Notes under the pieces: model-generated | What the model was told of the DNA's origin: nothing | Database searches by the model: none | Seen by the model: only the letters and a program-made list of their open reading frames with translations | Assembly (NCBI GenBank): GCA_041662285.1 | Contig: JBAZSS010000004.1 | Location: 1-52,464 of the forward strand | Origin: Parcubacteria group bacterium | Lineage (GTDB): Bacteria > Patescibacteriota > Minisyncoccia > Moranbacterales > UBA2206 | Length of the DNA stretch: 52,464 bases | Reading direction: 5' to 3' | Position numbers and translations under genes: made by a program | Shown here: piece after piece, positions 1 to 52,464 of the stretch | Layout: every line of letters begins with the position of its first letter | Numbering within the stretch: position 1 is the stretch's first letter

Positions 1-150
1 AAGATTTAGCCAAAAATAAGATAAAAATTTATCTTTGTTTTAAGATTTTATTTTTGATATTTCTTGTTGTGTTTCCACGTGTTTATTATATCACAAAATC
101 AAGAAAAAATCTTGCTAGCTGGGGATAACTTTTTGAAAAAAATTGAATAC

Positions 151-177
151 AAAAAAGCAAGGCTTCAATCCCTGCTC
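151..177 (-). terminator. possible intrinsic terminator after ORF 219..1289
   Basis: The minus strand reads AGCAGGG-ATTGAA-GCCTTGCT followed by TTTTTTG. Confidence 0.4.
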
Positions 178-218
178 TTTATGAACTTTATAACTTTATA
201 GACTTTACAAACTATCGC

Positions 219-1289
219 CTATTCTTCCGCAAACTTATCAAATTTTTTGAAATAGTGATCTATGTCTTGCACCCACTTGCGAACAGCCGCCGGATTGTCC
301 CAAGAACAATCATATCCGCATTTCCAAACTTTCAATTTTTCCGGGGTATTGAGTTTTTCGCTGTTAACCAAAAAATCAATTCTTTTTGCCACTGTTTCCA
401 CAGCATCTTTCGGACTATCAAAACAAGTATGTCCCCCGGTACCCATCTTATCGCGGATACCCCGATAACCCCAATAATTATAGCAATCCTCACCATTCAA
501 AACTGGCACGTGCACTCCCCAACTACTTTCTTTTTTAGCAATTGCCACGAGAAATGCCGCCACTATCCTATCTTGTTTGGCGATAAACGGTGCCATTTTT
601 TCCATTGGCGTTCCCTCGACCATTTCCAAAATATTTTCTTTTAATTTCTTTTCACTATCGGCGTCATCTTTGTACTCACTCATTATTTTCGACACATAAT
701 CTTCATAGTTTTTTTCATCCTCTTCGCTTGATTTTTCCGTACTATCACCTAATACTTGTTGAGTTTCTTTGTTTAATTTATTTTTATCCGAATGAGCCGC
801 GGCATTTGGTCCAAGATATTGGTAGATAAAAGTCATTAAAAACATTCCAAAAATCAAAGCACCCACAATTGAAACATTCCACATCCTCACCATTGAAACT
901 CCCCGAGTCGAACCCTGGAAAAGATCCCAAGCATAATTTTTCCAATCTGAATATCTTTCTTGAATTTCTACATAAAGATCTCGCTGGATTTTTTTCGCCG
1001 GATGAGAATAGGTTGTTTTTCCATAAGACAAAAAACCATCCAAACTTTGAAAATTCGGTTGATTTTTGTTTTTCACAAAATGCACTTTCAGACTTTCCGT
1101 TCTAAAGGTTTCCATCCTTCCTTGCTTTGCAAAAAGCACACTGGATTTCCTATTTTTTTGAATAAATTTCGCCAAACCATAATCAGAAAATTCTTTCAGC
1201 TCATTTTTTTGACAAAAACTATCAATTGATTTTTGTTTCTTAAATTTTTCCATTGCTATTATTATAGCATTTTTTTGTTTTCTTACCAA
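219..1289 (-). CDS. hypothetical single-pass membrane protein; C-terminal domain with a lysozyme/transglycosylase-like motif (function uncertain)
   Basis: 356-aa ORF co-directional with neighbours. One hydrophobic helix (VSIVGALIFGMFLMTFIY). C-terminal AKKESSWG...NYWGYRG stretch. The 5' end overlaps lgt by 50 nt, so the true start may be an internal Met (e.g. at 1253). Confidence 0.5.
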   Translation of the reverse strand: MVRKQKNAIIIAMEKFKKQKSIDSFCQKNELKEFSDYGLAKFIQKNRKSSVLFAKQGRMETFRTESLKVHFVKNKNQPNFQSLDGFLSYGKTTYSHPAKKIQRDLYVEIQERYSDWKNYAWDLFQGSTRGVSMVRMWNVSIVGALIFGMFLMTFIYQYLGPNAAAHSDKNKLNKETQQVLGDSTEKSSEEDEKNYEDYVSKIMSEYKDDADSEKKLKENILEMVEGTPMEKMAPFIAKQDRIVAAFLVAIAKKESSWGVHVPVLNGEDCYNYWGYRGIRDKMGTGGHTCFDSPKDAVETVAKRIDFLVNSEKLNTPEKLKVWKCGYDCSWDNPAAVRKWVQDIDHYFKKFDKFAEE

Positions 1290-2106
1290 GAAAAATAATA
1301 GATATTCCTATACTTAGCATAATTAGGCTAAAAATTTGCCCTAAAGTTAGAAAACTAAAAATATATCCTATTTGTTCATCTGGCTCACGGAAAAATTCTA
1401 CGCTTATTCGGCACATCGCATAACCGACTAAATATAATCCGAGCATTCTATCTTTTGCTTTTTTATTGTTCCTCAAAAACCAAAGTATGAAAAATAAAAT
1501 TATCCCTTCCGAGAAAGCTTCATAGAGTTGCGAAGGATGACGCAAAAGTCCAAGAGCGTCCGACGGAAAATACATTCCCCAAAATTTTTGCGTGGCTCGA
1601 CCATAAAGCTCACCATTTAGGAAATTCCCTACTCGCCCAAAAAAATATCCGACGGGAATAGCTGGGACAACAAAATTAGCCAATGAGAAAAAATTAAGTT
1701 TATTCCTCTGAGAAAATATATAGGAAAATAAAATCACACCAATTAGTCCTCCATGATAGCTCATGCCATAAATTCCAACAAATTGATGAGTGCCTGGATC
1801 ATAGGGAGAAATAATCGCCAAAGGATTATTTAGATAATAGGAAAAATTATAAAACAAAACATAGCCCAAACGCGCACCGATAATAAGCCCAAAAAAAGAA
1901 TATAGTAAAAGATCTTCTAGTTTTGATATGTCAAAGAAAAAATTATTTTCTTTTTTCCTAATTCTATATTTTAGTAAAAAATAGACTGTCAAGAATCCAG
2001 TCAAATACATAATTGAATACCAATCGATTTTCAAAAATCCCAAAGATATGGCTGTTGGATTTATATAATAGGGCAAGTGCTGGTAATGATAAAGAAAATT
2101 ATTCAT
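1240..2106 (-). CDS. lgt: prolipoprotein diacylglyceryl transferase
   Basis: 288-aa polytopic membrane ORF with Lgt signature stretches GMSYHGGLIGV and FGRVGNFLNGELYGR. Confidence 0.9.
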   Translation of the reverse strand: MNNFLYHYQHLPYYINPTAISLGFLKIDWYSIMYLTGFLTVYFLLKYRIRKKENNFFFDISKLEDLLLYSFFGLIIGARLGYVLFYNFSYYLNNPLAIISPYDPGTHQFVGIYGMSYHGGLIGVILFSYIFSQRNKLNFFSLANFVVPAIPVGYFFGRVGNFLNGELYGRATQKFWGMYFPSDALGLLRHPSQLYEAFSEGIILFFILWFLRNNKKAKDRMLGLYLVGYAMCRISVEFFREPDEQIGYIFSFLTLGQIFSLIMLSIGISIIFLGKKTKKCYNNSNGKI

Positions 2107-2124
2107 AAAATTTTAGTCATCGCT

Positions 2125-2371
2125 GGTTCAGGCGTCTCGCCTGAATCACATAGTTCTGGGACTTACGCATTTGATTGCGGAAAAGATATTAACGCAGTCG
2201 CTAGGAAAATATTTTACTGCTAATTGATTCTTAATTACTGGCGAGTTATTACATTCTATAATTGCTTCCGCGACGAGCATATCTTGACGCAAATAAATAC
2301 GTAGGTCCTAAATTATTACAAGTAAAATTATTTTTCCAGAAACATTGCGGTTCAATCGAGACGATTGAACC
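2125..2371. mobile_element. composite MITE-like element bounded by hairpin ends (GGTTCAGGCG-TCT-CGCCTGAATC ... GGTTCAATCG-AGA-CGATTGAACC), enclosing a GACTTACG-family element
   Basis: Both ends reappear in reverse orientation at 29845..29948. No ORF. Lies between the NTase stop and the lgt start. Confidence 0.6.
2159..2308. repeat. GACTTACG-family long palindromic element, divergent copy C
   Basis: 5' arm GGACTTACGCATTTGATTGCGGAAAAGATAT pairs with 3' arm ATATCTTGACGCAAATAAATACGTAGGTCC. It shares the terminal motif and an internal TCTATAATTGCT block with copies A and B. Confidence 0.6.
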
Positions 2372-2388
2372 TGCACAGATAAAATTAT

Positions 2389-3369
2389 TCATTTAATTTT
2401 TTTCAAATTTTCTTGAAACTTTTCAAATATTTTCGGCCCTTGATTTTCAAAATCCGGCCAAAAAGCCAGCTCCGCTTCCGAGCAAATTATTATCCCTCCT
2501 TTTTTCTCCGTGAGCGGATTTTTTTTGATTTTTTCTGTTTGCCAAGTTTTAAGCTTTTTTTCAATCCAGCTTGATGAAAATAATTTCTCCAAAAAAAATC
2601 TCATTCCCCTGGAAAATTGACTATCATTAACGGTTTTTAGATTATTTTCCAAAAATGAAAAATTTGGCCGATAATTTTTTATCCACACATTTTTTTCCAG
2701 AAGTTTTCCAAACAAATCTCCGCCGTAAAGCGGAGTGATGAAAATATAATTATGCGAAGAATATAAATCTTGCACACAGACTTCCAACTTATCCGTTATG
2801 AAATGATTGAAGCAAATTCGATTAGATATTTTATCCTCATGCCTTCTTTCCCCCAAAAAATGAACCAACACTGTTGCCAAAAATCTGCCAGTGAAAATTT
2901 TCCCATGCTTGAAAATAATTAGCATGTCAATATCACTGCCACTGCGAGAATTTTTTGCTCCCACTCTTCCGGCCACCGCTATCATTTTCACAAACGGCAC
3001 GAATCTCAGCCAAAAAATAATTTTTCTGGCTTTTTTGAGCTTCATGTTAGAAATCTTGTTCCTTTCAATTCTTTTTTCAACTAAATTTTCTTTTCCTTTC
3101 AAAAAATAGAATCCGCGAAATTCGTCGACATGCTTTTTGATTTCTTCTTTTTCCAACTCATTGATAACTTCCGCCAAAGAATAATTCTTATTTTCTCTGT
3201 CTTGATTATTGTTCATTGTTCGTTGATCATTGATCAAGTATTTCCAAATTTCAAATGCTGTCATTGGATAATCCATGACATCATAGTAAGCAATCGTAGA
3301 TAGAATGTTTTTAGCTAATCCTTCCTGCATATTATTTATAAATACTTTCCCGTCCAACTTCTCTGGCAT
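2389..3369 (-). CDS. nucleotidyltransferase-domain protein (Pol-beta superfamily) with an N-terminal winged-helix-like region
   Basis: 326-aa ORF with an NTase motif GRVGAKNSRSGSDIDMLIIF (G-S...D-x-D). It overlaps the uvrA-paralog stop by 34 nt; an alternative start at 3330 gives a 5-nt gap. Confidence 0.7.
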   Translation of the reverse strand: MPEKLDGKVFINNMQEGLAKNILSTIAYYDVMDYPMTAFEIWKYLINDQRTMNNNQDRENKNYSLAEVINELEKEEIKKHVDEFRGFYFLKGKENLVEKRIERNKISNMKLKKARKIIFWLRFVPFVKMIAVAGRVGAKNSRSGSDIDMLIIFKHGKIFTGRFLATVLVHFLGERRHEDKISNRICFNHFITDKLEVCVQDLYSSHNYIFITPLYGGDLFGKLLEKNVWIKNYRPNFSFLENNLKTVNDSQFSRGMRFFLEKLFSSSWIEKKLKTWQTEKIKKNPLTEKKGGIIICSEAELAFWPDFENQGPKIFEKFQENLKKIK

Positions 3370-6125
3370 TTTTTTAGTCCCTCTGGAAGTCCAGCATAAA
3401 CTATTTCTCCTCCCCCGCTACCGCCCTCTGGACCAAGATCAATCACCCAGTCGGAATTTCTCACTACATCTGAATTATGCTCCACCACCAGTACTGAATT
3501 GCCCTTTTCCACTAGAGCATCCAAGACTTTCAAAAGTTTTTTGACATCCTCAAAGTGCAATCCAATAGTTGGCTCGTCTAGTATATATAATGTTTTTCCG
3601 GTGGATTTTCGTGAAAGTTCGGTGGCTACTTTTATCCTCTGCGCCTCTCCCCCAGACAAATTCGTGGCGCTTTGTCCAAGTCGCAAATATCCCAAGCCAA
3701 CTTTTTCCAGCGTTTGCAATTTTTCGGCAATGAGTGGGGATTTTTTGAAAAATCGCAGAGCATATGACACACTCATATCTAAAACTTGAGCAATGTTTAC
3801 TCCCTGATATTCAATATCAAGTGTTTTTTGATTGTAACGCGTCCCAAGACATGATTCGCATTTCACATACATATCCGGCATCAAATGCATTTCAATTTTT
3901 TTTGTGCCATCACCCTGACATTGTTCACATCGTCCACCTTTCATATTGAAACTAAAACGACTAGCGTCATAACCGCGATTTTTTGATTCCTCTGTGAGCG
4001 CAAAAATCTCTCGAATTTGAGAAAAAACTCCGGTGTACGTGGCCGCGTTAGATCTCGGCGTGCGTCCAATCGGCGATTGATCAACATTAATAACCTTATC
4101 AATAAAATTCAAGCCAGTTATTTTTCTGTGACGCCCAGGAATTTCATAGGCACGGAAAAAATGTTTTGAAAGTGCTACGGCTAAAATGTCCGACACTAAA
4201 GTTGATTTGCCTGACCCAGAAACTCCCGTAATAGCCACAAATCTTCCTAATGGAATTTCTGCGTCAATATTTTTCAAATTATGTTCAGTTGCACCCAAAA
4301 TTTTCAAATATTTTTCCGATTTTTCACGAGGTTTTTTCTTCTCGGAAACTTTTTCCCGCCCGCTCAAAAATCCGGCAGTTTTAGTTTTGGAAGCTTTGAG
4401 TTTTGCAATATCGCCTTGAAATATAACTTCTCCACCCTCTTCGCCCGCCCCGGGGCCCATATCAATTATCCAATCCGCTTTTTCAATTATTTCTTTGTCG
4501 TGCTCCACGACAATCACAGAATTTCCATTTTCTTTCAAAAATTGCATCGTTTGAATTAGTTTTTGCGTGTCTCGGTTATGCAGTCCGACTGAAGGTTCAT
4601 CTAGGACATAAATTATTCCAGAAAGCTTGGAACTGATTTGCGTCGCTAAACGAATTCTTTGTCCTTCTCCGCCAGAAATAGAATCCGCCGAGCGAAAAAG
4701 TTCCAAATATTCCAAACCAACATTTTTAAGCGCTTCGGCTTTTTCTTCCATTTCTTTTATGAGCGGTTCCATTATCTCTTTTTTCCCTTCTACCATTGGC
4801 TCCGCCATTAAATTTTTCAAAAAAATCAAAAAAGAATCCACATCCATCTTCACCGCGTCATCAATAGATTTTCCGGAAATTAAAACTGACAAATAGGCTT
4901 CTTTCAATTTTTTTCCCGCGCATTTTGAACAAACGGTTTTTCGCATATACTTTTCCGTTTCTTTTTTGAATATAAAAGAAGAAGATTCTTCATATTTCTT
5001 TTTGATCAAAGTTATTATTCCGGGAAAAGAAATCCCTCTGGATAAATCTTCATACCCGCCAAAAATTATCTCCATATTTTCGGGACTAATTTTTCCAATT
5101 GGTTTGTCGATAGAAAATCCCTTAATCTTTCCAATTTTTTCTAAAATATCTAAATAGCTTCCTTCAGTTCGCATTCGCCCACCCAATTTTGAAAGTGGCA
5201 AAACTGCCCCTTCGGAGAGTGACAAATTCTTATTGGGAACAACCAATTCTCTGTCAATCTCTTGCACCACGCCCAGGCCCGCACAAACTGGACAAGCGCC
5301 TTCTGGACTGTTGAAAGAAAAATTTTTCGGAGTAATTTCTGGAATTTCAAAAAAACAATTACTACAAACAAAATCGCGATTATAAATCCGACTTTCACCG
5401 TTGTCCAAAGCGATGGCCATAAAGCCTCGGCCTAATTTGAAAGCTGTTTCAATTGAATCCAGAATTCTCTCCTTGTCCGGTTTTTGACTTTTGAAAGTTA
5501 TTCGATCAACCACAATTTCCACATTGCCATTTAATATTTGCTCTTTGTTTGCCAACACCTCAGCAATCAAAACTGTTTTCCCATCAATTCTCGCTCTGGC
5601 ATATCCCAGTTGACTAATATTTTTCAAAATTTCTTCCATGCTTTTTCCGTCTTGCCGAATTCTGGCGAGAATTATAATTTGCATGTTGTCCGGCATTTCC
5701 AAAATTTCTTCAATTATTTCTTGATTTTTCTTTCTCGCCATTGGCAATCGACAATGTGGACAATAGGGCGTGCCAACCTTAGCAAACAGAATTCGCAGAT
5801 AATCATAAATTTCTGTCATTGTACCAACAGTTGAGCGTGGAGAACGACTGATGCTTTTTTGATCAATCGAAATCGTCGGACTTAAATTTTCAATTTTATC
5901 CGCGTCCGGCTTGGCGGAAATTTCCAAAAATTGTCGAGCATAACTCGACAAACTTTCCAGATACCGTCGATTGCCCTCAGCGTGAATGACATCAAAAGCC
6001 AAAGTTGATTTTCCACTGCCGGAAAGACCTGTGATCACCACCACCTTGTCCCGAGGAATTTCAATGCTAATGTTTTTCAAATTGTTGACTCTAGCGCCAA
6101 AGATTTTTATTTTATCTCGTTTCAT
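3336..6125 (-). CDS. excinuclease ABC subunit A paralog (full-length UvrA-family ABC ATPase)
   Basis: 929-aa ORF. Walker A motifs [12 protein letters not shown] and [13 protein letters not shown] signatures [12 protein letters not shown] and [12 protein letters not shown]. CxxC zinc modules (CPHC, CSNC, CPVC, CSKC, CEQC, CESC). Confidence 0.9.
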
Positions 6126-6135
6126 ATTTTTTTAA

Positions 6136-6274
6136 GACTTACACGTTTTTCTGAAAATATATTTATGTAGCCATGACAATGGCAGGATTAAAATCTATAA
6201 TTGCTATCTATAATCTTAGTTGAGTTTTTTTGTAATTTCAGCGAACAATATATTTGAAGAAAAGCGCGTAAGTC
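6136..6274. repeat. GACTTACG-family long palindromic element, copy A (~139 nt)
   Basis: About 85 percent identical to 21899..22038. The ~28-nt terminal arms are complementary. Starts 11 nt upstream of the uvrA-paralog start codon. Confidence 0.8.
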
Positions 6275-6333
6275 ATATTCTTACCTCACTGGATATTAAT
6301 CTTACAAGAAAATTTAGGTTTTGGCAAGCCAAA

Positions 6334-6366
6334 CAAAAAAACACAACCCTTTAAAATCTCGGGTTG
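6334..6366 (-). terminator. possible intrinsic terminator downstream of abiEii
   Basis: The minus strand reads CAACCC-GAGATTTTAAA-GGGTTG followed by TGTTTTTTT. It lies about 200 nt after the stop. Confidence 0.4.
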
Positions 6367-6562
6367 AGCTTTTTATAAAATTACAAAATATTTATTTTAT
6401 TTCCACCAATATAACTTCGTTAGTCGTACTATTGTATTGAATTGACAATTCTTTATTTTCTGATCATAGGATTATAATTTTATTTTTTAAGCCTATCGTA
6501 ATTATACCACATTTCTATTTCCGCGCCAACGCTTGGTTATCCGCAACCCATGCAAATAGCTT

Positions 6563-7339
6563 TTAAAGTTCGAGGTTTTTTATATACTTTGCGAAAAGAA
6601 TCACCTTTTTGGAGTCCTTAGCATTGAATAAAAATGGTTCGACATCCTCAGCTAACTCATTAAAATTAATTTTGTCAGAAAAAATAGCCAGCTTGCTTTT
6701 CAGCTCTTGCCAGTTTTTAATTTTCAATTTCAATTGAAGATAATCATAATTAGGTTTAGTTTTAGAAAGCAAAAATACCGTGTCAAAAAAATCCCTGCCT
6801 TTCAAAGCTTTGCGATTGAAAATTGCAAATATTTTTTGCGACAAAATAATATCCAGCGGGGTGACATTGATTTCTGTGAACACATCAAACTTATTGAGAA
6901 TCGCTTTTTCTGGTTTATATTGAAAATTATGCGGAGCCGTATCTAGCTGAATAAGAATCTTTTCTTCTTCGTAGCCAGAAAGACCGCTATCGAAAAGTAG
7001 TTTTGGAATTCGGATGTAGCAACGATAAGCACCTTTGAAAACATTTCTAATTTCTACTGCATAACCTTCCAGCTCCAGTTGTTTTTTCACCACTAGCGAT
7101 ATTTCATTGAATTCTTTTTCGCTAAGACCAAAATTATCAAAATCCAAATCTTCTGAAAATCTATTGTTATCATAAATGATCCGCAAGGCTGTTCCACCCA
7201 AAAACGCAAGTCTTTTGGCATATTTTGAATTGAAAATAATTTGCAAAATTTTGTATTGCAAATATTCGCGCAACAGATTGCGTTTAAAAACTTGAATATT
7301 TTCAGGATAATATTTTTCGATTTCTTGCAAGCTAAGCAT
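6563..7339 (-). CDS. abiEii: AbiEii/AbiGii-family nucleotidyltransferase toxin (type IV toxin-antitoxin / abortive infection)
   Basis: 258-aa ORF. The N-terminal LREYLQYKILQ...LAFLGGTALRIIYDNNRFSEDLDFD matches the family hallmark. It overlaps the upstream antitoxin ORF by 8 nt. Confidence 0.88.
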   Translation of the reverse strand: MLSLQEIEKYYPENIQVFKRNLLREYLQYKILQIIFNSKYAKRLAFLGGTALRIIYDNNRFSEDLDFDNFGLSEKEFNEISLVVKKQLELEGYAVEIRNVFKGAYRCYIRIPKLLFDSGLSGYEEEKILIQLDTAPHNFQYKPEKAILNKFDVFTEINVTPLDIILSQKIFAIFNRKALKGRDFFDTVFLLSKTKPNYDYLQLKLKIKNWQELKSKLAIFSDKINFNELAEDVEPFLFNAKDSKKVILFAKYIKNLEL

Positions 7340-7946
7340 TGAGATATTTCACAAAATTATTAATTCTTTTTTCCAGTGCCTTATTGTTAAATTGGGATAA
7401 ATATTCATTGAATTTTTTCATATCAACTTTTTCTTGAAATATATCCCTATTAATTCGAAGCTCTTCAAATTCCCCTATTGTCTTAAGCTTAGAATTTACA
7501 TAAAAATAATCTAGGATTGCTTTTTCGATTTCTGCTATTTTGAAATTATGATTTTGATAGGCAACCAACTGATAGCCAAACATAAGCTCGGGCTTGATAT
7601 GATGAAAATTAAACTGACCCAGCGGAGAAGCAAGCTTATAGGTTTTTTTGGATGTGACTGAAGTAATGCCATAAACGCTTTCTGGAATAAGACCATAATA
7701 TGACAGTGCCATTTCCAATGAAATATACGATGGTTCAAAAATTTTATTGGCGATAATAAACAAAACCGACTCATTAATTTGCGTGTCAGAAAAAACATAG
7801 AACCCCTTAGTAATTTTCTTGATGTAGCCTTTTTTCTGCCACTCACTCAATCGTTGCTTATGAAAATCCAAATCAACCTTTGATATATCATTAGCCGAAA
7901 AAACCATAAAATCCTTTAAATTGTCCTTTATTTCTAAATATTGCAT
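7332..7946 (-). CDS. abiEi: AbiEi-family antitoxin / transcriptional regulator
   Basis: 204-aa ORF. N-terminal wHTH-like FSANDISKV...LSEWQKKGYIKKITKGFYVF is typical of AbiEi. Translationally coupled to abiEii. Confidence 0.8.
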   Translation of the reverse strand: MQYLEIKDNLKDFMVFSANDISKVDLDFHKQRLSEWQKKGYIKKITKGFYVFSDTQINESVLFIIANKIFEPSYISLEMALSYYGLIPESVYGITSVTSKKTYKLASPLGQFNFHHIKPELMFGYQLVAYQNHNFKIAEIEKAILDYFYVNSKLKTIGEFEELRINRDIFQEKVDMKKFNEYLSQFNNKALEKRINNFVKYLNA

Positions 7947-7988
7947 AATTATTCCATATTGTTCCTAAAAAGCGGAACTATATGGATT

Positions 7989-8017
7989 ATATTAGCACAT
8001 AATTCCATCGCCGTCAA
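7989..8017 (-). promoter_or_regulatory. candidate promoter of the abiEi-abiEii operon (TTGACG-17 nt-TAATAT on the minus strand)
   Basis: Lies 43-70 nt upstream of the abiEi ATG and overlaps the uvrC stop. A TTATCCACA box sits just upstream of the -35. Confidence 0.45.
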
Positions 8018-9393
8018 ACTAAATTATCCACACCCCCTAAAAATCCTTTACTCCTCAATTTTCTATGATACCCAATCGCAAAGCGGTGGGCTTCGTTTCT
8101 GATTTGCTCGATTATATTTTGGTCTAATTCTGGAACATTGCCGAATGTTCTCAGATCTAGTTTTTTTCGAGTTGGTCCTTTGGCCACTGCTAAAAGTGGA
8201 ATTTCCAGTTTATAATTTTTCAGAATTCTGCGAGCCATATTAAGATGACCCGCTCCCCCATCAAGCAAAATTAAATTGGGCAACGGCCAGCCTCGCGTCG
8301 ACGAGCGGTCGTCTCCGCGAGTCGAGGCGGGCCACTTATTTTCAAATCGTCGCATCAAAACTTCTCGCATTGCACCTACATCATCCGCCCCATCAACTGT
8401 TTTTATTTTGAATTTGCGATACCGAGCTTTATTTGGCCCAATTTCGCCATATGAATTATCAAACACCACCATTGATCCGACATTAAATTTCCCGGAAATA
8501 TTGGAAATGTCATACCCCTCAATCCTCAAAGTCCCCCTCTCCTTTATAAGGAGAGGGTCGGGGTGAGGTTTGTCCGAAATGAGAGCGATATCCCGAATAT
8601 GCTGCAACGCAAAAATTTTGTTTCTAATTTCCCCCGCCTTTTCAAATTCTTCTTTTTTCGAATACTCGGCCATTTCTTTTTTCAATTTAATTAGCAAGTT
8701 TTTCTTTTTCCCCTCCAAAATCATTCTGATCCCGCGAATATTTTTTTGGTAATCACTTTTCGAAATTGCGCCAGCATACGGCCCAGGACAAAGTCCCAGC
8801 TGAAAATCCAGACACCCCTTTTCCGAATTTTCTTTTTTATTGTGATAGGGAAATATTTTTCTCAATATTTTTAGCGCAATTTCGATTTGTTTTTTACTTG
8901 TATAAGGGCCGAAAATCTTAGTATTTTTTAATTCTTTCGCATTACCCCCTCTCCTTAATAAGGAGAGGGTTGGGGTGAGGTTCCCCAGTTCTGTTTTTCT
9001 GACAACCAATAATCGTGGGAAATCTTCTTTAGTTATAGCAACATAGGAAAATGATTTATCATCTTTCCCGTCAACATTATATTTCGACTGAAATTTTTTG
9101 ATCAATTCTTGTTCCAAAATATACGCCTCCAAAACCGTCTCAGTTTTTCTAATTTCAATATCCCTAACTTCCGAAATCATAATTTCAATCGGTCTTGAGG
9201 TTTGACCCCCCTCTCCTTTATAAGGAGAGGGGCTGGGGGTGAGGTGGCGGGGAGGAAAATATGATCCAACTCGGTCTCTTAAGCTTGTCGCCTTTCCAAC
9301 ATAAACAACTTCACCCATCTTATTTTTGAAAACATACACCCCTGGTGAATTGGGAAATTTAGCTATTTTATTTTTTAATTTTAGCAATTTCAT
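8014..9393 (-). CDS. uvrC: excinuclease ABC subunit C, compact form without a C-terminal (HhH)2 domain, carrying three repeat-derived in-frame insertions
   Basis: 459-aa ORF. GIY-YIG (PGVYVFKNKMGEVVYVGKATSLRDRVGSYF), UVR motif (EFEKAGEIRNKIFALQHI) and endonuclease domain (RIEGYDISNISG ... AHRFAIGYHRK). It ends right after the endonuclease domain. Confidence 0.85.
   Translation of the reverse strand: MKLLKLKNKIAKFPNSPGVYVFKNKMGEVVYVGKATSLRDRVGSYFPPRHLTPSPSPYKGEGGQTSRPIEIMISEVRDIEIRKTETVLEAYILEQELIKKFQSKYNVDGKDDKSFSYVAITKEDFPRLLVVRKTELGNLTPTLSLLRRGGNAKELKNTKIFGPYTSKKQIEIALKILRKIFPYHNKKENSEKGCLDFQLGLCPGPYAGAISKSDYQKNIRGIRMILEGKKKNLLIKLKKEMAEYSKKEEFEKAGEIRNKIFALQHIRDIALISDKPHPDPLLIKERGTLRIEGYDISNISGKFNVGSMVVFDNSYGEIGPNKARYRKFKIKTVDGADDVGAMREVLMRRFENKWPASTRGDDRSSTRGWPLPNLILLDGGAGHLNMARRILKNYKLEIPLLAVAKGPTRKKLDLRTFGNVPELDQNIIEQIRNEAHRFAIGYHRKLRSKGFLGGVDNLV
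8533..8570. repeat. GC-rich palindromic element P1 inside uvrC (in frame)
   Basis: CCCCCTCTCCTTTATAAGGAGAGGGTCGGGGTGAGGTT, translated on the minus strand as ...PHPDPLLIKERGT... Confidence 0.85.
8945..8982. repeat. GC-rich palindromic element P2 inside uvrC (in frame)
   Basis: CCCCCTCTCCTTAATAAGGAGAGGGTTGGGGTGAGGTT, translated as ...NLTPTLSLLRRGGN... Confidence 0.85.
9206..9247. repeat. GC-rich palindromic element P3 inside uvrC (in frame)
   Basis: CCCCCCTCTCCTTTATAAGGAGAGGGGCTGGGGGTGAGGTGG, translated as ...HLTPSPSPYKGEGGQ... Confidence 0.85.
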
Positions 9394-9431
9394 ATATTTT
9401 TATTCAGTGTAATCAGGATAATCAGTGCGAA

Positions 9432-12317
9432 TCAGTGGTTCAGAATTTCTCTCAAATATTTCCCTGTCCAACTTTCTTTATGATATTTCGCCACTTCTTC
9501 CGGCGTACCAGAAACAATTAGTTTTCCCCCGCCGTCTCCGCCCTCCGGCCCAAGGTCAATTATCCAATCAGCTGTTTTTATCACATCCATATTATGCTCG
9601 ATGACCACCACGGTGTTGCCGGCGTCCACCAAACGATTCAAAACTTTCAAAAGTTTTTTGATATCATCAAAATGCAAGCCGGTAGTTGGTTCATCTAAAA
9701 TATAGAGTGTGTCGCCTGTGGCTCGACGAGAAAGCTCAGTGGCTAATTTTATCCTCTGCGCTTCTCCGCCAGAAAGTGTGGTGGCACTTTGCCCCAGCTG
9801 AATATACCCCAAGCCCACATCTTCCAAAACTGCTAGCTTATCATGAATTTCAGGAAAATTTTGAAAAAATTCTCGTGCATCCGTGATTGTCAAATCCAAC
9901 ACTTCCGCAATATTTTTCTCCTTATATTTCACTTTCAAAGTTTCACTATTATATCTTTTTCCATTACAAATATCGCACGGCAGATAGACATCCGGCATAA
10001 ATTGCATTTCGATTTTAAGTTGTCCGTCCCCTTGGCAATTGTCGCATCTTCCACCCTTAACATTAAACGAAAATCTCCCAGGAGAATATCCTTTGCTCTT
10101 AGCATCTCGCGTCTCGGCAAAAAGTTCGCGAATAGGTGTGAAAAGGCCGGTGTAGGTGGCCGGATTAGACCTCGGCGTTCTTCCAATTGGACTTTGATCA
10201 ATCATAATAATCTTGTTGATATAGTGCGCGCCAACAATTTCACTGTGCTTGCCAGGGCGATCCAATGTTCGCATAATGTCACGCGCCAAAGATTTATACA
10301 GCACATCTTCGACCAGGGTTGATTTTCCAGAGCCAGAAACTCCCGTCACGCAAGTCAAAACTTTCAAAGGAAATTCTACTGTGACGTTTTTGAGATTATG
10401 CTCACGCGCTCCGCGCACAATAATAGATTTTTTGTTTTTCATACTCCGCCGAGAAGTTGGGATTTCAATGGATAATTCTTTTCGAAGATACTTAGCCGTA
10501 AGTGATTTTTTATTCTTCAAAACTTCCTGCGGTGTTCCAGAAGCGATAATTTCTCCGCCGTGACGCCCCGCTCCTGGACCAATATCCACCAAGTAATCGG
10601 CTGCTAACATTGTTTCTTCGTCATGTTCAACCACAATCAAAGTATTGCCAACATCGCGCAGTCGCAAAAGTGTTTCCAAAAGTTTAGTGTTATCTCTAGC
10701 ATGAAGCCCGACTGATGGTTCATCTAGAATATAGAGTACGCCAACTAATTGCGAACCAATTTGCGAAGCCAAACGAATTCTCTGCGCTTCTCCACCCGCC
10801 AAAGTTGCCGCGCTTCGTCCCAGTGTCAGATATCCCAGTCCTACATTTTCCAAAAAACTCAAACGATTTTTAATTTCGGTGAGAATTCTGCCTGCAATCA
10901 ATTCTTCTTTTTGACTAAATTTCAATTCCTTGAAAAATTTCAACGCTTCAAAAATACTCACCGAAGAAATTTCTGAAATATTTTTGTTATGCACTGTCAC
11001 CAAAAGAACTTCTTTTTTATATCTTACACCAAGACACTCCGAGCAAGGATTTTGCGACATATATTTTTCCGTGTCTGCACGCACCGCATCTGATTGCGTT
11101 TTCTTATATTTATCTTGCAAATAGCCAACCGCTCCGCGCCAATTCATATTATATTTCCAAACCGCCCCTGTTTTTGAGCGTAGTGTCACTGGGATCTGCT
11201 CGGCATTTTCTTCTGAAATCATATCTTTCGCATCTTTGTCTCCAAAGAGCAAGATATTAAAATCTTCTTCCGACAAATCTCGCAAGCGCGTATTTTCTGA
11301 GATATGAAAATGATTTGTCACAGCGCGAAGGATTGTTCCTTGCCAATTATTTTTCTTATAACTCCACGGCATAATTGCCCCTTCAGCAATAGTCTTGTTT
11401 TTATCCGGTGCCACAAGTTGTGGATCGATTTCTTTTTTTGTCCCTAATCCTTCACAAGCTGGGCAAGCCCCATAGGGGCTATTGAAAGAAAACAATCGCG
11501 GTTCCAGTTCCGGAAATTCAATTTCATGAATCGGACAAGCCAAATTTTGATTGAAAACCATTTCATTAACCTTTGACTTTTGACCTTTGACTTTTGACCT
11601 TATTTTAACTAGTCCTTCTGACAATTTCAATGCTTTTTCTACTCCTTCAAAAATCCGCGAAATATTTTTGTCCGAAATTTCAACTTCATCCACCAAAATA
11701 TCAATGCTATGCTTTTTATATTTTTCCAGTTTCATCTGCTCTTTTATCTTGGCATTAAGTTCAATTTTTTTTCCATTGACATAGGCAAAAGAATATCCAC
11801 GTCGAAACATCTCTGAGAGCATAGTGCCGTATTCCCCTTTTCTTTGCCTGACAACTGGCGAAAGAATTTCAATTTGGCATTCTCCGCACATATCAATTAC
11901 CCTATCCACAATTTCATCTACCGAAAGCCTAGTGATTTCTCGATTACACTCCGGACAATGAGGAATTCCAATTTTAGCATAAAGCAACCGCAGATAATCC
12001 TGAATTTCCGTCACTGTGCCCACAGTGGAGCGTGGATTATGCGAAGCCGCTTTTTGATCAATCGAAATGGCCGGTGAAAGGCCTTCAATATAATCGACAT
12101 CCGGCTTGTCCATTTGACCCAAAAACTGCCGAGCATAAGAAGACAAACTTTCCAAATAGCGCCTTTGACCTTCCGCAAAAATTGTGTCAAAAGCCAGCGT
12201 GCTCTTGCCAGAACCGCTAATGCCCGTGAAAACTATGAATTTATTTCTCGGAAGCTTAAGATCAATATTTTTTAAATTATGTTCTCTTGCTCCTTTAATA
12301 ATAATCTCGTCTTGCAT
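9432..12317 (-). CDS. uvrA: excinuclease ABC subunit A
   Basis: 961-aa [71 protein letters not shown]. Two ABC signatures ([24 protein letters not shown]) and zinc modules. Confidence 0.95.
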   Translation of the reverse strand: MQDEIIIKGAREHNLKNIDLKLPRNKFIVFTGISGSGKSTLAFDTIFAEGQRRYLESLSSYARQFLGQMDKPDVDYIEGLSPAISIDQKAASHNPRSTVGTVTEIQDYLRLLYAKIGIPHCPECNREITRLSVDEIVDRVIDMCGECQIEILSPVVRQRKGEYGTMLSEMFRRGYSFAYVNGKKIELNAKIKEQMKLEKYKKHSIDILVDEVEISDKNISRIFEGVEKALKLSEGLVKIRSKVKGQKSKVNEMVFNQNLACPIHEIEFPELEPRLFSFNSPYGACPACEGLGTKKEIDPQLVAPDKNKTIAEGAIMPWSYKKNNWQGTILRAVTNHFHISENTRLRDLSEEDFNILLFGDKDAKDMISEENAEQIPVTLRSKTGAVWKYNMNWRGAVGYLQDKYKKTQSDAVRADTEKYMSQNPCSECLGVRYKKEVLLVTVHNKNISEISSVSIFEALKFFKELKFSQKEELIAGRILTEIKNRLSFLENVGLGYLTLGRSAATLAGGEAQRIRLASQIGSQLVGVLYILDEPSVGLHARDNTKLLETLLRLRDVGNTLIVVEHDEETMLAADYLVDIGPGAGRHGGEIIASGTPQEVLKNKKSLTAKYLRKELSIEIPTSRRSMKNKKSIIVRGAREHNLKNVTVEFPLKVLTCVTGVSGSGKSTLVEDVLYKSLARDIMRTLDRPGKHSEIVGAHYINKIIMIDQSPIGRTPRSNPATYTGLFTPIRELFAETRDAKSKGYSPGRFSFNVKGGRCDNCQGDGQLKIEMQFMPDVYLPCDICNGKRYNSETLKVKYKEKNIAEVLDLTITDAREFFQNFPEIHDKLAVLEDVGLGYIQLGQSATTLSGGEAQRIKLATELSRRATGDTLYILDEPTTGLHFDDIKKLLKVLNRLVDAGNTVVVIEHNMDVIKTADWIIDLGPEGGDGGGKLIVSGTPEEVAKYHKESWTGKYLREILNH
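11570..11601. repeat. 14-nt tandem repeat (2.3 copies) inside uvrA, in frame
   Basis: CCTTTGACTTTTGACCTTTGACTTTTGACCTT on the + strand, encoding SKVKGQKSKV. Confidence 0.8.
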
Positions 12318-12337
12318 ATTTTTTATAATTTTATCTT

Positions 12338-12373
12338 ATTCGTACATTCGTACAGATTCGTAATTCGTAAGGG
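12338..12373. repeat. F1 (ATTCGTA-word) repeat, single arm
   Basis: ATTCGTACATTCGTACAGATTCGTAATTCGTAAGGG between lexA and uvrA. No complementary arm nearby. Confidence 0.7.
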
Positions 12374-12467
12374 ACACAAAAACCTGCCCCCTTTTGAGGT
12401 ACTTAATATTAATTTTTATCTTTCAATCATATTACACTTTAGCGCGAATATATGTTTCAATCAAGCT

Positions 12468-13136
12468 TTATAAACTAACGTACTTTACTGGCAAAACTTT
12501 CTTGAAAATTCCGGCAATTAGGATTGAATCGGATGAGTGAATGAAAATTGGTTGATGAATGGTGTTGGTAGATTTTGGAAAAAGTCCGATAATATCTGAG
12601 CTAACTTTCTTGTACCTTTTGATTGTCGCCATACCGTTTATCACGGCTACTACAATTTTTCCTTCCAAATCTTCTCCGTTAGAATATTCATATTTTTCAA
12701 AAATAGCATAATCACCATCATTAATTCCATCTTTATCCATTGAATCCCCAAGAGTCTTCACTGCAAAAAGTTGAGCACTATCCGCTCCGCGAAAAAGCGC
12801 TTTGGAAATTTGCAAAAATCCATCGACATTGTCCTGGGCATAGGCCAAAGCTTCACCACAAGAAGCCAAGCCATAAACTGGAATGGAAAAAATATTTTTT
12901 AGATTGGCAAAACTTTCATTTTCCACTAAATATACTTTTCTATCTTTGTCTCTTTTAATCAAATCTTTTTTCTCCAGAGCTTCTATCACCTGCATCACCG
13001 ATTTCAAACTGTCTCGCACACCTTGCGCTTCCAAATATTTATGCAATTTATAGCTAGTTGGATTTTCCCCGCGTTGTTCAATTAGCTCGCGGATGCTTTC
13101 TAAGATACTTTGTTGTTTGGCTGTTAGTGTTGGCAT
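12468..13136 (-). CDS. lexA: LexA-type repressor (S24 peptidase)
   Basis: 222-aa ORF. N-terminal wHTH, cleavage-region GLASCGEAL, catalytic GDSM serine motif and ATIKRYKK lysine motif. Confidence 0.82.
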   Translation of the reverse strand: MPTLTAKQQSILESIRELIEQRGENPTSYKLHKYLEAQGVRDSLKSVMQVIEALEKKDLIKRDKDRKVYLVENESFANLKNIFSIPVYGLASCGEALAYAQDNVDGFLQISKALFRGADSAQLFAVKTLGDSMDKDGINDGDYAIFEKYEYSNGEDLEGKIVVAVINGMATIKRYKKVSSDIIGLFPKSTNTIHQPIFIHSSDSILIAGIFKKVLPVKYVSL

Positions 13137-13147
13137 AAAATTATGTG

Positions 13148-13242
13148 ATGCTAATCAACTAATAAAAGCTAATCCGCTAATTGCTAATAAATTAATATTA
13201 TTCGCAATTCGCATCATTCGCATATATTTGTAGATTCGCATC
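13148..13242. repeat. F3 (GCTAAT / ATTCGCA-word) hairpin repeat in the lexA leader
   Basis: GATGCTAATCAACTAATAAAAGCTAATCCGCTAATTGCTAAT ... ATTCGCAATTCGCATCATTCGCATATATTTGTAGATTCGCATC. Confidence 0.7.
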
Positions 13243-13257
13243 GTTTATTATTTATTA

Positions 13258-13290
13258 CAGTGATATTCTAGCACTTATCAAATATCACTG
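13258..13290. promoter_or_regulatory. 10-bp inverted repeat CAGTGATATT-N13-AATATCACTG upstream of lexA (candidate operator)
   Basis: Perfect palindrome 122-154 nt upstream of the lexA ATG, followed by a C8 tract and TGTGGATAA. Confidence 0.3.
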
Positions 13291-13421
13291 CAAGCCCCCC
13301 CCTGTGGATAACTTTACCTGCCAGATTTGCTTATTTTATTAAATAGCCCCAACTAAGAATTAGGTTTATTTAACTCAAGCAGTTGAGGATAAATAACAAA
13401 ATAGGCAAATCAGGCAGGTAC

Positions 13422-13458
13422 AAAAAATCCCCCATTTTACTGAGGGATTTCGTTTTTT
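13422..13458 (-). terminator. intrinsic terminator after the thioredoxin-fold gene (bidirectional shape)
   Basis: AAAAAATCCC-CCATTTTACTGA-GGGATTT, with T/A runs on both sides. Confidence 0.6.
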
Positions 13459-13492
13459 ATTCTTCGCGTTTATGCTTCGTTTCTTTCGTGTT

Positions 13493-14527
13493 TTAATTGC
13501 AACTTCCGCCTTGTGTTGTAGCTGTGCTAGTGCTAAGAGTCTTGGCACATTCAGCTGGTGCAGTGTTGAAAGCCGCACAGATAGCTTGTTTATAGCTTTC
13601 CGAATCAGCGTATTTATAAACTGCCTTAGTTGAAACACCGTTGATCAGCATCGTTGGTGAACCACTCGCCTGTGCATCAGCAGAAATTTTTTCGTCCGCT
13701 TTCATAAGAGTTGCTCCTTCTGATTTTACACAAGTAGCAATCTTAGTTGAGTTTAGTCCAACACTCTTGGCGCCCGCTTCCCAACAAGCTCCATCACTTC
13801 CACAATTCTTGTTCACATAAGCGACAAAACTCACCCACTTATCCTTGCCGAAATATTTCAAAACACATGCCTCTCTTTCGTTTTGTACCACTTCTTTTTC
13901 TCCGTGCAAAGAATTGATTGTGTCTCCATTGGAACTCACGATATAGTGGAAATTGAAATCAACTTTGTTTTTGAGTAAATTATAGACTGATTGCAAAGTG
14001 TCTTCCGCTTTGTTGCCATAAGGACAAAAACTCATCACAAATAAATCAACTTTTGGTTTGTCAGTTTTTGGCACTTCTTTTTCTGGCTCAGCTGTTTTTT
14101 TCTTTTCTTCTGCGATGGTTTTTTTAGTTTCTTCTATGTCCATCGGAGCGCTTGGAAAGAATTTTTTTCCGTCCAATGAAAGGTAGGAATCAATTTCTTG
14201 TTTCTGATCTCCTTCACCAATTTTTACTTTCACCTTAAACATTCCATTTTCTTTGACCACTTCGGCTATTTCTGCTTTTGTTCCTTCTTGCATCAAATTG
14301 TTGTTGATAAAATCTTCTACTTGCGCCTTAGCCGATTTTTGGGTCAGATTGTTTTTCTTCCACACTTTTTCATAATAGCCCACCCCAGCAATAAGGATAA
14401 TCAAAACGATCACTCCAATCACTTGTGGCAAAAATTTCTTGTATTTTTCGCAACCACACTTTCCCTTTTCACAGCAATCCGCTGTTTCTGCTGTTTCAGG
14501 TTCTTTTTTTTCTGTTTCCATTTCCAT
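13493..14527 (-). CDS. membrane-anchored thioredoxin-fold (DsbA-like) protein with a Cys-rich cytoplasmic N-terminus
   Basis: 344-aa ORF. DCCEKGKCGCEK, then a TM helix (VIGVIVLIILIAGVGYY). Extracytoplasmic domain with FVMSFCPYGNKAED and several further Cys. Confidence 0.5.
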   Translation of the reverse strand: MEMETEKKEPETAETADCCEKGKCGCEKYKKFLPQVIGVIVLIILIAGVGYYEKVWKKNNLTQKSAKAQVEDFINNNLMQEGTKAEIAEVVKENGMFKVKVKIGEGDQKQEIDSYLSLDGKKFFPSAPMDIEETKKTIAEEKKKTAEPEKEVPKTDKPKVDLFVMSFCPYGNKAEDTLQSVYNLLKNKVDFNFHYIVSSNGDTINSLHGEKEVVQNEREACVLKYFGKDKWVSFVAYVNKNCGSDGACWEAGAKSVGLNSTKIATCVKSEGATLMKADEKISADAQASGSPTMLINGVSTKAVYKYADSESYKQAICAAFNTAPAECAKTLSTSTATTQGGSCN

Positions 14528-14626
14528 ATTTTTTTAATAGTTAACTTATTATTGTTCCTATATTATAAATAATCCCCCAATTTAACGCAAGCAGTCGATT
14601 TTTTTGGTTTTTTAGGAAATAAATAA

Positions 14627-14656
14627 GGGAGCGTGACAAATGATTGTCAGCTCCCC
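14627..14656 (-). terminator. stem-loop after ORF 14690..15037
   Basis: GGGAGC-G-TGACAA-ATGA-TTGTCA-GCTCCC. A 12-bp stem followed on the minus strand by TTATTTATTT. Confidence 0.45.
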
Positions 14657-14689
14657 ACACAGATACGCATTGGATTTTTTCTCCTTTCT

Positions 14690-15037
14690 TCAATTTCTTC
14701 CTACGAAACGGTTTTTAAATTTTTCAATATCAGAATCATCCCCTTTTAATACGATAATAACTTCACCAGTTTTTTCTTCTGGAACTGATCGTAAAAAAAG
14801 TGGGTCTCCTATTCTAGGCAAAATTCTGGTATCTGGAAGTCTCTTCCCGGTTTCATCAAACACAGAATCTGGACAATATATATTATGGTTCAATATAAAA
14901 TTATCCACTTCACCAGAATTAAAATACCTCGCAGGAACTCTCATCGGCTCCCCTACGTGCCAGCACATAATTTTCACCTTTTTCCTTTCTAAAGAATTAA
15001 AGAACAAAAAAATCATGCCGAAAGACATGATCACCAA
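14690..15037 (-). CDS. hypothetical small protein with an N-terminal hydrophobic segment
   Basis: 115-aa ORF co-directional with the operon. Its composition is far more protein-like than the overlapping + strand ORF 14640..15059. Confidence 0.45.
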   Translation of the reverse strand: MVIMSFGMIFLFFNSLERKKVKIMCWHVGEPMRVPARYFNSGEVDNFILNHNIYCPDSVFDETGKRLPDTRILPRIGDPLFLRSVPEEKTGEVIIVLKGDDSDIEKFKNRFVGRN

Positions 15038-15170
15038 TAAAATTTTTGTATTTATTTGATAAATAAATCAAAAACATACTATTCAAATTTATTTTTTATT
15101 TCCCCCGAACATCTGCCTATACTTCTATTTTATTCTTTCTTTGAAAACTTGCAAACTAAAGTTATCCACA

Positions 15171-15206
15171 CCCGCCCGCAACGCTTCGCGTAGCGATGCG
15201 GGCGGG
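15171..15206. repeat. GC-rich palindrome immediately 3' of uvrB
   Basis: CCCGCCCGCA-ACGCTTCGCGTAGCGA-TGCGGGCGGG. 10-bp outer stem and no U-tract on the minus strand. Preceded by TTATCCACA. Confidence 0.6.
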
Positions 15207-15211
15207 GCCCG

Positions 15212-17197
15212 TTATCTTATCTGTAATTTCCTAAGTTCCCCTATCTCATCCCGAATAATGGCGGCTTTTTCAAATTCCAGGTTTCTCGCAGAATCTTTCA
15301 TTTCTTTTTCACGCTGTTTAATATAGCCAGCGATGTCTTCCAAGTTTTCCAAATTAATAAATTCTTTGGGAATTTCCGATTTAATTTCGTGATCGACAAT
15401 GGATTCAATTTTCTTTTGAATAGTTTTGGGCGTGATGTGATGTTTTTTATTATACGCTGTTTGCAATTTTCTTCGCCGATTAGTTTCGTCGATGGCGCGT
15501 TTCATTGAGCCGGTTAGATTGTCGGCGTAGAGAATAACTTTCCCTCGCACATTTCGCGCGGCGCGACCAATTGTTTGAATAAGCGAAGTTTCACTGCGCA
15601 AAAACCCTTCTTTGTCCGCGTCAAAAATCGCCACGAGCGACACTTCCGGCAAATCCAAACCTTCTCGAAGAAGATTGACACCAACAAGAACATCAATGTC
15701 ACCTCGACGAAGTTTTTCTAAAATTCTAATGCGATCAAGTGTATCCACCCCGCTGTGCAGATATTCCGATTTAATTTGCGATTCTTTCAAAAATTCTGCC
15801 AAATCTTCCGCTTGTTTTTTGGTCAGAGCCGTGATAAGCACTCGCTCTTTGCGCGCCACTATCTTTTCAATCTCACCCATCACATCTTTCACTTGCCCCC
15901 GCGCGGATTTGATTTCAATCTCCGGATCAATTAGTCCTGTTGGACGGATAATTTGTTCGGCTATGTCTTTGGAATTTTCTTGCTCATATTTCCCCGGCGT
16001 CGCCGAAGTAAAAATAATTTGATTGATTTTTTTTTCAAATTCTTGAAATTTCAGCGGTCGATTGTCGTAGGCGCTCGGAAGTCTAAAGCCATTTTCCACT
16101 AGTGATGTTTTTCTGGAATAATCTCCGCTAAACATTCCGCCTAGTTGTGGAATGGTCACATGCGATTCATCTACCACCAAAAGAAAATCCTTTGGAAAAT
16201 AATCCATCAGAGTATATGGCGCTTCGCCGGCACGCCGTCCGGAAAGATAGCGTGAATAATTTTCAATGCCGTTGCAATATCCAATTTCTTTCATCATTTC
16301 AATGTCTTGCCTAGTTCGACGTGACAATCTTTCAGCTTCTAGAAGTTTCCCATTCTTTTTTAGATATTTTAAACGTTCTTCCAATTCTTTTTGAATTTCC
16401 TCTAGCGATTCTTCCATCACGGGCTCCGGCACCACAAAATGTTTAGCTGGATAAATGACAGCTCGTTCCAATTTTCCCAATTCTTCGCCGGTTAGAAAAT
16501 CATATTCAGAAATTTTTCTGATGGAATTATCTTCTAAAATTATTCGCGTAATCACTTCTCGTCCTGGGGTGATTACTTCCAAAGTGTTGCCCGTGAGACG
16601 AAATTTTCCTCTTGCCAAAATATCCGACCTGACATATTGCATATCAATTAATTTTCGGATTATTTCATCCCTACTAGATAGAGAAGCAAAATTTTGCGTC
16701 TCTACGGGCGCACCCACCACCAATTCCAAAGTTATATCCCGATAATATTCCGGACTCCCCAATCCATAGATACAAGAAACTGACGCGCAAATAATTACGT
16801 CAGGTCGAGAAAGCAAGGCCGCTGTGGCGGCATGACGCAAGCGATCGATTTCATCATTGATCTGCGATTCTTTTTCAATATAGGTATCGCTCGAAGCAAT
16901 GTAGGCTTCCGGTTGATAATAATCATAGTAACTGACAAAATATTCCACTGCATTTTTCGGAAAAAAAGTGCGAAACTCCTGTGCCAACTGCGCCGCCAAA
17001 GTTTTATTGGGGGCAATGACCAAGGTCGGTCTTTGCACTTTTTCAATCACATTGGCAATAGTAAAAGTCTTCCCCGACCCCGTCACACCCAAAAGCGTCT
17101 GGAACTTTTTCCCAGTTTCTAATCCCGCCACTAATTTACTAATTGCCTGTGGCTGATCCCCTTCGGGTTTGAATTTTGAATTAATCTTAAATTTCAT
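15212..17197 (-). CDS. uvrB: excinuclease ABC subunit B
   Basis: Conserved UvrB begins at MKFKINSKFKPEGDQPQAISKLV...GVTGSGKTF (ATG at 17197, GAGGGA about 10 nt upstream). Helicase motifs DESH and QTIGRAARN, and a C-terminal UVR motif. The 88 extra N-terminal residues of the 749-aa ORF read through intergenic repeats. Confidence 0.95.
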   Translation of the reverse strand: MKFKINSKFKPEGDQPQAISKLVAGLETGKKFQTLLGVTGSGKTFTIANVIEKVQRPTLVIAPNKTLAAQLAQEFRTFFPKNAVEYFVSYYDYYQPEAYIASSDTYIEKESQINDEIDRLRHAATAALLSRPDVIICASVSCIYGLGSPEYYRDITLELVVGAPVETQNFASLSSRDEIIRKLIDMQYVRSDILARGKFRLTGNTLEVITPGREVITRIILEDNSIRKISEYDFLTGEELGKLERAVIYPAKHFVVPEPVMEESLEEIQKELEERLKYLKKNGKLLEAERLSRRTRQDIEMMKEIGYCNGIENYSRYLSGRRAGEAPYTLMDYFPKDFLLVVDESHVTIPQLGGMFSGDYSRKTSLVENGFRLPSAYDNRPLKFQEFEKKINQIIFTSATPGKYEQENSKDIAEQIIRPTGLIDPEIEIKSARGQVKDVMGEIEKIVARKERVLITALTKKQAEDLAEFLKESQIKSEYLHSGVDTLDRIRILEKLRRGDIDVLVGVNLLREGLDLPEVSLVAIFDADKEGFLRSETSLIQTIGRAARNVRGKVILYADNLTGSMKRAIDETNRRRKLQTAYNKKHHITPKTIQKKIESIVDHEIKSEIPKEFINLENLEDIAGYIKQREKEMKDSARNLEFEKAAIIRDEIGELRKLQIR

Positions 17198-17382
17198 AAC
17201 TCTATCTTCCCTCAATTTCAAAATTTTGTCTAATTTATGATTATCCGCTATAATTAAACTGTTATGAAAAAGACTAAAGGGGAAAAACGGGAAAAGAAGA
17301 AAAAGCCGAAAATGCGAGTTTCCGGTAAAAGTGTGTTTAAAATAAAGGAAATTAAAGACAGAGGTTAAAAAATTCGTAGATT

Positions 17383-17402
17383 CCTGCCTACCGGCAGGCA
17401 GG
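17383..17402. repeat. GC-rich 20-mer palindrome CCTGCCTACCGGCAGGCAGG
   Basis: Exact reverse complement of 41293..41312. Lies in the uvrB / DUF360 divergent intergenic region, followed by ATTCGCA words. Confidence 0.8.
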
Positions 17403-17464
17403 CGCATGCATTCGCATATTCGCATCGCGACATTGACTAATAATTTAACTTTTGCTATCATAAT

Positions 17465-17824
17465 ATGAAGTTAGTTGCCAAATTAATAATCAGAATCCTA
17501 GCTAACAGCGCCGCTATTTGGGTGGCCAGCTATTTTATCGACGGTTTTTCCTTTAGTGGAAATTCCCGTGATTGGATTTTGGCAGGACTAGTTTTGGCCA
17601 TTCTGAATTCATTAGTTCGACCAATTCTAAAGCTCCTGACCTGTCCCGTAATTATTCTCACTCTCGGACTCTTCTCGGTTTTCATAAACATTTTCGTTTT
17701 GTTTTTAGCCGAAAGAATCCTGCCTAATCTCAGAATCGATGGGCTGTGGCCAGCGTTTTGGGGCGTAATCGTAATTAGTCTCGTAAATTATATAATCCTA
17801 TCAATTTTTGATAATAAAGAATAA
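17465..17824 (+). CDS. DUF360 / phage-holin-4_2 family small membrane protein
   Basis: 119-aa ORF with four hydrophobic helices. LNSLVRPILKLLTCPVIILTLGLFSVFINIFVLFLAE is typical of the family. Confidence 0.6.
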   Translation: MKLVAKLIIRILANSAAIWVASYFIDGFSFSGNSRDWILAGLVLAILNSLVRPILKLLTCPVIILTLGLFSVFINIFVLFLAERILPNLRIDGLWPAFWGVIVISLVNYIILSIFDNKE

Positions 17825-17828
17825 TAAT

Positions 17829-18050
17829 ATGTTAAGAATCATAAACATTTCAGAGATAGTTGTTTCCGTACTGCTCATAATCTCCATTCTTTTGCAAAAT
17901 CGCGGAGCGGGACTGGGCGGAACATTTGGTGGAAGTTTTGGCGGTTATCATACTAAAAGAGGTTTTGAAAAATTTTTAATGGCTTTCTCTGTAATACTAT
18001 CGTGCCTATTTATCGTTCTCGCCCTCTTAAATCTAATTGTGGCGAAATAA
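17829..18050 (+). CDS. secG: preprotein translocase subunit SecG
   Basis: Two TM helices flank a Gly-rich LLQNRGAGLGGTFGGSFGG loop. The start is taken at the second Met of the 80-aa ORF. Confidence 0.7.
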   Translation: MLRIINISEIVVSVLLIISILLQNRGAGLGGTFGGSFGGYHTKRGFEKFLMAFSVILSCLFIVLALLNLIVAK

Positions 18051-18114
18051 TAATATTTAACTTAAAGTAAAATATATTAGTAACTTTACGGATAGAAAAA
18101 ATAAATGGCCAAAA

Positions 18115-19788
18115 ATGTCGCAGTGGCCAAAAATAGTGAAAATCTTGAGTTTCAAAGAAAAACTCCTTTTTTATTCTCTTTTGCTTCTTTTTATTGGCTC
18201 AGTCGTAAGTTCAGGAATTATTTTTTATTATTCCCAAACTAAACCTATTCCGACTTATGGCGGAGAATATATTGAAGGTATTGTTGGCCAACCACTCTAC
18301 ATCAATCCTCTTCTCTCTCCTTCCAATGAAACTGACGCCGATTTGGTGCAATTAGTGTATTCTTCTCTTTTTAAATATGACGGAACAGGAAAAGCTGTGC
18401 CAGACTTGGCAGAAAATTATGATTTAAGCGAAGATAAGCTGACCTACACCGTCCACCTTCGAAAAAATGTCCGCTGGCATGACAATGAGCCGTTCAATGC
18501 TGATGATGTAATTTTCACAATTAACCTAATTTCCAATCCTGCCTACAAAAGTCCTTTACGTGGCAGTTGGCAAGGCATTGAGACAAATCTCATTGACGAT
18601 TCAACTATTGAATTTAAAATAAAAACTCCTTATGTTGGATTTCTAAATGATCTTACTTTTGGAATTTTGCCCAAACATCTTTGGGAATCAACTGCGCCGG
18701 AAAATTTCAGTTTGAGTTCTTTGAATCTAAAACCAATCGGCACCGGACCATACAAATATAGCGCTATTCAAAAAGATTCCAATGACAATATTCTTTCCTA
18801 TAAACTCATCTCCAATCCGGACTATTTCACCTCTCGACCTTTCATTTCCAAGATGACTTTCAATTTCTATCTTGATGAAGAATCAGCCGTAGATGCCTTG
18901 AATCGCAAAGAAATTATGGGCATCAGCGTTGTATCTTCAGAAAATCTCAAAAACATAAAGAATCAAAAAACGGTGGCTATTCACAAAGCTGAAATTCCGC
19001 GCTATTTCGCCATCTTTTTCAATCAAACTAAAAGTGTTCCGCTAGCCAACGATGAAGTGCGAGAAGCACTAAGTTATGCCACCGATCGGCGTGAAATCGT
19101 AGAAAAAGTCCTAGGCGGTGAAGGCAAGGAAGTTTATTCCCCCTTTCTTTCCTATATGATTGGCTATTCGACCGATGCCAATGAGCCAAGCTTTGACGCA
19201 GAAAAAGCCAACAAAATTCTAGATGACAAAGGCTGGAAAAGAGAAGATGATGGAATAAGAAAAAAAGATGACGCTCGATTGGAAATTAATTTAGTCACCA
19301 CTGATTGGGAGGAACTCACAAAGACCGCAGAAATTTTGAAAGCACAATGGGAAAAAGCTGGCATCAAAGTCAACATCACTCCGTTCACAATTTCTGATAT
19401 TCAAGAAAATTATATCCGACCACGCGAATACGAAGCCTTGCTTTTTGGCCAAGTTATCGGCGCTGATCCTGACCCCTACTATTTCTGGCATTCCGATAAC
19501 AAAAAAGACCCAGGACTCAATCTTTCTCTTTTTGGTAATAGCGATTCAGATAAACTAATTGACGAAGGAAGAGAAGAATTTAACCCAGAAAAAAGAGCCG
19601 AGAAATATATTGATTTTCAAAAAATTATTGCCAAAGAAATTCCCGCTATTTTCCTCTATAGCCCGAATTATATCTATCCAGTTAATGGGCGTGTCCAAGG
19701 CACAAACATCCAAACTCTCATCTCCCCTTCCAACCGCTTCAGTGAAGCTAATTCGTGGTTCATTAAAACAAAAAGAGTAAAAAAGTAA
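18115..19788 (+). CDS. ABC transporter substrate-binding protein, family 5 (peptide/nickel type), membrane anchored; no permease or ATPase genes adjacent
   Basis: 557-aa ORF. N-terminal TM anchor, then family-5 SBP-like sequence (LVYSSLFKYD..., PIGTGPYKY, DPDPYYFWHS). Confidence 0.8.
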   Translation: MSQWPKIVKILSFKEKLLFYSLLLLFIGSVVSSGIIFYYSQTKPIPTYGGEYIEGIVGQPLYINPLLSPSNETDADLVQLVYSSLFKYDGTGKAVPDLAENYDLSEDKLTYTVHLRKNVRWHDNEPFNADDVIFTINLISNPAYKSPLRGSWQGIETNLIDDSTIEFKIKTPYVGFLNDLTFGILPKHLWESTAPENFSLSSLNLKPIGTGPYKYSAIQKDSNDNILSYKLISNPDYFTSRPFISKMTFNFYLDEESAVDALNRKEIMGISVVSSENLKNIKNQKTVAIHKAEIPRYFAIFFNQTKSVPLANDEVREALSYATDRREIVEKVLGGEGKEVYSPFLSYMIGYSTDANEPSFDAEKANKILDDKGWKREDDGIRKKDDARLEINLVTTDWEELTKTAEILKAQWEKAGIKVNITPFTISDIQENYIRPREYEALLFGQVIGADPDPYYFWHSDNKKDPGLNLSLFGNSDSDKLIDEGREEFNPEKRAEKYIDFQKIIAKEIPAIFLYSPNYIYPVNGRVQGTNIQTLISPSNRFSEANSWFIKTKRVKK

Positions 19789-19796
19789 TTTATAAA

Positions 19797-19908
19797 CCTT
19801 ACGAATTACGAATTCTTACGAATGTACTAATGTGAGTTAAAAATAATTTTTATATTTTATTAAATTATTCGTATTTCGTACATTCGTATTGATTCGTAAT
19901 TCGTAAGG
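19797..19908. repeat. F1 long hairpin repeat (CCTTACGAATTACGAAT ... ATTCGTAATTCGTAAGG)
   Basis: About 112 nt and about 85 percent identical to 50228..50340. Arms pair over about 28 bp. The right end overlaps the SD (AAGGAG) of the PGI gene. Confidence 0.85.
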
Positions 19909-19923
19909 AGAAACAAAAAATTT

Positions 19924-20532
19924 ATGAATATTGATTTTGGCTTCGTGCCTAAGCACTATGCTTCTCGAGAGCATGAAAAAATGAAAGATGTCCTAATGGA
20001 TCCTAGTGGGGTTGGACCAGCTATCCACTATTATATGATTCGTGGTGGGGTGGACCAGAAAAATATTACTGTTTGGGAACCAGGAACCGTTTCGGGAGAA
20101 TACATCAAAACTTACGGTCACTATCATGTCGGCCAATTGGATGAAAATTATAACATTCTTTTTGGTGAGGGCATTGCCCTTTTGCAAAAATTATCCATAG
20201 ACGAAAATGGTGAAATGATGGCTGACCGAGTAGAAGAATTCCAAGCGATTATTACTAAACCAGGAGACAAAATATATATGGCGCCGGGATATGGCCATCT
20301 TCTAGTCAATACTGGCTCAACTTATTTTGTCACACTGGACGACAGCCCAGTGGATTTTGAGGAACGCGACCCAGCTAGTTTTCCAGGACACGCCGACTAC
20401 AAACTCGTCCAACAAATGCGAGGCTTCGCCTACTATGTTATTGAACATAATGGCAAACCAGCTCTTAAAAGAAATCCTAACTACACAGAAATTCTCAAAG
20501 AAGATTTAGGTGGATTGGAAGTTGTTGAATAA
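19924..20532 (+). CDS. cupin-type (archaeal-type) glucose-6-phosphate isomerase
   Basis: 202-aa ORF. Metal-site motifs TYGHYH...E and PGYGHLLVNTG, and a C-terminal YVIEHNGKPALKRNPNY, resemble Pyrococcus-type cPGI. SD AAGGAG lies 14 nt upstream. Confidence 0.7.
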   Translation: MNIDFGFVPKHYASREHEKMKDVLMDPSGVGPAIHYYMIRGGVDQKNITVWEPGTVSGEYIKTYGHYHVGQLDENYNILFGEGIALLQKLSIDENGEMMADRVEEFQAIITKPGDKIYMAPGYGHLLVNTGSTYFVTLDDSPVDFEERDPASFPGHADYKLVQQMRGFAYYVIEHNGKPALKRNPNYTEILKEDLGGLEVVE

Positions 20533-20541
20533 TTAGAAGAA

Positions 20542-21618
20542 TTATAAATATTTCTTGTCTTTATTTTTCTTAAGCTCATCAACTATTTTTTTCACATCTT
20601 GTGCTCTGTTTTTTGGACAAATCAACAGAGCATCGTCAGTGTCGACAACTAGAATATTATCCAAACCGATAACAGCAATCAGTTTATTTTTGTTGCCTTT
20701 GATAAAAGAATTTTTGGTGTCCACTGCTATTGCATTGCCATCGATATAATTTTTTTTCTCTTCAGAGAGAAATTCATCGATCACTCCCCAAGTTCCCATA
20801 TCTGTCCATTCGAAAGGATTGATGATGATATAGCTTTGATTGAAAATATGCTTGGTCACATCTTCAGTTGTTCCCGCTTCCATTTTTGAATAAATTTTTT
20901 CTATCTCCTGCGCTTCTTTTTGTTTTCCCAAAACAGCTTTGATTTTCATAAGACTCTTATGCCACTCCGGTTTATATTTCTTATAAGCTTCCAGCATCAA
21001 ATCCGGATACCAGCAATAATGATTGGAATGAGTGGCAATTCTAAAATCACCAATTAGTTTTCTCGTTTCTTCCACAGTGCCAAGACGAGGCACAAACTTT
21101 TCAATTTTGAAAATATCCGCCTTTTTTTGACTTTTGAGAATTTCTCCCAGCATAAGGTAATCAATACCCATATCCGGATAGAGTGCTTTTTGTCCTCCTG
21201 TCACTAGCTTCTTTTCCTTTTTCACTAGATCTTCGGCTATTTTGGTCATTTCAATGAATTTCACATCGGGTTTTCGCAAACAATCTGCTTGAACAATCAT
21301 AAATGGTTCTTTGGGATATTTGTGAGCCACTTTGACAATTGCCAATCCCACAGCCGGACCGGTGTTTATAGCAATGTCAGGTTCTACGATAATATTTTCT
21401 AATGGAATCTCCGGCGCATCCTCCACTACATATTTCACATATCTTCTTTTAGTCGCCACAAAAATATCTTGCGCCCCATATTTCTTAAGAAGCGATTCGA
21501 CATTTTGCCGAAAAAGAGTAGTGTCGCCGATAATCGGCTGGAATTGTTTAGGTTTGTCTTCTCGGCTCATTGGCCAAAGTTTAGTCCCCTGCCCTCCGGC
21601 GAAAATTATAAATTTCAT
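20542..21618 (-). CDS. mannose-1-phosphate guanylyltransferase-like sugar nucleotidyltransferase
   Basis: 358-aa ORF. N-terminal FAGGQGTKLWPMSREDKPKQF NTP-transferase motif. Confidence 0.8.
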   Translation of the reverse strand: MKFIIFAGGQGTKLWPMSREDKPKQFQPIIGDTTLFRQNVESLLKKYGAQDIFVATKRRYVKYVVEDAPEIPLENIIVEPDIAINTGPAVGLAIVKVAHKYPKEPFMIVQADCLRKPDVKFIEMTKIAEDLVKKEKKLVTGGQKALYPDMGIDYLMLGEILKSQKKADIFKIEKFVPRLGTVEETRKLIGDFRIATHSNHYCWYPDLMLEAYKKYKPEWHKSLMKIKAVLGKQKEAQEIEKIYSKMEAGTTEDVTKHIFNQSYIIINPFEWTDMGTWGVIDEFLSEEKKNYIDGNAIAVDTKNSFIKGNKNKLIAVIGLDNILVVDTDDALLICPKNRAQDVKKIVDELKKNKDKKYL

Positions 21619-21739
21619 AAAAAATATTTAATAATTATTTTATACCTTCCTATTATACCAAACCAAGAAAAATATGCCAGACTCGAAACTGAAAAAAGCC
21701 TAATCTAAGCCAAAATAGAAGCTTTTGGCAAAATTCCGC

Positions 21740-21767
21740 TTGACAAAAATCTAGTTTAGAGTATAAT
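21740..21767 (+). promoter_or_regulatory. consensus sigma70-type promoter (TTGACA-16 nt-TATAAT)
   Basis: Both hexamers are perfect. The next + strand gene is rnj, about 330 nt downstream, with repeat copy B in between. Confidence 0.6.
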
Positions 21768-21898
21768 AGTATGATAATATAAACTTGCTTTAGAATTTCT
21801 TTTCTATATTTCTTGATAACTTGCATCCTAAAACTTTTAACGAGAAAATATTTTTCAGCCTTTTTTTAGATTTCTAAAACTTTATTTTATCATATTAA

Positions 21899-22038
21899 GA
21901 CTTACGTATTTTCCTGAAAATCTATTTACATAGCCAGTGCAATGGCAGGATTGCAACTACGTAACTTCTATCTATAATCTTAGTTTTGTTTTTTTGTAAT
22001 TTCAGCGAACAATAGATTTGAAGGGAAATGCGTAAGTC
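21899..22038. repeat. GACTTACG-family long palindromic element, copy B (~140 nt)
   Basis: Same order and orientation on the + strand as copy A. Ends 58 nt upstream of the rnj ATG, downstream of a consensus promoter. Confidence 0.8.
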
Positions 22039-22096
22039 ATTATTTTATCATTTTAATCATTAATTAATTAAGCTCATTTTAAAATGAGCAAACTAT

Positions 22097-23890
22097 TTGA
22101 ACTTTATGTTTAACAAATCATTTGGCCAAACAACTTCTGTTGTGAAACCAAAACAAACCGTCGCGAGACCGAAAACTTTCGCGACAAAAAAAACAACTCC
22201 GCAAAGGAGTTTCGCCCAAAACGGCCTAAAAATAATTCCTCTCGGAGGACAAGAAGAGGTCGGGCGTAATATGACTCTTTTTGAATATGGCCAAGATATA
22301 ATCATCTTGGACATGGGACTGCAATTTCCTGAGGAAGATATGCCGGGAATCGACTATATCATTCCTAATATCAGCTATCTCAAAGGCAAAGAAAAAAGAA
22401 TTCGAGGCGTAATTTTGAGTCATGGTCATCTTGACCATATCGGCGCCGCTCCGATTTTACTTCGCAATCTTGGCTATCCAACAATTATCGGGCGTGACAT
22501 GACTCTTGCGATGGTTAAAAAGAAATTGGAGGACTTTGAAAAAGGATCCGCCCAAAATCTCAAAACTATTCGCGTCAAAGCTATCACGGACAAAATTCGC
22601 TTAGGCAGTTTCGAAATTGAATTTTTCGATGTGGAACATTCAATTATGGACGCCGTCGGAGTAATCATTAAAACTCCAGATGGCACTGTCATTCACCCGG
22701 GGGACTGGACGATGGAAAAAAGCACCGAGGGAAAAAGTCTCGTCACATATCAACATTTGTCCCGCCTCCCTAGCCCAAGAATTTTGATGCTAGAAAGTCT
22801 TGGCGCCATCGTCAAAAATCCTAGCCGAACCACCGAAGAAGAAATGTATTTCAATTTAGAAAAACTCATTAGTGAGGCTACTGGGAAAATTATCATCGGA
22901 ACTTTTTCTTCTCAGATCAAACGTATTGGACACATTTTGGAATACGCCGAAAAGATTGGCAAGAAAGTGGCCCTTGATGGATATAGCATGAAAATGAATG
23001 TCGAAATTGCCAAAGAATTAGGCTACATCAAAATGCACAAAGAAACTCTAGTGCCAATTGCCAACATCCACAATTATCCAGAAAACAAAATTATCGTCAT
23101 TTGCACCGGCGCGCAAGGCGAAGGCAATGCTGTGCTTTCAAGAATCATCACCGACAATCACCGTTTCATTAAAATCAAAAAAAATGACACTGTTATTTTT
23201 TCCTCTTCGGTTATTCCGGGGAACGAAAGAACTGTGCAAAGACTCAAAGATAACTTATACCGCAAATGCGACAATGTGATTCATGACGACATTATGGATG
23301 TGCATATCAGCGGACACTGTAGCGCCGTGGACATTCAAGAAATGCTTCGCCAAGTGCGACCAGACTTCTTTGTGCCAGTTTATGCTCATCATTATATGTT
23401 GAAAGAAGCGGAAAAACTAGCCGTGCGCATTGGCTTTCGCAAAGAAAATATTTTTGTGCTCGACAATGGTAATGTTTTGGAAGTGCAAAAAAATAATACC
23501 GCTAAAATTTTACCGAAAAAAGTTGACACCAGCTATGTGATGGTGGACGGACTCGGCGTGGGAGACGTGGGACAAGTGGTTCTGCGTGATCGCCAAGTGC
23601 TGAGCGAAGACGGAATGTTTGTGATCACTGTAATTTTGGACAGCAAAACAAAAAATGTCGTCGGCAACATTCAAATCACCTCTCGCGGTTTCATTTATGT
23701 CAAAGATAATTTTGATTTGGTCAATGAAACTAAAAATCAAGTTAAAAAAGCAATAAAAGACACTACCTCCAAAAAAACTTCTCCCGAAAAGAAATTCATC
23801 GAAAACGCCATTCGCGAAGTAGTCGGCCTCTACCTCTTCCAAAAAACCGAAAGACGGCCAATGGTTTTGCCGGTGATTATAGAAGTATAG
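22097..23890 (+). CDS. rnj: ribonuclease J
   Basis: 597-aa ORF. Metallo-beta-lactamase HGHLDHIGA, beta-CASP region and RNase J C-terminal domain. The exact start is uncertain. Confidence 0.9.
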   Translation: MNFMFNKSFGQTTSVVKPKQTVARPKTFATKKTTPQRSFAQNGLKIIPLGGQEEVGRNMTLFEYGQDIIILDMGLQFPEEDMPGIDYIIPNISYLKGKEKRIRGVILSHGHLDHIGAAPILLRNLGYPTIIGRDMTLAMVKKKLEDFEKGSAQNLKTIRVKAITDKIRLGSFEIEFFDVEHSIMDAVGVIIKTPDGTVIHPGDWTMEKSTEGKSLVTYQHLSRLPSPRILMLESLGAIVKNPSRTTEEEMYFNLEKLISEATGKIIIGTFSSQIKRIGHILEYAEKIGKKVALDGYSMKMNVEIAKELGYIKMHKETLVPIANIHNYPENKIIVICTGAQGEGNAVLSRIITDNHRFIKIKKNDTVIFSSSVIPGNERTVQRLKDNLYRKCDNVIHDDIMDVHISGHCSAVDIQEMLRQVRPDFFVPVYAHHYMLKEAEKLAVRIGFRKENIFVLDNGNVLEVQKNNTAKILPKKVDTSYVMVDGLGVGDVGQVVLRDRQVLSEDGMFVITVILDSKTKNVVGNIQITSRGFIYVKDNFDLVNETKNQVKKAIKDTTSKKTSPEKKFIENAIREVVGLYLFQKTERRPMVLPVIIEV

Positions 23891-23930
23891 GAAAAATAGT
23901 AAGTATAAAGTAGAATGTAGAAAGCAAAAA

Positions 23931-23954
23931 ACGAGCATTAGGGCTCGTTTTTTT
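23931..23954 (+). terminator. intrinsic terminator of rnj
   Basis: ACGAGC-ATTAGG-GCTCGT followed by T7, preceded by A6. Confidence 0.85.
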
Positions 23955-24137
23955 AATACGTATTATAATTCATACTCCTCGCCATTTTTCTTTTCCCAAA
24001 AACTTAGCCTTACTTTTTCTTTCCGCAAGAAAAAGTAAGAGCAAGCTTTTCTTGGCTCGAAAGAAAAAATAAAGCGAAGTGGACATATTGTGTCTTTTTT
24101 TATATACTAAACATAGGTTAAATACTATAATATTATT

Positions 24138-25121
24138 ATGAAAAAAAGAATCTTTTCCGGCATTCAGCCGTCAGGCAATCTTCATTTGGGCAACTATTTG
24201 GGAGCCATTAGAAACTGGGTCAAACTTCAAGACGAATATGATTCAATTTTTTGCGTGGTGGACATGCACGCCATCACAGTCCCCCAAGATCCTGCCGAGC
24301 TTCGTCGCAGAACCATCGAAGTCGCCAAGGTTTATTTGGCTTCCGGCATCGACCCAAAAAAATCCACCCTGTTTATTCAATCGCAAGTGAGCGAACACGC
24401 TGAGCTCTGCTGGATCCTAAACACAATTGCTAAAATTCCTGAACTAGAAAAAATGACCCAGTTTAAAGATAAAACACAAAAAACTGGCAAAGAATCATCG
24501 GCCGTTGGACTTTTCGATTATCCAGTCCTTATGGCCTCAGATATCATTCTCTACGACAGCGAACTCGTTCCGGTTGGTAAAGACCAAAAACAACATGTCG
24601 AACTCACCAGAACCCTAGCCGAAAGATTCAACAAAAAATTTGGTGAAACTTTTGTCATTCCAAAAGCCTACACAACCGAGACAAGCGAAAACATCATGGG
24701 ACTGGACGATCCAAGCAAGAAAATGTCAAAATCCGCTAAATCCGAATACAACTACATCGCCCTGAGCGATGATGAAGAAACTGTGCGAAGAAAAATCAAA
24801 AAAGCCGTGACAGATTCAGGCTCCGAAATTATTTACTCCGAAGAAAAGCCAGCCTTAAAAAACTTAATAAATATCTATTCCCTGCTTTCTGAAATTTCAC
24901 CCAAGGAAATTGAAAAAAAATATGTCGGCAAAGGTTATTCAGATTTCAAAACTGACCTCGCTGATGTTGTCATCAATTTCTTGCAACCTCTCCAACAAAA
25001 AATCGCCGATCTAACTGATGAAAAAGTTCTGCAAATCCTCGAAGCCGGCGCCAAAAAAGTCCGTCCGATTGCGAAGAAAAAATTGGAAGAAGTGAAGAAT
25101 AAAATTGGGTTTATAATTTAA
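24138..25121 (+). CDS. trpS: tryptophan--tRNA ligase
   Basis: 327-aa ORF. Class I HIGH-type motif GIQPSGNLHLGNYLG and KMSKS. Confidence 0.95.
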   Translation: MKKRIFSGIQPSGNLHLGNYLGAIRNWVKLQDEYDSIFCVVDMHAITVPQDPAELRRRTIEVAKVYLASGIDPKKSTLFIQSQVSEHAELCWILNTIAKIPELEKMTQFKDKTQKTGKESSAVGLFDYPVLMASDIILYDSELVPVGKDQKQHVELTRTLAERFNKKFGETFVIPKAYTTETSENIMGLDDPSKKMSKSAKSEYNYIALSDDEETVRRKIKKAVTDSGSEIIYSEEKPALKNLINIYSLLSEISPKEIEKKYVGKGYSDFKTDLADVVINFLQPLQQKIADLTDEKVLQILEAGAKKVRPIAKKKLEEVKNKIGFII

Positions 25122-25134
25122 TTATTAAAAAATA

Positions 25135-25725
25135 ATGATTAAAAATTTTTCCCCTGAACAAAAACTTCCTGATATTATTCCCGATAAGACAGAACAAGAA
25201 GAACTTTCGCGTGGTTTCAATAATGCCAAAATATTTCTAGCACGTTTTGAAATTAATAACTTAAGTAATATCGAGGCTGTAAAATTAAGAATGATTGTTA
25301 AACAATGCATCACTGAAAACAAAGAAACTAATGAAAAAATTTCAACTCTGGAAGAAAAAATAAATGAATTAAAGGAAGGTGATGAAAATACATCGGCTAT
25401 ATTAAAAAAACAAAAAAATATTTTGATTCATCATCTATTCAGTATTGCAAAAGAATCGGCTAGCCGTTGGTTGTGGGAATTATATGGTATACATATAGAT
25501 CATATACCTTACAATCATATCGCTATCGATAAAACAACTGGAGAAAATTTCAATTTCTTCATAAGTCCATATGAAATTGATAAAGGGGATAATAGATTAG
25601 AAAGAAAAATTGATAAAATAAAAGAAGATGGGCATAAATCATCCTGGGAGATTAAATATGATAAAAAATTCATAGAATACTTGAAAATACTCAGAGAAAA
25701 ATCTCACCTTCCTGCCGGTTTATAA
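25135..25725 (+). CDS. hypothetical protein (cargo of a small insertion at the trpS 3' end)
   Basis: 196-aa ORF with no recognisable motif. It is bracketed by duplicated trpS 3'-end sequence. Confidence 0.5.
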   Translation: MIKNFSPEQKLPDIIPDKTEQEELSRGFNNAKIFLARFEINNLSNIEAVKLRMIVKQCITENKETNEKISTLEEKINELKEGDENTSAILKKQKNILIHHLFSIAKESASRWLWELYGIHIDHIPYNHIAIDKTTGENFNFFISPYEIDKGDNRLERKIDKIKEDGHKSSWEIKYDKKFIEYLKILREKSHLPAGL

Positions 25726-25733
25726 ATATATAT

Positions 25734-25782
25734 CCAAAAAAGTCCGTCCGATTGCGAGGAAAAAATTGGATTTATCATTTAG
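25734..25782 (+). repeat. duplicated remnant of the trpS 3' end
   Basis: CCAAAAAAGTCCGTCCGATTGCGAGGAAAAAATTGGA matches 25051..25087 at 36 of 37 positions. The tail TTTATCATTTAG matches the trpS end TTTATAATTTAA, with an internal gap of about 22 nt. Confidence 0.85.
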
Positions 25783-25784
25783 CC

Positions 25785-27134
25785 TTAGGATCTTATCATC
25801 CCCAACACTTCCTCTCTTTTCTCTTCCATCAATTCTTTCGTCTTAGCTTCAAGATTTAGACGAAGAACTGGTTCGGTGTTTGAGGCTCGAACACTGAACC
25901 ACCAATCAGGAAAATCAATTCGAATTCCGTCTAGCGTATCTAGTTTTCCGATTGAATATTTTTCTTTTAATTTATTCATCACAGCTTCCTTGTCTTCCAC
26001 TTCCGAATTTATTTCTCCAGAGTGAAAATATCTTTTGAGATCATGAACTAGCTCTGACATTTTTTGGCCAGTTTCATTCATTAAATTAAGAAGCATCAAA
26101 ACTGCCAATGTTGCCATCTCCGCCTTGGAATTAGCTTCGAAAAAATAATGACCGGAAAGTTCACCAGCAAAAATTGCGCCCTCTGCACGCATTTGTTTTT
26201 TGATCAAAGAATGTCCCACCCGGCAACGATTCACTTTTCCACCCGCTTCTTCAATCACTTCCTTGACTGCATTAGAACTACGAAGATCCATAAGAACTAG
26301 CCCACCAGGATTTTTTTTGAGAACCTCCTTGGCTAAAAGGGCAATCAAATAATCCATTGGCACTGCCTCCCCTTTTTCGTCGACAAAACCTACTCGGTCT
26401 GCATCGCCATCATAGGAAATTCCCAGATCTGCATTTTTTTCCAGAACTGTTTTTTGCAAAACTTCCAATGTTTCCACTTTCAAAGGGTTGGCTTCATGAT
26501 TGGGAAAGTTACCATCTAATTCTTCGAATAAATAATCAACTTCCAGATTTTCCGGAAATTTTTCAAACACTCCTTTTTCCACTGCTCCCATACCATTACC
26601 AAAATCAACTACAATCTTTTTCTTAGCAAAATCTTTGTTAAAAAATCCCGCCACATAATCAATATATTGATTCCCTATTTCAAAATTTTCCGAAACCTTC
26701 CCTTTGTTTTCGGCTTCAATAAATTCACCCTTAACAGCTAGTTCTTTTATTTCCTCCATTCCACTTCCCTCTCCAATTGGCACCGCACCTTGGAAGCAAA
26801 ACTTCATTCCATTATACTGAGCTGGATTATGCGAAGCCGTAATGATAACCGCTACGTCCACCGCTAACTTCCAAGAAGAAAAATAGGTCATAGGCGTCGA
26901 AGCCAACCCAATTTTCACCACATCTGCTCCTTGATCAGTTATACCCATTACTAACGCTTCTTCCATTTCCGGTGAAGATACGCGCATATCACGTCCTACG
27001 GCTATTTTTTTGGCCTTAGTAAATGCTACCAAAGCTCGACCGATGTTATAAGCCGTTTCACCATTGATCTCTTCCGGATAAAGTCCGCGAATATCATAGG
27101 CCTTAAAAATCTTCGGATTTATTGTTTTTTTCAT
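25785..27134 (-). CDS. phosphomannomutase / phosphoglucomutase
   Basis: 449-aa ORF. Active-site loop TASHNPAQYNGMKF, Mg site DGDADR and sugar-binding GELSGH. Confidence 0.9.
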   Translation of the reverse strand: MKKTINPKIFKAYDIRGLYPEEINGETAYNIGRALVAFTKAKKIAVGRDMRVSSPEMEEALVMGITDQGADVVKIGLASTPMTYFSSWKLAVDVAVIITASHNPAQYNGMKFCFQGAVPIGEGSGMEEIKELAVKGEFIEAENKGKVSENFEIGNQYIDYVAGFFNKDFAKKKIVVDFGNGMGAVEKGVFEKFPENLEVDYLFEELDGNFPNHEANPLKVETLEVLQKTVLEKNADLGISYDGDADRVGFVDEKGEAVPMDYLIALLAKEVLKKNPGGLVLMDLRSSNAVKEVIEEAGGKVNRCRVGHSLIKKQMRAEGAIFAGELSGHYFFEANSKAEMATLAVLMLLNLMNETGQKMSELVHDLKRYFHSGEINSEVEDKEAVMNKLKEKYSIGKLDTLDGIRIDFPDWWFSVRASNTEPVLRLNLEAKTKELMEEKREEVLGMIRS

Positions 27135-27183
27135 AATAATATTTTACTATTTATGCCTCTATAATAGCATATTTTCGCCAAAT

Positions 27184-27210
27184 CAAAAATCCCCCCTTAT
27201 GGAGGATTTT
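27184..27210 (-). terminator. intrinsic terminator after the Cys-rich gene
   Basis: The minus strand reads AAAATCCTCC-ATAA-GGGGGGATTTT followed by TGATTT. Confidence 0.65.
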
Positions 27211-27230
27211 AGACAATATTTATGCGTATA

Positions 27231-27767
27231 TTAATTTGTAGTTGAATTTGTAGTTGTAGGAACAATACATTTCGGTGCGCCAAAACATCCACATTCATTT
27301 TTTTCTCCCGGAACTATTTTTCCATTTTTACACCAATCTGGTGGTAACGGAGAAAGTTGTGGACATGAACCACATTTGCATGTTGGCGCTTTTGGGCATC
27401 CACAGTTGTCTTTTCCTCCTGATATTATTTGCCCGTCTTTGCACCAATCTGGCGGAAAAGAAGCAACTTGTTTACATAAACCACATTTATTTCGCAGAGA
27501 TTTTTCACATTCTTTTTTTTCTTCAAAAGTTTTCAAACCTTCATATTGATATTTTCCACAAAATTTATTATGCAAACACTCAGTGCTTTGACTATTATGC
27601 CACCAATAATTTTGACATTTTTCTGTTTTTAAATTATTTGTTTTATTTTTAGCTATTTTCATCGCGCCCATTGCCAGTATTCCCCCAACACTAATCACTG
27701 CAATAGCCACCGCCACTATAGTGCCAGTCTTGATTTTTGTTTTTGTCTTTGTTATTGTTTTTTTCAT
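27231..27767 (-). CDS. membrane-anchored Cys-rich protein with two tandem CGxC...PPDWCK.G.I..G....CGC..AP.C modules
   Basis: 178-aa ORF. TM helix GTIVAVAIAVISVGGILAMGAM, then 20+ Cys. Internal repeat CGLCKQVASFPPDWCKDGQIISGGKDNCGCPKAPTC / CGSCPQLSPLPPDWCKNGKIVPGEKNECGCFGAPKC. Confidence 0.6.
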   Translation of the reverse strand: MKKTITKTKTKIKTGTIVAVAIAVISVGGILAMGAMKIAKNKTNNLKTEKCQNYWWHNSQSTECLHNKFCGKYQYEGLKTFEEKKECEKSLRNKCGLCKQVASFPPDWCKDGQIISGGKDNCGCPKAPTCKCGSCPQLSPLPPDWCKNGKIVPGEKNECGCFGAPKCIVPTTTNSTTN

Positions 27768-27845
27768 TTTTTTTAAAATTAAATATTTTTACTTACTTCC
27801 AACTAAATTAATTATACCATACTTTACCAAAAAGTTATCCCCAAG

Positions 27846-28805
27846 CTATCTTTTCACCTCTCGATATTCTCTGGCAATTTGAGCTACATCTGTTATTTTC
27901 ACTTCTGGAATAATTTTACATTTTTTCGATTTATTGTTGATACATCCCATTCTAGCTTTGCTAGATGCTTCGTCCATTAAATCTATCGCCTTATCCGGAA
28001 AGGATCGTCCAGGCAACATTTTTTCTGATTGTTCTATGCAAGCCCTGATGACTTTTTCTGAAATTCTAACATTATGAAAAGATTCATATTTTGATTTTAT
28101 GCCCTTAAGTATTTCAAAGGTATCTTTTTTGCTCGGCTCTTTCACAAAAATTGGTTGCATTCTTCTTTTGAAAGCTAGGTCTGTATGAAAATATTGGTCA
28201 TATTCTTCTTTGGTCGTAGCACCGATTATTTGCAATTCTCCTCTAGCCATTGCTGGCTTAAAAATATCTCCCACTGAAACTGACTCGCCAGAACTTTCGG
28301 CCTGAATGAGATTGTGAATTTCATCAATAAAGAGAATGATTTTTCTTTTTGAGTTAGATATTTCATTGGTGAGCTTCCTCACTCTTTCTTCAAATTCACC
28401 CCGATATTTCGTTCCAGCCAAAAGAGCATTAAGATCAAGCATCAAAACTCTTTTGCCGAAAAGACTTGCGGGAACATTTTTCTGCGAAACATTATGCGCC
28501 AAACCTTCTACAATCGCAGTTTTTCCAACACCAGCGTCTCCAATCAGCACAGCATTGTTTTTAGTCCTGCGACTCAAAACCATAATAAGATGATTTATTT
28601 CTTTTTCTCGGCCGATGACCGGGTCAAGCTGGTTTTTTCTAGCTAAATCAGTGATGTCTTTTGAGAAACTGTTTATAACAGGTGTAGCGGTGAAAATTTT
28701 AACTGATTTGTTTTTTGAAAATCTAAACAATAAATAACCCAGCATAGCTATTACTATTATAGCCATGGAAGGGATTGGATTATTATATACAGAAAATATA
28801 TTCAT
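27846..28805 (-). CDS. membrane-anchored single-domain AAA+ ATPase homologous to NBD1 of ClpA/ClpB/ClpC
   Basis: 319-aa ORF. N-terminal TM helix, then [39 protein letters not shown], Walker B ILFIDEIH and [12 protein letters not shown]. No middle domain or NBD2. Confidence 0.8.
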
Positions 28806-28866
28806 TTATTATTTTGTTTTTATTGTTTATTTTATCCTAATAATATTATATACTGAAATCATATAT

Positions 28867-30114
28867 ATGCAAACAATTTCTCTAAACCACAGAAGAAATG
28901 TCTCAATTTTGGCTCTCGGCGCTGAATCGGCTGGGAATTTTTCGGTTTTTCGTGATGGAAGAATATTTTCCTCGGATGATTTTGGGGATCTTTTAGAAGA
29001 AGCTAATTGGATAAAATATCAAGCATCCGTTTTGAAATATTTGAAGGATAATAAAATCAAACCGCAAATTATTCTAACCGATCTTCATCCACTATACAAA
29101 ACTACTCTTTGGGGAGAAGAACTCGCCAAAAAATCTAGCGCTAAATTTGTTCAAGTCCAACATCACCACGCCCACATATTTTCTGCTGTTGGAGACAAAA
29201 TTTTGCATAATACTTCCTACTTACTACCTCCTACTTTTTATTGCATCGCTATGGATGGCACTGGTTTTGGAGTAGATGAAAAAATTTGGGGAGGAGAAGC
29301 TTTTAAAGTAGAAAGTAGAAAGAATAAAGTAGCAAGCGTAAAACGAATTGGGCATTTGGAAAATCAGGTTATGGTTAGTGGGGATTTAGCCGTGCGAGAG
29401 CCAGCCAGAATGTTAATTGGAGTGTTAAGTAAACTGTTAAGTAACAAAGAAATATATCCTTTCATCAAAAAATATTATACCAAAAACGAATTTGAACTTA
29501 TATATAATCAGCTTCAACAAAATTTCAACTGCCTAGAAACTTCCAGCACTGGAAGAGTTTTAGACGCCATTTCGCTTTTATTAGGTTTTTGTGGGAATGT
29601 TAGAAAATATAAACACGAACCTATCGATAAACTCGAAAAAAATTCAGATACTCCGTATTCCGATTTAAAACCGAAAATAATTTTTGATAAAAAAGAAAAA
29701 AAATACATTCTTTTAACCACGCCCCTTTTTAAATATTTAATAAAAAATATTAACAAAGACAAGAAGAGACTTGCCACCACAGCTCAGATCTATATCGCCG
29801 AAGGGTTATATGAAATAATAAAACTAAAATGCTATAATAATGCAGGTTCAATCGTCCCGATTGAACCGCAAAGTTCTGATAAACTTAAATTTAAAAATTC
29901 AAATAAGATTTTGCCAGAAATAAAAGGTTTAGGCAAGATGCCTGAACCTGCCTATGCTCAGTATGATAATATTTTCATTTCTGGTGGCATTGCTAATAAT
30001 AAAATAATTTCAAATTATTTTATTTCCAAAGGTGCTTATGCTTCCAAGATAATTCCCCGTGGCGACGCCGGACTTTCTTTTGGGCAAATCGTTTATTATC
30101 TTTTGGGAAAATAA
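28867..30114 (+). CDS. hypF: HypF-like carbamoyltransferase, Kae1-like C-terminal domain only
   Basis: Start taken at MQTISLN (Met35 of the 449-aa ORF). ILALGAESAGNFSV, QHHHAH, and a C-terminal FISGGIANNKII...PRGDAGLSFGQ match the HypF C-terminal domain. Acylphosphatase, Zn-finger and YrdC-like parts are absent. Confidence 0.65.
   Translation: MQTISLNHRRNVSILALGAESAGNFSVFRDGRIFSSDDFGDLLEEANWIKYQASVLKYLKDNKIKPQIILTDLHPLYKTTLWGEELAKKSSAKFVQVQHHHAHIFSAVGDKILHNTSYLLPPTFYCIAMDGTGFGVDEKIWGGEAFKVESRKNKVASVKRIGHLENQVMVSGDLAVREPARMLIGVLSKLLSNKEIYPFIKKYYTKNEFELIYNQLQQNFNCLETSSTGRVLDAISLLLGFCGNVRKYKHEPIDKLEKNSDTPYSDLKPKIIFDKKEKKYILLTTPLFKYLIKNINKDKKRLATTAQIYIAEGLYEIIKLKCYNNAGSIVPIEPQSSDKLKFKNSNKILPEIKGLGKMPEPAYAQYDNIFISGGIANNKIISNYFISKGAYASKIIPRGDAGLSFGQIVYYLLGK
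29845..29948. repeat. short copy of the hairpin-ended (GGTTCA..CG) element, inserted in frame in hypF
   Basis: GGTTCAATCG-TCC-CGATTGAACC and GGTTTAGGCA-AGA-TGCCTGAACC match the two ends of 2125..2371 in reverse orientation. Translated as ...AGSIVPIEPQSS...KGLGKMPEPA... Confidence 0.65.
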
Positions 30115-30178
30115 AAGCCCCATACGATACGATTTCGCAGAGGCTCCGGATCATATTTGCCCAATCCGGTAGGCTTTT

Positions 30179-30200
30179 GTGGCGAGTTTGCCACCTTTTT
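30179..30200 (+). terminator. possible intrinsic terminator of hypF
   Basis: GTGGC-GAGTTT-GCCAC followed by CTTTTTGG. Confidence 0.5.
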
Positions 30201-30233
30201 GGAAAAATAATAACCATATACTATAAATCGGAA

Positions 30234-30635
30234 TTAAACTAATTCCAATTCAGAATCGGTCATAAGATTTATAAGAAAATCCGTACCCTTCTGACCGACG
30301 CCAAATGGATTTCCAATAATCCTTTTTTGAATTTTATGTTCTTCGAAATTGATTAATGACCATTTGATATTTTCATCCAATAGCCATGAAATCCTAAAGG
30401 TTTTTTTAAGTTCTGCTTCACTTATAATTCCTTTGGTCTTTTTTCTGGATTTATCAATATCTTCAAAATTAGTGTTTATTATTACTTCTGTAAATAAATC
30501 ACCAACGCAATCTCCATTTCTCTCAATTAAAGCCACCATCTGACTTAAATTAAAATTGTTAGATAGAAAAACCCAATCAATATTATTTCGAAAAAAAGAC
30601 GCCACCGCGTGAGCTTGTTGACCTGTGATTTCCAT
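30234..30635 (-). CDS. hypothetical protein
   Basis: 133-aa ORF downstream of the hypE terminator and convergent with hypF. No recognisable motif. Confidence 0.45.
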   Translation of the reverse strand: MEITGQQAHAVASFFRNNIDWVFLSNNFNLSQMVALIERNGDCVGDLFTEVIINTNFEDIDKSRKKTKGIISEAELKKTFRISWLLDENIKWSLINFEEHKIQKRIIGNPFGVGQKGTDFLINLMTDSELELV

Positions 30636-30696
30636 AGTTACTCAATTTCCTCCAAATTTAGTTCCAGCCTTAGGTTAATATCAACTTTTAAATTTT

Positions 30697-30723
30697 GCCA
30701 CAGCACAAAAAAAATCTTTGAGA
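30697..30723 (-). terminator. intrinsic terminator after hypE
   Basis: The minus strand reads TCTTTGA-TAATC-TCAAAGA followed by T8. Nested within a 10-bp inverted repeat TTTTGCCACA...TGTGGCAAAA. Confidence 0.65.
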
Positions 30724-30788
30724 TTATCAAAGACACTTTTTAGGTTGTGGCAAAATAGGTTTTATTTTGTTTTTAAAGAACAATTATC

Positions 30789-31802
30789 TTAGCAAATTCT
30801 TGGAATCAGTTTCCCTCTCGGCACTTCAATTTTTTTGACAGCGCCAATTTTGGTTTTGAGCCAAACTTCTTTGCCCTTTTGTACTTCTCCAATTATTCTA
30901 GCAGATTTATTATATTTTTTCAAAATTCCAATTACTTTTTGAGAATCTTTTTTCGCCACTGTTGCCACAAACCTTCCTTCTGACGGAAAAGAAAAAACAT
31001 CAATGCCAAGAAGTTCTGAAATCGCCACGGTTTCTTTTTTGTACGGCAAATCTTTTTCTTCCAAAACAAATTTAGTTTTGGATTTTTCAGCCATCTCGTT
31101 TAGCACTGCTGCCATTCCTCCTCTAGTTGGATCTTTGCATGAAGTGAGATATTTAGCCACACTTTGAATTTCGGCAATGAGCGGTTGGCAATCGCTTTTT
31201 ATTTTTGTTTGATAATTAAATCTCTTGGCTAAAAGCGCCACGGCATGCTCGCCCAAATCTCCAGAAACAATTATGTCATCGCCGACTTTGGCACCATCAT
31301 TGGAAATTATTTCTTTGGCTAATCCCACTCCGGAAGTGGTAATTTCGATTTTGTCGATCTTGCCTTTTTCGGTAACCTTTGTGTCCCCCGTCACAATCGG
31401 AATTCCTGCTTCTTTCGATATTTTATTTATAGACTGAATTATTTTTTCTAAATCACTTTGCAAAAAACCTTCTTCAATCACAAGACTCAGTGAAATTCCA
31501 ATTGGCTTAGCACCCATAACTGAAAGATCATTTATCGTTCCACAGATCGCAATTTTTCCAATGTCTCCTCCGGGGAAAAACAATGGGTCAACAATAAAAG
31601 CATCTGTGGTAAAAACCAATTTATTGCGCTCTGTAGAGACGCAACATGTTGCGTCTCTACTCAAGTCAAAAACCGCCCCATCATCCTTAGTGTTTTTCCA
31701 TTTTCCTTTCACACTCAAAATCTTTCTTATGTTTCCAATAAGTTCTTCGGATTTTTTTCCTCCTCCGCCCATTTCAAGCTCGATGATTTTATTATTTTTC
31801 AT
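30789..31802 (-). CDS. hypE: hydrogenase maturation protein HypE
   Basis: AIR-synthase-like fold ending in the HypE-specific C-terminal PRIC. Start taken at MKNNKII (ATG at 31802, 4 nt after the hypD stop) rather than the extended ORF start at 31898. Confidence 0.9.
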   Translation of the reverse strand: MKNNKIIELEMGGGGKKSEELIGNIRKILSVKGKWKNTKDDGAVFDLSRDATCCVSTERNKLVFTTDAFIVDPLFFPGGDIGKIAICGTINDLSVMGAKPIGISLSLVIEEGFLQSDLEKIIQSINKISKEAGIPIVTGDTKVTEKGKIDKIEITTSGVGLAKEIISNDGAKVGDDIIVSGDLGEHAVALLAKRFNYQTKIKSDCQPLIAEIQSVAKYLTSCKDPTRGGMAAVLNEMAEKSKTKFVLEEKDLPYKKETVAISELLGIDVFSFPSEGRFVATVAKKDSQKVIGILKKYNKSARIIGEVQKGKEVWLKTKIGAVKKIEVPRGKLIPRIC

Positions 31803-31806
31803 AGTA

Positions 31807-32841
31807 TTATTCGGTGAAACGAAAATTAATATTACATGACCCTTCCCTCGAAACCATGCAAGCGCCTTGCGGATTGTCCGGTGTACAAGATTTTCCAAAT
31901 AATTTACACTGCTTCGATTCGATCAGTCCTTGCAAGACTTCTCCGCAACGACAAATGCTTTTCCTTGGTTTAATTTCTTTTTTTATTTTCGCAATCAAAT
32001 CTCGGTGGATAAATTCAGCGTCAAGATGCTGATATTTTTTTCGAATTTTCAATCCTGATTTTTCAATTTCTCCCAAGCCCCGCCAAGAAGCATTTCTGAT
32101 TTCGAAAATTTCAGAAATTATTTTTTGTGCTTTTTGATTACCTTCCTTTTTCACTAGTCTTGTATATTCATTTTCCACTTTTTTTTCTCCAGAAATTATT
32201 TGATCCAAAAGCATTTCAATCGCCAGAAGAACGTCCTCTGCGCCAAAGCCAGCAATCACTTGTGGGATTTTGAATTTTTCATAAACTTCTGCTCCGATAA
32301 TTGCACTCACATGGCCTGGATTAATAAATCCATCAACTCTAATTTTGTTATTAGCCATTAAGGCTTCCATGGCTGGTGGAAAAAGTTTGTGCGAGGAAAA
32401 AACTGCAAGCCCTTCCTGAATCCCCCAAGCTGTCATCACGGTTGTCGTTTCAAAACCAATTCCCCAAAAAACTAGATTGGGAATTTTTCTGGAAAGTTCT
32501 AACGCTTCGATTACGTCATAAACGATGTGGACTTGCGCACCCTTTTGCCTGGCATTTTCCAAACTACCCAAACTTCCAGGAATATTTGTTGCGTCTCCAT
32601 AGCAAGCAATTGGAATTCCAGCAAGCGCTAGTCCCGTGACAATATCAATTTCACTTTGATCGGTGACGCAAACCGGACAACCAGGACCTGTGATGAGTTT
32701 TATATTTTTTGGTAAAATATTTTTTATCCCGTGCTTTGCGATTGCCTCACTGTGTGTCCCGCAAAGTTCCATAAATCGAAGTGGTCGATTTATTTTTTGT
32801 GCTTTCTCCCAAATATTTTTTATGATTTTCTTAGATTCCAT
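31807..32841 (-). CDS. hypD: hydrogenase maturation protein HypD
   Basis: 344-aa ORF with motifs MELCGTHSEAI, GPGCPVCV and NPGHVS, plus C-terminal Cys clusters. Confidence 0.9.
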   Translation of the reverse strand: MESKKIIKNIWEKAQKINRPLRFMELCGTHSEAIAKHGIKNILPKNIKLITGPGCPVCVTDQSEIDIVTGLALAGIPIACYGDATNIPGSLGSLENARQKGAQVHIVYDVIEALELSRKIPNLVFWGIGFETTTVMTAWGIQEGLAVFSSHKLFPPAMEALMANNKIRVDGFINPGHVSAIIGAEVYEKFKIPQVIAGFGAEDVLLAIEMLLDQIISGEKKVENEYTRLVKKEGNQKAQKIISEIFEIRNASWRGLGEIEKSGLKIRKKYQHLDAEFIHRDLIAKIKKEIKPRKSICRCGEVLQGLIESKQCKLFGKSCTPDNPQGACMVSREGSCNINFRFTE

Positions 32842-33037
32842 TTTTTAAGTAAGCGTTAATTTCTTTCACATTCTCTTTCTCCATCTTCTCAATCGCAAAA
32901 CCAGCATGCACCATCACATAATCACCAACCTTAACATCCACAATACTGATATTTATCTCTTTTTTGACGCCTTGAAAATCAACTATCGCCAGTTGATTTT
33001 TTATTTTTATAATTTTTCCTGGGATTGCGAGACACAT
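32831..33037 (-). CDS. hypC: hydrogenase maturation chaperone HypC
   Basis: 68-aa ORF starting MCLAIPGKI (the essential Cys2 motif). Overlaps the hypD start by 11 nt. Confidence 0.85.
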   Translation of the reverse strand: MCLAIPGKIIKIKNQLAIVDFQGVKKEINISIVDVKVGDYVMVHAGFAIEKMEKENVKEINAYLKNGI

Positions 33038-33081
33038 GCCAATTTTGTCTGCGAGCAGAGCGAGTAGCTACAAAATTGAGC

Positions 33082-33197
33082 ACCCCTGCACCAGTTCGCA
33101 GAACTATCTTAATATTATTATATTATTAAAGCCGTTAGGCGACCACGCACACTAAACTAAATATTATATCAATCTTTATTGGAACTGGTGCGGGGTT
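33082..33197. repeat. ~116-nt element with 15-nt terminal inverted repeats, between the HydA-like gene and hypC
   Basis: CACCCCTGCACCAGTTC ... GAACTGGTGCGGGGT. The right end abuts the stop codon of 33200..34228. Confidence 0.55.
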
Positions 33198-33199
33198 TC

Positions 33200-34228
33200 C
33201 TATAATCGAATCTTCCCCTCCCTTATCTTCTCCTCATCCCTCACCAATCTCGCTACTTCTCTTTCACTAATCACATAGTCCAAATTCTTATCTTTCTTTG
33301 CTTTTTCATAAACTCTTGAAGAAATGAAAAATATTACAATGTCTTGCTGATTTATTTTTTTGGTTCTAGAGTATTCATCTTTAATCTTTTTCACAAATTC
33401 AATTTTCAAATTTTCTTTTCCTAATTTTACAATTTTCTCAAAACCTAAATTAATTAGCAATTTATTCAAATCTTTCTCTGGGCTTATTTTTCCCATCACC
33501 TTTAATATTTTTTCTTCTATCCCAAGATCCAAAACTGCCACGGAAAATTTTTCGAGATTATCCAGATCTTCCACAATTTTTTGATAATTATTTTGATCAG
33601 TGAGCGCTCCCGTTGGACAAGCCTCTGCACATTTTCCGCAAAAACTGCAATCTAAAACTTTTTCATAGGGCGTTCCAACTACCACAGAATTACCACGATA
33701 GTTAAAGCCAAATTTTTTCTCTGGACAAACATTGATGCATCTTCGACATTCAATGCAAAGCTCGCTGTTTCTGGATATGCAAGGATTTTCATTTTCCACC
33801 ACTACACGCGACCAATTATCTTTGATTAAATCCAATTCTTCTGCGCCTGTTATCTCACCCTTTCTCGGAATAAAATGAAAATTTTCAATCTTATATTCCA
33901 ACGCCAAATTTTGCAATTCACACATTTGATTTTTTTTGCAAGTTGCGCATTTTCCAGCGTGATCCGCCCACAGCAGTTCCAAATTAATCCGCCGTGTTTT
34001 TTCTATTTTTTCGTTTTCAGTGATTATTTCCATTCCTTCGCAAACTTTTGTATTACAAGAAGTCACCAATCTTCCACCTATCTCAACAACACAAATTCGA
34101 CAAACTCCTTCTTGAAATTTTTTCGTCGAACACAAAGTCGGAACTTTTATCCCATTTTTTTTGCAAACCGCAAATATTGCTTCGCCTGATTTTGCCTCGT
34201 ATTTTTCCCCGTTGATTTTTATTTGCAT
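33200..34228 (-). CDS. HydA/HndD-like polyferredoxin lacking the H-cluster domain (2Fe-2S, a His-ligated 4Fe-4S and two 4Fe-4S motifs)
   Basis: 342-aa ORF. CSTKKF..CRIC...C 2Fe-2S, HAGKCATCKKNQMCELQ, CIECRRCINVCP and CSFCGKCAEACPTGAL. The tail shows only remnant similarity to the start of the [FeFe]-hydrogenase catalytic domain. Confidence 0.7.
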   Translation of the reverse strand: MQIKINGEKYEAKSGEAIFAVCKKNGIKVPTLCSTKKFQEGVCRICVVEIGGRLVTSCNTKVCEGMEIITENEKIEKTRRINLELLWADHAGKCATCKKNQMCELQNLALEYKIENFHFIPRKGEITGAEELDLIKDNWSRVVVENENPCISRNSELCIECRRCINVCPEKKFGFNYRGNSVVVGTPYEKVLDCSFCGKCAEACPTGALTDQNNYQKIVEDLDNLEKFSVAVLDLGIEEKILKVMGKISPEKDLNKLLINLGFEKIVKLGKENLKIEFVKKIKDEYSRTKKINQQDIVIFFISSRVYEKAKKDKNLDYVISEREVARLVRDEEKIREGKIRL

Positions 34229-34383
34229 ATTTTTCTCTTTTACTTAAATATTGTATTTTTATTTTTTTAAAAATTCTTGTTTGAAAAGTTTAATTTTATC
34301 TAAAAATTTCCATTTCAGCCGTTGATTGAGGGAAATTTTTAGTTATAAAATTAGACTTTGAGTTAATTTTTTAAAAAATAAAA

Positions 34384-35604
34384 TTACAATATTTTCAACT
34401 TTTCCACTACATCCCGAAACGCCGTCCCAGCGAATTTTCCCAATGGGCAAAAAGTCGTGTTGTCCAGTGTCCATAAAATATCTTGAATCGCTTCTTTGTC
34501 GCGAGCAGAAATTTCACCATCACGAAATCTTTTGGCAATTTCCCAAAGCCGAAAAGTCCCCTCTCGACACGGTACGCATTTTCCACAAGATTCTCGCCGA
34601 AAAAAATCCGTCCAAGAAATTAGCAAATCATAAATGTTAACACCTTTATCCACCACCAAAATTGATCCGGAGCCAAGTGGACATTCGCATTCCTTGCCAA
34701 ATTCCATTTTAGCTTTTAATTCTTTTTCTAGTAGAAGTTTTCCACAAGCGCCACCGATTTGGACAAACCAAAATTCTTTGCCTCTTTTTATTCCACCAGC
34801 ATATTCATCAATTAACTTTTTAACAGTTATTCCCGTTGGTGCTTCATAAGTCCCTGGTTTTTCCACAGCGCCGTTTAGCAAAAATATTTTTGTCCCCGGA
34901 GAATTTTTTGAGCCAATGGCCGAATATTTCTTTCCGCCATTGGAAATTATCCACGGAATGTTAGCTATTGTTTCCGCATTATCCACCACTGTCGGCTTGC
35001 CAAAAAGTCCCATCTCAGTTGGGAATGGTGGACGAATTTTTGGCTCTCCGCGATTGCCCTCAATGGAATTGATGAGTGCCGTCTCTTCTCCGCAAATATA
35101 TGCACCAGCGCCAGAAAAAATTTCTATTTCCAAATTGTAAGCTGAGCCTAGAATATTTTCTCCCCAATATTTTTTTTCTCGTGACTGCGCCAAAGCTTTT
35201 TCCAAAATTTCTTTTTGCTTTTCATAATTCCCATTGATGTAGATATAGGCTTTTTGAGCACCCACAATAAGCGCGGAAATTATTATGCCTTCCAAAAGAA
35301 GATGCGGATTATTATCCACTATCAATCTATCTTTGTACGTCCCTGGTTCTGATTCTTCCAGATTGCAAATGAAATACTTTTTTTCTTTTTGATTAGCTAC
35401 CATTCCTAATTTATCCCCCGTTGAAAAGCCCGCGCCCCCGCGCCCGCGAAGTCCAGAATTTTTAATCTCTTCAATTGCCTTTTCTGGATTCATTTTAAAA
35501 ACAAATTTTTCCAAGGCCGTGTATCCTCCAGCATTAATATAGTCCTCTATTTTCAAAGGATTTATTTTGCCCCAGTGTTCAGTTATGATTTTTATATCTT
35601 TCAC
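34384..35604 (-). CDS. NuoF/HydB/HoxF-like NAD(P)H-binding flavoprotein subunit
   Basis: 406-aa ORF (GTG start). GRGGAGFSTGDK FMN/NADH motifs and a C-terminal ESCGKCVPCREG 4Fe-4S motif. Confidence 0.9.
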   Translation of the reverse strand: MKDIKIITEHWGKINPLKIEDYINAGGYTALEKFVFKMNPEKAIEEIKNSGLRGRGGAGFSTGDKLGMVANQKEKKYFICNLEESEPGTYKDRLIVDNNPHLLLEGIIISALIVGAQKAYIYINGNYEKQKEILEKALAQSREKKYWGENILGSAYNLEIEIFSGAGAYICGEETALINSIEGNRGEPKIRPPFPTEMGLFGKPTVVDNAETIANIPWIISNGGKKYSAIGSKNSPGTKIFLLNGAVEKPGTYEAPTGITVKKLIDEYAGGIKRGKEFWFVQIGGACGKLLLEKELKAKMEFGKECECPLGSGSILVVDKGVNIYDLLISWTDFFRRESCGKCVPCREGTFRLWEIAKRFRDGEISARDKEAIQDILWTLDNTTFCPLGKFAGTAFRDVVEKLKIL

Positions 35605-35610
35605 AAAATT

Positions 35611-36060
35611 TTACAAATATTCTTCTAAAATGCTATGCAATGAACTCTTTGTCACTCGCTCATAAATTTTTCCATTTACCACCATCACCGGACCGTCAGC
35701 GCAACGACCAAGACAGCTAATTTCCTCCAATTTAAATTTCAAACTGACAGATCTTCCCGATTTTATTTTCAACAAATTTTCAACCTCAGAAATTATTGAA
35801 AAAGAATTATTCACTGTACAATTAGCTGAATTGCAAATTTGAACTAAAATATCCGGCTGTTTTTCAGTTTTAATTTCATCATAAAAACTGGCAGTTTCAA
35901 AAATCTTACTTTCGGAAACGCCAAAATATTCCGCCATTATTTTAGCGTCTTCTTCGCTCACATAACCAAAAACGGCGCTAATTTTTTTCAGCGCCGGTAA
36001 AATATTCTTAGCCTCAGGTTCAAACTCTAAAATTATATTCTGTATTGTTTTCTTAATCAT
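35611..36060 (-). CDS. NuoE/HydC/HoxE-like thioredoxin-fold 2Fe-2S subunit
   Basis: 149-aa ORF. Cys pattern C..NC...ISCLGRCADGP is typical of NuoE-type 2Fe-2S proteins. Confidence 0.8.
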   Translation of the reverse strand: MIKKTIQNIILEFEPEAKNILPALKKISAVFGYVSEEDAKIMAEYFGVSESKIFETASFYDEIKTEKQPDILVQICNSANCTVNNSFSIISEVENLLKIKSGRSVSLKFKLEEISCLGRCADGPVMVVNGKIYERVTKSSLHSILEEYL

Positions 36061-36097
36061 TCGTGAAAATTGGTGTTATATTAGTGTAAATTAGTGA

Positions 36098-36958
36098 TTA
36101 GGCCTTACCCTCACTTCCGAAATATTTTATCTTTTGTTTCACTGTTTCCTTGACTGATTCTCTGGCTGCTTCTAAAATCTTTCTGACATCAAAATTAGTA
36201 CTTCCTCCCTTTAGGGAATTGATTAGGCTACTAACAAATGCCACGCGAATTGCAGTATCAACATTAAAACAAGATATGCCGTTTTTAATAGCTTCGACAA
36301 CTTTTCCATTTTCCCAATCCGACGCACCATGCAAGATCAGCGGGATATTACAAAGCTCATTTATTTTTTTCAATCTTTCAAAATCTGGAGTTGGTCTTTC
36401 CTTGAGAAAGCCATGCGAATTGCCAATGGCTACTGCCAATGCATCTACTCCGGTACTTTTTACGAATTCAGCCGCTTTTTGTGGATCAGTCATAAAATCG
36501 TCCCAATTGATTTCTCCTCCTTCAGTTTCTCCAATATAGAGAACACTACCTAATTCTCCTTGAACATCTACGCCTTTTCCATGACAAGAATCTACCACCT
36601 TTTTCGTGTTTCTTATATTATCTTCAAATTTTGCTCTTGAGCCATCATACATCACCGAACCAAAACCAATTTCCGTGCAACGCTCGGTAGCTTCAAAACT
36701 TTTTCCGTGATCTAAATGAATCCCTACGGGAATTTCCGGCGCATAAAACTCTACATCATTTTTCACGATATTATAAATCATCCGCCCTCCGGCATATTCC
36801 ATCGTCCTCTCTGTGATTTGAATGATCACCGGTGAACGCATTTCCTTGGCGGCATCCACAATCGCTCGGGTAGTTTCTAAATTAACCGTATTAAATGCTC
36901 CCACGGCATATCCCCCTTCTCTGGCTTTGGTTAGAATTTCTTTGACTGATGTAATCAT
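36098..36958 (-). CDS. fba: class II fructose/ketose-bisphosphate aldolase
   Basis: 286-aa ORF. GYAVGAFN, IHLDHG, GELG and LHGASD motifs. Confidence 0.85.
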   Translation of the reverse strand: MITSVKEILTKAREGGYAVGAFNTVNLETTRAIVDAAKEMRSPVIIQITERTMEYAGGRMIYNIVKNDVEFYAPEIPVGIHLDHGKSFEATERCTEIGFGSVMYDGSRAKFEDNIRNTKKVVDSCHGKGVDVQGELGSVLYIGETEGGEINWDDFMTDPQKAAEFVKSTGVDALAVAIGNSHGFLKERPTPDFERLKKINELCNIPLILHGASDWENGKVVEAIKNGISCFNVDTAIRVAFVSSLINSLKGGSTNFDVRKILEAARESVKETVKQKIKYFGSEGKA

Positions 36959-36965
36959 ATAACTT

Positions 36966-37032
36966 CACAAAATTACACAGAAATTTTCAGAATGACACAG
37001 AATTTTCTGTGTTGTTCTGTATTTATTCTGCG
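36966..37032. repeat. F2 (ACAGAA-word) hairpin repeat, tpiA-fba spacer
   Basis: CACAAAATTACACAGAAATTTTCAGAATGACACAGAA-TT-TTCTGTGTTGTTCTGTATTTATTCTGCG. Confidence 0.85.
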
Positions 37033-37797
37033 TTATTCCGTTATTAATTTAGCTATCTTAACAAACTCATGTGGCACCAGACTTTCCCTACCAATCAAGA
37101 CTCCATCCATTCCCGGATCCAAACAAACTTCTTTGACGATATTTGCCGAAACTGAACCGCCATAAATTATCTTCACTTTTTCGGCAAACTTGACTCCATA
37201 TTTTCCTACCAAAAATTTTCTAATCAAAAGCTTAGCGCTCATTATTTCATTAGCCGAAGGCAAATGATCTGGATTGTTCGAGCTTATCGCCCACACTGGC
37301 TCATAGCAGATAACCACATTTTCAATTTTTCCTCGACTAATATCCGCTAGACAATTTTCCAACTGTTGCAAAACAACTCTTGATCCTTCTTTTTTTTGTT
37401 CTCCATCTTCTCCCACACAAAGGACTGGCTTCAGGCCATTTTTGAGAGCTGAAATAACTTTTAGATTTACTTCTTCGTCCCGTTCGCAAAAATACCTTCT
37501 TCTTTCGCTGTGCCCTAATATTACATAAGCACAGCCAAAATTTTTGAGCATTGTTGGCGAAATTTCTCCGGTATAAGAACCCTTTTCTTCCCAGAACATA
37601 TTTTGCGCTCCGAGAATTATTTTTTTTATCTTAGCTTTTTGGAATCCCGGCAAATGAATGGTAGGCGGACAAAGAATGAGTTCGCAATTATTTATCTTTT
37701 TGCCAGTCAATTCTTTTTTGAATAAACTCAAATATTGCTCCTGCTGGGCAGGAGACAAAATATTCATCTTTAAATTTCCTATAATTAGCTTGCTCAT
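37033..37797 (-). CDS. tpiA: triosephosphate isomerase
   Basis: 254-aa ORF. GNLKMN, ILGHSERR, YEPVWAI and YGGSV motifs. Confidence 0.9.
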   Translation of the reverse strand: MSKLIIGNLKMNILSPAQQEQYLSLFKKELTGKKINNCELILCPPTIHLPGFQKAKIKKIILGAQNMFWEEKGSYTGEISPTMLKNFGCAYVILGHSERRRYFCERDEEVNLKVISALKNGLKPVLCVGEDGEQKKEGSRVVLQQLENCLADISRGKIENVVICYEPVWAISSNNPDHLPSANEIMSAKLLIRKFLVGKYGVKFAEKVKIIYGGSVSANIVKEVCLDPGMDGVLIGRESLVPHEFVKIAKLITE

Positions 37798-37800
37798 ATT

Positions 37801-38433
37801 TTATAATTGTTTCTTTTTTAGTTTACTTTTGATTAGTTTGAATATTCCTGGGAAAACTGAAATTGCAATTATTCCCATAATGACTATGGAAAAATTATCT
37901 CTTATTATTGGAATATTCCCGAAAAAATATCCTGCAAAAACAAAAAGTCCTACCCAAGTAAAACCACCAAGAATGCTATAGGAAATAAATTTGCGATAAT
38001 GCATTTTTCCAATCCCTGCTACAAATGGTGCAAAAGTTCTTATAATTGGCATAAAACGAGCTAGAAAAATAGTTTTTCCGCCGTGGCGACTATAGAATTC
38101 TTGAGTGCTATCTATGTGCTTTTGATTGACTGGTACATATTTATTATTCACTATTTTTTGTCCAAAATAATAACCTATCCAGTAGTTTATATTATCTCCC
38201 AAAAAAGCAGCCGTCCAAAGAAGCAGCGCCAAAAAAATAACATTGAACGAACCGGTCGCAGAAAACATCCCAGCAGCAAAAAGCAATGAATCTCCGGGAA
38301 GAAACGGCGTAAAAACAAATCCGGTTTCTGCAAAAATAATTAGAAATAAAATGGCATAAGTCATTCTGCCATAATTGGCGATAATTTCTCCTAAATGAAC
38401 ATCAATATTGAGTATAAAATCTATAATTAGCAT
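37801..38433 (-). CDS. DedA-family membrane protein
   Basis: 210-aa polytopic ORF. FLPGDSLLFAAG and ARFMPIIRTFAPFVAG motifs. Confidence 0.8.
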   Translation of the reverse strand: MLIIDFILNIDVHLGEIIANYGRMTYAILFLIIFAETGFVFTPFLPGDSLLFAAGMFSATGSFNVIFLALLLWTAAFLGDNINYWIGYYFGQKIVNNKYVPVNQKHIDSTQEFYSRHGGKTIFLARFMPIIRTFAPFVAGIGKMHYRKFISYSILGGFTWVGLFVFAGYFFGNIPIIRDNFSIVIMGIIAISVFPGIFKLIKSKLKKKQL

Positions 38434-38451
38434 AAAAGTAATTCTGATTTA

Positions 38452-39462
38452 TTAATTTTTTAAATACTGCGCTGCGTCTTCTGGACTAATTGTAATTATC
38501 TCCACTCCCGTTGAAATTTCAAACCCCGCCCAGATATTTGTTTTTGGCAAAATCTCAATGTGCCAATGGAAATGCGGATAATCTTTTCCATCGCACGGCG
38601 AAGTGTGGATATAGAAATTAAAATCAGGGTTGTTGAGTTTTTCACTCAGTCTCTTGATTGCCTCATGAAGGGCAACCCCAGCCGAAATTTTTTCTGTCTG
38701 TGTTATTCTTTCAAAGTATGGTTTGTGTTTTTTGGGAATGAGCCACATTTCAAAATTAGCCCGCGAGGCAAAAGGACAAAACAGCAAAAAATCATCGTTT
38801 TCAAAAACTATTCTTTTTTTCTGTTCCATTTCCCATTCGACCATTGCGCAATAAACGCAGTGTTTATTTTGTTTGTGATATTCTTCGGCGCCATCCAATT
38901 CACTTTTGACATACGGTGAGATCACAGGAATAGCCATGAGTTGAGAATGCGGATGAGGAATTGATGCGCCAGCTGATACACCGTGATTGTGAAAAATATC
39001 AATATAGCTCACAGATTTCTTATTCATCAAATCAATATATCGAGACTGATAGGCATCCAAAATTTCTGCCACCAAAAGAGGTTCCATTTTGCCAATGTGA
39101 TTCCAATGATCACGAGTCACAATCACTTCATGATACCCGACGCTATCCATCCAAAAATATGGCCCTTCTTCCTTGTGTTTCATTTGTCCGCCACTCGGCC
39201 GAGAAAAAGCTGGAAATTTATTGGGAAAAACTCGCAGACTCCAATCACCATCTGTCGTGTTATAGATCAGAACATCTTTTTCTTGCCCAGATTTTTCCGG
39301 ATCGCAAAACAAACATTCACTAGGATTATCCTGCGTTAAATCTTGTTCTTTTTTAGCAAACTCATCCGGACGACGCGCGCGAATTTTGGAAACTACCACC
39401 CAATCCCCCGTCACCAAATCCTGCCTAAGTTCACTATTTTTATTTTTATCCTCCTTGTTCAC
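38452..39462 (-). CDS. galT: galactose-1-phosphate uridylyltransferase (HIT superfamily)
   Basis: 336-aa ORF. Zinc motif CLFC and active-site HPHSQ, plus a second half-site HFHWH. Confidence 0.8.
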   Translation of the reverse strand: MNKEDKNKNSELRQDLVTGDWVVVSKIRARRPDEFAKKEQDLTQDNPSECLFCDPEKSGQEKDVLIYNTTDGDWSLRVFPNKFPAFSRPSGGQMKHKEEGPYFWMDSVGYHEVIVTRDHWNHIGKMEPLLVAEILDAYQSRYIDLMNKKSVSYIDIFHNHGVSAGASIPHPHSQLMAIPVISPYVKSELDGAEEYHKQNKHCVYCAMVEWEMEQKKRIVFENDDFLLFCPFASRANFEMWLIPKKHKPYFERITQTEKISAGVALHEAIKRLSEKLNNPDFNFYIHTSPCDGKDYPHFHWHIEILPKTNIWAGFEISTGVEIITISPEDAAQYLKN

Positions 39463-39481
39463 TTTGTTTTAAATTTTTATT

Positions 39482-40249
39482 TTATTTTTCAATTTCACTC
39501 ATCTTTTTTTTGAGTTGGTATACTCCTCGCACATTATTCCACCAAACTTTGAATAATTCTCGAAGCGTGATGAAATATCCTTTCATTCCAACCAAGCTGT
39601 ATCCCATATCCAACCAAACTACTGGCACTTCAGAAATCCGATATCCAAGTTTTTTCGCAATCATCAAAATTTCAAAATCGATTCCCCAGCGATCCACTTT
39701 CGTACGAGGAAAAACTTCTTTCACCACTTCTTCACTAAAAGCCTTGAATCCGCATTGCGTATCATAAATCCCACGAAGACCCAGCATAACTTGAATCAAA
39801 ATATTCCCCGCATTTCCTAGCCACTCTTTCCATTTCGGCTGATGTTTTTCGATGTTAGAAGTTTTTAGATCGCGAGATCCAATCACCACATCAGCTTTTT
39901 TGAATTCTGGAATAAACTTGTCTAAATTATCAATCGGTGTAGCACCATCCATATCAGTCCAAAGTCGCCACTCACCCCGTGCCGCAACAAATCCTTCACG
40001 AATGCTATATCCCTTACCTTTGTTTTCTTTTCGATCTATTACCCAAAAATTTGGTTTGTCTTTTATTTTTTCTTTGACAATTTCCGGAGTGTTATCCGTC
40101 GGACCGTCGAGCACAATCACCACTTCATAAGTTTCGTCTATTCTTTCAAAATAGTCCCTGATGGATTTCAAATGTGCTCCCATTTCTTTTTCTTTTGGCG
40201 CTTCGTTATAAGTTGGGATGATCACTGATATGAAGGGTTTTTGTTCCAT
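39482..40249 (-). CDS. family 2 glycosyltransferase (dolichyl/polyprenyl-phosphate glycosyltransferase-like)
   Basis: 255-aa ORF. ISVIIPTYNE, VIVLDGPTDNT and DMDG motifs. Confidence 0.8.
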   Translation of the reverse strand: MEQKPFISVIIPTYNEAPKEKEMGAHLKSIRDYFERIDETYEVVIVLDGPTDNTPEIVKEKIKDKPNFWVIDRKENKGKGYSIREGFVAARGEWRLWTDMDGATPIDNLDKFIPEFKKADVVIGSRDLKTSNIEKHQPKWKEWLGNAGNILIQVMLGLRGIYDTQCGFKAFSEEVVKEVFPRTKVDRWGIDFEILMIAKKLGYRISEVPVVWLDMGYSLVGMKGYFITLRELFKVWWNNVRGVYQLKKKMSEIEK

Positions 40250-40296
40250 TTCTTTCGAGGTTAATGATTATTTTATATTCATATTGTATCACAAAA

Positions 40297-40722
40297 TTAC
40301 TCTTTATCCAACCAGCTTTGCAAAATTATCTTAGCTGATTCGCTGTCATCAAATTTGCCCACATTTTTCATTCCTTTTTCCACCAAATTTGCCTGCGCTA
40401 TTTTCGTGGAAAACATTTCATTATGGTATTCAATTGAAATCTCCGGCAAAACTCTCAAAATATCTGTCTTTAGTTTTTCTATCTCAATATTTTCTGAATT
40501 GACATAAGTGGGAATCCCAATTATAATTTTCCCAACGCTTTCTTTTTCGATTATTTTGACTAGATTATCCAGAAAATTTTTGTCATTTGGAAGTGTAGTA
40601 TAAACGAAAGCAATTCTGGTCTCCGAGTCCGCCAACGCCAAACCGACCTTAGATTTCCCATAGTCGATGCCGAGGATATGGCTTATTTGAGGGATATTAG
40701 GTTTTTGCGCTTGACAATTCAT
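40297..40722 (-). CDS. ruvX: YqgF/RuvX-family putative pre-16S rRNA nuclease / Holliday junction resolvase-like protein
   Basis: 141-aa ORF. ILGIDYGKSKVGLALAD motif and a C-terminal DESESAKIILQSWL. Confidence 0.8.
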   Translation of the reverse strand: MNCQAQKPNIPQISHILGIDYGKSKVGLALADSETRIAFVYTTLPNDKNFLDNLVKIIEKESVGKIIIGIPTYVNSENIEIEKLKTDILRVLPEISIEYHNEMFSTKIAQANLVEKGMKNVGKFDDSESAKIILQSWLDKE

Positions 40723-40842
40723 TGTTTTAGAGTTATAATTAAAAGTTAGTAATTAAATTAGTTCTTACCACTCACTGGTCGCTAGAAACTTAGTGACCAA
40801 AAATATAAATTCATTTAAACCCTACACTATTAGGAGAGAAAA

Positions 40843-41181
40843 ATGAACGAAAAAAGTCTCAAGAAAATGGCTACCGTCGGTCAGTTAATTATTCTGGCCA
40901 CTGTTATCGTTTTTCTGTGTCATCTTCACGACACAGGACTTCGTTTTCTTTTTAACAATGGCATCGATTTTTATCGTCTGTATGATGCCAAAAAATTCTT
41001 TTCGCTGATGGCCTTTGTTCTGGTGGGGTCGACCATCGGCGCTGGGATTTATTTCTCCGCCCGCCAAAAAATCGAGGATTTGGAGTCTCGGAAGTTCAAT
41101 CACTTGCTCCAGAATTTTGTAAGTGAAAAACCGAGACCCAATCGAAGAAACCGAAGGAAAGGTAATCCGCTCTTTGCTTAA
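40843..41181 (+). CDS. hypothetical two-TM membrane protein with a basic C-terminus
   Basis: 112-aa ORF preceded by AGGAG 6 nt upstream and followed by a strong intrinsic terminator. The antisense ORF 40885..41235 is rejected. Confidence 0.55.
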   Translation: MNEKSLKKMATVGQLIILATVIVFLCHLHDTGLRFLFNNGIDFYRLYDAKKFFSLMAFVLVGSTIGAGIYFSARQKIEDLESRKFNHLLQNFVSEKPRPNRRNRRKGNPLFA

Positions 41182-41204
41182 GAGCGACCAAGCCTTTCCT
41201 GCCC

Positions 41205-41247
41205 CGGAGTGTACGTCTAGCGTCTTAGACCACACTCCGTTTTTTTT
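41205..41247 (+). terminator. intrinsic terminator of ORF 40843..41181
   Basis: CGGAGTGT-ACGTCTAGCGTCTTAGACC-ACACTCCG followed by T8. Confidence 0.85.
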
Positions 41248-41271
41248 ATTTCAAAAAACTTCTTTTATTAT

Positions 41272-41340
41272 TCCCTCTCTCCCTCTGGGAGACCTGCCTG
41301 CCGGTAGGCAGGGATGTCGCGTACTCGCGACAGAGAGGGA
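41272..41340. repeat. cluster of three GC-rich mini-hairpins enclosed by a 9-bp outer stem
   Basis: TCCCTCTCT / CTCCC-TCT-GGGAG / CCTGCCTGCCGGTAGGCAGG / TGTCGCG-TACT-CGCGACA / AGAGAGGGA. Confidence 0.7.
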
Positions 41341-41390
41341 ACGAACTTGCAAAAATTATTCAATAATTTTATTTTATTCTTTTTATTTAA

Positions 41391-41446
41391 CCTCTTCCCT
41401 CTCCCGACGATGAGTACATCGTCGACCTCTCCCTAAGGGAGAGGTG
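41391..41446. repeat. second GC-rich hairpin cluster immediately 3' of map
   Basis: CGACGATG-AGTA-CATCGTCG, then CCTCTCCC-TAA-GGGAGAGG (related to the uvrC palindromes). Confidence 0.7.
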
Positions 41447-41457
41447 GAAAAAATAAA

Positions 41458-42216
41458 CTACCTTGTCAAAATCTCACACCCACCTTTTTTCACTAAAACC
41501 GTATCTTCGAAATGCGCAGAAAGTTTTTCGTCATCCGTCAGATATGTCCAGCCGTCGCTTCCTAATTTTATTTTATGCGTTCCGACATTTATCATTGGCT
41601 CAAGTGCCAGTGTCATACCTTCTTTCAAAATTATATCCTTGGCACTCCAGTGATAGTTGGGCACAATTGGATCTTCATGCAAAATTTTTCCCACGCCGTG
41701 TCCGACAAGATCGCGAATAACTGAAAATCCGTATGAGCGGGCATAACTTTCCACTGCAATAGAATATTCACTCAGTTTTGCCCCCGCCTTAATTTTGGCA
41801 ATTCCTTGATTCAATGCTTCTCTGGTCACATTCAAAATTTTGTGCGCCTCGGGACTCATCGCGCCAACTGAAAAAGTCCGCGCCATATCAGTGATCATCC
41901 CTTCAAATTCCATTCCGATATCAATTTTCACCAAATCCCCCTCTTTTATTATTTTTTCCACACTTGGAATAGCGTGCACAATTTCATTGTTAATCGAAGC
42001 GCAGATTGTGGCGGGATAGGGATTAGTTTTGTCACCATAACCTTTGAAAGCCGGTGTTCCTCCATTATCAAAAACAAGCCTTTCGGCCAGCTTGTCTAAC
42101 TCCTGTGTATTTACGCCCGAAGCAATCATTTTTCCAATTTCACTCATAATCATCGCCAGTATTTTTCCTCCCCGACGCATCGATGCTATTTCATTTTCGT
42201 TTTTTATCACTATCAT
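41458..42216 (-). CDS. map: type I methionine aminopeptidase
   Basis: 252-aa ORF. Metal-ligand context VHAIPS, DIGMEFEG, GHGVG and EPMI. Confidence 0.9.
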   Translation of the reverse strand: MIVIKNENEIASMRRGGKILAMIMSEIGKMIASGVNTQELDKLAERLVFDNGGTPAFKGYGDKTNPYPATICASINNEIVHAIPSVEKIIKEGDLVKIDIGMEFEGMITDMARTFSVGAMSPEAHKILNVTREALNQGIAKIKAGAKLSEYSIAVESYARSYGFSVIRDLVGHGVGKILHEDPIVPNYHWSAKDIILKEGMTLALEPMINVGTHKIKLGSDGWTYLTDDEKLSAHFEDTVLVKKGGCEILTR

Positions 42217-42222
42217 AGAGTT

Positions 42223-42307
42223 CTTTACTAATTACTAATCAAATACTAATATACTAATTTATAAAAAATTATTAGTATATTCGTACAAAATTCGTAATTC
42301 GTAAAAA
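42223..42307. repeat. F1 hairpin repeat (ACTAAT/ATTCGTA variant), adk-map spacer
   Basis: CTTTACTAATTACTAATCAAATACTAATATACTAAT ... ATTAGTATATTCGTACAAAATTCGTAATTCGTAAAAA. Confidence 0.75.
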
Positions 42308-42326
42308 TACAATCTTACTTTAAATC

Positions 42327-42968
42327 TTAGAGCTCTTTAAGAATGCTTTCAAACACTTTTTCAATTTCCTTATCCCCATCAATTTCGATAAACTTGCCTT
42401 GTTTTTTATAATATTCACTCATCGGCATTGTTTCCTTTTCAAAGATTTTTAATCTTTTCATCACGCCTTCCTTGGTATCATCAATCCGTTGAATTATTTT
42501 TCCCTCACATATATTACATTTTTCGTCTTCATTTTGAATATCTTTGCCCAGAATAAAAACTTTTTTGCATTTTTCACAAATTCTTCTTTTGGAAATTCTC
42601 TTAAGTGATTCTTCTTCAGAAAGCTTGATTAGAATTGCTTTATCAATCTTTCTTCCAGATTCCTTAATTACTTCTTCAAAATAATTAAGTTGTTCAATAT
42701 TTCTTGGTACCCCATCAAAAACAACTCCGCGTTCGCGTGGAAGTCCCATAATCTTTAAATGAATCACTTCGCGCAAAATTCTATCACTAACTAATTCTTT
42801 TTTAATATTAATAATTTCATGAATTTGCTTTCCTAATGGTGTATCAAGCTTCGCCACTTCACGCAAAAACTTTCCCATATCAATATGTTCTAGATCAAAT
42901 TTTTGTGCTAACTTGGACGCTTGCGTTCCCTTGCCAGATCCTTGCGGACCCAAAATTACTAAATTCAT
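42327..42968 (-). CDS. adk: adenylate kinase with a Cys4 zinc lid
   Basis: 213-aa ORF. GPQGSGKGTQ P-loop and lid CEKC...CNIC. Confidence 0.95.
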   Translation of the reverse strand: MNLVILGPQGSGKGTQASKLAQKFDLEHIDMGKFLREVAKLDTPLGKQIHEIINIKKELVSDRILREVIHLKIMGLPRERGVVFDGVPRNIEQLNYFEEVIKESGRKIDKAILIKLSEEESLKRISKRRICEKCKKVFILGKDIQNEDEKCNICEGKIIQRIDDTKEGVMKRLKIFEKETMPMSEYYKKQGKFIEIDGDKEIEKVFESILKEL

Positions 42969-43024
42969 AGTAATGCTTTAATATTCGTGTAAATTCGTTT
43001 TTTATTAGTTGCTATTCGCGAGTC

Positions 43025-44296
43025 TTAGAAACCTTCATAATCCCTCATCACTAATTGTCCTTCAATTTGTTGGATAAGCTCGATGACCACTGAAACCACA
43101 ATTAAAAGTCCGGTACCACCGATTGAGATAGAACCGATTTTAGTAAAACCTTGAACGATGAAAGGAAGAACTGCGATAAGACCAAGAAATGTTGCACCAG
43201 TGAGCGTCACGCGATTCATAATTCTAAAAAGATATTCCGAAGTGTTTTTACCCGGACGAATTCCGGGGATGTACCCCCCTTGTTTTTGCAAATTTTCTGC
43301 AATCTTGTTTGGATCAAAAACTACAGCTGTATAAAAATAGGTAAAGGCCACCACCAAAAGGAAATATAGTGAACCATAGAAAAATTGATTTTGAAAAAAA
43401 CTTCCCACTGCTCGTGCTACGCTAGCCACCGTACCATTAGATGAACTAGCCAAAAAATTAGCAATCATCCCTGGGAAAAGCATAATAGACATTGCAAAGA
43501 TAATTGGAATCACACCTGCTTGATTGATGCGCAGTGGCAAGTGAGTATTAGTTCCACCAAACATCTTGTTTCCCCGAATTCTCTTCGCATAAGCAATTGG
43601 AATATTTCTTTGTCCTTCTGTCATAAAAACTACCGCACCGACTGCGCCAATTACAACGACTAGTAGAAAAACATAGGCGAAAAATTGAGTTGAATCCCAA
43701 GTGGATACAATGCGTGAAATTGCTGAAGGTAAACTGGAAACTATTCCGGCAAAAATCAAAAGTGATACTCCGTTGCCAATCTTTTTTTCAGTGATCAATT
43801 CCCCTAGCCACATCAAAAAAATTGTTCCGGCCGTAGCCACAATCACAATAGAAAACAATCCATACGCTCCACTTGGCGCCATAATCTGCTGAGAACGAAA
43901 AAGAGAAATCATACCAATTGTTTGCAAAGCTGCCAGTGGCACCGCAATCCATCTGGTCCACTGATTGAATTTTTCTCTCCCAGCTTCGCCTTCTTCTTTG
44001 TAGATTTGTTCCAGTCTTGGAATAATCATAGTCATAAGTTGCATGATAATTGAAGAAGTAATGTATGGTCCGACTCCAAGCATCACAATAGAAATGCTCG
44101 ACAGTCCTCCGCCGGAGAAAAGATTAAGTAGTCCAAAAAATTGATTACCTTCAAAAAACATCTTGAGACGCTCTTGATCAATTCCGGGAATAGGGATGTT
44201 AGCAGCTAGGCGAAAAATCACCAAAAGCGCCAAGATAAAAAATATCTTGTTTCTGAGTTCTTTGACTTTGAAGATTTGAATTATTTTTTGAAACAT
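43025..44296 (-). CDS. secY: preprotein translocase subunit SecY
   Basis: Ten-TM ORF in the canonical position after L15. Start taken at MFQKIIQIF (ATG at 44296); the 12 extra codons of the ORF read into an intergenic repeat. Confidence 0.95.
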   Translation of the reverse strand: MFQKIIQIFKVKELRNKIFFILALLVIFRLAANIPIPGIDQERLKMFFEGNQFFGLLNLFSGGGLSSISIVMLGVGPYITSSIIMQLMTMIIPRLEQIYKEEGEAGREKFNQWTRWIAVPLAALQTIGMISLFRSQQIMAPSGAYGLFSIVIVATAGTIFLMWLGELITEKKIGNGVSLLIFAGIVSSLPSAISRIVSTWDSTQFFAYVFLLVVVIGAVGAVVFMTEGQRNIPIAYAKRIRGNKMFGGTNTHLPLRINQAGVIPIIFAMSIMLFPGMIANFLASSSNGTVASVARAVGSFFQNQFFYGSLYFLLVVAFTYFYTAVVFDPNKIAENLQKQGGYIPGIRPGKNTSEYLFRIMNRVTLTGATFLGLIAVLPFIVQGFTKIGSISIGGTGLLIVVSVVIELIQQIEGQLVMRDYEGF

Positions 44297-44351
44297 AAGT
44301 TCAACGAACAATGACCAGTGAACAATGAACAATAAAAACTATACTTTTTTT

Positions 44352-44819
44352 TTATTGCTCCTTGTCTTTTGTTCCTTGATCATTGATTACTTTTCCACCG
44401 ACTTTTTCAATTGCCTCTTTGGCTGATTTTGATAGAAGAATGTCATTACTAAAAGAAAGTTTTTTAGAGAGCTTACTTGCACCAAGAATTTTGATTTTTT
44501 CCCGCTTCACAACTTTGCCGAGTAATTTTGTTTTGACTAAAGATTCAACATTCACAGTTTCGCCATCCTTAAACATCTTTTCAATTTGCTCCAAAGACAA
44601 CACTGTTTTTTTAGCTTCTCTTGATTTAAATCCTTTTTTCTTTTTCATGTGATCGATAAGTGTTGAACGTCCACCTTCAAATAAAGGATCGACATGCGCT
44701 CCACTTCGCGCTTTTTGCCCCTTATTACCCTTGCCACAATAGGTGCCTTTTTTTCCACCTCGTCCAATAGTCTTTCTTTTCTTCTTTTTGCTATTAAGTT
44801 TTAGAGTATTAACTTGCAT
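44352..44819 (-). CDS. rplO: 50S ribosomal protein L15 with a repeat-derived C-terminal tail
   Basis: 155-aa ORF. GRGGKKGTYCGKGNKGQKARSG. The last 11 codons (INDQGTKDKEQ) lie in the GAACAAT-word repeat. Confidence 0.92.
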   Translation of the reverse strand: MQVNTLKLNSKKKKRKTIGRGGKKGTYCGKGNKGQKARSGAHVDPLFEGGRSTLIDHMKKKKGFKSREAKKTVLSLEQIEKMFKDGETVNVESLVKTKLLGKVVKREKIKILGASKLSKKLSFSNDILLSKSAKEAIEKVGGKVINDQGTKDKEQ

Positions 44820-44826
44820 ATTAGTT

Positions 44827-44904
44827 CACAAAATTATACAGAATTTTACAGAATGACACGGATTTTTTTCTGTGTTGCTCTGTCGTTTTCTGTATCTTTC
44901 TGTT
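44827..44904. repeat. F2 hairpin repeat, S5-L15 spacer (where L30 would normally be)
   Basis: CACAAAATTATACAGAATTTTACAGAATGACACGGA-T7-CTGTGTTGCTCTGTCGTTTTCTGTATCTTTCTGTT. Confidence 0.85.
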
Positions 44905-44908
44905 TATT

Positions 44909-45400
44909 TTATTTGGCTCTTTCGCCTCTTTTTTTCGAATCTTGAAATGTTCTCAAAGCTTCGATAGTGGCTCTAGCTACATTTAATTTGTTGGCCGTTC
45001 CCAATGATTTCGAAACGATGTCTTTGATTCCAGCCAAATCAACAACAGCGCGCACCGCTCCACCCGCCACAATTCCTCGTCCTTCTGGAGCAGGTTTGAG
45101 CATAATTTTAGCACTGCCTGATTTTATAAACATATCATGCGGGATGGTGTTTTTTTTGACATCAACATTGATCATATTTTTCTTACCGTCATCAAAAGCT
45201 TTCTTGATTGCATCTGTCACATCTGCTCCTTTGCCAACGCCCACACCTACTTTTCCTTTTCGATTACCAATAACTAAGGTAGCGCGAAAACGAAATCTTC
45301 TTCCGCCCTTAACCACACGCGTCACCCTAGCCAAATCTAAAAGCTTCTGATCGTATTCAGGTTTTTCTTTTTTAGTTCTTGTTCGTTTGTCTCTACCCAT
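44909..45400 (-). CDS. rpsE: 30S ribosomal protein S5
   Basis: 163-aa ORF. VTRVVKGGRRFRFRATLVIGNRKGKVGVGVGKG. Confidence 0.95.
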   Translation of the reverse strand: MGRDKRTRTKKEKPEYDQKLLDLARVTRVVKGGRRFRFRATLVIGNRKGKVGVGVGKGADVTDAIKKAFDDGKKNMINVDVKKNTIPHDMFIKSGSAKIMLKPAPEGRGIVAGGAVRAVVDLAGIKDIVSKSLGTANKLNVARATIEALRTFQDSKKRGERAK

Positions 45401-45415
45401 AAAATTTTTCGTAAA

Positions 45416-45763
45416 TTAAAATTTTAGTCCACCTTCCCTAGCTCCCTGCGCTAGCGCCTTTATTTTTCCATGATATTTATAACCACTTCTGTCGTATACA
45501 ATTTCACTAATCTTTTTCTCTAAGCATTTTTTAGCTATCAAAATTCCAACATTTTTTGCACCTTCGATATCGTTTTTAGCCTGCTTTATTTCTTTGAGAT
45601 ACGCCGAAACTATTGTAGTTGATTTCTCATCATCAATAACCTGAGCAGATATGCTCGTGAGACTTTTGAAAACTGCCAAACGCGGTCTTTTCGCGTCACC
45701 CTTAATCTTAGCTTTTATTCGCTTTTTTCGATGTAATCTTAAATTGTTTCTACTATTTTTCAT
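45416..45763 (-). CDS. rplR: 50S ribosomal protein L18
   Basis: 115-aa ORF. RLAVFKSLTSISAQVID ... YHGKIKALAQGAREGGLKF. Confidence 0.95.
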   Translation of the reverse strand: MKNSRNNLRLHRKKRIKAKIKGDAKRPRLAVFKSLTSISAQVIDDEKSTTIVSAYLKEIKQAKNDIEGAKNVGILIAKKCLEKKISEIVYDRSGYKYHGKIKALAQGAREGGLKF

Positions 45764-45765
45764 AA

Positions 45766-45849
45766 ATTCAAATTGTCGCTAATGTTTATACTAATGTATT
45801 CGAATTAATTATTCGCATTCATTCGTTTTACCATTCGCGAATATTAGCA
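45766..45849. repeat. F3 hairpin repeat, L6-L18 spacer
   Basis: ATTCAAATTGTCGCTAATGTTTATACTAATGTATTCGAAT... The first ~45 nt are nearly identical to 51241..51285. Confidence 0.8.
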
Positions 45850-45852
45850 TTT

Positions 45853-46398
45853 CTACTTTACGGCGCCGGCTTTTTTACCAACTTTTCTTCTAACTTTTTC
45901 TCCTTGATATCTAAAACCCTTTCCCTTATATGGTTCAACTTTTTTTAGGGCTCTGATATTAGCTGCGAATTGTCCTACTTTTTGCTTATCCGATCCGGAG
46001 ATTGAAAGAACATTATTATCTTCAATTTTGACTGTCAAGCCTTCCGGAATTTCCTCTTCAACTGGATGAGAAAAACCGAGAGCCATAACCAATTTTTTTC
46101 CTTGTAAGGACATACGAAACCCCACTCCCTGCAGTTCTAGTTTTTTTTCAAAACCATCTTTGGCACCAACAATCATATTGTTCACTAGTGCTCGCGTAAG
46201 ACCCCAAATAGCATTGGCTTCCTTGGTGTTTCTGATGCGAGAAAATTTCATTTCTCCGTCAGATATTTCCACTTTAATTTGTCGACTAATTTCCAAATTC
46301 AAAGTGCCTTTTGGACCTTTAACTTCCAATTTTTCACCATCGAGCTTAATCTCGATTCCTTGCGGTATAGCTATTATTTTTTTCCCTATTTTACTCAT
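45853..46398 (-). CDS. rplF: 50S ribosomal protein L6
   Basis: 181-aa ORF. SKIGKKIIAIPQGIEIKLDGEKLEVKGPKG ... YKGKGFRY. Confidence 0.95.
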   Translation of the reverse strand: MSKIGKKIIAIPQGIEIKLDGEKLEVKGPKGTLNLEISRQIKVEISDGEMKFSRIRNTKEANAIWGLTRALVNNMIVGAKDGFEKKLELQGVGFRMSLQGKKLVMALGFSHPVEEEIPEGLTVKIEDNNVLSISGSDKQKVGQFAANIRALKKVEPYKGKGFRYQGEKVRRKVGKKAGAVK

Positions 46399-46420
46399 TT
46401 TTTTACTGCTTTATTAAATT

Positions 46421-46462
46421 ATTCGTAATTCGTACATTCGTATTAATTCGTAATTTGTAAGG
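46421..46462. repeat. F1 repeat, single arm, S8-L6 spacer
   Basis: ATTCGTAATTCGTACATTCGTATTAATTCGTAATTTGTAAGG abuts the S8 stop codon. Confidence 0.7.
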
Positions 46463-46463
46463 A

Positions 46464-46856
46464 CTACCAAACTTCACAAATATATTCTCCGCCTAATCCA
46501 AGCTTTCTTGACTCTGCTCCCGTCATCACACCTTTGGAGGTAGAGATAATAGCTGTGCCGTAATTATTCTTAACATTCTTAATATCTTTGTTCTTGATAT
46601 AGATTCTTTGTCCTGATTTAGAAATTTTCTTGATTCCCTTAATAGCAGGAATTTTTCTGGTTGGAGTAATTTGATAATATTTCAAAATTATCTTTATCAA
46701 ACCTTCTGCATCCATAGAAGTTTTTTCTACAAAGCCTTCTTTTTCTAAAATCCCAGCTAAGGCAATTCTAAGTTTAGATGGTTTTATAGCCACTTCTTTA
46801 TGCCCAGCCATCTGAGCATTTCTTATTTTAGTTAACATTTCAGAAATTTTGTCCAT
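46464..46856 (-). CDS. rpsH: 30S ribosomal protein S8
   Basis: 130-aa ORF. ISEMLTKIRNAQMAGHKEV ... GGEYICEVW. Confidence 0.95.
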   Translation of the reverse strand: MDKISEMLTKIRNAQMAGHKEVAIKPSKLRIALAGILEKEGFVEKTSMDAEGLIKIILKYYQITPTRKIPAIKGIKKISKSGQRIYIKNKDIKNVKNNYGTAIISTSKGVMTGAESRKLGLGGEYICEVW

Positions 46857-46871
46857 AATTTATAAAATTAA

Positions 46872-47057
46872 TTACCAACTTGCTTTTTTAACTCCAGGGA
46901 TTTGTCCAGTAATAGCCAACTCTCTAAAACATATTCGGCATATATCAAATTGTCTCATATACCCATGCTTTCTTCCGCACTTCCAACAACGTCTGACTAT
47001 TCTCGTCGAAAATTTAGGTTTTTTGCGGGCTCTTGCTTCGGTTGATTTCTTCGCCAT
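46872..47057 (-). CDS. rpsN: 30S ribosomal protein S14, zinc-binding type Z
   Basis: 61-aa [23 protein letters not shown] ... PGVKKASW. Confidence 0.95.
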
Positions 47058-47068
47058 AATTTAATCTT

Positions 47069-47146
47069 ACATAATTACACAGAATTCTTACAGAACGACA
47101 CGGAATTTTTTCTGTATTGTTCTGTAATCTTCTGTGTTTTTCTGTT
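47069..47146. repeat. F2 hairpin repeat, L5-S14 spacer
   Basis: ACATAATTACACAGAATTCTTACAGAACGACACGGAA-TTTT-TTCTGTATTGTTCTGTAATCTTCTGTGTTTTTCTGTT. Confidence 0.85.
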
Positions 47147-47690
47147 ATTGTTTAATCTCCATTGGGAATCCCAATAATTTAACCAGTGCCAAGCCTTTCG
47201 CTCTATCCTGTGCATCCGTGACTACGGTCACTTCTAGGCTGAAAGTATTCTTAACTTGTTCCGGCAAAATTTCTGGAAAAATCAATTGTTCTTTTATCCC
47301 AATATTCAAATTACCACTCGTGTCAACAGCTGAAGTTTTCAAGCCATGGAAATCTTTCACGCGAGGAAGAGCAGCCTTAACTAATCTTTCGATAAAACTC
47401 CACATTCTTTTTCCTCGCAAAGTCACTTTCATCCCAATTTCTAATCCTTCTCTTGTCTTGAATCCAGCAATTGATTTTTTTGCTTTAGTTGGTAGGGGTT
47501 TTTGTCCAGTAATAACGGTGAGGGTTTTCGCGATATCTTCAACTTGAGCAGAATCTTTCAAAAATTTTCCTATTCCGATATTGACCACGACTTTTTTTAT
47601 TTTAGGCACTTCAAAATCATTGGAAAGATTAAGTTCTTTTTTCATTTTTTCCACTATTTCTTTGCTATATTTTTCTCTAATACTAATCAT
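47145..47690 (-). CDS. rplE: 50S ribosomal protein L5
   Basis: 181-aa ORF. VPKIKKVVVNIGIG ... AGFKTREGLEIG. Confidence 0.95.
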   Translation of the reverse strand: MISIREKYSKEIVEKMKKELNLSNDFEVPKIKKVVVNIGIGKFLKDSAQVEDIAKTLTVITGQKPLPTKAKKSIAGFKTREGLEIGMKVTLRGKRMWSFIERLVKAALPRVKDFHGLKTSAVDTSGNLNIGIKEQLIFPEILPEQVKNTFSLEVTVVTDAQDRAKGLALVKLLGFPMEIKQ

Positions 47691-47698
47691 GTTCTTTT

Positions 47699-47806
47699 CT
47701 TTACTAATTACTAATCTTATACAAATATACTAATTTACGAATGAGATTCCTAATTTGATTTTATTCGTACATTCGTATATTTGTACTGATTCGTAATTCG
47801 TAATGG
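47699..47806. repeat. F1 hairpin repeat, L24-L5 spacer
   Basis: Left arm of ACTAAT words, right arm ATTCGTACATTCGTATATTTGTACTGATTCGTAATTCGTAATGG. Fills the whole spacer. Confidence 0.8.
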
Positions 47807-48112
47807 TTATATTTCTCCTTGGCATTTTTTACAAACTCTTTGCTTTTTTCCAGCTACTATCTTATATCCTATTCTGGTAGGTTTAGCACATTTTGGGCAA
47901 ATCAGCATAACATTGGAAATCTGAACTCTTCTTGGCACTTCAATTCTTTGTCCTTTTTCTCCTTGCTTTCTTGGTTTAGAATGTTTTTTCATTATATTCA
48001 AACCCTCTACGACAACCTTGCCGTCTTGAGGAACCGCCTGCAAAACCTTCCCGGTTTTTCCAGAGTCTTTACCTGCAAGCATTTTTACTAAATCATTTTT
48101 CTTTATCTTCAT
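47807..48112 (-). CDS. rplX: 50S ribosomal protein L24 with a C-terminal CxxC...CxxC zinc ribbon
   Basis: 101-aa ORF. KOW motif KKNDLVKMLAGKDSGKTGKV, then CPKC...CKKC. Confidence 0.93.
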   Translation of the reverse strand: MKIKKNDLVKMLAGKDSGKTGKVLQAVPQDGKVVVEGLNIMKKHSKPRKQGEKGQRIEVPRRVQISNVMLICPKCAKPTRIGYKIVAGKKQRVCKKCQGEI

Positions 48113-48120
48113 AATAATAT

Positions 48121-48200
48121 CACAGAATTACACAGAATTCTTACAGAACGACACGGAATTTTTTCTGTGTTATTCTGTTATATTCTGTATCTTTTTGTGT
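48121..48200. repeat. F2 hairpin repeat, L14-L24 spacer
   Basis: CACAGAATTACACAGAATTCTTACAGAACGACACGGAA-TTTT-TTCTGTGTTATTCTGTTATATTCTGTATCTTTTTGTG. About 90 percent identical to 47069..47146. Confidence 0.85.
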
Positions 48201-48201
48201 T

Positions 48202-48567
48202 TTATAATACTTCCGGTGCGAGAGAAATTATCTTACTAAATCCCTTGTCTCTGATTTCCCTAGCAATCGGTCCAAAAATTCTAGTTCCTTTTGGTTCCTT
48301 GTTATCCAAAATCACTGCGGCATTTTCATCAAATCTGATGTATGATCCATCTTTTCTTCTAAATTCTTTTCTTTGTCTAACAATCACGGCTCGTACTTTA
48401 TCCCCTTTTTTCACTATTCCGCGAGGCTCAGCAGTTTTTACTGAAGCTACGATAATGTCACCAATACTGGCAAAACGTCTTCTTGTTCCGCCTAAAACCT
48501 TGAAGCATTGAATCATTTTTGCTCCGCTATTATCAGCTACCTTTAATTTTGTTTGAGCTTGTATCAT
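48202..48567 (-). CDS. rplN: 50S ribosomal protein L14
   Basis: 121-aa [20 protein letters not shown]. Confidence 0.96.
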
Positions 48568-48573
48568 ATATTT

Positions 48574-48822
48574 CTAAACTACTTTATATTTCTTATCCTT
48601 ACTCATTGGTCGGCAAGCCACTATCTCTACCATATCGCCAAGCTTGCATTTATTTTCTTCATCATGCGCCTTATATCTTTTGGTTGATTTATATTTTTTC
48701 TGATATTTTTTATGAGTTTTGAATATATCCACAGCAACAATAGCGGTCTTATTACCCTTATCACTCACAACTCGCCCTTTCTTTTTCGCTAATATTTTAT
48801 TGTTGTTTGAATTATTTTCCAT
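48574..48822 (-). CDS. rpsQ: 30S ribosomal protein S17
   Basis: 82-aa ORF. GRVVSDKGNKTAIVAV...YKAHDEENKCKLGDMVEI. Confidence 0.93.
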   Translation of the reverse strand: MENNSNNNKILAKKKGRVVSDKGNKTAIVAVDIFKTHKKYQKKYKSTKRYKAHDEENKCKLGDMVEIVACRPMSKDKKYKVV

Positions 48823-48830
48823 TTTCTTTA

Positions 48831-49013
48831 TTATTTTTCGCTAATTAAAGTATTTATTCGAGCAATATCTTTTTTTTCTCCTCTCAGTTCTCGAGTATTT
48901 TTCACTTGCTTTACTGCAATATCAAATCTAAGCTTTCTAACTTTTTCTTGTTTTTCCAAAAGCATTTTTTTCAGCTCTTCAATATTTTTTTCTCGTAATT
49001 CTTTAATTTTCAT
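48831..49013 (-). CDS. rpmC: 50S ribosomal protein L29
   Basis: MKIKELREKNIEELKKML... Start taken at the ATG at 49013, 1 nt after the L16 stop. The ORF track start at 49031 would overlap L16. Confidence 0.88.
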   Translation of the reverse strand: MKIKELREKNIEELKKMLLEKQEKVRKLRFDIAVKQVKNTRELRGEKKDIARINTLISEK

Positions 49014-49014
49014 A

Positions 49015-49425
49015 TTATTCTTTTTCAACAAATTTAGTCTTTACATTTAATTTATAAGCTGCGAGTCGCATCGCCTCTTTTGCAATTTCTCTTTTCACGC
49101 CATCCATTTCAAATAACATCGTTCCTGGTTTTACTACTGCCACAAAATGATCAACCGCACCTTTTCCCTTACCCATCGGAGTTTCATCACCTTTTTTCGT
49201 CATTGGCTTGTCAGGAAAAATTCTGATCCAAATTTTTCCTCCGCGTTGAACATATCTAGTCATCGCACGTCTGGAAGCTTCTATCTGACGAGCTGTAACT
49301 AAACTAGCTCCCATTGATTTCAAACCAAAACTGCCAAAGCTAACTTCATTACCACGATGAGCTGTTCCGCGGATTTTCCCTCCACGCTGGATCTTTCTGT
49401 GTTTTACTTTTTTTGGCATCAACAT
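49015..49425 (-). CDS. rplP: 50S ribosomal protein L16
   Basis: 136-aa [23 protein letters not shown] ... RMGKGKG-type loop. Confidence 0.96.
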
Positions 49426-49432
49426 GAATTTT

Positions 49433-49546
49433 CTTTACGAATTACTAATCAATTACTAATATACTAATTCTATTTAAACTATTTTATTCTTTATGGATTA
49501 CTGTTCGTACATTAGTATATTCGTACGAAATTAGTAATTCGTAAAG
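49433..49546. repeat. F1 hairpin repeat, S3-L16 spacer
   Basis: CTTTACGAATTACTAAT... pairs perfectly with ...ATTAGTAATTCGTAAAG (17 bp), and further inward. Confidence 0.85.
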
Positions 49547-49547
49547 A

Positions 49548-50192
49548 CTACTCAAAAACTTCACCTTTATACAACCAAACTTTTACTCCCAATGTTCCGT
49601 ATGTCGTATAGGCCGTTGCTCTGGAAAAATCAATGTCGCATCGCATAGTATGAAGTGGTAATGTTCCTTTGGCTGACCACTCTCTACGACTCATTTCAGC
49701 ACCACCTAATCTCCCAGACATTTCAATTTTCACTCCTTTAATATTTTTATTCTTCATCACTTGTTCCAAAGCTGATTTCATAGCTTTTCGAAAAGGTAAT
49801 CTTTTTTCCAATTGATCAGCAATGTTTTGTGCCATGATTGCAGCGCTTTCTTCCATATTCTTAACTTCCTGAATATCTACTTTCAAATTCATATTCTTAT
49901 TGCCTTTGAAAAAATTCTTTTGGATATAACTTTTAATATCTTCAATGCCACTGCCGCCACGTCCGATTAGCACTCCTGGTCTGGCAGTTTTAATGATCAC
50001 TCGAATCATTTTGGCCGATCTTTCTATTTCCACTTCAGATATAAAAGCCGCTTTCCATTTTTTGGAAACTCCACCTCTAATTTCAATGTCTTGCTTGAGG
50101 TTTTTTGTATATTCTCTTTTGCTAAACCATTTAGATTTCCAGTCTTGAGTTATCCCCATGCGGAATCCAATTGGATTTACTTTATGTCCCAT
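49548..50192 (-). CDS. rpsC: 30S ribosomal protein S3
   Basis: 214-aa ORF. MGHKVNPIGFRMGITQDWKSKWF and the KH domain. Confidence 0.96.
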   Translation of the reverse strand: MGHKVNPIGFRMGITQDWKSKWFSKREYTKNLKQDIEIRGGVSKKWKAAFISEVEIERSAKMIRVIIKTARPGVLIGRGGSGIEDIKSYIQKNFFKGNKNMNLKVDIQEVKNMEESAAIMAQNIADQLEKRLPFRKAMKSALEQVMKNKNIKGVKIEMSGRLGGAEMSRREWSAKGTLPLHTMRCDIDFSRATAYTTYGTLGVKVWLYKGEVFE

Positions 50193-50227
50193 GCTAATTT
50201 AATTTAATATGCTTTAGTTAGCTATTT

Positions 50228-50340
50228 CCTTACGAATTACGAATTTTTACGAATGTACTAATGTGAACTGAATAATCTTTTGCTGTTTTATTTAATTATT
50301 CGTAATTCGTATATTCGTACCGATTCGTAATTCGTAAGGG
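50228..50340. repeat. F1 long hairpin repeat, L22-S3 spacer
   Basis: Near-duplicate of 19797..19908 in the same + strand orientation, although the flanking genes run the other way. Confidence 0.85.
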
Positions 50341-50344
50341 TTAC

Positions 50345-50884
50345 TTACATTGACTTTCTTTGAAATATTTTTTTTGCCCAACCCTTATTAGGAGTTTCTT
50401 TTTTGGCACGTTCTTCACCACCCTTTTTATCTAAATCCTTGTTGGATTTTTCTTGTGTTTCTTTTTGCTCTTTCTCTTCTTTCTTTCTATCTTTTTCTCT
50501 TTTTTTCATTTCCGCTTCCATTTCTTCCTTAGTTTTTCGGTTTTTTCCTTCCACTCTTTCTTCTAGTATAATTTCTATTTTCGATGTTCTTTTCAGAATT
50601 TCACCGGCTCGTCCGAAAGCTTTCGGCATCCAGCGTTTCATTGTTGGTCCTGCTCCGATTCTAGCTTCATATACATACAAATTATTCTTATCTAAACCAA
50701 AATTATTTTCCGCATTAGCAATTGCACTTAAAAGCAATTTTTTCATGTGTGGGCTGGTTCTTTTAACATGCGCTTCAAGCTGATCGAGTGCTTCCAAGAC
50801 ATCCAGACCCTTTATCAAATCAGCCACTAATTTTGACTTTCTTGGAGCGATTCTCAAATTGTTTAGTTTTGCATTAACTTTCAT
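50345..50884 (-). CDS. rplV: 50S ribosomal protein L22 with a ~65-aa Lys/Glu-rich C-terminal extension
   Basis: 179-aa ORF. NLRIAPRKSKLVADLIKG...GPTMKRWMPKAFGRA, then KEEMEAEMKKREKDRKKEEKEQKE... Confidence 0.93.
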   Translation of the reverse strand: MKVNAKLNNLRIAPRKSKLVADLIKGLDVLEALDQLEAHVKRTSPHMKKLLLSAIANAENNFGLDKNNLYVYEARIGAGPTMKRWMPKAFGRAGEILKRTSKIEIILEERVEGKNRKTKEEMEAEMKKREKDRKKEEKEQKETQEKSNKDLDKKGGEERAKKETPNKGWAKKIFQRKSM

Positions 50885-50896
50885 AATTATTGAATA

Positions 50897-51238
50897 TTAT
50901 TTCTTGGTATCCGTTGAGGCCTTAGCGGCTTTAGCAGCGTCTAGTTCTTTTTGTTTAGCGGCTGTTTCTAATTCTTTTTGCATTTTTCCTCCATGACGGA
51001 CAAATTTCTTGGTTGGAGAAAATTCTCCTAGCTTGTGTCCAACCATTTCTTCAGAAACCAAAACTGGAATATGATCTTTGCCGTTATGCACACCAAAAGT
51101 AAAACCCACCATTTCAGGAGAAATTACGCAGGCGCGAGACCAAGTTTTAATTGGAGTTCGATCCCCCGGTTTTTTATCTTTAATTTTCTTGATGAGCCTT
51201 TCATCAATGTAAAGGCCTTTCTTTAAACTTCTTGTCAT
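50897..51238 (-). CDS. rpsS: 30S ribosomal protein S19 with a short Ala/Lys-rich C-terminal extension
   Basis: 113-aa [15 protein letters not shown]...[29 protein letters not shown]. Confidence 0.95.
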
Positions 51239-51240
51239 GA

Positions 51241-51312
51241 ATTCAAATTGTCGCTAATGTTTATACAAATGCATTCGAATAAATTTGTTTTAACATTCGC
51301 GATATATTAGCG
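51241..51312. repeat. F3 hairpin repeat, L2-S19 spacer (right arm includes the L2 stop codon)
   Basis: ATTCAAATTGTCGCTAATGTTTATACAAATGCATTCGAAT...AACATTCGCGATATATTAGCG. Confidence 0.8.
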
Positions 51313-52137
51313 TTTCGATCTTCTTTTGATTATGAATTTATTGCTATATTTTTTCTTCTTTCTAGTTTTCTTGCCGAGAGCTATCTTGCCCCATGGAGTT
51401 TTTGGATGTTTAAGTCCAATTCCTTGGCGACCCTCACCTCCACCATGTGGATGATCAACTGGATTCATAGCACTACCCCGCACTCCTGGTCTCACTCCCA
51501 TATGTCTTTTTCTTCCAGCTTTTCCAATTGTCACAGAATTATGTTCAAAATTACTTACTTGACCGATAGTAGCATAGCATTCACTACTTATCAAGCGAAT
51601 TTCTCCAGAGGACATTTTCACTTGAGCAGTTTTTTGATCTATCGCAGTAAGGGTTGCTCCTGAACCGGCACTTCTAGCTATTTGTCCACCGTGATTTGGA
51701 AAAAGTTCCAAATTGGAAACAACTGTTCCGATAGGAATGTTTTTTACCTTAGCACGATTACCTAATTTAATTGGAGCATCTTCCTGGGAAATTATTTTTT
51801 GATCAATAGCTAAGCCTTCCGGTGCTAGCACATATCTTTTCTCTCCATCAGCATAAATCACAAGGGCGATAAAAGCGCTTCTGACTGGATCTTTTTCAAT
51901 TGAAGCCACTCGTCCCCAAATACCAAATTTGTCTTGCATAAAATCAACTTTGCGATATCTCTGCTTTGCTCCACCACCTTGATGACGCACAGAAATTTTT
52001 CCTCCCGATCTCCCAGCTTTTTTGGTCAGTTTCGCCAAAAGAGACTTTTCCGGTTTTCGGTCGGTTATCATAGAAGATTTCACAATAGACATGTTTCTTC
52101 TTCCAGCAGTATTTCGTTTATAAATTTTAATCGCCAT
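51307..52137 (-). CDS. rplB: 50S ribosomal protein L2
   Basis: 276-aa ORF. RGSAMNPVDHPHGGGEG motif. Confidence 0.97.
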   Translation of the reverse strand: MAIKIYKRNTAGRRNMSIVKSSMITDRKPEKSLLAKLTKKAGRSGGKISVRHQGGGAKQRYRKVDFMQDKFGIWGRVASIEKDPVRSAFIALVIYADGEKRYVLAPEGLAIDQKIISQEDAPIKLGNRAKVKNIPIGTVVSNLELFPNHGGQIARSAGSGATLTAIDQKTAQVKMSSGEIRLISSECYATIGQVSNFEHNSVTIGKAGRKRHMGVRPGVRGSAMNPVDHPHGGGEGRQGIGLKHPKTPWGKIALGKKTRKKKKYSNKFIIKRRSKR

Positions 52138-52160
52138 TTTGGTTGATTTATTTCTCTAAA

Positions 52161-52464
52161 TTATTTTCCTCCGAAAACATCAATGCTTTCCCCTTTCTTT
52201 ACTTTTACGATTGCTTTTCGGTAGCCCGATTTCGTTCCAAGCACTCTACCTCTGAGTCTTTTTTTGCTAGGGATATTGATTGTTCTGACAGTTATCACTT
52301 TTACTTTATATAATTCTTCAATTGATTTTTTAATTTGAATCTTAGTTGCTTTTTTAGCCACCTTGAAAATATATTTATTCTGCTCTCCTGCCATTGTTGC
52401 CGCTTCAGTTATCCATGGTTCAATGAGTATTTTTGAGGCGATATTTGAATTTTCTACTTTTTTA
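52161..52464 (-). CDS. rplW: 50S ribosomal protein L23 (5' end runs off the window)
   Basis: The frame stays open upstream of the listed Met (…KKVENSNIASKILIEPWITEAATMAGEQNKYIFKV). The conserved L23 N-terminal P-x-ITEKA-like segment precedes Met52394, so the real start is at or beyond 52464. Confidence 0.85.
   Translation of the reverse strand, partial: KKVENSNIASKILIEPWITEAATMAGEQNKYIFKVAKKATKIQIKKSIEELYKVKVITVRTINIPSKKRLRGRVLGTKSGYRKAIVKVKKGESIDVFGGK

What the first reader, a model, noticed from the sequence alone, without database searches (positions are those of the whole stretch)
2125..2371. A hairpin-ended element (GGTTCA..CG) occurs once around another repeat and once in frame inside hypF
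The intergenic copy (2125..2371):
- It is bounded by GGTTCAGGCG-TCT-CGCCTGAATC and GGTTCAATCG-AGA-CGATTGAACC.
- These are two related 10-bp-stem hairpins in inverted orientation.

The hypF copy (29845..29948):
- The same two ends, plus about 10 flanking nt each (TGCAGGTTCAATCGTC[T/C]CGATTGAACCGCAA; ...CCAGAA...AGGC[G/A]AGA[C/T]GCCTGAACC), recur here in the opposite orientation.
- In the second hairpin GCG/CGC has become GCA/TGC, a compensatory change. The only difference in the first hairpin is in its loop.

How the copies differ:
- The intergenic copy encloses GACTTACG copy C, so the repeats are nested.
- The hypF copy has only about 58 nt of AT-rich filler. It keeps the reading frame open, adding roughly 35-40 residues just before the conserved SGG motif.

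This is a mobile or recombinogenic structure that can be tolerated, or possibly removed, within a coding region.
Basis: seen in the sequence. Interest (0 to 1): 0.65.

Follow-up and report, generated by a model that had tools for sequence, protein, structure and literature searches.

The report
REP-type palindromic mobile element inside hypF
The two hairpin-ended stretches are copies of a small non-coding mobile element of the REP/REPIN kind, one between genes and one sitting in frame inside a hydrogenase-maturation gene, where it adds a floppy 37-residue loop. This kind of element is known, but it is reported here in a poorly studied bacterial group.

Summary
Both hairpins occur exactly twice in the window, with 0 expected by chance. 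The two loci share complete elements, not just their ends.

**What the element is**
- Its basic size is about 94 nt.
- It is an inverted doublet of two related palindromes. Each arm reads GCAG-GTTCA[AT|GG]CG-TCY-CG[AT|CC]TGAAC-C NNNN.TTTCTGG.
- There is no target-site duplication.
- The window comes from a Candidatus Moranbacteria (Patescibacteria/CPR) genome.

**Link to a transposase**
- The identical 23-nt hairpin occurs at 66 loci in several phyla.
- In Cloacimonadota it directly flanks a REP-associated tyrosine transposase (RAYT) gene.
- In CPR genomes, homologous RAYT genes are flanked by REPs with the same layout.
- I therefore read the element as a REPIN/BIME-like REP heterodimer. No RAYT lies in this window.

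**The hypF copy**
- It spans 29842-29951/2 and adds 37 residues in a predicted disordered loop.
- Some orthologues lack it. One orthologue with 76% protein identity shares it, with decaying hairpins and mostly non-synonymous changes. It is an old, tolerated relic.
- Nothing suggests it is removed from the mRNA or protein.

**Wider pattern and verdict**
- Five of 12 distinct CPR loci are in frame inside genes, including miaB-like, uvrB and a Wzy_C (O-antigen-ligase-like) gene. This resembles the Rickettsia palindromic elements.
- Verdict: a new member of a known kind, of moderate interest.

The parts
2122..2374 (-). Complete intergenic element, read on the minus strand: GCA-hairpin A...hairpin B-AGC. 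It is 253 nt, or 103 nt without the nested insert. It lies between the stop of ORF 2389-3369 and the start of lgt (1240-2106), both on the minus strand.
   Evidence: Orthologous copy in Moranbacteria UBA4824 (L012), alignment.
2349..2371 (-). Hairpin A (left REP): GGTTCAATCG-TCT-CGATTGAACC on the minus strand. It has a 10-bp perfect stem.
   Evidence: ssDNA fold -12.5 kcal/mol, z -5.9.
2336..2348 (-). Left-arm tail (minus strand GCAATGTTTCTGG), conserved as NNNN.TTTCTGG in all arms.
2125..2147 (-). Hairpin B (right REP): GGTTCAGGCG-TCT-CGCCTGAATC on the plus strand, with one G.T wobble.
2159..2308 (.). Nested 150-nt element of a second repeat family (GACTTACG-type inverted termini), inserted in the spacer of the REP doublet.
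   Evidence: Relatives at about 6133-6272 and about 21896-22036.
29842..29951 (+). Complete element inside the HypF-like gene. It is 110 nt; the coding insert is 111 nt (29842-29952), which is 37 codons.
29845..29867 (+). Hairpin A of the genic copy: GGTTCAATCG-TCC-CGATTGAACC.
29926..29948 (+). Hairpin B of the genic copy: GGTTTAGGCA-AGA-TGCCTGAACC. It has the compensated G-C to A-T change plus one T.G wobble.
28867..30114 (+). Host gene: a 415-aa HypF-like protein with only the Kae1-like domains. The insert is residues 326-362, between helix 299-322 and strand 369-371.

Best explanation
Both loci hold copies of a REPIN/BIME-like non-autonomous element.

**Anatomy**
- The element consists of two related REP palindromes in inverted orientation around a short spacer.
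- Each arm reads GCAG-GTTCA[AT or GG]CG-TCY-CG[AT or CC]TGAAC-C, then four variable bases and TTTCTGG.

**Mechanism (inferred)**
- Such elements are thought to be moved in trans by a REP-associated tyrosine transposase (RAYT, a Y1 HUH enzyme).
- The enzyme recognises the hairpin, plus a short unpaired tag at its foot, on single-stranded DNA. It cuts and rejoins without making a target duplication.
- This mechanism comes from the family. It is not shown here.

**What is shown here**
- The anatomy of the element.
- Structure-preserving covariation in the hairpin.
- The absence of target duplications.
- A physical link between the identical hairpin and RAYT genes in Cloacimonadota, and between REPs of the same layout and RAYT genes in CPR genomes.

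**The two copies in this window**
- The hypF copy is an old insertion that happened to keep the frame open. Two of the three frames of the hairpin have no stop codon.
- It is translated as a disordered surface loop and is now decaying neutrally.
- The intergenic copy was later hit by a second small element.
For: 1. **The repeat is real.** The hairpins are non-random. The whole element aligns with 94-95-nt elements elsewhere. Twelve distinct loci in CPR genomes share the architecture.
2. **The structure is under selection.** Across 20 arms, 97.5% of cells are paired and 4 of 10 pairs show changes on both sides (A-T/G-C, T-A/G-C, G-C/A-T). No shuffle out of 500 reached the observed value, and slid controls give 18-55% pairing. 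ssDNA folds have z-scores of -7 to -8.6.
3. **The exact hairpin is widespread.** The exact 23-nt hairpin A is at 66 loci in the genome collection. By my arithmetic about 0.5 would be expected for 20 fixed bases in 596 Gb.
4. **Link to RAYT in Cloacimonadota.**
   - In L006 and L018 the hairpin sits 40-50 nt upstream of a 165-aa ORF.
   - L006 matches NCBIfam NF047646, REP-associated tyrosine transposase, at 91.4 bits against a cutoff of 80. The IS200 model scores only 17.2 against a cutoff of 55. Both ORFs match Pfam Y1_Tnp.
   - L006 reads hairpin1-hairpin2-RAYT-hairpin3-hairpin4. Loci such as L063 have the same four hairpins without the gene.
5. **Link to RAYT in CPR.**
   - RAYTs 50-55% identical to the Cloacimonadota enzyme occur in Patescibacteria.
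   - Their genes are flanked by REPs of the same layout. L070 has GCAGGTTCAATTTTGTAAATTGAACC-CCTGTTTG and GGTTCAGATTACAAATCTGAACC-TGCAGG. L090 has GCAGGTTCAAGTTTGTAACTTGAACC and GGTTCGGGCTACAAACCCGAACC-TGC.
6. **No target duplication.** None is seen at any of the 12 loci.
7. **hypF is an insertion.**
   - Orthologues without it exist.
   - The orthologue L072 has the same insert with 10 of 111 nt changed, in 7 non-synonymous and 2 synonymous codons, and with mismatches in both stems.
   - AlphaFold2 gives pLDDT below 50 and no secondary structure for residues 325-365 only.
8. **Other in-frame copies.** These are in a MiaB-like gene (between UPF0004 and Radical_SAM), in UvrB (just before UvrB_inter), in a Wzy_C protein and in another membrane protein.
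Against: - No RAYT gene is present in the 52-kb window or in any fetched Moranbacteria locus. A cognate enzyme in this genome is therefore unproven.
- Copy number looks low: 2 in 52 kb here, and 3 exact hairpins in one Moranbacteria MAG.
- Both window copies are shared with relatives (L012, L072), so there is no sign of recent movement.
- The canonical GTAG or CGTC tag of described REP superfamilies is absent. GCAG, or GTTG in Cloacimonadota, stands in its place.
- 42% of the CPR copies are intragenic, whereas REPs are extragenic by definition.
- Transposition chemistry is inferred from E. coli TnpA-REP and IS608 work. It was not tested here.
Confidence: 0.8

Rival explanations
1. It is a classical MITE. 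That would be a deletion derivative of a DDE-type insertion sequence, moved by cut-and-paste through its roughly 40-bp terminal inverted repeats.
For: The two arms are inverted repeats of about 40 nt. The element is small, dispersed and has no coding capacity.
Against: - No target-site duplication is seen at 12 loci.
- Each terminal repeat is itself a palindrome whose stem covaries. That is expected for hairpin recognition on single strands, not for duplex terminal repeats.
- The only transposase genes found next to these hairpins are RAYTs.
Confidence: 0.07
2. The hairpins are host regulatory structures, such as mRNA-stabilising or attenuating stem-loops or protein-binding sites, kept for function rather than spread as selfish DNA.
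For: - The stems are conserved with compensatory changes.
- The intergenic copy lies between two co-directional genes and would be transcribed.
- Such roles are known for E. coli REPs (background knowledge).
Against: - The elements occur in either orientation relative to genes and inside unrelated coding regions.
- There is no T-tract.
- Rfam gives no match.
- The genic copies accumulate stem mismatches.
- The same hairpin is shared by unrelated phyla together with a transposase.
Confidence: 0.06
3. The hypF segment is not translated into the mature protein. It would be removed as an intron or intein, or bypassed by the ribosome.
For: It has stable hairpins at both ends and lies in a coding sequence, which is a formal analogy to translational bypass elements.
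Against: - The frame is open through the element in two orthologues that differ at 10 positions.
- The segment is 37 aa, with no splicing domain and no intron-like RNA family match.
- Four other genes carry the element in frame in other reading frames and orientations.
Confidence: 0.02
4. The two window loci resemble each other through ectopic recombination or gene conversion, not transposition.
For: The two window copies share the otherwise variable tetranucleotide GCAA after hairpin A.
Against: The family has at least 12 loci in different genes and genomes. The right arm of the hypF copy is closest to that of L010, not to the intergenic copy.
Confidence: 0.03

Closest known systems
REP / BIME / REPIN elements with their RAYT transposases (E. 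coli, Pseudomonas; Nunvar 2010, Bertels & Rainey 2011 PMC3116915, Ton-Hoang 2012)
   Same: - The units are short palindromes with an unpaired tag at the foot.
- They are arranged as inverted doublets around a short spacer.
- The two partners differ in their stems, as with Y/Z REPs and the heterodimers described in PMC3733652.
- There is no target duplication.
- The same palindromes flank a single small Y1 transposase gene that matches the NCBIfam RAYT equivalog.
   Different: - The tag is GCAG or GTTG rather than GTAG.
- A conserved tail (NNNN GTTTC) follows the hairpin.
- The hosts are CPR, Cloacimonadota, Brocadiaceae and others, not Proteobacteria.
- An identical REP and RAYTs 50-85% identical are shared across phyla, which points to horizontal spread. 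REPIN-RAYT systems are described as vertically inherited.
- Nearly half of the CPR copies are intragenic.
Rickettsia palindromic elements (RPE; Ogata et al. 2000, from background knowledge; CGTC-tagged REPs in PMC3733652)
   Same: They are palindromic elements of about 100-150 nt, inserted in frame in conserved protein genes of a reduced genome. They are translated as extra surface segments and decay with time.
   Different: The sequence family is unrelated. No dedicated transposase is known for RPE/CGTC repeats (PMC3733652), whereas this family is tied to RAYT genes.
IS200/IS605 insertion sequences and their palindrome-associated derivatives (PATEs)
   Same: They use a Y1 HUH transposase that recognises subterminal hairpins on single-stranded DNA, and they make no target duplication.
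   Different: - In IS200/IS605 the left and right hairpins are in direct orientation, and insertion is next to a specific tetranucleotide.
- Here the arms are inverted and the left flanks show no consensus.
- The associated protein scores far below the IS200 model cutoff: 17.2 against 55 bits.

Membership tests
REPIN-RAYT system (REP doublet plus cognate RAYT) | Short (20-40 nt) palindromic unit repeated at many unrelated loci | tested here: met
   The 23-nt hairpin is at 66 genome loci and 10 metagenome loci. Twelve distinct CPR doublets were found.
REPIN-RAYT system (REP doublet plus cognate RAYT) | Two REPs in inverted orientation separated by a short spacer, able to fold as a long hairpin or as two small hairpins | tested here: met
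   The arms align as inverted repeats. Both fold types were obtained: L079 as a long hairpin, L010 and the hypF copy as two hairpins.
REPIN-RAYT system (REP doublet plus cognate RAYT) | A RAYT gene flanked by the same REP sequences | tested here: met
   This is met in other genomes. The exact hairpin A flanks RAYTs in Cloacimonadota loci L006 and L018. REPs of the same layout flank CPR RAYTs in L069, L070, L090 and L091.
REPIN-RAYT system (REP doublet plus cognate RAYT) | A cognate RAYT in the same genome as the copies studied | not testable with these tools
   None is in the 52-kb window or in the Moranbacteria loci fetched. The rest of the genome is not available.
REPIN-RAYT system (REP doublet plus cognate RAYT) | No target-site duplication | tested here: met
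   The flanks of 12 loci show no repeat.
REPIN-RAYT system (REP doublet plus cognate RAYT) | Predominantly extragenic location | tested here: not met
   Five of 12 CPR loci lie in frame inside genes. By contrast, most of the hairpins lie outside any open reading frame of 200 aa or more.
GTAG- or CGTC-tagged REP superfamilies (Di Nocera 2013, PMC3733652) | Unpaired GTAG or CGTC tetranucleotide at one end of the palindrome | tested here: not met
   The tag is GCAG in 16 of 20 arms, with GCTG, GCAA and GCGG as variants. It is GTTG in Cloacimonadota. CGTC occurs only at the hairpin apex.
Rickettsia palindromic elements | In-frame insertion of a palindromic element in conserved protein genes, absent from orthologues | tested here: met
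   This shows the element works like an RPE. Sequence kinship to RPE families was not tested.
DDE-type MITE | Terminal inverted repeats bounded by a target-site duplication | tested here: not met
   There is no duplication at any of the 12 loci.
IS200/IS605 (TnpA) elements | Associated transposase matches the IS200 TnpA model; end hairpins are in direct orientation | tested here: not met
   NF033573 scores 17.2 bits against a cutoff of 55. The arms are inverted.
Intein / self-splicing intron | Splicing domain or catalytic RNA fold | tested here: not met
   Pfam finds only HypF_C domains. Rfam finds nothing. The insert is only 37 aa.

The most novel reading that the evidence does not exclude
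One REP-RAYT lineage has spread horizontally among at least five unrelated, mostly anaerobic and uncultivated phyla: Patescibacteria, Cloacimonadota, Brocadiaceae, Nitrospirota and Thermodesulfobacteriota.

- It is marked by the GNNG tag, a GGTTCA-type stem and a GTTTC tail.
- The 23-nt REP is identical across phyla, and the transposases are 50-85% identical.
- This runs contrary to the view that REPIN-RAYT systems are inherited only vertically.
- In the gene-dense CPR genomes these doublets land in frame in core genes (hypF-like, miaB-like, uvrB, and alongside other palindromes uvrC) so often that they are a main source of the lineage-specific protein insertions seen in CPR bacteria.
Probability: 0.4. 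Interest if true: 0.55.

Novelty: new member of a known kind. Interest (0 to 1): 0.38.

Why it matters
- **Annotation.** It explains a class of odd in-frame insertions in CPR proteins as selfish DNA rather than functional domains. This matters for annotation, alignment and structure prediction of these genomes.
- **Host range and spread.** It extends REP/RAYT systems to phyla where I found no description of them. It also gives a concrete case, an identical REP across phyla, for testing whether such systems can move horizontally.
- **Limits.** It opens no new mechanism. In-frame REPs and RPEs are already documented (PMC3733652).

Tried and rejected
- **Rfam.** I searched the whole window at gathering threshold and 2000-2500 at E<=1. 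Nothing matched.
- **RAYT in the window.** tblastn with 7 RAYTs gave only noise, E>0.1.
- **RAYT near Moran-type doublets.** All 120 RAYT homologues were compared with all fetched loci. I then spent the metagenome scan on GCAGGTTCAATCGNNNCGATTGAACC. It returned 10 loci and no RAYT.
- **Paceibacterota RAYT loci L085 and L088.** They are flanked by different REP stems (GCGGGAACTGGTTTG..., GCGGGAGCAGGTTTAAACCTGC...). They share only the tag and tail layout, so they are not direct partners.
- **Target-site duplication or a target consensus on the left flank.** None was found.
- **Extra nucleotide-level constraint on the hypF insert.** Identity to L072 is 91% in the insert against 83% for the rest of the gene, but the downstream flank is 87%, so this is inconclusive.
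- **Was the REPIN inserted into, or did it replace, an older 'CHPERS...AQND' repeat at the same site?** The flanks KLKC/AQ.DN are similar, but Q-N-D/E is also present in empty-site orthologues, so this cannot be decided.
- **L039 (Thiomicrorhabdus).** The hit lies inside a 1276-aa ORF and lacks the tag, tail and loop features. I treat it as a chance match.
- **Not run.** I did not run a search of the representative protein library with the 37-aa peptide, because a roughly 9-residue conserved core cannot reach significance.

Full report
**1.

Reading the two regions shows the hairpins exactly as described.
- GGTTCAATCG-NNN-CGATTGAACC occurs only at 2349-2371 and 29845-29867, even with 3 mismatches allowed. 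None appeared in 100 dinucleotide-preserving shuffles.
- The second hairpin occurs at 2125-2147 and, with three changes, at 29926-29948.
- An alignment program reproduces the similarity of both ends.
- The GCG/CGC to GCA/TGC change keeps the pair.
- The intergenic copy contains a nested 150-nt element at 2159-2308 with its own inverted termini. These are related to elements at about 6133-6272 and about 21896-22036.

**2. Host and gene**

Homologues of the gene at 28867-30114 are from Candidatus Moranbacteria and other Patescibacteria.
- The protein has 415 aa and only the Kae1-like HypF C-terminal domains (Pfam HypF_C, HypF_C_2).
- In the syntenic relative L072 the orthologous gene lies next to hypE, hypD and hypC.
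- The Pfam match stops at residue 354 of the 449-codon ORF, which is close to where the insert begins.

**3. It is an insertion, and an old one**

In a 30-sequence alignment, orthologues of 368-371 aa have nothing at this site (for example P0005...IINK|KQNEIFIAGG). Others have different repeat-derived peptides at the same site (CRPERSPYSDEVEGS..., CHPE..MPKQVRHD). Only P0003 shares this insert.

P0003 has 76% protein identity to the query and comes from GCA_030654225.1 (locus L072). Its copy compares with the window copy as follows.
- 10 of 111 nt differ, in 7 non-synonymous and 2 synonymous codons.
- Each lineage has acquired stem mismatches.

The peptide is therefore not under protein-level constraint, and the hairpins are no longer maintained in the gene.

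An AlphaFold2 model (mean pLDDT 75) has pLDDT below 50 and no secondary structure at residues 325-365. That is the insert (326-362), lying between a long helix and the strand that carries the IFISGG motif.

**4. The copies are whole elements**

Twelve distinct loci in CPR genomes carry the same architecture.
- The arm reads GCA-hairpin A (loop TCY)-NNNN.TTTCTGG, then the spacer, then CCAGAAA.NNNN-hairpin B (loop RGA or similar)-TGC.
- The basic size is 94-95 nt.
- The hypF copy aligns end to end with these basic elements and differs by 15-16 extra spacer bases.
- The intergenic copy is 103 nt plus the nested element.
- No locus has a target-site duplication.

**5. The hairpins are under structural selection**

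- Across 20 arms, 97.5% of cells pair and 4 of 10 pairs change on both sides.
- No shuffle out of 500 reaches the observed values, and slid controls drop to 18-55% pairing.
- The left and right palindromes differ at two adjacent stem positions (AT against GG), each compensated within its own hairpin. They form a heterodimer, as in many REP dimers (PMC3733652).
- Single-strand DNA folds give z-scores of -7 to -8.6 and either two local hairpins or one long hairpin.

**6. Link to a transposase**

The exact 23-nt hairpin A is found at 66 loci of the species-representative genome collection. By my arithmetic about 0.5 would be expected by chance. The hosts are mostly Cloacimonadota, with Moranbacteria, Paceibacterota, Saccharibacteria, Gracilibacteria and Brocadiaceae as well.

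In Cloacimonadota:
- In L006 and L018 the hairpin lies just upstream of a 165-aa ORF.
- L006 matches the NCBIfam equivalog 'REP-associated tyrosine transposase' (NF047646) at 91.4 bits against a cutoff of 80. It scores only 17.2 against the cutoff of 55 for IS200. Both ORFs match Pfam Y1_Tnp.
- L006 reads GTT-hairpin1-hairpin2-[RAYT]-hairpin3-hairpin4-AAC. Many other loci, such as L063, carry the same four hairpins without the gene. This is the classical relation between an autonomous unit and its non-autonomous derivatives.

In CPR:
- Homologous RAYTs, 50-55% identical, exist in Patescibacteria.
- Their genes are flanked by REPs of the same layout, including the A-like/B-like pairing. L070 has GCAGGTTCAAT...ATTGAACC-CCTGTTTG and GGTTCAGA...TCTGAACC-TGCAGG. 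L090 has GCAGGTTCAAG...CTTGAACC and GGTTCGGG...CCCGAACC-TGC. L069 and L091 have GTT-GGTTCAA....

The window itself has no RAYT, and neither do the Moranbacteria loci I could fetch.

**7. In-frame copies are common in CPR**

Five of the 12 distinct loci lie inside long ORFs with the frame kept:
- the HypF-like gene;
- a MiaB-like gene, between the UPF0004 and Radical_SAM domains (L007);
- UvrB, just before the UvrB_inter domain (L055);
- a Wzy_C membrane protein (L025);
- another membrane protein (L038).

Two of the three frames of the hairpin lack stop codons on either strand. They give GSI(V/E)(S/T)IEP or VQSSRLN.

**8. Interpretation**

The best reading is a REPIN/BIME-like REP heterodimer of a RAYT lineage.
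- Shown here: the anatomy, the covariation, the lack of target duplication, the RAYT association in other genomes, the insertion status and the neutral decay of the genic copy.
- Inferred from E. coli TnpA-REP and IS200/IS605 work: the RAYT recognises the hairpin plus its tag on single-stranded DNA and mobilises the doublet.
- Not established: that a RAYT exists in this genome, or that the copies are still mobile.

**9. Comparison with what is known**

- REPs inside coding regions, REP heterodimers and the Rickettsia palindromic elements are described (PMC3733652; RPE from background knowledge).
- REPIN-RAYT systems are well characterised in Proteobacteria (PMC3116915, PMC3337134, PMC5581495).
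- Full-text searches found no paper that joins RAYT or REPIN with CPR/Patescibacteria or Cloacimonadota.
- The present family lacks the GTAG and CGTC tags, so it is not a member of those two superfamilies. It works like them.
- RAYTs 60-85% identical are shared between Patescibacteria, Brocadiaceae, Nitrospirota and Thermodesulfobacteriota. Together with the identical REP this suggests horizontal spread, which would be unusual for REPIN-RAYT systems. I did not test this phylogenetically.

**10. Verdict**

The feature is real and was correctly observed. It is not removed from the gene product. It is a new member of a known kind, and interest is moderate.

Noticed in passing
window 8014-9393 (-), repeats at 8533-8570, 8945-8982, 9207-9244: The UvrC gene (Pfam GIY-YIG, UVR, UvrC_RNaseH) carries three in-frame copies of another palindrome, CCCCCTCTCCTT(T/A)ATAAGGAGAGGG..GGGGTGAGG. 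They are translated as PPRHLTPSPSPYKGEGGQ, NLTPTLSLLRRGGN and KPHPDPLLIKERGT.
   Followed up: partly
window ~6133-6272, ~21896-22036, and nested 2159-2308: A second small inverted-repeat element family has termini (A/G)GACTTAC(A/G)(C/T).../...GCGTAAGTC. The two free copies are 80-86% alike. The nested copy shares only the termini.
   Followed up: partly
window 12320-12381, 19791-19917, 46402-46471, 47753-47814, 50227-50348; also 42221-42305, 47697-47741, 49425-49554; and 44820-44903, 47062-47145, 48115-48198: Intergenic arrays of octamers (ATTCGTAA/ATTCGTAC; TACTAAT variants; (A/T)ACAGAA variants) occur just upstream of genes, often as inverted pairs of arrays. In Cloacimonadota locus L035 a second, divergent RAYT is flanked by CCTTACGAAC-TGGAAA-GTTCGTAAGG hairpins that resemble the TTCGTAAGG ends of these arrays. 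Whether the two are related is untested.
   Followed up: no
HypF-like orthologues, alignment A2: Orthologues carry further repeat-derived in-frame inserts at five or more other positions: SSSPFGRGCRVLATGEGKGE, LPADEAGR, GGSASGGK, PPLIKGGIEG and CHPELVSGS..MPKQVRHD. Three different repeat families occupy the same loop that holds the insert studied here.
   Followed up: partly
window 3336-6125 (-) and 9432-12317 (-): Two UvrA paralogues (Pfam UvrA_inter, UvrA_DNA-bind, ABC_tran) lie 3 kb apart, on either side of a three-gene block that includes uvrC. They contain DNA segments about 72% similar (D1).
   Followed up: partly
RAYT homologues: RAYT proteins 60-85% identical are shared by Patescibacteria, Brocadiaceae/Kuenenia/Jettenia, Nitrospirota and Thermodesulfobacteriota MAGs. 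This identity is far higher than expected for vertical descent between phyla.
   Followed up: no
L013 882-1007 (-), Saccharibacteria: A remnant of a RAYT C-terminus (about 30 aa, 63% identical to P0207) lies between REP-like hairpins GGTTCAAGTCAGAGACCTGAAC. It looks like a decayed RAYT locus.
   Followed up: partly
L037 3434-3714 (Cloacimonadota): The four-hairpin REP unit is repeated in tandem with a 129-nt period. Three exact copies of hairpin A are spaced 129 nt apart.
   Followed up: no

Follow-up and report, generated by a model that had tools for sequence, protein, structure and literature searches.

Palindromic repeats beside uvrA2, rnj and lgt

The window, by which we mean the whole stretch of 52,464 nucleotides analysed here (contig JBAZSS010000004.1 of a Parcubacteria group bacterium of the Moranbacterales), contains a uvrA2-uvrC-uvrA-lexA-uvrB cluster and a ribosomal-protein operon. 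The former, at 3336-17461, is a nucleotide-excision-repair cluster with lexA, in which the uvrA paralog (uvrA2), uvrC, uvrA, lexA and uvrB are gathered; between the uvrA paralog and uvrC, it is interrupted by a gene (6563-7339) for an AbiEii-family toxin. The uvrC ORF (8014-9393, - strand) itself displays four GC-rich palindromic in-frame inserts (8285-8331, 8533-8570, 8945-8982 and 9207-9244), which include three copies of CCCCCTCTCCTTTATAAGGAGAGGGTCGGGGTGAGG, add the peptide loops LTPSPSPYKGEGG, LTPTLSLLRRGG, PHPDPLLIKERG and STRGDDRSSTRG and are reminiscent of the palindromic elements of Rickettsia, whose insertion sites lie within coding sequence; similar pieces of ~45 nt are also found at the Moranbacteria loci L008, L021 and L043.

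Within this setting, we found three copies of a non-coding palindromic element of 138-148 nt, which is also the total recovered from the window by a covariance model. Copy A occupies 6133-6277 of the + strand (core 6136-6274, plus three outer nucleotides in each inverted repeat, TAA...ATA) and falls within the 5'UTR of the - strand uvrA paralog (3336-6125), relative to which it is reversed. Copy B (21896-22041, core 21899-22038, +) lies in the 5' leader of rnj, which encodes RNase J (22097-23890, +), with gene and element co-oriented. The divergent copy C (2157-2310, core 2160-2307, +) is placed between a hypothetical gene (2389-3369, -) and lgt (1240-2106, -). The original prediction had located all three, with C at 2159-2308, and had put the identity of A and B at about 85 percent; the positions of A and B hold exactly, and we measure 83.8% identity between them and 61-62% between C and either. 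It had likewise placed the copies 11 nt, 58 nt and about 50 nt ahead of start codons, for which we obtain 10 nt (uvrA paralog), 58 nt (rnj) and 53 nt (lgt), and the shared + orientation of A and B, with their genes pointing in opposite directions, is as it described.

Each copy is bounded by complementary arms beginning at GACTTACG, which were predicted at about 28 nt and extend over ~29-32 nt, or ~32 nt with the outer TAG/CTA counted. In A, the left terminal inverted repeat, TAAGACTTACACGTTTTTCTGAAAATATATTT, covers 6133-6164 and the right one 6246-6277; in B, they cover 21896-21927 and 22010-22041, respectively (all +). The two ends agree at 25-28 of the 36 terminal positions, and the arms are interrupted by a conserved internal loop, which is 2x2 (GA/AG) in A and B and 3x2 (GAA/GA) in C. 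C thus has the same architecture as the other two and is found by the covariance model built from A/B-type copies (E=0.004). The small central hairpin that had been described, GCCA...TGGC, is present in the window, and related copies in L021, L040, L041 and L037 have it disrupted. When folded with RNA parameters on the + strand, A reaches -40.4 kcal/mol (z -5.7 relative to dinucleotide shuffles), B -45.4 (z -6.9) and C -41.5 (z -4.7), and in all three the + strand fold is better than that of the - strand by 5-12 kcal/mol.

The element codes for no transposase; its ORFs are just 4-16 codons long and unconserved between copies, and a small protein as the product was ruled out on the same ground. 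None of the 38 window ORFs scanned against Pfam is a transposase, and DDE_5 and DDE_Tnp_1 are absent from the element too. The remark in the original prediction that no transposase is nearby is thus correct, but it is no argument against a miniature inverted-repeat element (MITE), since a MITE is mobilised in trans. An element devoid of a DDE transposase is what is expected of a non-autonomous derivative, and we accordingly file it as derived from an insertion sequence (IS) group and not as an IS.

Element ends, target duplications and distribution in Moranbacteria

A pattern scan of species-representative genomes yielded copies in four Candidatus Moranbacteria MAGs together with a set of cyanobacterial elements (see below), and a metagenome scan added two more loci. 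A covariance model trained on 12 A/B-type copies recovers all copies and detected C-type copies at four additional loci. There are two subfamilies, the A/B-type and the C-type. Altogether, copies are found at at least 13 non-homologous loci in at least six genomes, with two to five seen per MAG (three of them here within 52 kb), an apparently low copy number per genome for a MITE; paralogues within a genome are 84-92% identical. No copy occurs in ~130 kb of more distant Moranbacteria, which indicates that the family is limited to a narrow clade, with few copies seen per genome. Weak covariance-model matches (window 19796-19909; L049 2398-2498) were set aside as belonging to another repeat family.

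A separate, unrelated class of intergenic palindromes in the window is built of the heptamer repeats TTACGAA/TTCGTAA, TACTAAT and ACAGAA and is found between ribosomal-protein genes and beside other operons (12320-12381, 19797-19917, 42221-42305, 44820-44903, 46410-46471, 47062-47145, 47697-47814, 48115-48198, 49431-49545 and 50228-50348). The same type is seen upstream of infC-rpmI-rplT in distant Moranbacteria (L049 2390-2500) and in L029 and L044, and may represent repeated protein-binding sites or another repeat-element family.

Alignment of 13 independent Moranbacteria copies shows that the conserved element reaches 3 nt farther out on each side (TAR...YTA) than the arms as originally delimited. 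On the left, positions -3/-2/-1 are T in nine, A in 10 and G in 11 of the 13, and on the right, where the bases outside the core are C/A-T-A, positions +2/+3 are T in 12 and A in 11. The end consensus is therefore T-A-G followed by GACTTACGC(A/G), with its mirror image at the opposite end, and the element as a whole reads TAG-GACTTACGCA...TGCGTAAGTC-CTA. As the three bases outside GACTTACG are conserved, the real ends are TAGGACTTACGC(A/G), which share 12 of 13 nt with the termini of a known IS group: they agree with the strictly conserved ends, CAGGACTTACGCA, of the ISPlag1 group of the IS701 family (family terminal consensus used: ---YACT-Y--YR). For L013 and for the family consensus, 12 of 13 nt agree, and for A, B and C 9-11 nt; the terminal matches stand at the same offset from the target duplication. 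Identity with the ISPlag1-group ends is restricted to the outer 9-12 nt, and further in the Moranbacteria elements are unrelated to them.

ISPlag1 of Planktothrix has a 29-bp terminal inverted repeat, CAGGACTTACGCAAGCACGC... (PMC2464740). We located a full copy on a Planktothrix plasmid, where the RefSeq gene name is "IS701-like element ISPlag1 family transposase", as well as two more elements with transposases 77% and 69% identical to that of ISPlag1 and the ends CAGGACTTACGCA on both sides. Cyanobacteria and a "Tatlockia" MAG contain autonomous ISs with the same outer 12-13 nt. In the ~0.5 Mb of Moranbacteria loci examined, we saw neither an autonomous element with such ends nor an ISPlag1-like transposase, and of the best 120 homologues of the ISPlag1 transposase, those assigned to a host are cyanobacterial. 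BLAST against plasmids with copy B or the Microcoleus element returned nothing useful, the Planktothrix plasmids being retrieved only by the ISPlag1 inverted repeat, and viral contigs gave 0 matches to two patterns.

The flanks of the same 13 insertions carry a 5-bp direct repeat immediately outside TAG...CTA. When the five bases beyond TAG are compared with the five beyond CTA, 36 of 65 match, against 20.7 +/- 4.2 (maximum 30) in the other registers that served as a control, and a permutation in which right flanks were shuffled among copies gives P=0.0007 for this register. Of the 13 Moranbacteria copies, one (L013, TATAA) has a perfect duplication and three retain 4/5 positions; for A, the candidate duplication consists of TTTTT (6128-6132) on the left and TTCTT (6278-6282) on the right, which match at 4/5 positions. 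The exception is B, which is flanked by a perfect 12-nt direct repeat, TTATTTTATCAT (21882-21893 and 22040-22051), outside the 5-bp register and found nowhere else in the window. A cyanobacterial MITE from Chroococcales (L001) displays a perfect duplication, ATATT, and so does an autonomous element in L066 (CTGCC, 5 bp). Duplications of 4 bp are known for the IS701 family and of 4-5 bp for the related ISH3 family (PMC2266710). Two other duplication types were considered and dropped, namely TA (IS630/Tc1-like) and 8-12 bp (IS4-like), as the register test favours 5 bp outside TAG...CTA; an origin from a retron or an IS200/IS605-type element (PATE, omega RNA) was rejected, given the true terminal inverted repeats and the target duplication.

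The rnj locus is syntenic across several relatives: L017 and L020 have the element at the position of B, it is missing from the rnj leaders of L046, L047 and L048, whose RNase J is 92%, 91% and 87% identical, respectively, and the leader of L045 (95%) has two copies at two positions other than that of B. Similarly, the uvrA2 5'UTR is without copy A in L055 (97% protein identity) and L056/L057 (94%), of which L056/L057 retain the C-type copy. Divergence of the AT-rich UTRs blurs clean empty-site comparisons in both the rnj leader and the uvrA2 5'UTR. Presence and absence at rnj and uvrA2 imply that the element is gained or lost precisely at its ends, as is a mobile element. In L058/L059/L060 (~9920-9990), the 5'UTR of the uvrA2 orthologue contains a different long hairpin (CCCCTCCCACTTTTTTAC...GTAAAAAAGTGGGAGGGG) where the window has A, and the same 5'UTR has thus gained different palindromic inserts in different lineages.

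The insertion settings comprise 5'UTRs, tiny spacers between tandem genes and the space between convergent genes, in both orientations; in tandem spacers the typical layout is a stop codon, 6-8 nt, the element, 14-15 nt and a start codon. The neighbours (rnj, uvrA2, lgt, asd and others) are unrelated, and A and the copy in L044 are reversed relative to the downstream gene. Six or seven of the nine A/B-type copies beside a gene start have their + strand oriented as the gene.

We also weighed the reading that these are structured DNA recombination sites, attC-like or targets of some other site-specific recombinase, bounding gene cassettes. Like integron attC sites, the elements are imperfect palindromes with conserved unpaired bases and covarying arms; moreover, C and A flank uvrA2 and the hypothetical gene here, a C-type and an A-type copy flank asd in four other genomes, and this C...A pair has the same order and orientation at the two unrelated loci. 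Against it, the ends are GACTTACG/CGTAAGTC with no GTTRRRY/RYYYAAC core, the window contains no integrase or other recombinase, the copies form no arrays but stand singly within UTRs, and the 5-bp duplication points to DDE-type transposition. Furthermore, in L055, the closest relative, uvrA2-hyp-lgt is intact and neither A nor C was seen, although the hyp-lgt spacer cannot be aligned there and hence provides no clean empty site for C. We regard such a recombination site as extremely improbable.

The features observed, namely IS-type termini, a target duplication, orthologous presence and absence, non-homologous loci, no conserved ORF and no Rfam match, lead us to conclude that A, B and C are very probably copies of a MITE, non-coding, non-autonomous derivatives of the ISPlag1 group (IS701 family, DDE transposase). 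Some of the fixed copies have probably been co-opted. The kind of element is thus already known; what is new is the family, in an unusual host, Moranbacteria. Mechanistically, the ~30-nt arms would be the terminal inverted repeats, presenting two copies of a single transposase-binding site; an ISPlag1-group DDE transposase supplied in trans would cut at the ends (T/C)AGGACTTACGCA, and insertion into AT-rich intergenic DNA would duplicate 5 bp.

Paired arm changes and conservation of fixed copies

The original prediction had taken paired substitutions in the arms as evidence for selection on a folded form and had named target duplications and an associated IS as pointing to a plain MITE instead. 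The paired changes are real: A and B differ at both members of three pairs with pairing kept, at columns 10/132 (G-C vs A-U), 16/127 (U-A vs C-G) and 25/118 (A-U vs C-G). Among 14 distinct A/B-type sequences, 96.3% of cells are paired and both-side changes are found in four of 40 pairs, a number reached in 2/500 shuffles. However, three of the four covarying pairs lie in the arms, the inner helices offering one double-change pair and many broken cells, and the C-type orthologues change on one arm only. Since both arms of a pair of terminal inverted repeats present the same transposase-binding site, symmetric changes can be expected even in the absence of an RNA fold. The paired changes are therefore as compatible with transposon ends as with an RNA fold and do not argue against a transposon origin. 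In addition, we found a 5-bp duplication in one register, unoccupied orthologous sites and IS-type termini, which is largely what had been named as the mark of a plain MITE. A paired change at a fixed locus was also observed at asd, where the C-type copies L021 96-241, L041 402-547, L043 1631-1776 and L040 2928-3073 are orthologous: in three of the four (L021, L041 and L043, with L040 contrasting), an 8-nt terminal motif is tandemly duplicated (GAATTTAAGGATTTAAGC), and in those three the termini GACTTAAGC/GCATAAGTC have become GATTTAAGC/GCTTAAATC.

A structured cis-regulatory or small RNA family, with no transposition and with a closing stem and interior fold kept by compensatory evolution, would account for the strong predicted folds, the rarity of the both-side changes in shuffles, the conserved tandem GA/AG loop, the preference for the + strand, the near-invariance of fixed copies and the position of B within a highly conserved rnj leader. 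It would leave unexplained the target duplications, the unoccupied orthologous sites and the IS-group termini, and is further opposed by inner helices that lack covariation and hold many broken pairs, by the small central hairpin being broken in several copies and by C-type orthologues evolving at about the flanking rate. The search for an RNA family that the original prediction had proposed, with a covariance model and Rfam, led to none: there is no Rfam match in the window at gathering thresholds, nor on eight related-copy loci at E-values up to 5. Orientation and position relative to genes are not constant and the set of genes, unrelated and approached from both sides, is not coherent, which is not the pattern of a cis-regulatory RNA. 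A K-turn was examined and rejected, as the GA/AG loop in A/B-type copies has no 3-nt bulge. We hold an RNA family without transposition to be very unlikely, and the element is not a new class of structured RNA.

The suspicion of selection beyond shared descent stands on other evidence, namely the 0-2 differences in 138-140 nt between orthologous A/B-type copies. Copy B differs from its counterparts in L017 and L020 at 0 and 1 of 140 nt, respectively, while the divergence of rnj at third codon positions is 20% and 24%; at the asd locus, the A/B-type copy shows one to two differences in 138 nt against 18-21% in the third codon positions of asd. Thus, orthologous A/B-type copies are 98.6-100% identical beside genes whose third codon positions differ by 18-24%. 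With the third-position rate as reference, binomial P is 1e-9 to 1e-16, and with the rate over the coding sequence as a whole it is 2e-3 to 2e-5. The constraint on the fixed element is about that of second codon positions. C-type orthologues are 89% identical, roughly the flanking rate.

Such near-identity could also be attributed to a plain decaying MITE with no host function, whose insertion alleles recently spread horizontally between related populations through homologous recombination or gene conversion. In favour of this, the family is young and narrow in its distribution, closely related genomes differ in copies, and around B a tract of ~100% identity reaches ~150 nt past the element on both sides and spans the entire leader (about 21745-22200), as expected of a recombination tract; for B, it is possible that leader-wide constraint or a recent recombination tract gives part of the signal. 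At asd, however, the flanks are down to 86-90% identity within 50 nt on either side, with the element at 98.6-99.3% in three pairwise comparisons. Recombination through flanking homology would leave identical flanks and is therefore no explanation there. The same pattern holds at two independent loci, and paralogues within a genome have not been homogenised. A decaying MITE would not be so extremely conserved from end to end, and we consider the absence of any host function unlikely.

Since orthologous copies are almost invariant, some fixed A/B-type copies of this MITE have probably been co-opted by the host, going by sequence comparison, most likely as transcribed UTR hairpins. Strand-related signals are suggestive of the + strand: besides the better folds and the orientation bias at gene starts, arm mismatches of the transition type are G.T on the + strand in 22 cases and A.C in nine. 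These signals are nonetheless not independent observations.

Upstream of B lies a consensus sigma-70-type promoter match, TTGACA-N16-TATAAT (21740-21767, +), which all relatives retain whether or not they have the element, and B would accordingly be transcribed within the rnj leader. A promoter-like TTGCCA-N17-TAAGAT of the uvrA paralog (6299-6327, -) is kept in relatives without A (there with TAATAT), so that A would be transcribed in antisense inside that 5'UTR. The rnj leader (window 21740-22096; L045-L047) is long and stands behind a perfect consensus promoter, and the promoter with the first ~60 nt is conserved in relatives; it has no Rfam match and may be a regulatory 5'UTR in its own right.

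With copies inside transcription units downstream of conserved promoters, a function at the RNA level is the most economical. Once transcribed in a UTR or an intercistronic spacer, the element would fold into an imperfect hairpin of ~30 bp, more favourably on the + strand, which could affect mRNA processing or stability as a substrate of RNase III or as a roadblock to the 5'-3' exonuclease activity of RNase J. A putative promoter-like TTGCAA-N16-TATAAT within B (21951-21978, +, towards rnj), the TATAAT block of which is conserved in A/B-type copies, could additionally provide a promoter reading out of the right end. We infer that the copy in the RNase J leader (B) is the best candidate for co-option. 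That a CPR bacterium has domesticated the MITE family as a mobile regulatory module, acting for example as a strand-specific structured RNA read by RNase III or RNase J, is a tentative and somewhat doubtful extension of this reading, in which the repeated capture of elements in the leader of the RNase J gene (B, and two in L045) hints at an autoregulatory circuit drawn from a transposon.

Relationship to known repeats and implications for Moranbacteria

The closest known relatives of the element are the ISPlag1-like systems. ISPlag1, its remnants in Planktothrix and the cyanobacterial MITEs (Microcoleus L002-L042 and Chroococcales L001) feature an identical outer motif, (C/T)AGGACTTACGCA, at both ends; they share with the Moranbacteria elements the 5-bp target duplication, short non-coding derivatives (124-197 bp in the ISPlag1-like systems) and a subterminal TTCNGCGAA / CAGCGAAC-like motif ~35-45 nt from one end. 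The Moranbacteria sequences differ in being unrelated beyond the outer ~12 nt, with T rather than C as the first base, in their host, a small-genome lineage of the Patescibacteria/CPR with no matching transposase seen in the loci examined, and in their low copy number and strongly constrained fixed copies. The cyanobacterial matches of the pattern scan share 12-17 nt with the IS ends and are short ISPlag1-like derivatives. Those from Microcoleus/Oscillatoriales (L002-L042, e.g., L006 6867-6997) are a 124-129-nt ISPlag1-like element in ~28 species genomes, with conserved flanks; they do not amount to many copies in Microcoleus, as the ~28 pattern-scan matches are one orthologous intergenic locus, and the element looks like an old fixed IS remnant kept across the genus.

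Several unrelated repeats of bacterial genomes resemble the family in form. The Correia elements of Neisseria (CREE/NEMIS) are likewise 100-155 bp long, have ~26-bp inverted repeats, reside in intergenic DNA and UTRs and have no known autonomous partner in their host. Their transcribed inverted repeats form hairpins that are cut by RNase III, and the elements can supply promoters, as we suggest for the Moranbacteria copies. They differ in their end sequences, in a TA rather than a 5-bp target duplication, in their hundreds of copies per genome and in their phylum, and the parallel is one of functional analogy only and not of membership. ERIC/IRU, RUP, BOX and Nezha are also small imperfect palindromes in transcribed intergenic DNA, and RUP is linked to IS630-Spn1 by its inverted repeats, but they are unrelated in sequence and behave differently in target duplication and copy number. 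Integron attC sites, imperfect palindromes of 57-141 nt, are comparable in the conservation of structure over sequence and in their conserved unpaired bases; the Moranbacteria element is without the R''/R' core (RYYYAAC...GTTRRRY), an integrase and cassette arrays.

The small genomes of the Patescibacteria/CPR are considered poor in mobile elements, and full-text searches on CPR/Patescibacteria and transposable elements yielded no account of MITEs in them. With the family described here, Moranbacteria would possess non-autonomous derivatives, still or until recently active, of an IS group known chiefly from cyanobacteria, and the presence of these ISPlag1-type derivatives points to transfer of a transposase across phyla. 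The derivatives land in the 5'UTRs of housekeeping genes and in tiny intercistronic spacers. For genome scans, they are a reminder that "compensatory" arm changes in a palindromic repeat cannot on their own tell RNA structure from a pair of transposase-binding sites. If the conservation of the fixed copies reflects function, they would constitute a clean natural case of transposon ends taken over as regulatory hairpins at the RNA level, and this in a bacterium not yet amenable to cultivation, and copy B offers a concrete, testable candidate for the control of RNase J expression.

What the first reader, a model, noticed from the sequence alone, without database searches (positions are those of the whole stretch)
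8014..9393. uvrC carries three in-frame copies of a GC-rich palindromic element
- CCCCTCTCCTT(T/A)ATAAGGAGAGGG(T/G)(C/T)(T)GGGGTGAGGT occurs at 8533, 8945 and 9206.
- All three copies are in the same orientation and sit inside an otherwise AT-rich gene. All preserve the frame.
- They translate to PHPDPLLIKERGT, NLTPTLSLLRRGGN and HLTPSPSPYKGEGGQ.
- They fall in positions that look like inter-domain or loop regions: after the GIY-YIG SYF motif, before the FGPY motif, and just before RIEGYDISN.
- Each copy can form a 10-11 bp hairpin.
- Three hits in one 1.4-kb gene and none in the other about 45 kb of coding sequence is striking. uvrC is also flanked by the AbiE island.
- Possibilities include a tolerated selfish element with a target preference, structured sites that modulate translation or decay of uvrC mRNA, or a gene on its way to inactivation.
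Basis: seen in the sequence. Interest (0 to 1): 0.6.

Follow-up and report, generated by a model that had tools for sequence, protein, structure and literature searches.

The report
Triplex-type repeats translated inside uvrC
Three copies of a 37-40-base selfish DNA repeat of the known BoxC/"intrastrand triplex" kind sit in frame in surface loops of the DNA-repair gene uvrC of a Moranbacteria (candidate-phyla) genome and appear to be read as protein. That recalls the palindromic elements of Rickettsia, but here the repeat also brackets a small nuclease gene (DUF559) that may be what moves it.

Summary
Three copies of CCCCCTCTCC-TT(T/A)ATAA-GGAGAGGG-N3-GGGGTGAGGT lie at window 8533-8569, 8945-8981 and 9206-9245. 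All sit in frame in the minus-strand uvrC (8014-9393), and none is expected by chance.

- **Lineage-specific inserts.** In 120 Moranbacteria UvrC orthologues, half have only 6-8 residues at site 1. Within the genus, the site-2 copy is unique to this genome, site 1 is shared with one genome, and site 3 with four.
- **Position in the protein.** In an AlphaFold model the inserts are exactly the low-confidence loops. The catalytic residues are intact.
- **What the element is.** It has the BoxC/PIT/TMECO "intrastrand triplex motif" build: a pyrimidine arm, a purine arm, and a mirror G-rich tail.
- **Census.** The genome has 34 such hairpins, and about two thirds lie in frame inside genes such as leuS, polA and miaB.
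- **Why it is tolerated.** The C-rich strand is almost free of stop codons. The three uvrC copies use three different frames, each with the loop variant that avoids a stop.
- **Conservation.** Shared copies are 93-100% identical between species whose uvrC is about 80% identical.
- **DUF559 link.** Inverted copies bracket the DUF559 nuclease gene in 25 of 25 related loci. That this nuclease moves the element is inferred, not shown.

The parts
8014..9393 (-). uvrC. It is 459 aa with GIY-YIG, UVR and RNase H-like endonuclease domains and no C-terminal HhH domain, as in all Moranbacteria orthologues found. It hosts four in-frame repeat insertions.
   Evidence: ORF. Pfam. 8000 orthologues at E<=1e-10, the best named Candidatus Moranbacteria. 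Invariant catalytic columns are kept.
8533..8569 (-). Copy 1, at uvrC site 3 in the linker before the RNase H-like domain. It is 37 nt. The mRNA sense reads ACCTCACCCCGACCCTCTCCTTATAAAGGAGAGGGGG and is translated as PHPDPLLIKERG (aa 276-287).
   Evidence: stem 10 bp, tail 10/10 by the triplex rule. Shared with G001, G005, G007 and G008 with identical junctions. pLDDT<50 at residues 270-286.
8945..8981 (-). Copy 2, at uvrC site 2 in the loop before FGPY. It is 37 nt with loop TTATTAA and is translated as NLTPTLSLLRRGG (aa 138-150). It is the only one of the three unique to this genome within its genus.
   Evidence: It shares an exact 35-nt stretch with the element at the right boundary of the DUF559 unit of the same genome, C44:4597-4631. 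The loop variant removes the TAA that the TTATAAA loop would give in this frame. pLDDT<50 at residues 141-152.
9206..9245 (-). Copy 3, at uvrC site 1 in the GIY-YIG domain after SYF. It is a 40-nt variant with one extra C in the head, Y-arm and R-arm. It is translated as HLTPSPSPYKGEGGQ (aa 50-64), and the extra base shifts the frame inside the element.
   Evidence: Shared only with G001, at 93% nt identity. pLDDT<50 at residues 50-64.
8285..8334 (-). Fourth in-frame insert, from a different repeat family. A 39-nt GC-rich palindrome lies between two GGCCA direct repeats 45 nt apart and is translated as PASTRGDDRSSTRGW (aa 355-369).
   Evidence: A clean 45-nt indel against three orthologues. 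Shared with G001, G007 and G008. Absent from 104 of 120 orthologues. RNA fold -29.7 kcal/mol. pLDDT<50 at residues 354-366.
12440..12470 (.). Empty site of a DUF559 unit, between the lexA-like gene and uvrA. Two genomes of the same genus carry here about 560 bp made of hairpin+tail, a DUF559 gene, and head+hairpin.
   Evidence: Three-way alignment with conserved flanks. The lexA-like gene is identified by Pfam.
41425..41445 (.). Intergenic relative of the family. It is an ACCTCTCCCT-A-AGGGAGAGGT hairpin whose mirror tail sits behind a second small hairpin.

Best explanation
**What the segments are.** The three segments are separate insertions of a 37-40-nt repeat of the intrastrand-triplex-motif kind (BoxC / PIT / TMECO).
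- On the G-rich strand the repeat reads: pyrimidine arm CCCTCTCC, an AT loop, purine arm GGAGAGGG, a 3-nt spacer, then the G-rich tail GGGTGAGG, which mirrors the purine arm.
- The repeat spreads through the genome as selfish DNA.

**Why copies survive inside genes (shown from sequence).**
- Pure pyrimidine and pure purine tracts cannot hold stop codons, so the C-rich strand is open in two of three frames.
- A one-base change in the loop opens the third frame.
- The encoded Pro/Ser/Leu-Gly/Glu/Arg/Lys peptides of 12-15 residues suit flexible surface loops.

**How the pattern arises (inferred).** Selection removes every insertion that breaks the frame or hits folded parts. What remains are 3n-long copies in the few permissive loops of UvrC. 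These loops have been filled again and again, by this and other repeat families, across Moranbacteria. The inserts are transcribed and translated as part of UvrC, which stays functional.

**What moves the repeat (inferred, not shown).** Inverted copies of the same repeat form the two ends of a small unit that encodes a Vsr-like DUF559 nuclease. That nuclease is the best candidate for the enzyme that copies or maintains the repeat. In close relatives such a unit sits a few kb from uvrC, next to uvrA, which could help explain why uvrC collected three copies.
For: **Real, multi-copy, non-random**
- 3 copies in the window against 0 expected.
- 34 perfect Y/R hairpins in the genome against 0 in shuffles.
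- About 0.006 genes are expected to hold 3 or more copies.

**Lineage-specific 3n insertions in loops**
- Alignments of 30, 8 and 120 orthologues.
- An AlphaFold model with mean pLDDT 80 has pLDDT<50 exactly at the four inserts.
- Alignments to solved UvrC domains show a gap at site 5 and put site 3 just N-terminal of the matched RNase H-like domain; the GIY-YIG match spans about 15 more query residues than the chain.

**Three independent events**
- Different distribution within the genus.
- Three different frames, with matching loop variants.

**Triplex-motif build**
- The tail obeys G*G / A*A / T*A mirror pairing at 90% or more in 26 of 34 copies, against 0.7% of random controls. It co-varies with the arm: GGAGAGGG with GGGTGAGG, GGAGAAGG with GGATGAGG.
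- The published TMECO is 37 nt, CCCTCNCCC N3-6 GGGNGAGGG N3 GGGNGAGGG (PMC4666352).
- One copy inside polA matches that consensus exactly.

**Other genes hit in frame**
- leuS, polA, miaB, a reverse transcriptase, glycosyltransferases and a Wzy_C protein with 5 copies.
- miaB has filled and empty alleles within the genus.

**Not a pseudogene**
- All invariant columns of 112 orthologues are kept.

**DUF559 link**
- The genome's only DUF559 gene has a copy 31 nt upstream (17 nt counting the G-rich tail) and another at the unit's far end.
- 25 of 25 DUF559 loci in relatives have such a hairpin within 150 nt upstream, and 18 of 25 on both sides. The background is about 0.1 per 300 nt in the same loci.
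- The hairpin subfamily co-varies with the DUF559 lineage.
- The unit is present or absent next to uvrA.
- The whole unit lies in frame inside a methylase and an HsdS.
- Genomes with DUF559 have more hairpins: median 8 against 1, p=1e-4, or p=0.004 without the focal genus.
- uvrC copy 2 is identical over 35 nt to the unit's right end.
Against: - There is no direct evidence of transcription or translation of the inserts, and no read-level check.
- Copy 2 is seen only in this assembly.
- No target-site duplication or clean junction was found for this family. In miaB the net difference is 33 nt with blurred borders. The mode of insertion is therefore unknown.
- The shared copies are much better conserved than the gene around them. 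Plain "tolerated junk" does not predict this. It points to constraint on the nucleic-acid structure, gene conversion, or repeated site-specific insertion.
- One genome of the genus (G008) has 20 hairpins but no DUF559 gene. Solo copies thus persist without the nuclease, and the nuclease could be a passenger.
- The correlation across genomes is not corrected for phylogeny.
Confidence: 0.78

Rival explanations
1. The copies are kept because the nucleic-acid structure does something useful for the host at this gene. The job might be done by the DNA hairpin or triplex, or by the -15 to -25 kcal/mol RNA hairpin with its internal AAGGAG Shine-Dalgarno-like arm. Examples would be pausing ribosomes between UvrC domains, tuning mRNA decay, or marking a recombination or repair site.
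For: - Copies shared between species are 93-100% identical while uvrC is 80-82% identical, and third codon positions are 68-73% identical. The only variation in the site-3 copy is in the hairpin loop.
- The same three loops carry the same family in a distant orthologue (P0008), with different junctions.
- All three sites lie at or near domain borders.
Against: - The closest relatives have other repeat families, or nothing, at sites 1 and 2.
- Half of 120 orthologues have the short, empty form of site 1.
- No compensatory changes were seen, only invariance.
- Published tests of the E. coli elements found no promoter, terminator or polymerase effect in vivo (as summarised in PMC4666352).
- Conservation can equally come from gene conversion among copies or from recent re-insertion.
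Confidence: 0.12
2. uvrC is decaying. The inserts are early lesions in a gene that this reduced genome no longer needs.
For: - Four foreign inserts in one 1.4-kb gene.
- The genome is small and reduced at 1.07 Mb.
- The gene lacks the C-terminal HhH domain of classical UvrC.
Against: - The ORF is intact.
- Every invariant residue of 112 orthologues is kept, among them Y20, Y31, R41, E89 and N106 in the GIY-YIG domain and D295, D378 and H436 in the RNase H-like domain.
- uvrA next door is intact at 961 aa.
- The short form without HhH is shared by all Moranbacteria orthologues found.
- The inserts sit only in loops.
- The site-3 copy has coexisted with an intact gene in five species.
Confidence: 0.03
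3. One or more copies, above all the unique copy 2, are assembly artefacts produced by repeat-induced mis-joining in a metagenome-assembled genome.
For: - Copy 2 is found in no other assembly.
- It is identical over 35 nt to another locus of the genome.
- Reads could not be inspected.
Against: - A chimeric join would not leave a precisely in-frame 3n insertion with both uvrC flanks collinear.
- The loop variant is the one needed for that frame.
- The same family at the same loop occurs in independent assemblies, P0008 and P0055.
- Copies 1 and 3 are seen in other genomes, and P0001, which holds copy 1, is on 17 contigs.
Confidence: 0.04
4. The segments are not translated. They are skipped by ribosomes, as with the 'byp' hop elements of Magnusiomyces mitochondria or T4 gene 60, or they are removed from the RNA.
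For: GC-rich hairpin inserts in an AT-rich genome resemble byps in form (own knowledge).
Against: - All intragenic copies examined are 3n in net length and free of stops.
- The loop variants present are exactly those that avoid stops in the frame used.
- Such constraints would not exist if the segments were skipped.
- No Rfam family matches.
Confidence: 0.02

Closest known systems
BoxC / PIT elements / TMECO intrastrand triplex motifs of E. coli and more than 260 other bacterial genomes (Holder et al. 2015, PMC4666352; earlier work by Bachellier and Hoyne is cited there)
   Same: - The three-block build is the same: pyrimidine arm, loop, purine arm, about 3-nt spacer, then a G-rich block that mirrors the purine arm.
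- The length is the same at 37 nt.
- Both are G/C-rich, multi-copy and highly conserved within a genome, and both sometimes occur as inverted pairs.
- One copy here, inside polA, matches the published consensus exactly.
   Different: - The arm sequence of the main family is CCCTCTCC, not CCCTCNCCC.
- About two thirds of copies here lie inside reading frames and are read in frame. The E. coli copies are reported as always intergenic.
- The paper found no link to mobile elements. Here the repeats form the inverted ends of DUF559 nuclease units.
- Triplex formation by these sequences has not been tested.
Rickettsia palindromic elements (RPE; Ogata et al. 2000, 2002, as reviewed in PMC10969869)
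   Same: Both are selfish palindromic repeats inserted in frame into many unrelated housekeeping genes of a small genome. Both are translated as extra surface peptides compatible with protein fold and function.
   Different: - RPEs are about 100-150 bp, unrelated in sequence, and not of triplex build.
- RPEs have no associated nuclease gene.
- The host group differs: intracellular alpha-proteobacteria against groundwater-type Moranbacteria.
REP / REPIN elements with their RAYT (Y1) transposases
   Same: Both are 20-40-nt hairpin repeats with a conserved linear motif beside the stem. Both occur singly or as inverted doublets, and inverted copies flank a single-copy gene for a nuclease-type enzyme.
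   Different: - There is no GTAG or CGTC head.
- The flanked gene is a PD-(D/E)xK Vsr-like DUF559, not a Y1 transposase.
- The three Y1 genes of this genome are not flanked by this family.
- REPs are extragenic.
Vsr-like (EDxHD) homing endonucleases such as I-Bth0305I (PMC3239194, PMC2677866)
   Same: Both involve a small Vsr-fold nuclease carried by a selfish insert that can sit inside host genes.
   Different: - Those enzymes ride in introns or inteins that splice out.
- Here no splicing element exists, and the unit or its solo ends stay in the product.
- No cleavage activity or target is known for this DUF559.

Membership tests
BoxC / PIT / TMECO intrastrand triplex motif | G/C-rich hairpin made of an all-pyrimidine arm and its all-purine complement | tested here: met
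   There are 34 perfect hairpins with stems of 7 bp or more in the genome and 0 in shuffles. The uvrC copies have 10-11-bp stems.
BoxC / PIT / TMECO intrastrand triplex motif | A third, G-rich block after a short spacer that mirrors the purine arm (purine-motif triplets G*G, A*A, T*A) | tested here: met
   26 of 34 copies score 90% or more, against 0.7% of random controls. The tail co-varies with the arm. The three uvrC copies score 10/10, 10/11 and 10/11 with a 3-nt spacer.
BoxC / PIT / TMECO intrastrand triplex motif | Match to the published consensus CCCTCNCCC N3-6 GGGNGAGGG N3 GGGNGAGGG (37 nt) | tested here: inconclusive
   One exact match exists, inside polA at C28:1201. The uvrC family has the same length and layout but CCCTCTCC/GGAGAGGG arms and a 7-nt loop (PMC4666352).
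BoxC / PIT / TMECO intrastrand triplex motif | Folds into an intrastrand triplex (CD, NMR, footprint) | not testable with these tools
   Only sequence rules could be checked.
BoxC / PIT / TMECO intrastrand triplex motif | Intergenic location, described for E. coli | tested here: not met
   About 23 of 34 copies lie deep inside long ORFs. This is a descriptive trait of the E. coli copies rather than a defining one.
Rickettsia palindromic elements (RPE) | Palindromic repeat of about 100-150 bp from one of the described RPE families | tested here: not met
   The element is 37-40 nt with a different build. It works like an RPE but is not a member.
Rickettsia palindromic elements (RPE) | In-frame insertion into many unrelated housekeeping genes, at surface positions | tested here: met
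   Insertions in uvrC, leuS, polA, miaB and others. The inserts coincide with the low-pLDDT loops.
REP / REPIN-RAYT | Conserved GTAG or CGTC tetranucleotide at one end of the palindrome | tested here: not met
   The head is ACCTCACCCC.
REP / REPIN-RAYT | A Y1 (RAYT) transposase gene flanked by the same repeat | tested here: not met
   None of the three Y1_Tnp genes in the genome is flanked by this family. One has its own CCTAAAGC hairpins.
MITE (non-autonomous DDE-transposon derivative) | Terminal inverted repeats plus target-site duplication | tested here: not met
   No duplication appears at five junctions (uvrC x3, leuS, miaB). The miaB borders are blurred, with a net difference of 33 nt.
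Translational bypass ('byp') elements | Inserts not constrained to 3n or to be free of stops | tested here: not met
   All intragenic copies are in frame and stop-free, with loop variants matched to the frame used.

The most novel reading that the evidence does not exclude
The 37-nt elements are the non-autonomous ends of an undescribed kind of bacterial mobile element.
- Its only protein is a Vsr-like DUF559 nuclease, and its termini are triplex-type hairpins.
- Both the full unit and its solo ends settle in frame inside essential genes without any splicing.
- They are actively kept intact by nuclease-driven copying or gene conversion. That would explain why copies are 93-100% identical in genes that have diverged by 20%.
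- On this reading, the three copies in uvrC are local fallout from a DUF559 unit that in sister genomes sits in the lexA-uvrA-uvrC neighbourhood.
- DUF559 would then be the long-missing partner of the BoxC/PIT repeats.
Probability: 0.3. Interest if true: 0.8.

Novelty: new variant of a known kind. Interest (0 to 1): 0.6.

Why it matters
- **BoxC/PIT repeats have lacked an explanation.** These triplex repeats have been known since the 1990s without a function, a mechanism of spread or a protein partner, and they were described as intergenic in E. coli, the species examined. Here the same kind of repeat lives mainly inside genes and is apparently translated. It is better conserved than its host genes, and it forms the inverted ends of a DUF559 nuclease unit that is present or absent between sister genomes. 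That gives a concrete, testable candidate for the enzyme behind a very widespread repeat class.
- **Protein variation in candidate-phyla bacteria.** Part of the length variation of conserved proteins in these bacteria is repeat-derived loop filling. This matters for annotation, alignment and structure prediction in these genomes.
- **An unexplained target.** A DNA-repair gene is repeatedly hit at the same three loops in separate lineages. This curiosity remains unexplained.

Tried and rejected
- **Independent record of this UvrC.** None exists.
- **RAYT/REP idea.** The three Y1 transposase genes are not flanked by the family.
- **Rfam.** No RNA family matches in 7800-9600 at E<=1.
- **Target-site duplication.** None was found at five junctions. 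The miaB filled-versus-empty comparison gives a 33-nt net difference with blurred borders, so the exact inserted unit could not be defined.
- **First AlphaFold run.** The 30-sequence alignment gave pLDDT 62, too poor for the middle domain. It was repeated with 112 sequences, giving pLDDT 80.
- **Literature.**
  - No paper combined "palindromic element" with "Candidate Phyla Radiation".
  - None of the listed hits for Moranbacteria with palindromic, repeat and insertion mentions Moranbacteria.
  - None of the 22 listed DUF559 papers, judged by title and abstract, links it to hairpin or BoxC repeats.
- **Orientation bias.** In the strict-tail subset, 9 intragenic copies have the C-rich strand as sense and 5 the G-rich strand. 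This is in the direction expected from stop codons, but the sample is too small to test.
Full report
**1. The observation**

The window's minus-strand ORF 8014..9393 encodes a 459-aa UvrC with GIY-YIG, UVR and RNase H-like endonuclease domains. Its best relatives are UvrC proteins of Candidatus Moranbacteria, in the candidate phyla radiation.

- The core CCCCTCTCCTTWATAAGGAGAGGG occurs three times on the + strand, at 8534, 8946 and 9208. No matches appeared in 100 dinucleotide shuffles.
- With flanks, the copies are 8533-8569 (37 nt), 8945-8981 (37 nt) and 9206-9245 (40 nt).
- All are in the same orientation and in frame.
- The RNA hairpins fold at about -15 to -25 kcal/mol.
- No Rfam family matches.

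**2. They are insertions**

- In alignments of 30 and then 120 Moranbacteria UvrC sequences, the three segments fall in three of five hypervariable sites, between blocks of invariant residues.
- At site 1 (after SYF), 61 of 120 orthologues have only 6-8 residues where this protein has 20.
- Within the genus (nine species-level genomes):
  - the site-1 copy is shared only with G001;
  - the site-2 copy is unique to this genome;
  - the site-3 copy is shared with G001, G005, G007 and G008, with identical junctions.
- The three copies therefore entered at different times.
- Other lineages carry quite different palindrome-derived peptides at the same sites. Examples are VGNAYMRSLQ, GREQKFLFPT, GVQFIEP...GLINQTPT and NFQFSIF....
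- A fourth insert from another family lies at 8285-8334. It is a 39-nt palindrome between GGCCA direct repeats 45 nt apart, and it is a clean 45-nt indel.

**3. Where they sit in the protein**

- An AlphaFold model built on 112 orthologues has mean pLDDT 80. Its pLDDT falls below 50 at residues 50-64, 141-152, 270-286 and 354-366. These are the four inserts. The only other such stretches are a loop at 104-113 and the C-terminal tip.
- Alignments to solved UvrC domains (3C65, 2NRT) show a gap at site 5 and place site 3 just before the matched RNase H-like domain. The GIY-YIG domain match (1YD6) spans about 15 more query residues than the chain.
- All residues invariant in 112 orthologues are kept. 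They include Y20, Y31, R41, E89 and N106 in the GIY-YIG domain and D295, D378 and H436 in the RNase H-like domain. The gene does not look like a pseudogene.

**4. What the element is**

The genome is 1.07 Mb, 35.8% G+C, in 51 contigs. It has 34 perfect hairpins made of an all-pyrimidine arm and its all-purine complement, against none in shuffles.

- Behind the purine arm lies a G-rich tail that mirrors the arm under the purine-motif triplex rule (G*G, A*A, T*A).
  - It follows after 3 nt, or after a second small hairpin of 12-19 nt.
  - 26 of 34 copies score 90% or more, against 0.7% of random controls.
  - The tail co-varies with the arm: GGAGAGGG with GGGTGAGG, GGAGAAGG with GGATGAGG, and GGGAGAGGA with AGGAGAGGG.
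- This is the build of the BoxC / PIT / TMECO "intrastrand triplex motif". That motif is 37 nt with consensus CCCTCNCCC N3-6 GGGNGAGGG N3 GGGNGAGGG. [quoted passage not shown]
- One copy here, inside polA, fits that consensus exactly.
- The E. coli copies are reported as always intergenic, with no link to mobile elements. Both points differ here.

**5. Census and frames**

- About 23 of the 34 copies lie deep inside long ORFs, in frame. The hosts are:
  - leuS, uvrC (3 copies), polA and miaB;
  - a reverse transcriptase and two glycosyltransferases;
  - a Wzy_C-type membrane protein (5 copies) and others.
- In miaB the genus shows filled alleles (G000, G002, G004) and empty alleles (six genomes). 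G002 has an extra 21-nt hairpin module nested in the element, still in frame.
- Pure pyrimidine and pure purine tracts cannot contain stop codons, so only the AT loop and the T in the tail matter:
  - The C-rich strand of the consensus is open in two of three frames with loop TTATAAA.
  - The third frame opens with loop TTATTAA.
  - The G-rich strand is open in one frame only.
- The three uvrC copies use three different readings:

| Copy | Peptide | Loop or variant that keeps the frame open |
|---|---|---|
| 1 | PHP.PLLIKERG | open with either loop |
| 2 | LTPTLSLLRRG | has the TTATTAA loop that this frame needs |
| 3 | starts as LTP, then SPSPYKGEG | one extra base moves it to the second frame, which needs TTATAAA, and it has that loop |

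- This is what selection for an open frame would leave.
- Three copies in one 1.4-kb gene is more than uniform scatter gives: about 0.006 such genes are expected genome-wide.

**6. Two things that plain "tolerated junk" does not predict**

- **Conservation.** Copies shared between species are 93-100% identical. The rest of uvrC is 80-82% identical, and third codon positions are 68-73% identical. In the site-3 copy almost the only variable positions are in the hairpin loop.
- **Repeated colonisation.** A distant orthologue (P0008, 66% identity) has the same family at the same three loops. Its junctions and frames differ, so these are independent insertions. Ten orthologues have the family at site 1, five at site 2, eight at site 3 and two at site 5.

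Three explanations could account for this: structural constraint, gene conversion among copies, or repeated site-preferring insertion. I could not separate them.

**7. The nuclease link**

I looked for what might move the element.

- The three Y1 (RAYT/IS200-type) genes of the genome are not flanked by it.
- The genome's single DUF559 gene (Vsr-like PD-(D/E)xK, 118 aa, contig C44) has a copy upstream of its start codon: the hairpin ends 31 nt before it, the G-rich tail 17 nt. A head-to-hairpin copy lies at the far end of the unit. That far-end copy is identical over 35 nt to uvrC copy 2.
- In 25 DUF559 loci from 17 related genomes:
  - all 25 have such a hairpin within 150 nt upstream;
  - 18 have one on both sides, in inverted orientation with the tail next to the gene;
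  - the background in the same loci is about 0.1 per 300 nt;
  - the hairpin subfamily changes with the DUF559 lineage.
- In two loci the whole unit lies in frame inside a larger gene, a DNA methylase and a type I HsdS.
- Two sister genomes carry an approximately 560-bp unit between the lexA-like gene and uvrA. This window has the empty site there, at about 12465. In a third sister the DUF559 gene abuts uvrC itself.
- Genomes with DUF559 have more of these hairpins: median 8 against 1, Mann-Whitney p=1e-4, or p=0.004 without the focal genus. This is not corrected for phylogeny, and G008 has 20 hairpins with no DUF559.
- After I had these results, the scan's notes showed that other agents had reported the same gene-repeat pairing in other phyla and had named BoxC/PIT as the nearest published repeat. 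I then checked that name against the paper and with the mirror-rule test.
- I found no publication that links DUF559 to these repeats.

**8. Verdict**

- The finding is real. It is best read as three independent in-frame insertions of a triplex-motif (BoxC/PIT-type) selfish repeat into permissive loops of a functional uvrC. It works like the Rickettsia palindromic elements (PMC10969869), but the element is of a different, known repeat class.
- **Shown:** the copies, their insertion status, their loop positions, the triplex-type build, the genome-wide intragenic habit, the frame logic, the excess conservation, and the physical link with DUF559 genes.
- **Inferred:** that the inserts are translated and harmless, and that DUF559 moves or maintains the repeat.

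Noticed in passing
window 8285-8334: A fourth in-frame insert in uvrC from an unrelated repeat family. A 39-nt GC palindrome lies between GGCCA direct repeats 45 nt apart and looks like a 5-bp target duplication. It encodes PASTRGDDRSSTRGW and is shared by four genomes of the genus.
   Followed up: partly
window about 12440-12470 (junction near 12465/12466): An empty site between the lexA-like gene (12468-13136) and uvrA. Sister genomes G001 and G002 have here an approximately 560-bp DUF559 nuclease unit with hairpin ends.
   Followed up: yes
L031:85-3318 and L032:1-1266 (genome G038): A whole DUF559 unit with its hairpin ends lies in frame inside a large DNA methylase/restriction-type protein and inside a type I HsdS specificity subunit.
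   Followed up: partly
L016 / L042 (genome G005, contig C32:2964-4596): The DUF559 gene ends right at the uvrC start codon and overlaps it in another frame. The nuclease unit is therefore immediately upstream of uvrC in this sister genome.
   Followed up: no
genome contig C6:5152-7065: A Wzy_C (O-antigen-ligase-like) membrane protein carries five copies of the element in both orientations. It also carries several NVPRGTF segments from another palindrome (GTTCCACGTGGAAC).
   Followed up: partly
genome contig C2:1-1794 (L044): leuS has an in-frame element copy (RPHPNPLLIKERGL). It also has a NUDIX domain (aa 427-536) embedded after the editing domain.
   Followed up: no
L055 (G002 miaB) versus L046 (G000 miaB): The miaB copy of G002 has an extra 21-nt hairpin (CTGCCTCGCCGGCAGGCGGGC) nested between head and pyrimidine arm, still in frame. 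The elements are modular and are themselves targets for other hairpins.
   Followed up: no
genome contig C7:3313-3981: A RAYT-like Y1 transposase gene is flanked on both sides by its own hairpin (CCTAAAGC-TTCG-GCTTTAGG). It is a separate REP-type system in the same genome.
   Followed up: no
window 12338-12372: A run of TACGAAT-type heptamers (ttcgtacattcgtacagattcgtaattcgtaa) lies just upstream of uvrA and is conserved in G001 and G002. Other agents have already described it for this genome.
   Followed up: no
window 6563-7946: An AbiEii toxin gene (Pfam 1.7e-19) lies directly downstream of uvrC, with a 204-aa upstream partner that has no Pfam match. Four related uvrC loci carry other genes at that position, so it looks like a variable island.
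   Followed up: partly
window 8014-9393 and all 120 orthologues: Moranbacteria UvrC is a short form of about 406-509 aa, without the C-terminal (HhH)2 DNA-binding domain of classical UvrC.
   Followed up: no

Follow-up and report, generated by a model that had tools for sequence, protein, structure and literature searches.

A HydA derivative without H-cluster motifs beside hyp genes in a Parcubacteria contig: candidate left part of a composite [NiFe]-hydrogenase locus of Moranbacteria

The gene block at 28,867–36,060 of the window, that is, of the whole 52,464-bp contig analysed here, is interpreted with modest confidence as the diaphorase and maturation (left) part of a composite [NiFe]-hydrogenase locus that characterizes Candidatus Moranbacteria (Parcubacteria). 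It comprises seven ORFs: on the minus strand, the genes of a NuoE-like protein, a NuoF-like protein, a 342-aa HydA derivative (HydA*), HypC, HypD and HypE, and, convergent to them, the gene of a HypF homologue consisting of the Kae1-like domain only (Table 1). The coordinates of all seven agreed with those in an earlier note on this DNA, and profile searches also bore out the domain content that it had given for the six minus-strand genes (HydA* being its "polyferredoxin") and the placement of Hyp genes beside a NuoEF-type module.

Table 1. Features of the block and its left flank in the window, with the matches that identify them
Feature	Position	Strand	Support
NuoE/HoxE/HydC-like thioredoxin-like [2Fe-2S] protein, 149 aa	35611..36060	-	PF01257, 116.5 bits
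NuoF/HoxF-like FMN/NADH flavoprotein, 406 aa, single [4Fe-4S] site	34384..35604	-	Complex1_51K, SLBB, NADH_4Fe-4S
HydA*, whole, 342 aa	33200..34228	-	Fer2_4, NADH-G_4Fe-4S_3, two Fer4
HydA* residues 1-212, F-cluster domain	33593..34228	-	Fer2_4, NADH-G_4Fe-4S_3, two Fer4
HydA* residues 213-342, cysteine-free H-domain remnant (first half)	33200..33592	-	PF02906-bearing 470-aa homologues, hhalign
HypC, 68 aa, N-terminal Met-Cys retained	32831..33037	-	PF01455, 94.9 bits; TIGR00074, 74 bits (cut-off 48)
HypD, 344 aa	31807..32841	-	TIGR00075, 394.9 bits (cut-off 192.8)
HypE, 337 aa from Met33 of the listed TTG ORF, C-terminal PRIC	30789..31802	-	TIGR02124, 344.4 bits (cut-off 251.6)
ORF133, between hypE and hypF, function unknown	30234..30635	-	no Pfam/NCBIfam match
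hypF homologue, Kae1-like carbamoyl-transfer domain only, 415 aa from Met35 of the long ORF	28867..30114	+	HypF_C, HypF_C_2
Synteny break relative to L011, the nearest [NiFe]-bearing relative	27135..27230	.	inferred from gene order, tblastn gene-order maps

HydA* descended from a genuine [FeFe]-hydrogenase large subunit at the same chromosomal slot beside NuoEF. Its F-cluster domain has sites for one [2Fe-2S], one His-ligated [4Fe-4S] and two [4Fe-4S] clusters, with 16 of 16 ligand positions invariant in 42 homologues, and the best PDB matches of this domain were the HydA subunits of bifurcating [FeFe] hydrogenases. The earlier note had taken the protein for a fossil [FeFe] large subunit that lacks the H-cluster, and this was confirmed from several sides. 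The profile of the tail (residues 213–342) matched that of the canonical H-domain in hhalign with 97.3% probability (E = 2.4e-11; tail columns 1–128 on H-domain columns 1–191 of 376), Moranbacteria proteins of 466–484 aa, which carry PF02906, aligned to 96% of HydA* at 50–55% identity, and the top Foldseek matches were [FeFe] HydA structures. The AlphaFold2 model of the tail showed a beta-alpha-beta fold (pLDDT 70–89). None of the H-cluster motifs was present in HydA*, as had been noticed earlier, and the tail proved to be free even of cysteine: compared with the H-domain, L1 was removed by an internal deletion, the L2 cysteine is gone and the second half including L3 was deleted, while remnants of the deleted parts were not found anywhere in the window. 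HydA* cannot have hydrogenase activity.

The reduction proceeded stepwise, from canonical HydA (about 572–606 aa) through a form of about 470 aa, where the only cysteines kept are the four of the H-cluster [4Fe-4S] part, to the form of about 340 aa with the cysteine-free tail, which is a family of more than 80 clusters (about 333–359 aa, 54–94% identity). In a neighbour-joining tree, itself a simple estimate, the reduced forms were monophyletic and sister to canonical Moranbacteria HydA, with the 470-aa type basal. The canonical protein (572–606 aa, with the motifs TSCCPSW and MACPxGCxGGGGQP) follows NuoE and NuoF at the same slot in other Moranbacteria. The best NCBIfam model for HydA* was FeFe_hydrog_A6 (177.7 bits over residues 2–266, cut-off 765 bits), while the HoxU model matched residues 3–214 with 123.5 bits, below its cut-off of 333 bits.

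The NuoE-like protein was matched by the NuoE, HoxE and FdsG models, all below cut-off. The 406-aa NuoF homologue aligned full-length with NuoF of 418–434 aa and covered only about residues 114–508 of the bifurcating HydB/NfnB chains (597–630 aa); therefore, it lacks the extra FeS domains of bifurcating HydB. By the criterion that distinguishes bifurcating from non-bifurcating flavoproteins (PMC9304861), the "bifurcating-type" label given earlier has to be withdrawn, and the NuoEF module is, judged from its sequence, of the non-bifurcating NuoF/HoxF type.

HypC, HypD and HypE each scored above their own NCBIfam cut-offs, the TIGR02124 match spanning residues 39–369 of the long HypE ORF. The HypF homologue aligned to positions 382–684 of the 741 of TIGR00143 (201 bits, cut-off 466 bits) and has only the HypF_C and HypF_C_2 domains, in agreement with the earlier reading of a protein reduced to its Kae1-like C-terminal domain. 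This is the form of all HypF that were read or domain-annotated, also next to intact [NiFe] genes, and its size is about 370–465 aa wherever the ORF was read or the gene call bears HypF_C domains. The "repeat insertion" reported for hypF did not hold, as Tandem Repeats Finder gave just trivial arrays of 7–10 nt. The extra segment of roughly 40 aa (at about 29870–30000) is common only to the window and L001, has no second copy in the window and is a lineage-specific insertion into a variable loop. The continuity of the cluster is broken by two genes, the convergent hypF and one for a membrane metalloprotease-like protein. ORF133 was found only in the window, L001–L003 and L005 and gave no match in Pfam and NCBIfam searches; it is uncertain whether this poorly conserved protein with a single cysteine is part of the system.

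All these genes appear to be constrained. The dN/dS values against close relatives were 0.08–0.13 for the NuoE-like protein, 0.11–0.17 for the NuoF-like protein, about 0.07–0.25 for HydA* (0.09–0.25 for its tail), 0.11–0.25 for HypC, 0.06–0.12 for HypD, 0.06–0.10 for HypE, 0.22–0.32 for the hypF homologue and 0.16–0.42 for ORF133; these are simple NG86 estimates, with dS saturated in several comparison pairs. HydA* is thus under purifying selection, and the range of the window clade (0.06–0.32) is close to that of clades with adjacent [NiFe] genes.

Pfam scans, a motif scan and tblastn with the relatives' subunits detected no [NiFe] subunit, hypA or radical-SAM HydE/G candidate in the window, and the families expected of hypB, HydF and the maturation protease were missing among its 48 profile-scanned ORFs (Pfam), so the earlier statement that the 52 kb hold no catalytic subunit stands. 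The relatives, however, are different. In 31 of 41 loci with reduced HydA, genes of group-3b-type [NiFe] small and large subunits together with hypA are found nearby on the same piece of sequence, in most cases a few kb further downstream, but adjacent [NiFe] genes occur in none of the 20 loci with canonical HydA. Reduced HydA goes with adjacent Hyp and [NiFe] genes and canonical HydA never does; therefore, the Hyp genes probably belong to a [NiFe] hydrogenase. In L008, the Hyp genes have disappeared cleanly together with hypA and the genes of both [NiFe] subunits. A 3b-type hydrogenase nearby, which the earlier note had named as evidence against its own proposal, is accordingly found in the relatives but not in this contig.

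The genes identified near the relatives' loci code for desulfoferrodoxin, HypA and two subunits of sulfhydrogenase type, alpha and delta. The motifs RICGICPVVH and DPCISCAVH mark large subunits of about 419 aa in 19 of the 77 first loci. The Moranbacteria small subunit has 243–318 aa and 12 cysteines, and both subunits come closest to Pyrococcus sulfhydrogenase I; beta and gamma subunits were found in none of the loci. The order in the relatives is galT, tim, fba, NuoE-NuoF-HydA*, hypC-hypD-hypE with convergent hypF, [NiFe] small subunit, large subunit (group-3b type), desulfoferrodoxin, hypA and gap, and tblastn gene-order maps showed that the window shares this backbone. At the synteny break, L011 passes from a Cys-rich gene to the [NiFe] small subunit, m10, large subunit, dfx, hypA and gap, and the window runs into pgm. 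The absence is common to the sub-clade: no [NiFe] subunit was found in the contig, and none within 10 kb in the genomes of seven relatives (L001–L006, L010), and the small subunit, the large subunit and hypA were missing at the locus in eight genomes. In a collection of 5.8 billion proteins, only one contig had a large subunit that exceeds 84% identity with the one of the nearest relative, and at least 15 window-clade HydA* clusters are present in the same collection; therefore, the expected [NiFe] partner family seems truly absent from the sub-clade, of which species P0018 is represented by four listed NCBI accessions that come from at least two named MAGs.

In the composite locus, HypC, HypD, HypE and the Kae1-only HypF would build the Fe(CN)2CO unit for the [NiFe] large subunit, and HydA* would not be their client. 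NuoE-NuoF-HydA* is predicted to be a HoxEFU-like, non-bifurcating, NADH-linked diaphorase derived from a former [FeFe] hydrogenase, in which the four FeS clusters of HydA* may take electrons from NADH/FMN or give them to it. The remaining half H-domain, free of cysteine, may be kept as a structural or docking piece, joined to a three-cluster small subunit whose [NiFe] enzyme has no beta and gamma subunits of its own. NADH-to-H2 disposal would suit the location of the cluster among glycolysis genes. The data do not demand a physical complex of NuoEF-HydA* and the [NiFe] enzyme, because the three modules also occur apart. In the window sub-clade, the segment from the small subunit to gap would have moved away or been replaced; the Hyp genes, being intact and under selection, imply that a [NiFe] client is encoded at another place in this genome, although the client may be either another [NiFe] enzyme or something new.

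The modules might instead be neighbours and not partners, which we think rather unlikely: NuoE-NuoF-HydA* would act independently as an NADH:ferredoxin or NADH:acceptor oxidoreductase and would adjoin the Hyp and [NiFe] genes by chance, both being placed in a conserved region linked to glycolysis, and the Hyp genes would serve only the [NiFe] enzyme, which would have another redox partner. At least six locus types (L087, L091/92, L135, L141, L143, L153) do have Hyp genes and both [NiFe] subunits but no NuoE-NuoF-HydA*, NuoE-NuoF-HydA* stands alone in L008, the same slot after fba is taken by canonical NuoE-NuoF-HydA without [NiFe] genes, and the convergent hypF separates the transcription units. 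Nevertheless, loss of the H-cluster was seen only in lineages that have, or once had, Hyp or [NiFe] genes next to it, the [NiFe] enzyme lacks diaphorase subunits, in L113 and L120 the HydA* gene immediately precedes that of the small subunit, NiFe-HydABCSL offers a structural precedent (PMC8880783), and the persistence of a constrained cysteine-free tail needs a reason.

It is somewhat less likely still that the Hyp proteins serve an undescribed acceptor, perhaps with NuoE-NuoF-HydA*, in a sub-clade without any [NiFe] hydrogenase; the new acceptor for the Hyp-made cofactor suggested by the earlier note may apply to this sub-clade. A constraint on its Hyp genes as strong as in clades with adjacent [NiFe] genes, the absence of both subunits and hypA at the locus in eight genomes, the lack of a close large subunit in the protein collection despite good sampling of the clade, and the joint loss in L008 would fit such a client. 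On the other hand, the HydA* tail has no cysteine to hold the cofactor, the window offers no candidate acceptor, ORF133 with its one cysteine included, and the genomes are metagenome-assembled and incomplete. Moreover, other [NiFe] families, namely four-subunit group 3b and group 1a, are known from Moranbacteria (PMC10811913, PMC5037454), and Hyp and [NiFe] genes are unlinked in L106, L127, L113 and L012/L089, the last pair belonging to MAG ELA543, where the [NiFe] genes are on another contig than NuoE-NuoF-HydA*-hypCDE. Ongoing decay of hydrogen metabolism, one of the possibilities in the earlier note, with the Hyp genes and HydA* as non-functional relics before deletion, would agree with the truncated H-domain, the HypF without three of its four domains and the contig without catalytic genes, but is very improbable, as eight or more genomes have every ORF intact at synonymous divergences up to about 0.3–1.4 and the low dN/dS above, the 340-aa length is kept as a conserved family, the Kae1-only HypF also accompanies intact [NiFe] genes, and neither frameshifts nor leftover fragments were seen.

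The composite-locus reading has precedents, so the earlier claim that this is not a described arrangement cannot be maintained. The electron-bifurcating [NiFe]-hydrogenase HydABCSL of Acetomicrobium mobile (Bfu family, PDB 7T2R/7T30; PMC8880783, PMC9304861) likewise has NuoE-, NuoF- and HydA-like subunits joined to [NiFe] small and large subunits, the latter present here in the relatives only. Its HydA, which is placed between HydBC and HydSL and keeps the [FeFe] HydA fold without the H-cluster (PMC8880783), is an electron conduit and docking subunit that links the flavoprotein and [NiFe] modules. The window subunits matched its chains A (E = 3.8e-24) and B (E = 7.5e-103). However, A. mobile HydA (692 aa) has the full C-terminal domain and an extra FeS cluster, A5, whereas HydA* has half the domain and no cysteine in it; HydB (597 aa) carries the bifurcation FeS domains B2–B5, which the window homologue lacks; and a one-cluster small and a 3d-like large subunit contrast with the 12-cysteine small subunit and sulfhydrogenase-like pair of Moranbacteria.

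In the archaeal hybrid [FeFe]/[NiFe] complexes (Greening et al. 2024, PMC11216029), NuoE, NuoF and a HydA-/NuoG-like conduit are also encoded beside group 3 [NiFe] subunits, but a true H-cluster domain is fused to the small subunit, while the Moranbacteria HydA derivative is separate and degenerate, with four cysteines in the 470-aa type and zero in the window type. The group-3b-related [NiFe] hydrogenases of CPR bacteria often miss beta and gamma subunits (Jaffe et al. 2020, PMC7304191); the NuoEF-HydA association is unreported there, and the truncated hyd2 small subunits have a mean length of 164 aa, unlike those of Moranbacteria. HoxEFU, the diaphorase of the bidirectional NAD(P)-linked group 3d [NiFe] hydrogenase HoxEFUYH (PMC11647496), resembles the window module in its cofactors ([2Fe-2S] in E, FMN and [4Fe-4S] in F, [2Fe-2S] and three [4Fe-4S] in U), its non-bifurcating flavoprotein and the HoxU match. 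HydA* nevertheless scores higher on the [FeFe] model and carries a 130-aa H-domain remnant absent from HoxU, and the relatives' [NiFe] partners are of the 3b, not the 3d type. The NADH-dependent, non-bifurcating trimeric [FeFe] hydrogenase of the Syntrophomonas wolfei Hyd1ABC type (NCBIfam group A6) has its likeness in the canonical NuoE-NuoF-HydA of Moranbacteria and shares the short beta subunit without extra clusters (PMC9304861). HydA* differs from it by the loss of all three H-cluster motifs, a length shorter by about 245 residues and a score far under the A6 cut-off; a trimeric non-bifurcating [FeFe] hydrogenase was probably the ancestral state of the window module.

The gene calls of the earlier note for the nuoE-hypF block were upheld by the ORF list and the profile searches, and its observation is largely confirmed. 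Its statement that the genes of the [NiFe] large and small subunits and hypA are missing was also borne out, as none was found in the whole 52-kb contig either by motif scans or by tblastn with the subunits of relatives. The window equals this contig, 52,464 bp being the length of the longest contig with HydA*, and among its 48 profile-scanned ORFs no match to a hypB family turned up. The remainder of the window contains housekeeping genes (uvrABC, lexA, RNase J, TrpRS, phosphomutase, galT, secY, adk, and the ribosomal protein operon). A promoter and terminator scan of two intergenic gaps was uninformative, promoter-like sites being rarer than in shuffled sequence.

Genes of the nuoE-hypF block and its upstream neighbours in the window
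Feature	Position (bp)	Strand	Basis or remark
Triose-phosphate isomerase	37033-37797	-	upstream of the nuoE block
Class II fructose-bisphosphate aldolase	36098-36958	-	nuoE-hyp run directly downstream
NuoE-like [2Fe-2S] protein	35611-36060	-	ORF list and profile searches
NuoF-like flavoprotein	34384-35604	-	ORF list and profile searches
HydA*, 342-aa FeS protein (MFA6159663.1)	33200-34228	-	ORF list and profile searches
HypC	32831-33037	-	ORF list and profile searches
HypD	31807-32841	-	ORF list and profile searches
HypE	30789-31802 (from internal Met)	-	ORF list and profile searches
ORF133, 133 aa, no assigned function	30234-30635	-	ORF list
hypF homologue, convergent	28867-30114	+	two Kae1-like Pfam domains only

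Several other genes of the window deserve mention. The minus strand encodes a 319-aa ClpB-D1-like AAA+ protein (27846-28805; AAA and AAA_lid_9) with an apparent N-terminal transmembrane helix, and a ClpB-like gene also adjoins hypF in four loci of other genomes (L001, L004, L006, and L011). The same strand carries at 27231-27767 the gene of a Cys-rich, membrane-anchored, and internally duplicated 178-aa protein (CGLCKQVASFPPDWCKDGQIISGGKDNCGCPKAPTC / CGSCPQLSPLPPDWCKNGKIVPGEKNECGCFGAPKC) without a Pfam match. Its counterpart in L011 is 314 aa long, similar at the N-terminus, and flanked by the ClpB-like gene on one side and the gene of the [NiFe] small subunit on the other. In the uvrA, uvrC, uvrB, lexA region, two UvrA paralogues enclose a toxin gene of the AbiEii type together with a neighbouring ORF that lacks annotation (3336-6125, 6563-7946, and 9432-12317, minus strand).

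HydA*, the HydA-derived FeS protein of the block, belongs to a family of more than 80 clusters (333-359 aa, 54-94% identity), and those bearing a taxon name are almost all labelled as Candidatus Moranbacteria, Moraniibacteriota or Parcubacteria. Its N-terminal F-cluster domain is present according to Pfam ([2Fe-2S], His-ligated [4Fe-4S], and two [4Fe-4S] sites), and the ligands of the four FeS clusters are all invariant across 42 homologues. None of the H-cluster motifs L1 (TSCCPxW), L2 (MPCxxKK), and L3 (ExMACxxGCxxGGGQP), which are all kept in the canonical HydA relatives, occurs in HydA*. Its tail (residues 213-342) contains no Cys, the Pfam scan gave no PF02906 match, and the NCBIfam A6 model scored 177.7 bits (cut-off 765) with a match ending at model position 265 of 571. 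Sister proteins of 466-484 aa (the 470-aa type) carry PF02906 and cover 96% of HydA* with 50-55% identity. Alignment with this type revealed that HydA* has lost about 45 internal residues including the L1 position, which reads SHCPSFN in the 470-aa form versus TSCCPSW in canonical HydA, and about 110 C-terminal residues including L3 (MVCPGGCVNGGGQ); the L2 Cys is also gone (ISSCVAKK to ISSRVYEK). Comparison of 14 short-form tails with 10 canonical Moranbacteria H-domains by hhalign gave a match of 97.3% probability (E 2.4e-11) spanning the first 191 of 376 H-domain columns, and the domain is thus recognized by this method in its first half only. The AlphaFold2 model was confident for the tail only (pLDDT 70-89, beta-alpha-beta), and its interpretation was restricted to this part, pLDDT being below 50 at residues 87-211 of the cofactor-free FeS region. 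The best Foldseek matches of the model were [FeFe] HydA structures, and A. mobile NiFe-HydA was matched over the FeS domain only. The alignment, hhalign, and Foldseek thus proved correct the earlier by-eye alignment of the tail with the catalytic domain. No leftover of the deleted H-domain parts was detected in the window by tblastn with the internal and C-terminal segments of the 470-aa type (best E 0.5). Against four close relatives, pairwise dN/dS was 0.07-0.16 over the entire HydA* and 0.09-0.25 over its tail. Since the family is conserved, the tail is a remnant of the H-domain, and dN/dS is low, the sequence data argue that the truncation is ancient and selected, and not the ongoing decay which had been suggested before. 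HydA*-type proteins are annotated as "2Fe-2S iron-sulfur cluster-binding protein", "NuoG", "YjgC", and even as "Hydrogenase, Fe-only", and surveys of hydrogen metabolism could miscount them. On one JGI contig (L082:3397-4432), HydA* is split into ORFs of 112 and 240 aa by a frameshift or an assembly error; it is intact in three similar contigs.

The 470-aa forms, found in loci L024-L045, L058, and L120, contain exactly four conserved H-domain Cys residues, which are those of the [4Fe-4S] part of the H-cluster. In these forms, His replaces the proton-relay Cys (SHCPS), and, as we read the alignment, the residues matching K358 and M497 of CpI are kept. Their H-domain of about 255 aa is near the size of the active "ultraminimal" archaeal enzymes. 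The 470-aa forms adjoin Hyp genes, and neither a hydE nor a hydG candidate lies within 10 kb of them; within the same distance of the first 77 HydA loci, no HydE/HydG (radical-SAM) gene was found, the sole CxxxCxxC candidate being RlmN-like. That the 470-aa forms might be matured by the Hyp proteins is a long shot. The MAG C12_metabat.bin.56 contains a NuoF-HydA locus of the canonical type besides a locus in which HydA of 470 aa is accompanied by hyp genes and a [NiFe] small subunit gene (L056 and L058), which points either to two systems in a single genome or to a mixed bin.

Related loci were collected by scanning GTDB species with one genome each (77 loci) and by later look-ups and a metagenome scan (about 80 more). 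Their backbone, as drawn from tblastn maps, runs M24 peptidase, ruvX, GT2, galT, (VTT), tim, fba, [NuoE NuoF HydA*], [hypC hypD hypE, convergent hypF], [x211], delta, (m10), alpha, (dfx), hypA, gap, amidohydrolase, where delta and alpha are the [NiFe] small and large subunits, m10 is a metalloprotease-like gene, and dfx is desulfoferrodoxin. The alpha subunit is about 419 aa long with RICGICPVVH and a C-terminal DPCISCAVH, while delta has 243-318 aa and 12 Cys. For both, the nearest enzyme is sulfhydrogenase I of Pyrococcus furiosus (SHI; 214 and 128 bits, respectively), and both score under the NCBIfam equivalog cut-offs. No C-terminal processing protease is expected, because the large subunit ends at the His of DPCxxCxxH. 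The hypA gene 3′ of alpha is short, the gene tables examined contained no HypB, and no group 3b beta/gamma (sulfite-reductase-like) subunits were found within 10 kb in the loci with inspected downstream genes. A membrane-anchored matrixin-like metalloprotease gene (PF00413, E 1.7e-10; L011:17760-18713 and its equivalent in many loci) has a conserved position between the small and large subunit genes. The conserved ORF x211 (211-228 aa, no family match; e.g., L007:11398-12033 and L013:14739-15425), lying directly 5′ of delta in many loci, could encode an extra subunit or a maturation factor.

Adjacency was counted only in loci with enough downstream sequence, and the counts are not phylogenetically independent. 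Neither Hyp nor [NiFe] genes adjoin canonical HydA (572-606 aa, all motifs) in any of 20 loci, and the reduced forms (470-aa or 340-aa type) have adjacent Hyp genes in 30 and [NiFe] genes in 31 of 41 loci (both in 22, [NiFe] only in 9, Hyp only in 8, and neither in 2). In the neighbour-joining tree of the FeS domain, the reduced forms make up one clade that is sister to the canonical Moranbacteria clade, and within which the short forms are derived relative to the basal 470-aa forms. Most simply, these data would mean that the [NiFe] alpha subunit is what the Hyp proteins mature and that the H-domain of HydA degenerated after a [NiFe] module was present. The linkage is not strict. Hyp genes, delta, and alpha occur without NuoE-NuoF-HydA* in L087, L091/92, L135, L141, L143, and L153, L008 contains NuoE-NuoF-HydA* alone with Hyp genes, delta, alpha, and hypA cleanly excised, and L106, L127, L113, and L120 have [NiFe] genes with no hypD or hypE nearby. 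In the MAG ELA543, NuoE-NuoF-HydA*-hypCDE (L012) and the large subunit (L089) are on separate contigs. The gaps in the clusters of L018, L025, L042, and L073 do not hide hydrogenase genes, as they are filled by reverse-transcriptase-like, PhoH/PIN-like, and ATPase-like insertions. The putative reverse-transcriptase-like and PhoH/PIN-like ORFs inside these hyp clusters lie at L018:14303-15349, L042:10045-11104, L073:10195-11325, and L025:12773-14176, the former being putatively of the group II intron or retron type according to the N-terminal sequence. Directly 5′ of HydA* in L016, there is a putative type I restriction-modification system.

The maturation genes of the window appear intact. HypC (TIGR00074, 74 bits, cut-off 48; N-terminal Cys2, MCLAIPGK), HypD (TIGR00075, 394.9 bits, cut-off 192.8), and HypE (TIGR02124, 344.4 bits, cut-off 251.6; C-terminal PRIC) passed their thresholds. 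The HypF homologue reached 201 bits with TIGR00143 (cut-off 466) over positions 382-684 of 741 and contains HypF_C and HypF_C_2 only; unlike four-domain HypF (acylphosphatase, Zn fingers, YrdC-like, and Kae1-like), it is restricted to the Kae1-like domains. Ten aligned HypF homologues have this same size, and the called genes consist of HypF_C and HypF_C_2 only, even beside intact [NiFe] genes. Because relatives, including those beside intact [NiFe] genes, share the size and domains, the Kae1-only HypF is best seen as a family trait and not as a sign of decay. Carbamoyl-AMP would presumably have to be supplied in trans by a YrdC/Sua5-type protein. A putative precedent, not relied on here, is HypF1 of Ralstonia eutropha as an N-terminally truncated HypF. 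The "repeat insertion" formerly ascribed to hypF did not prove to be a repeat by Tandem Repeats Finder or by blastn of the inserted segment; it is a lineage-specific insertion of about 40 aa at one of two variable loop sites. Alignment of HypF from L001, L003, L005, L009, and L013 revealed that two loops of the Kae1-like domain carry in-frame and highly variable insertions, e.g., SSSPFGRGCRVLATGEG and CHPERS..LPAGRQGS, which resemble short mobile or palindromic elements that have been translated. The dN/dS values in the window clade versus the [NiFe]-linked clades were 0.06-0.12 versus 0.10-0.19 for HypD, 0.06-0.10 versus 0.08-0.16 for HypE, and 0.22-0.32 versus 0.09-0.17 for HypF. Judged by substitution patterns, the Hyp genes of the window clade are still constrained.

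In the window and in L001-L006 and L010, NuoE-NuoF-HydA*, hypCDE, (ORF133), and hypF are followed by the ClpB-like gene, the Cys-rich gene, and phosphomutase, and tblastn maps located no delta, alpha, hypA or gap at the locus. In all the other lineages, delta, alpha, dfx, and hypA stand immediately 5′ of gap. The nearest relative with [NiFe] genes, L011, shares the ClpB-like and Cys-rich genes. Since L011 runs on into delta after these genes and the window into phosphomutase, the synteny break is placed near 27135-27230. When a 5.8-billion-protein collection was queried with the L011 large subunit and the 90% identical protein cluster P0122, nothing else above 84% identity was found; the same collection holds at least 15 window-clade HydA* clusters, and one species (P0018) has four listed NCBI accessions, which come from at least two named MAGs. 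The metagenome scan for a large subunit of this sub-clade gave a best full-length match of at most 82% identity, and all large subunits obtained came either from the usual backbone or from short contigs; L084, the P0122 locus, begins exactly at the small subunit gene. Because no close large subunit was found although HydA* clusters of the clade are present, the usual [NiFe] partner family appears to be absent from the window sub-clade. Four-subunit group 3b enzymes exist in Moranbacteria (PMC10811913), and group 3b and group 1a enzymes occur in GW2011_GWE1_35_17 (PMC5037454). According to cluster-member names, one species among the window-clade HydA* clusters is tied to GW2011_GWF2_35_39 and RIFOXY MAGs, and none to this HydDB example, GW2011_GWE1_35_17. 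As other [NiFe] families occur in Moranbacteria and unlinked arrangements exist, we favour a [NiFe] client for the Hyp genes of the window elsewhere in the genome. It seems unlikely that the sub-clade has no [NiFe] large subunit at all and that its Fe(CN)2CO system serves an acceptor other than a known hydrogenase. With its Hyp genes and diaphorase but no visible [NiFe] genes, the sub-clade offers a testable case for a possible role of Hyp proteins beyond [NiFe] hydrogenases.

The NuoF homologue (406 aa) is NuoF-sized, has one NADH_4Fe-4S site according to Pfam, and aligns to residues ~114-508 of the 597-630-aa bifurcating HydB/NfnB chains. Since only these residues are covered, it is devoid of clusters B2-B5, which are found in all bifurcating Bfu enzymes and are absent from the non-bifurcating Nqo1, the R. 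eutropha NAD-reducing [NiFe] hydrogenase, and S. wolfei Hyd1 (Schut et al., PMC9304861). Because of this and the four FeS-cluster ligand sets kept in HydA*, the predicted cofactor set of NuoE-NuoF-HydA* is of the HoxEFU diaphorase type (PMC11647496). HydA* would be HoxU-like in its working, but it is not HoxU by descent: it scored 123.5 bits with the HoxU model NF005745 of NCBIfam (cut-off 333), and in contrast to HoxU or N-terminal NuoG types (~240 aa), which have the four FeS motifs alone, it contains an extra conserved 130-aa domain. We propose that NuoE-NuoF-HydA* and the [NiFe] pair may form an NADH-linked HoxEFUYH-like enzyme with HydA* as electron conduit, because the [NiFe] pair comes without a dedicated diaphorase, its small subunit contains Cys enough for three clusters, and in L113 and L120 the gene of this subunit directly follows that of HydA*. 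Against this stands the separate occurrence of the modules in the loci listed above. The Cys-free half H-domain may have been retained as a structural or docking element, and the location among glycolysis genes would fit NADH disposal as H2. CPR group-3b-type hydrogenases are often without beta/gamma subunits and their function was left open (Jaffe et al. 2020, PMC7304191); NuoE-NuoF-HydA* is a concrete candidate for their missing redox partner.

The arrangement, considered undescribed in the earlier note, proved to be a variant of the known theme of a HydABC-derived/HoxEFU-type diaphorase combined with [NiFe] (PMC8880783, PMC11216029). In the literature searched, no description of the NuoEF-HydA*/[NiFe] variant in CPR bacteria was found. 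Of most interest is the sub-clade with selected Hyp genes and no visible [NiFe] partner. Compared with [FeFe] HydA (group A), HydA* shares the F-cluster domain, but the H-cluster motifs and a complete PF02906 domain are missing. In the Bfu-type NiFe-HydABCSL of A. mobile, HydBC and the [NiFe] module are separated by a HydA that has no H-cluster and hands electrons on via the extra cluster A5 (PMC8880783). HydA* has likewise lost the H-cluster, but it has no Cys-bearing C-terminal domain with A5, the B2-B5 clusters of HydB have no equivalent in the NuoF homologue of the window, and the 52-kb contig is without genes for the [NiFe] small and large subunits, which 31 of the 41 related loci possess. 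At one chromosomal position in one phylum, the series leads from a working [FeFe] hydrogenase through the 470-aa form with four H-domain Cys to the 340-aa Cys-free FeS carrier, and this reduction coincides with the arrival of the Hyp genes and the [NiFe] small/large pair. It illustrates a swap of the catalytic module under an unchanged NADH-side module, by the same logic as in NiFe-HydABCSL and the archaeal hybrid hydrogenases.
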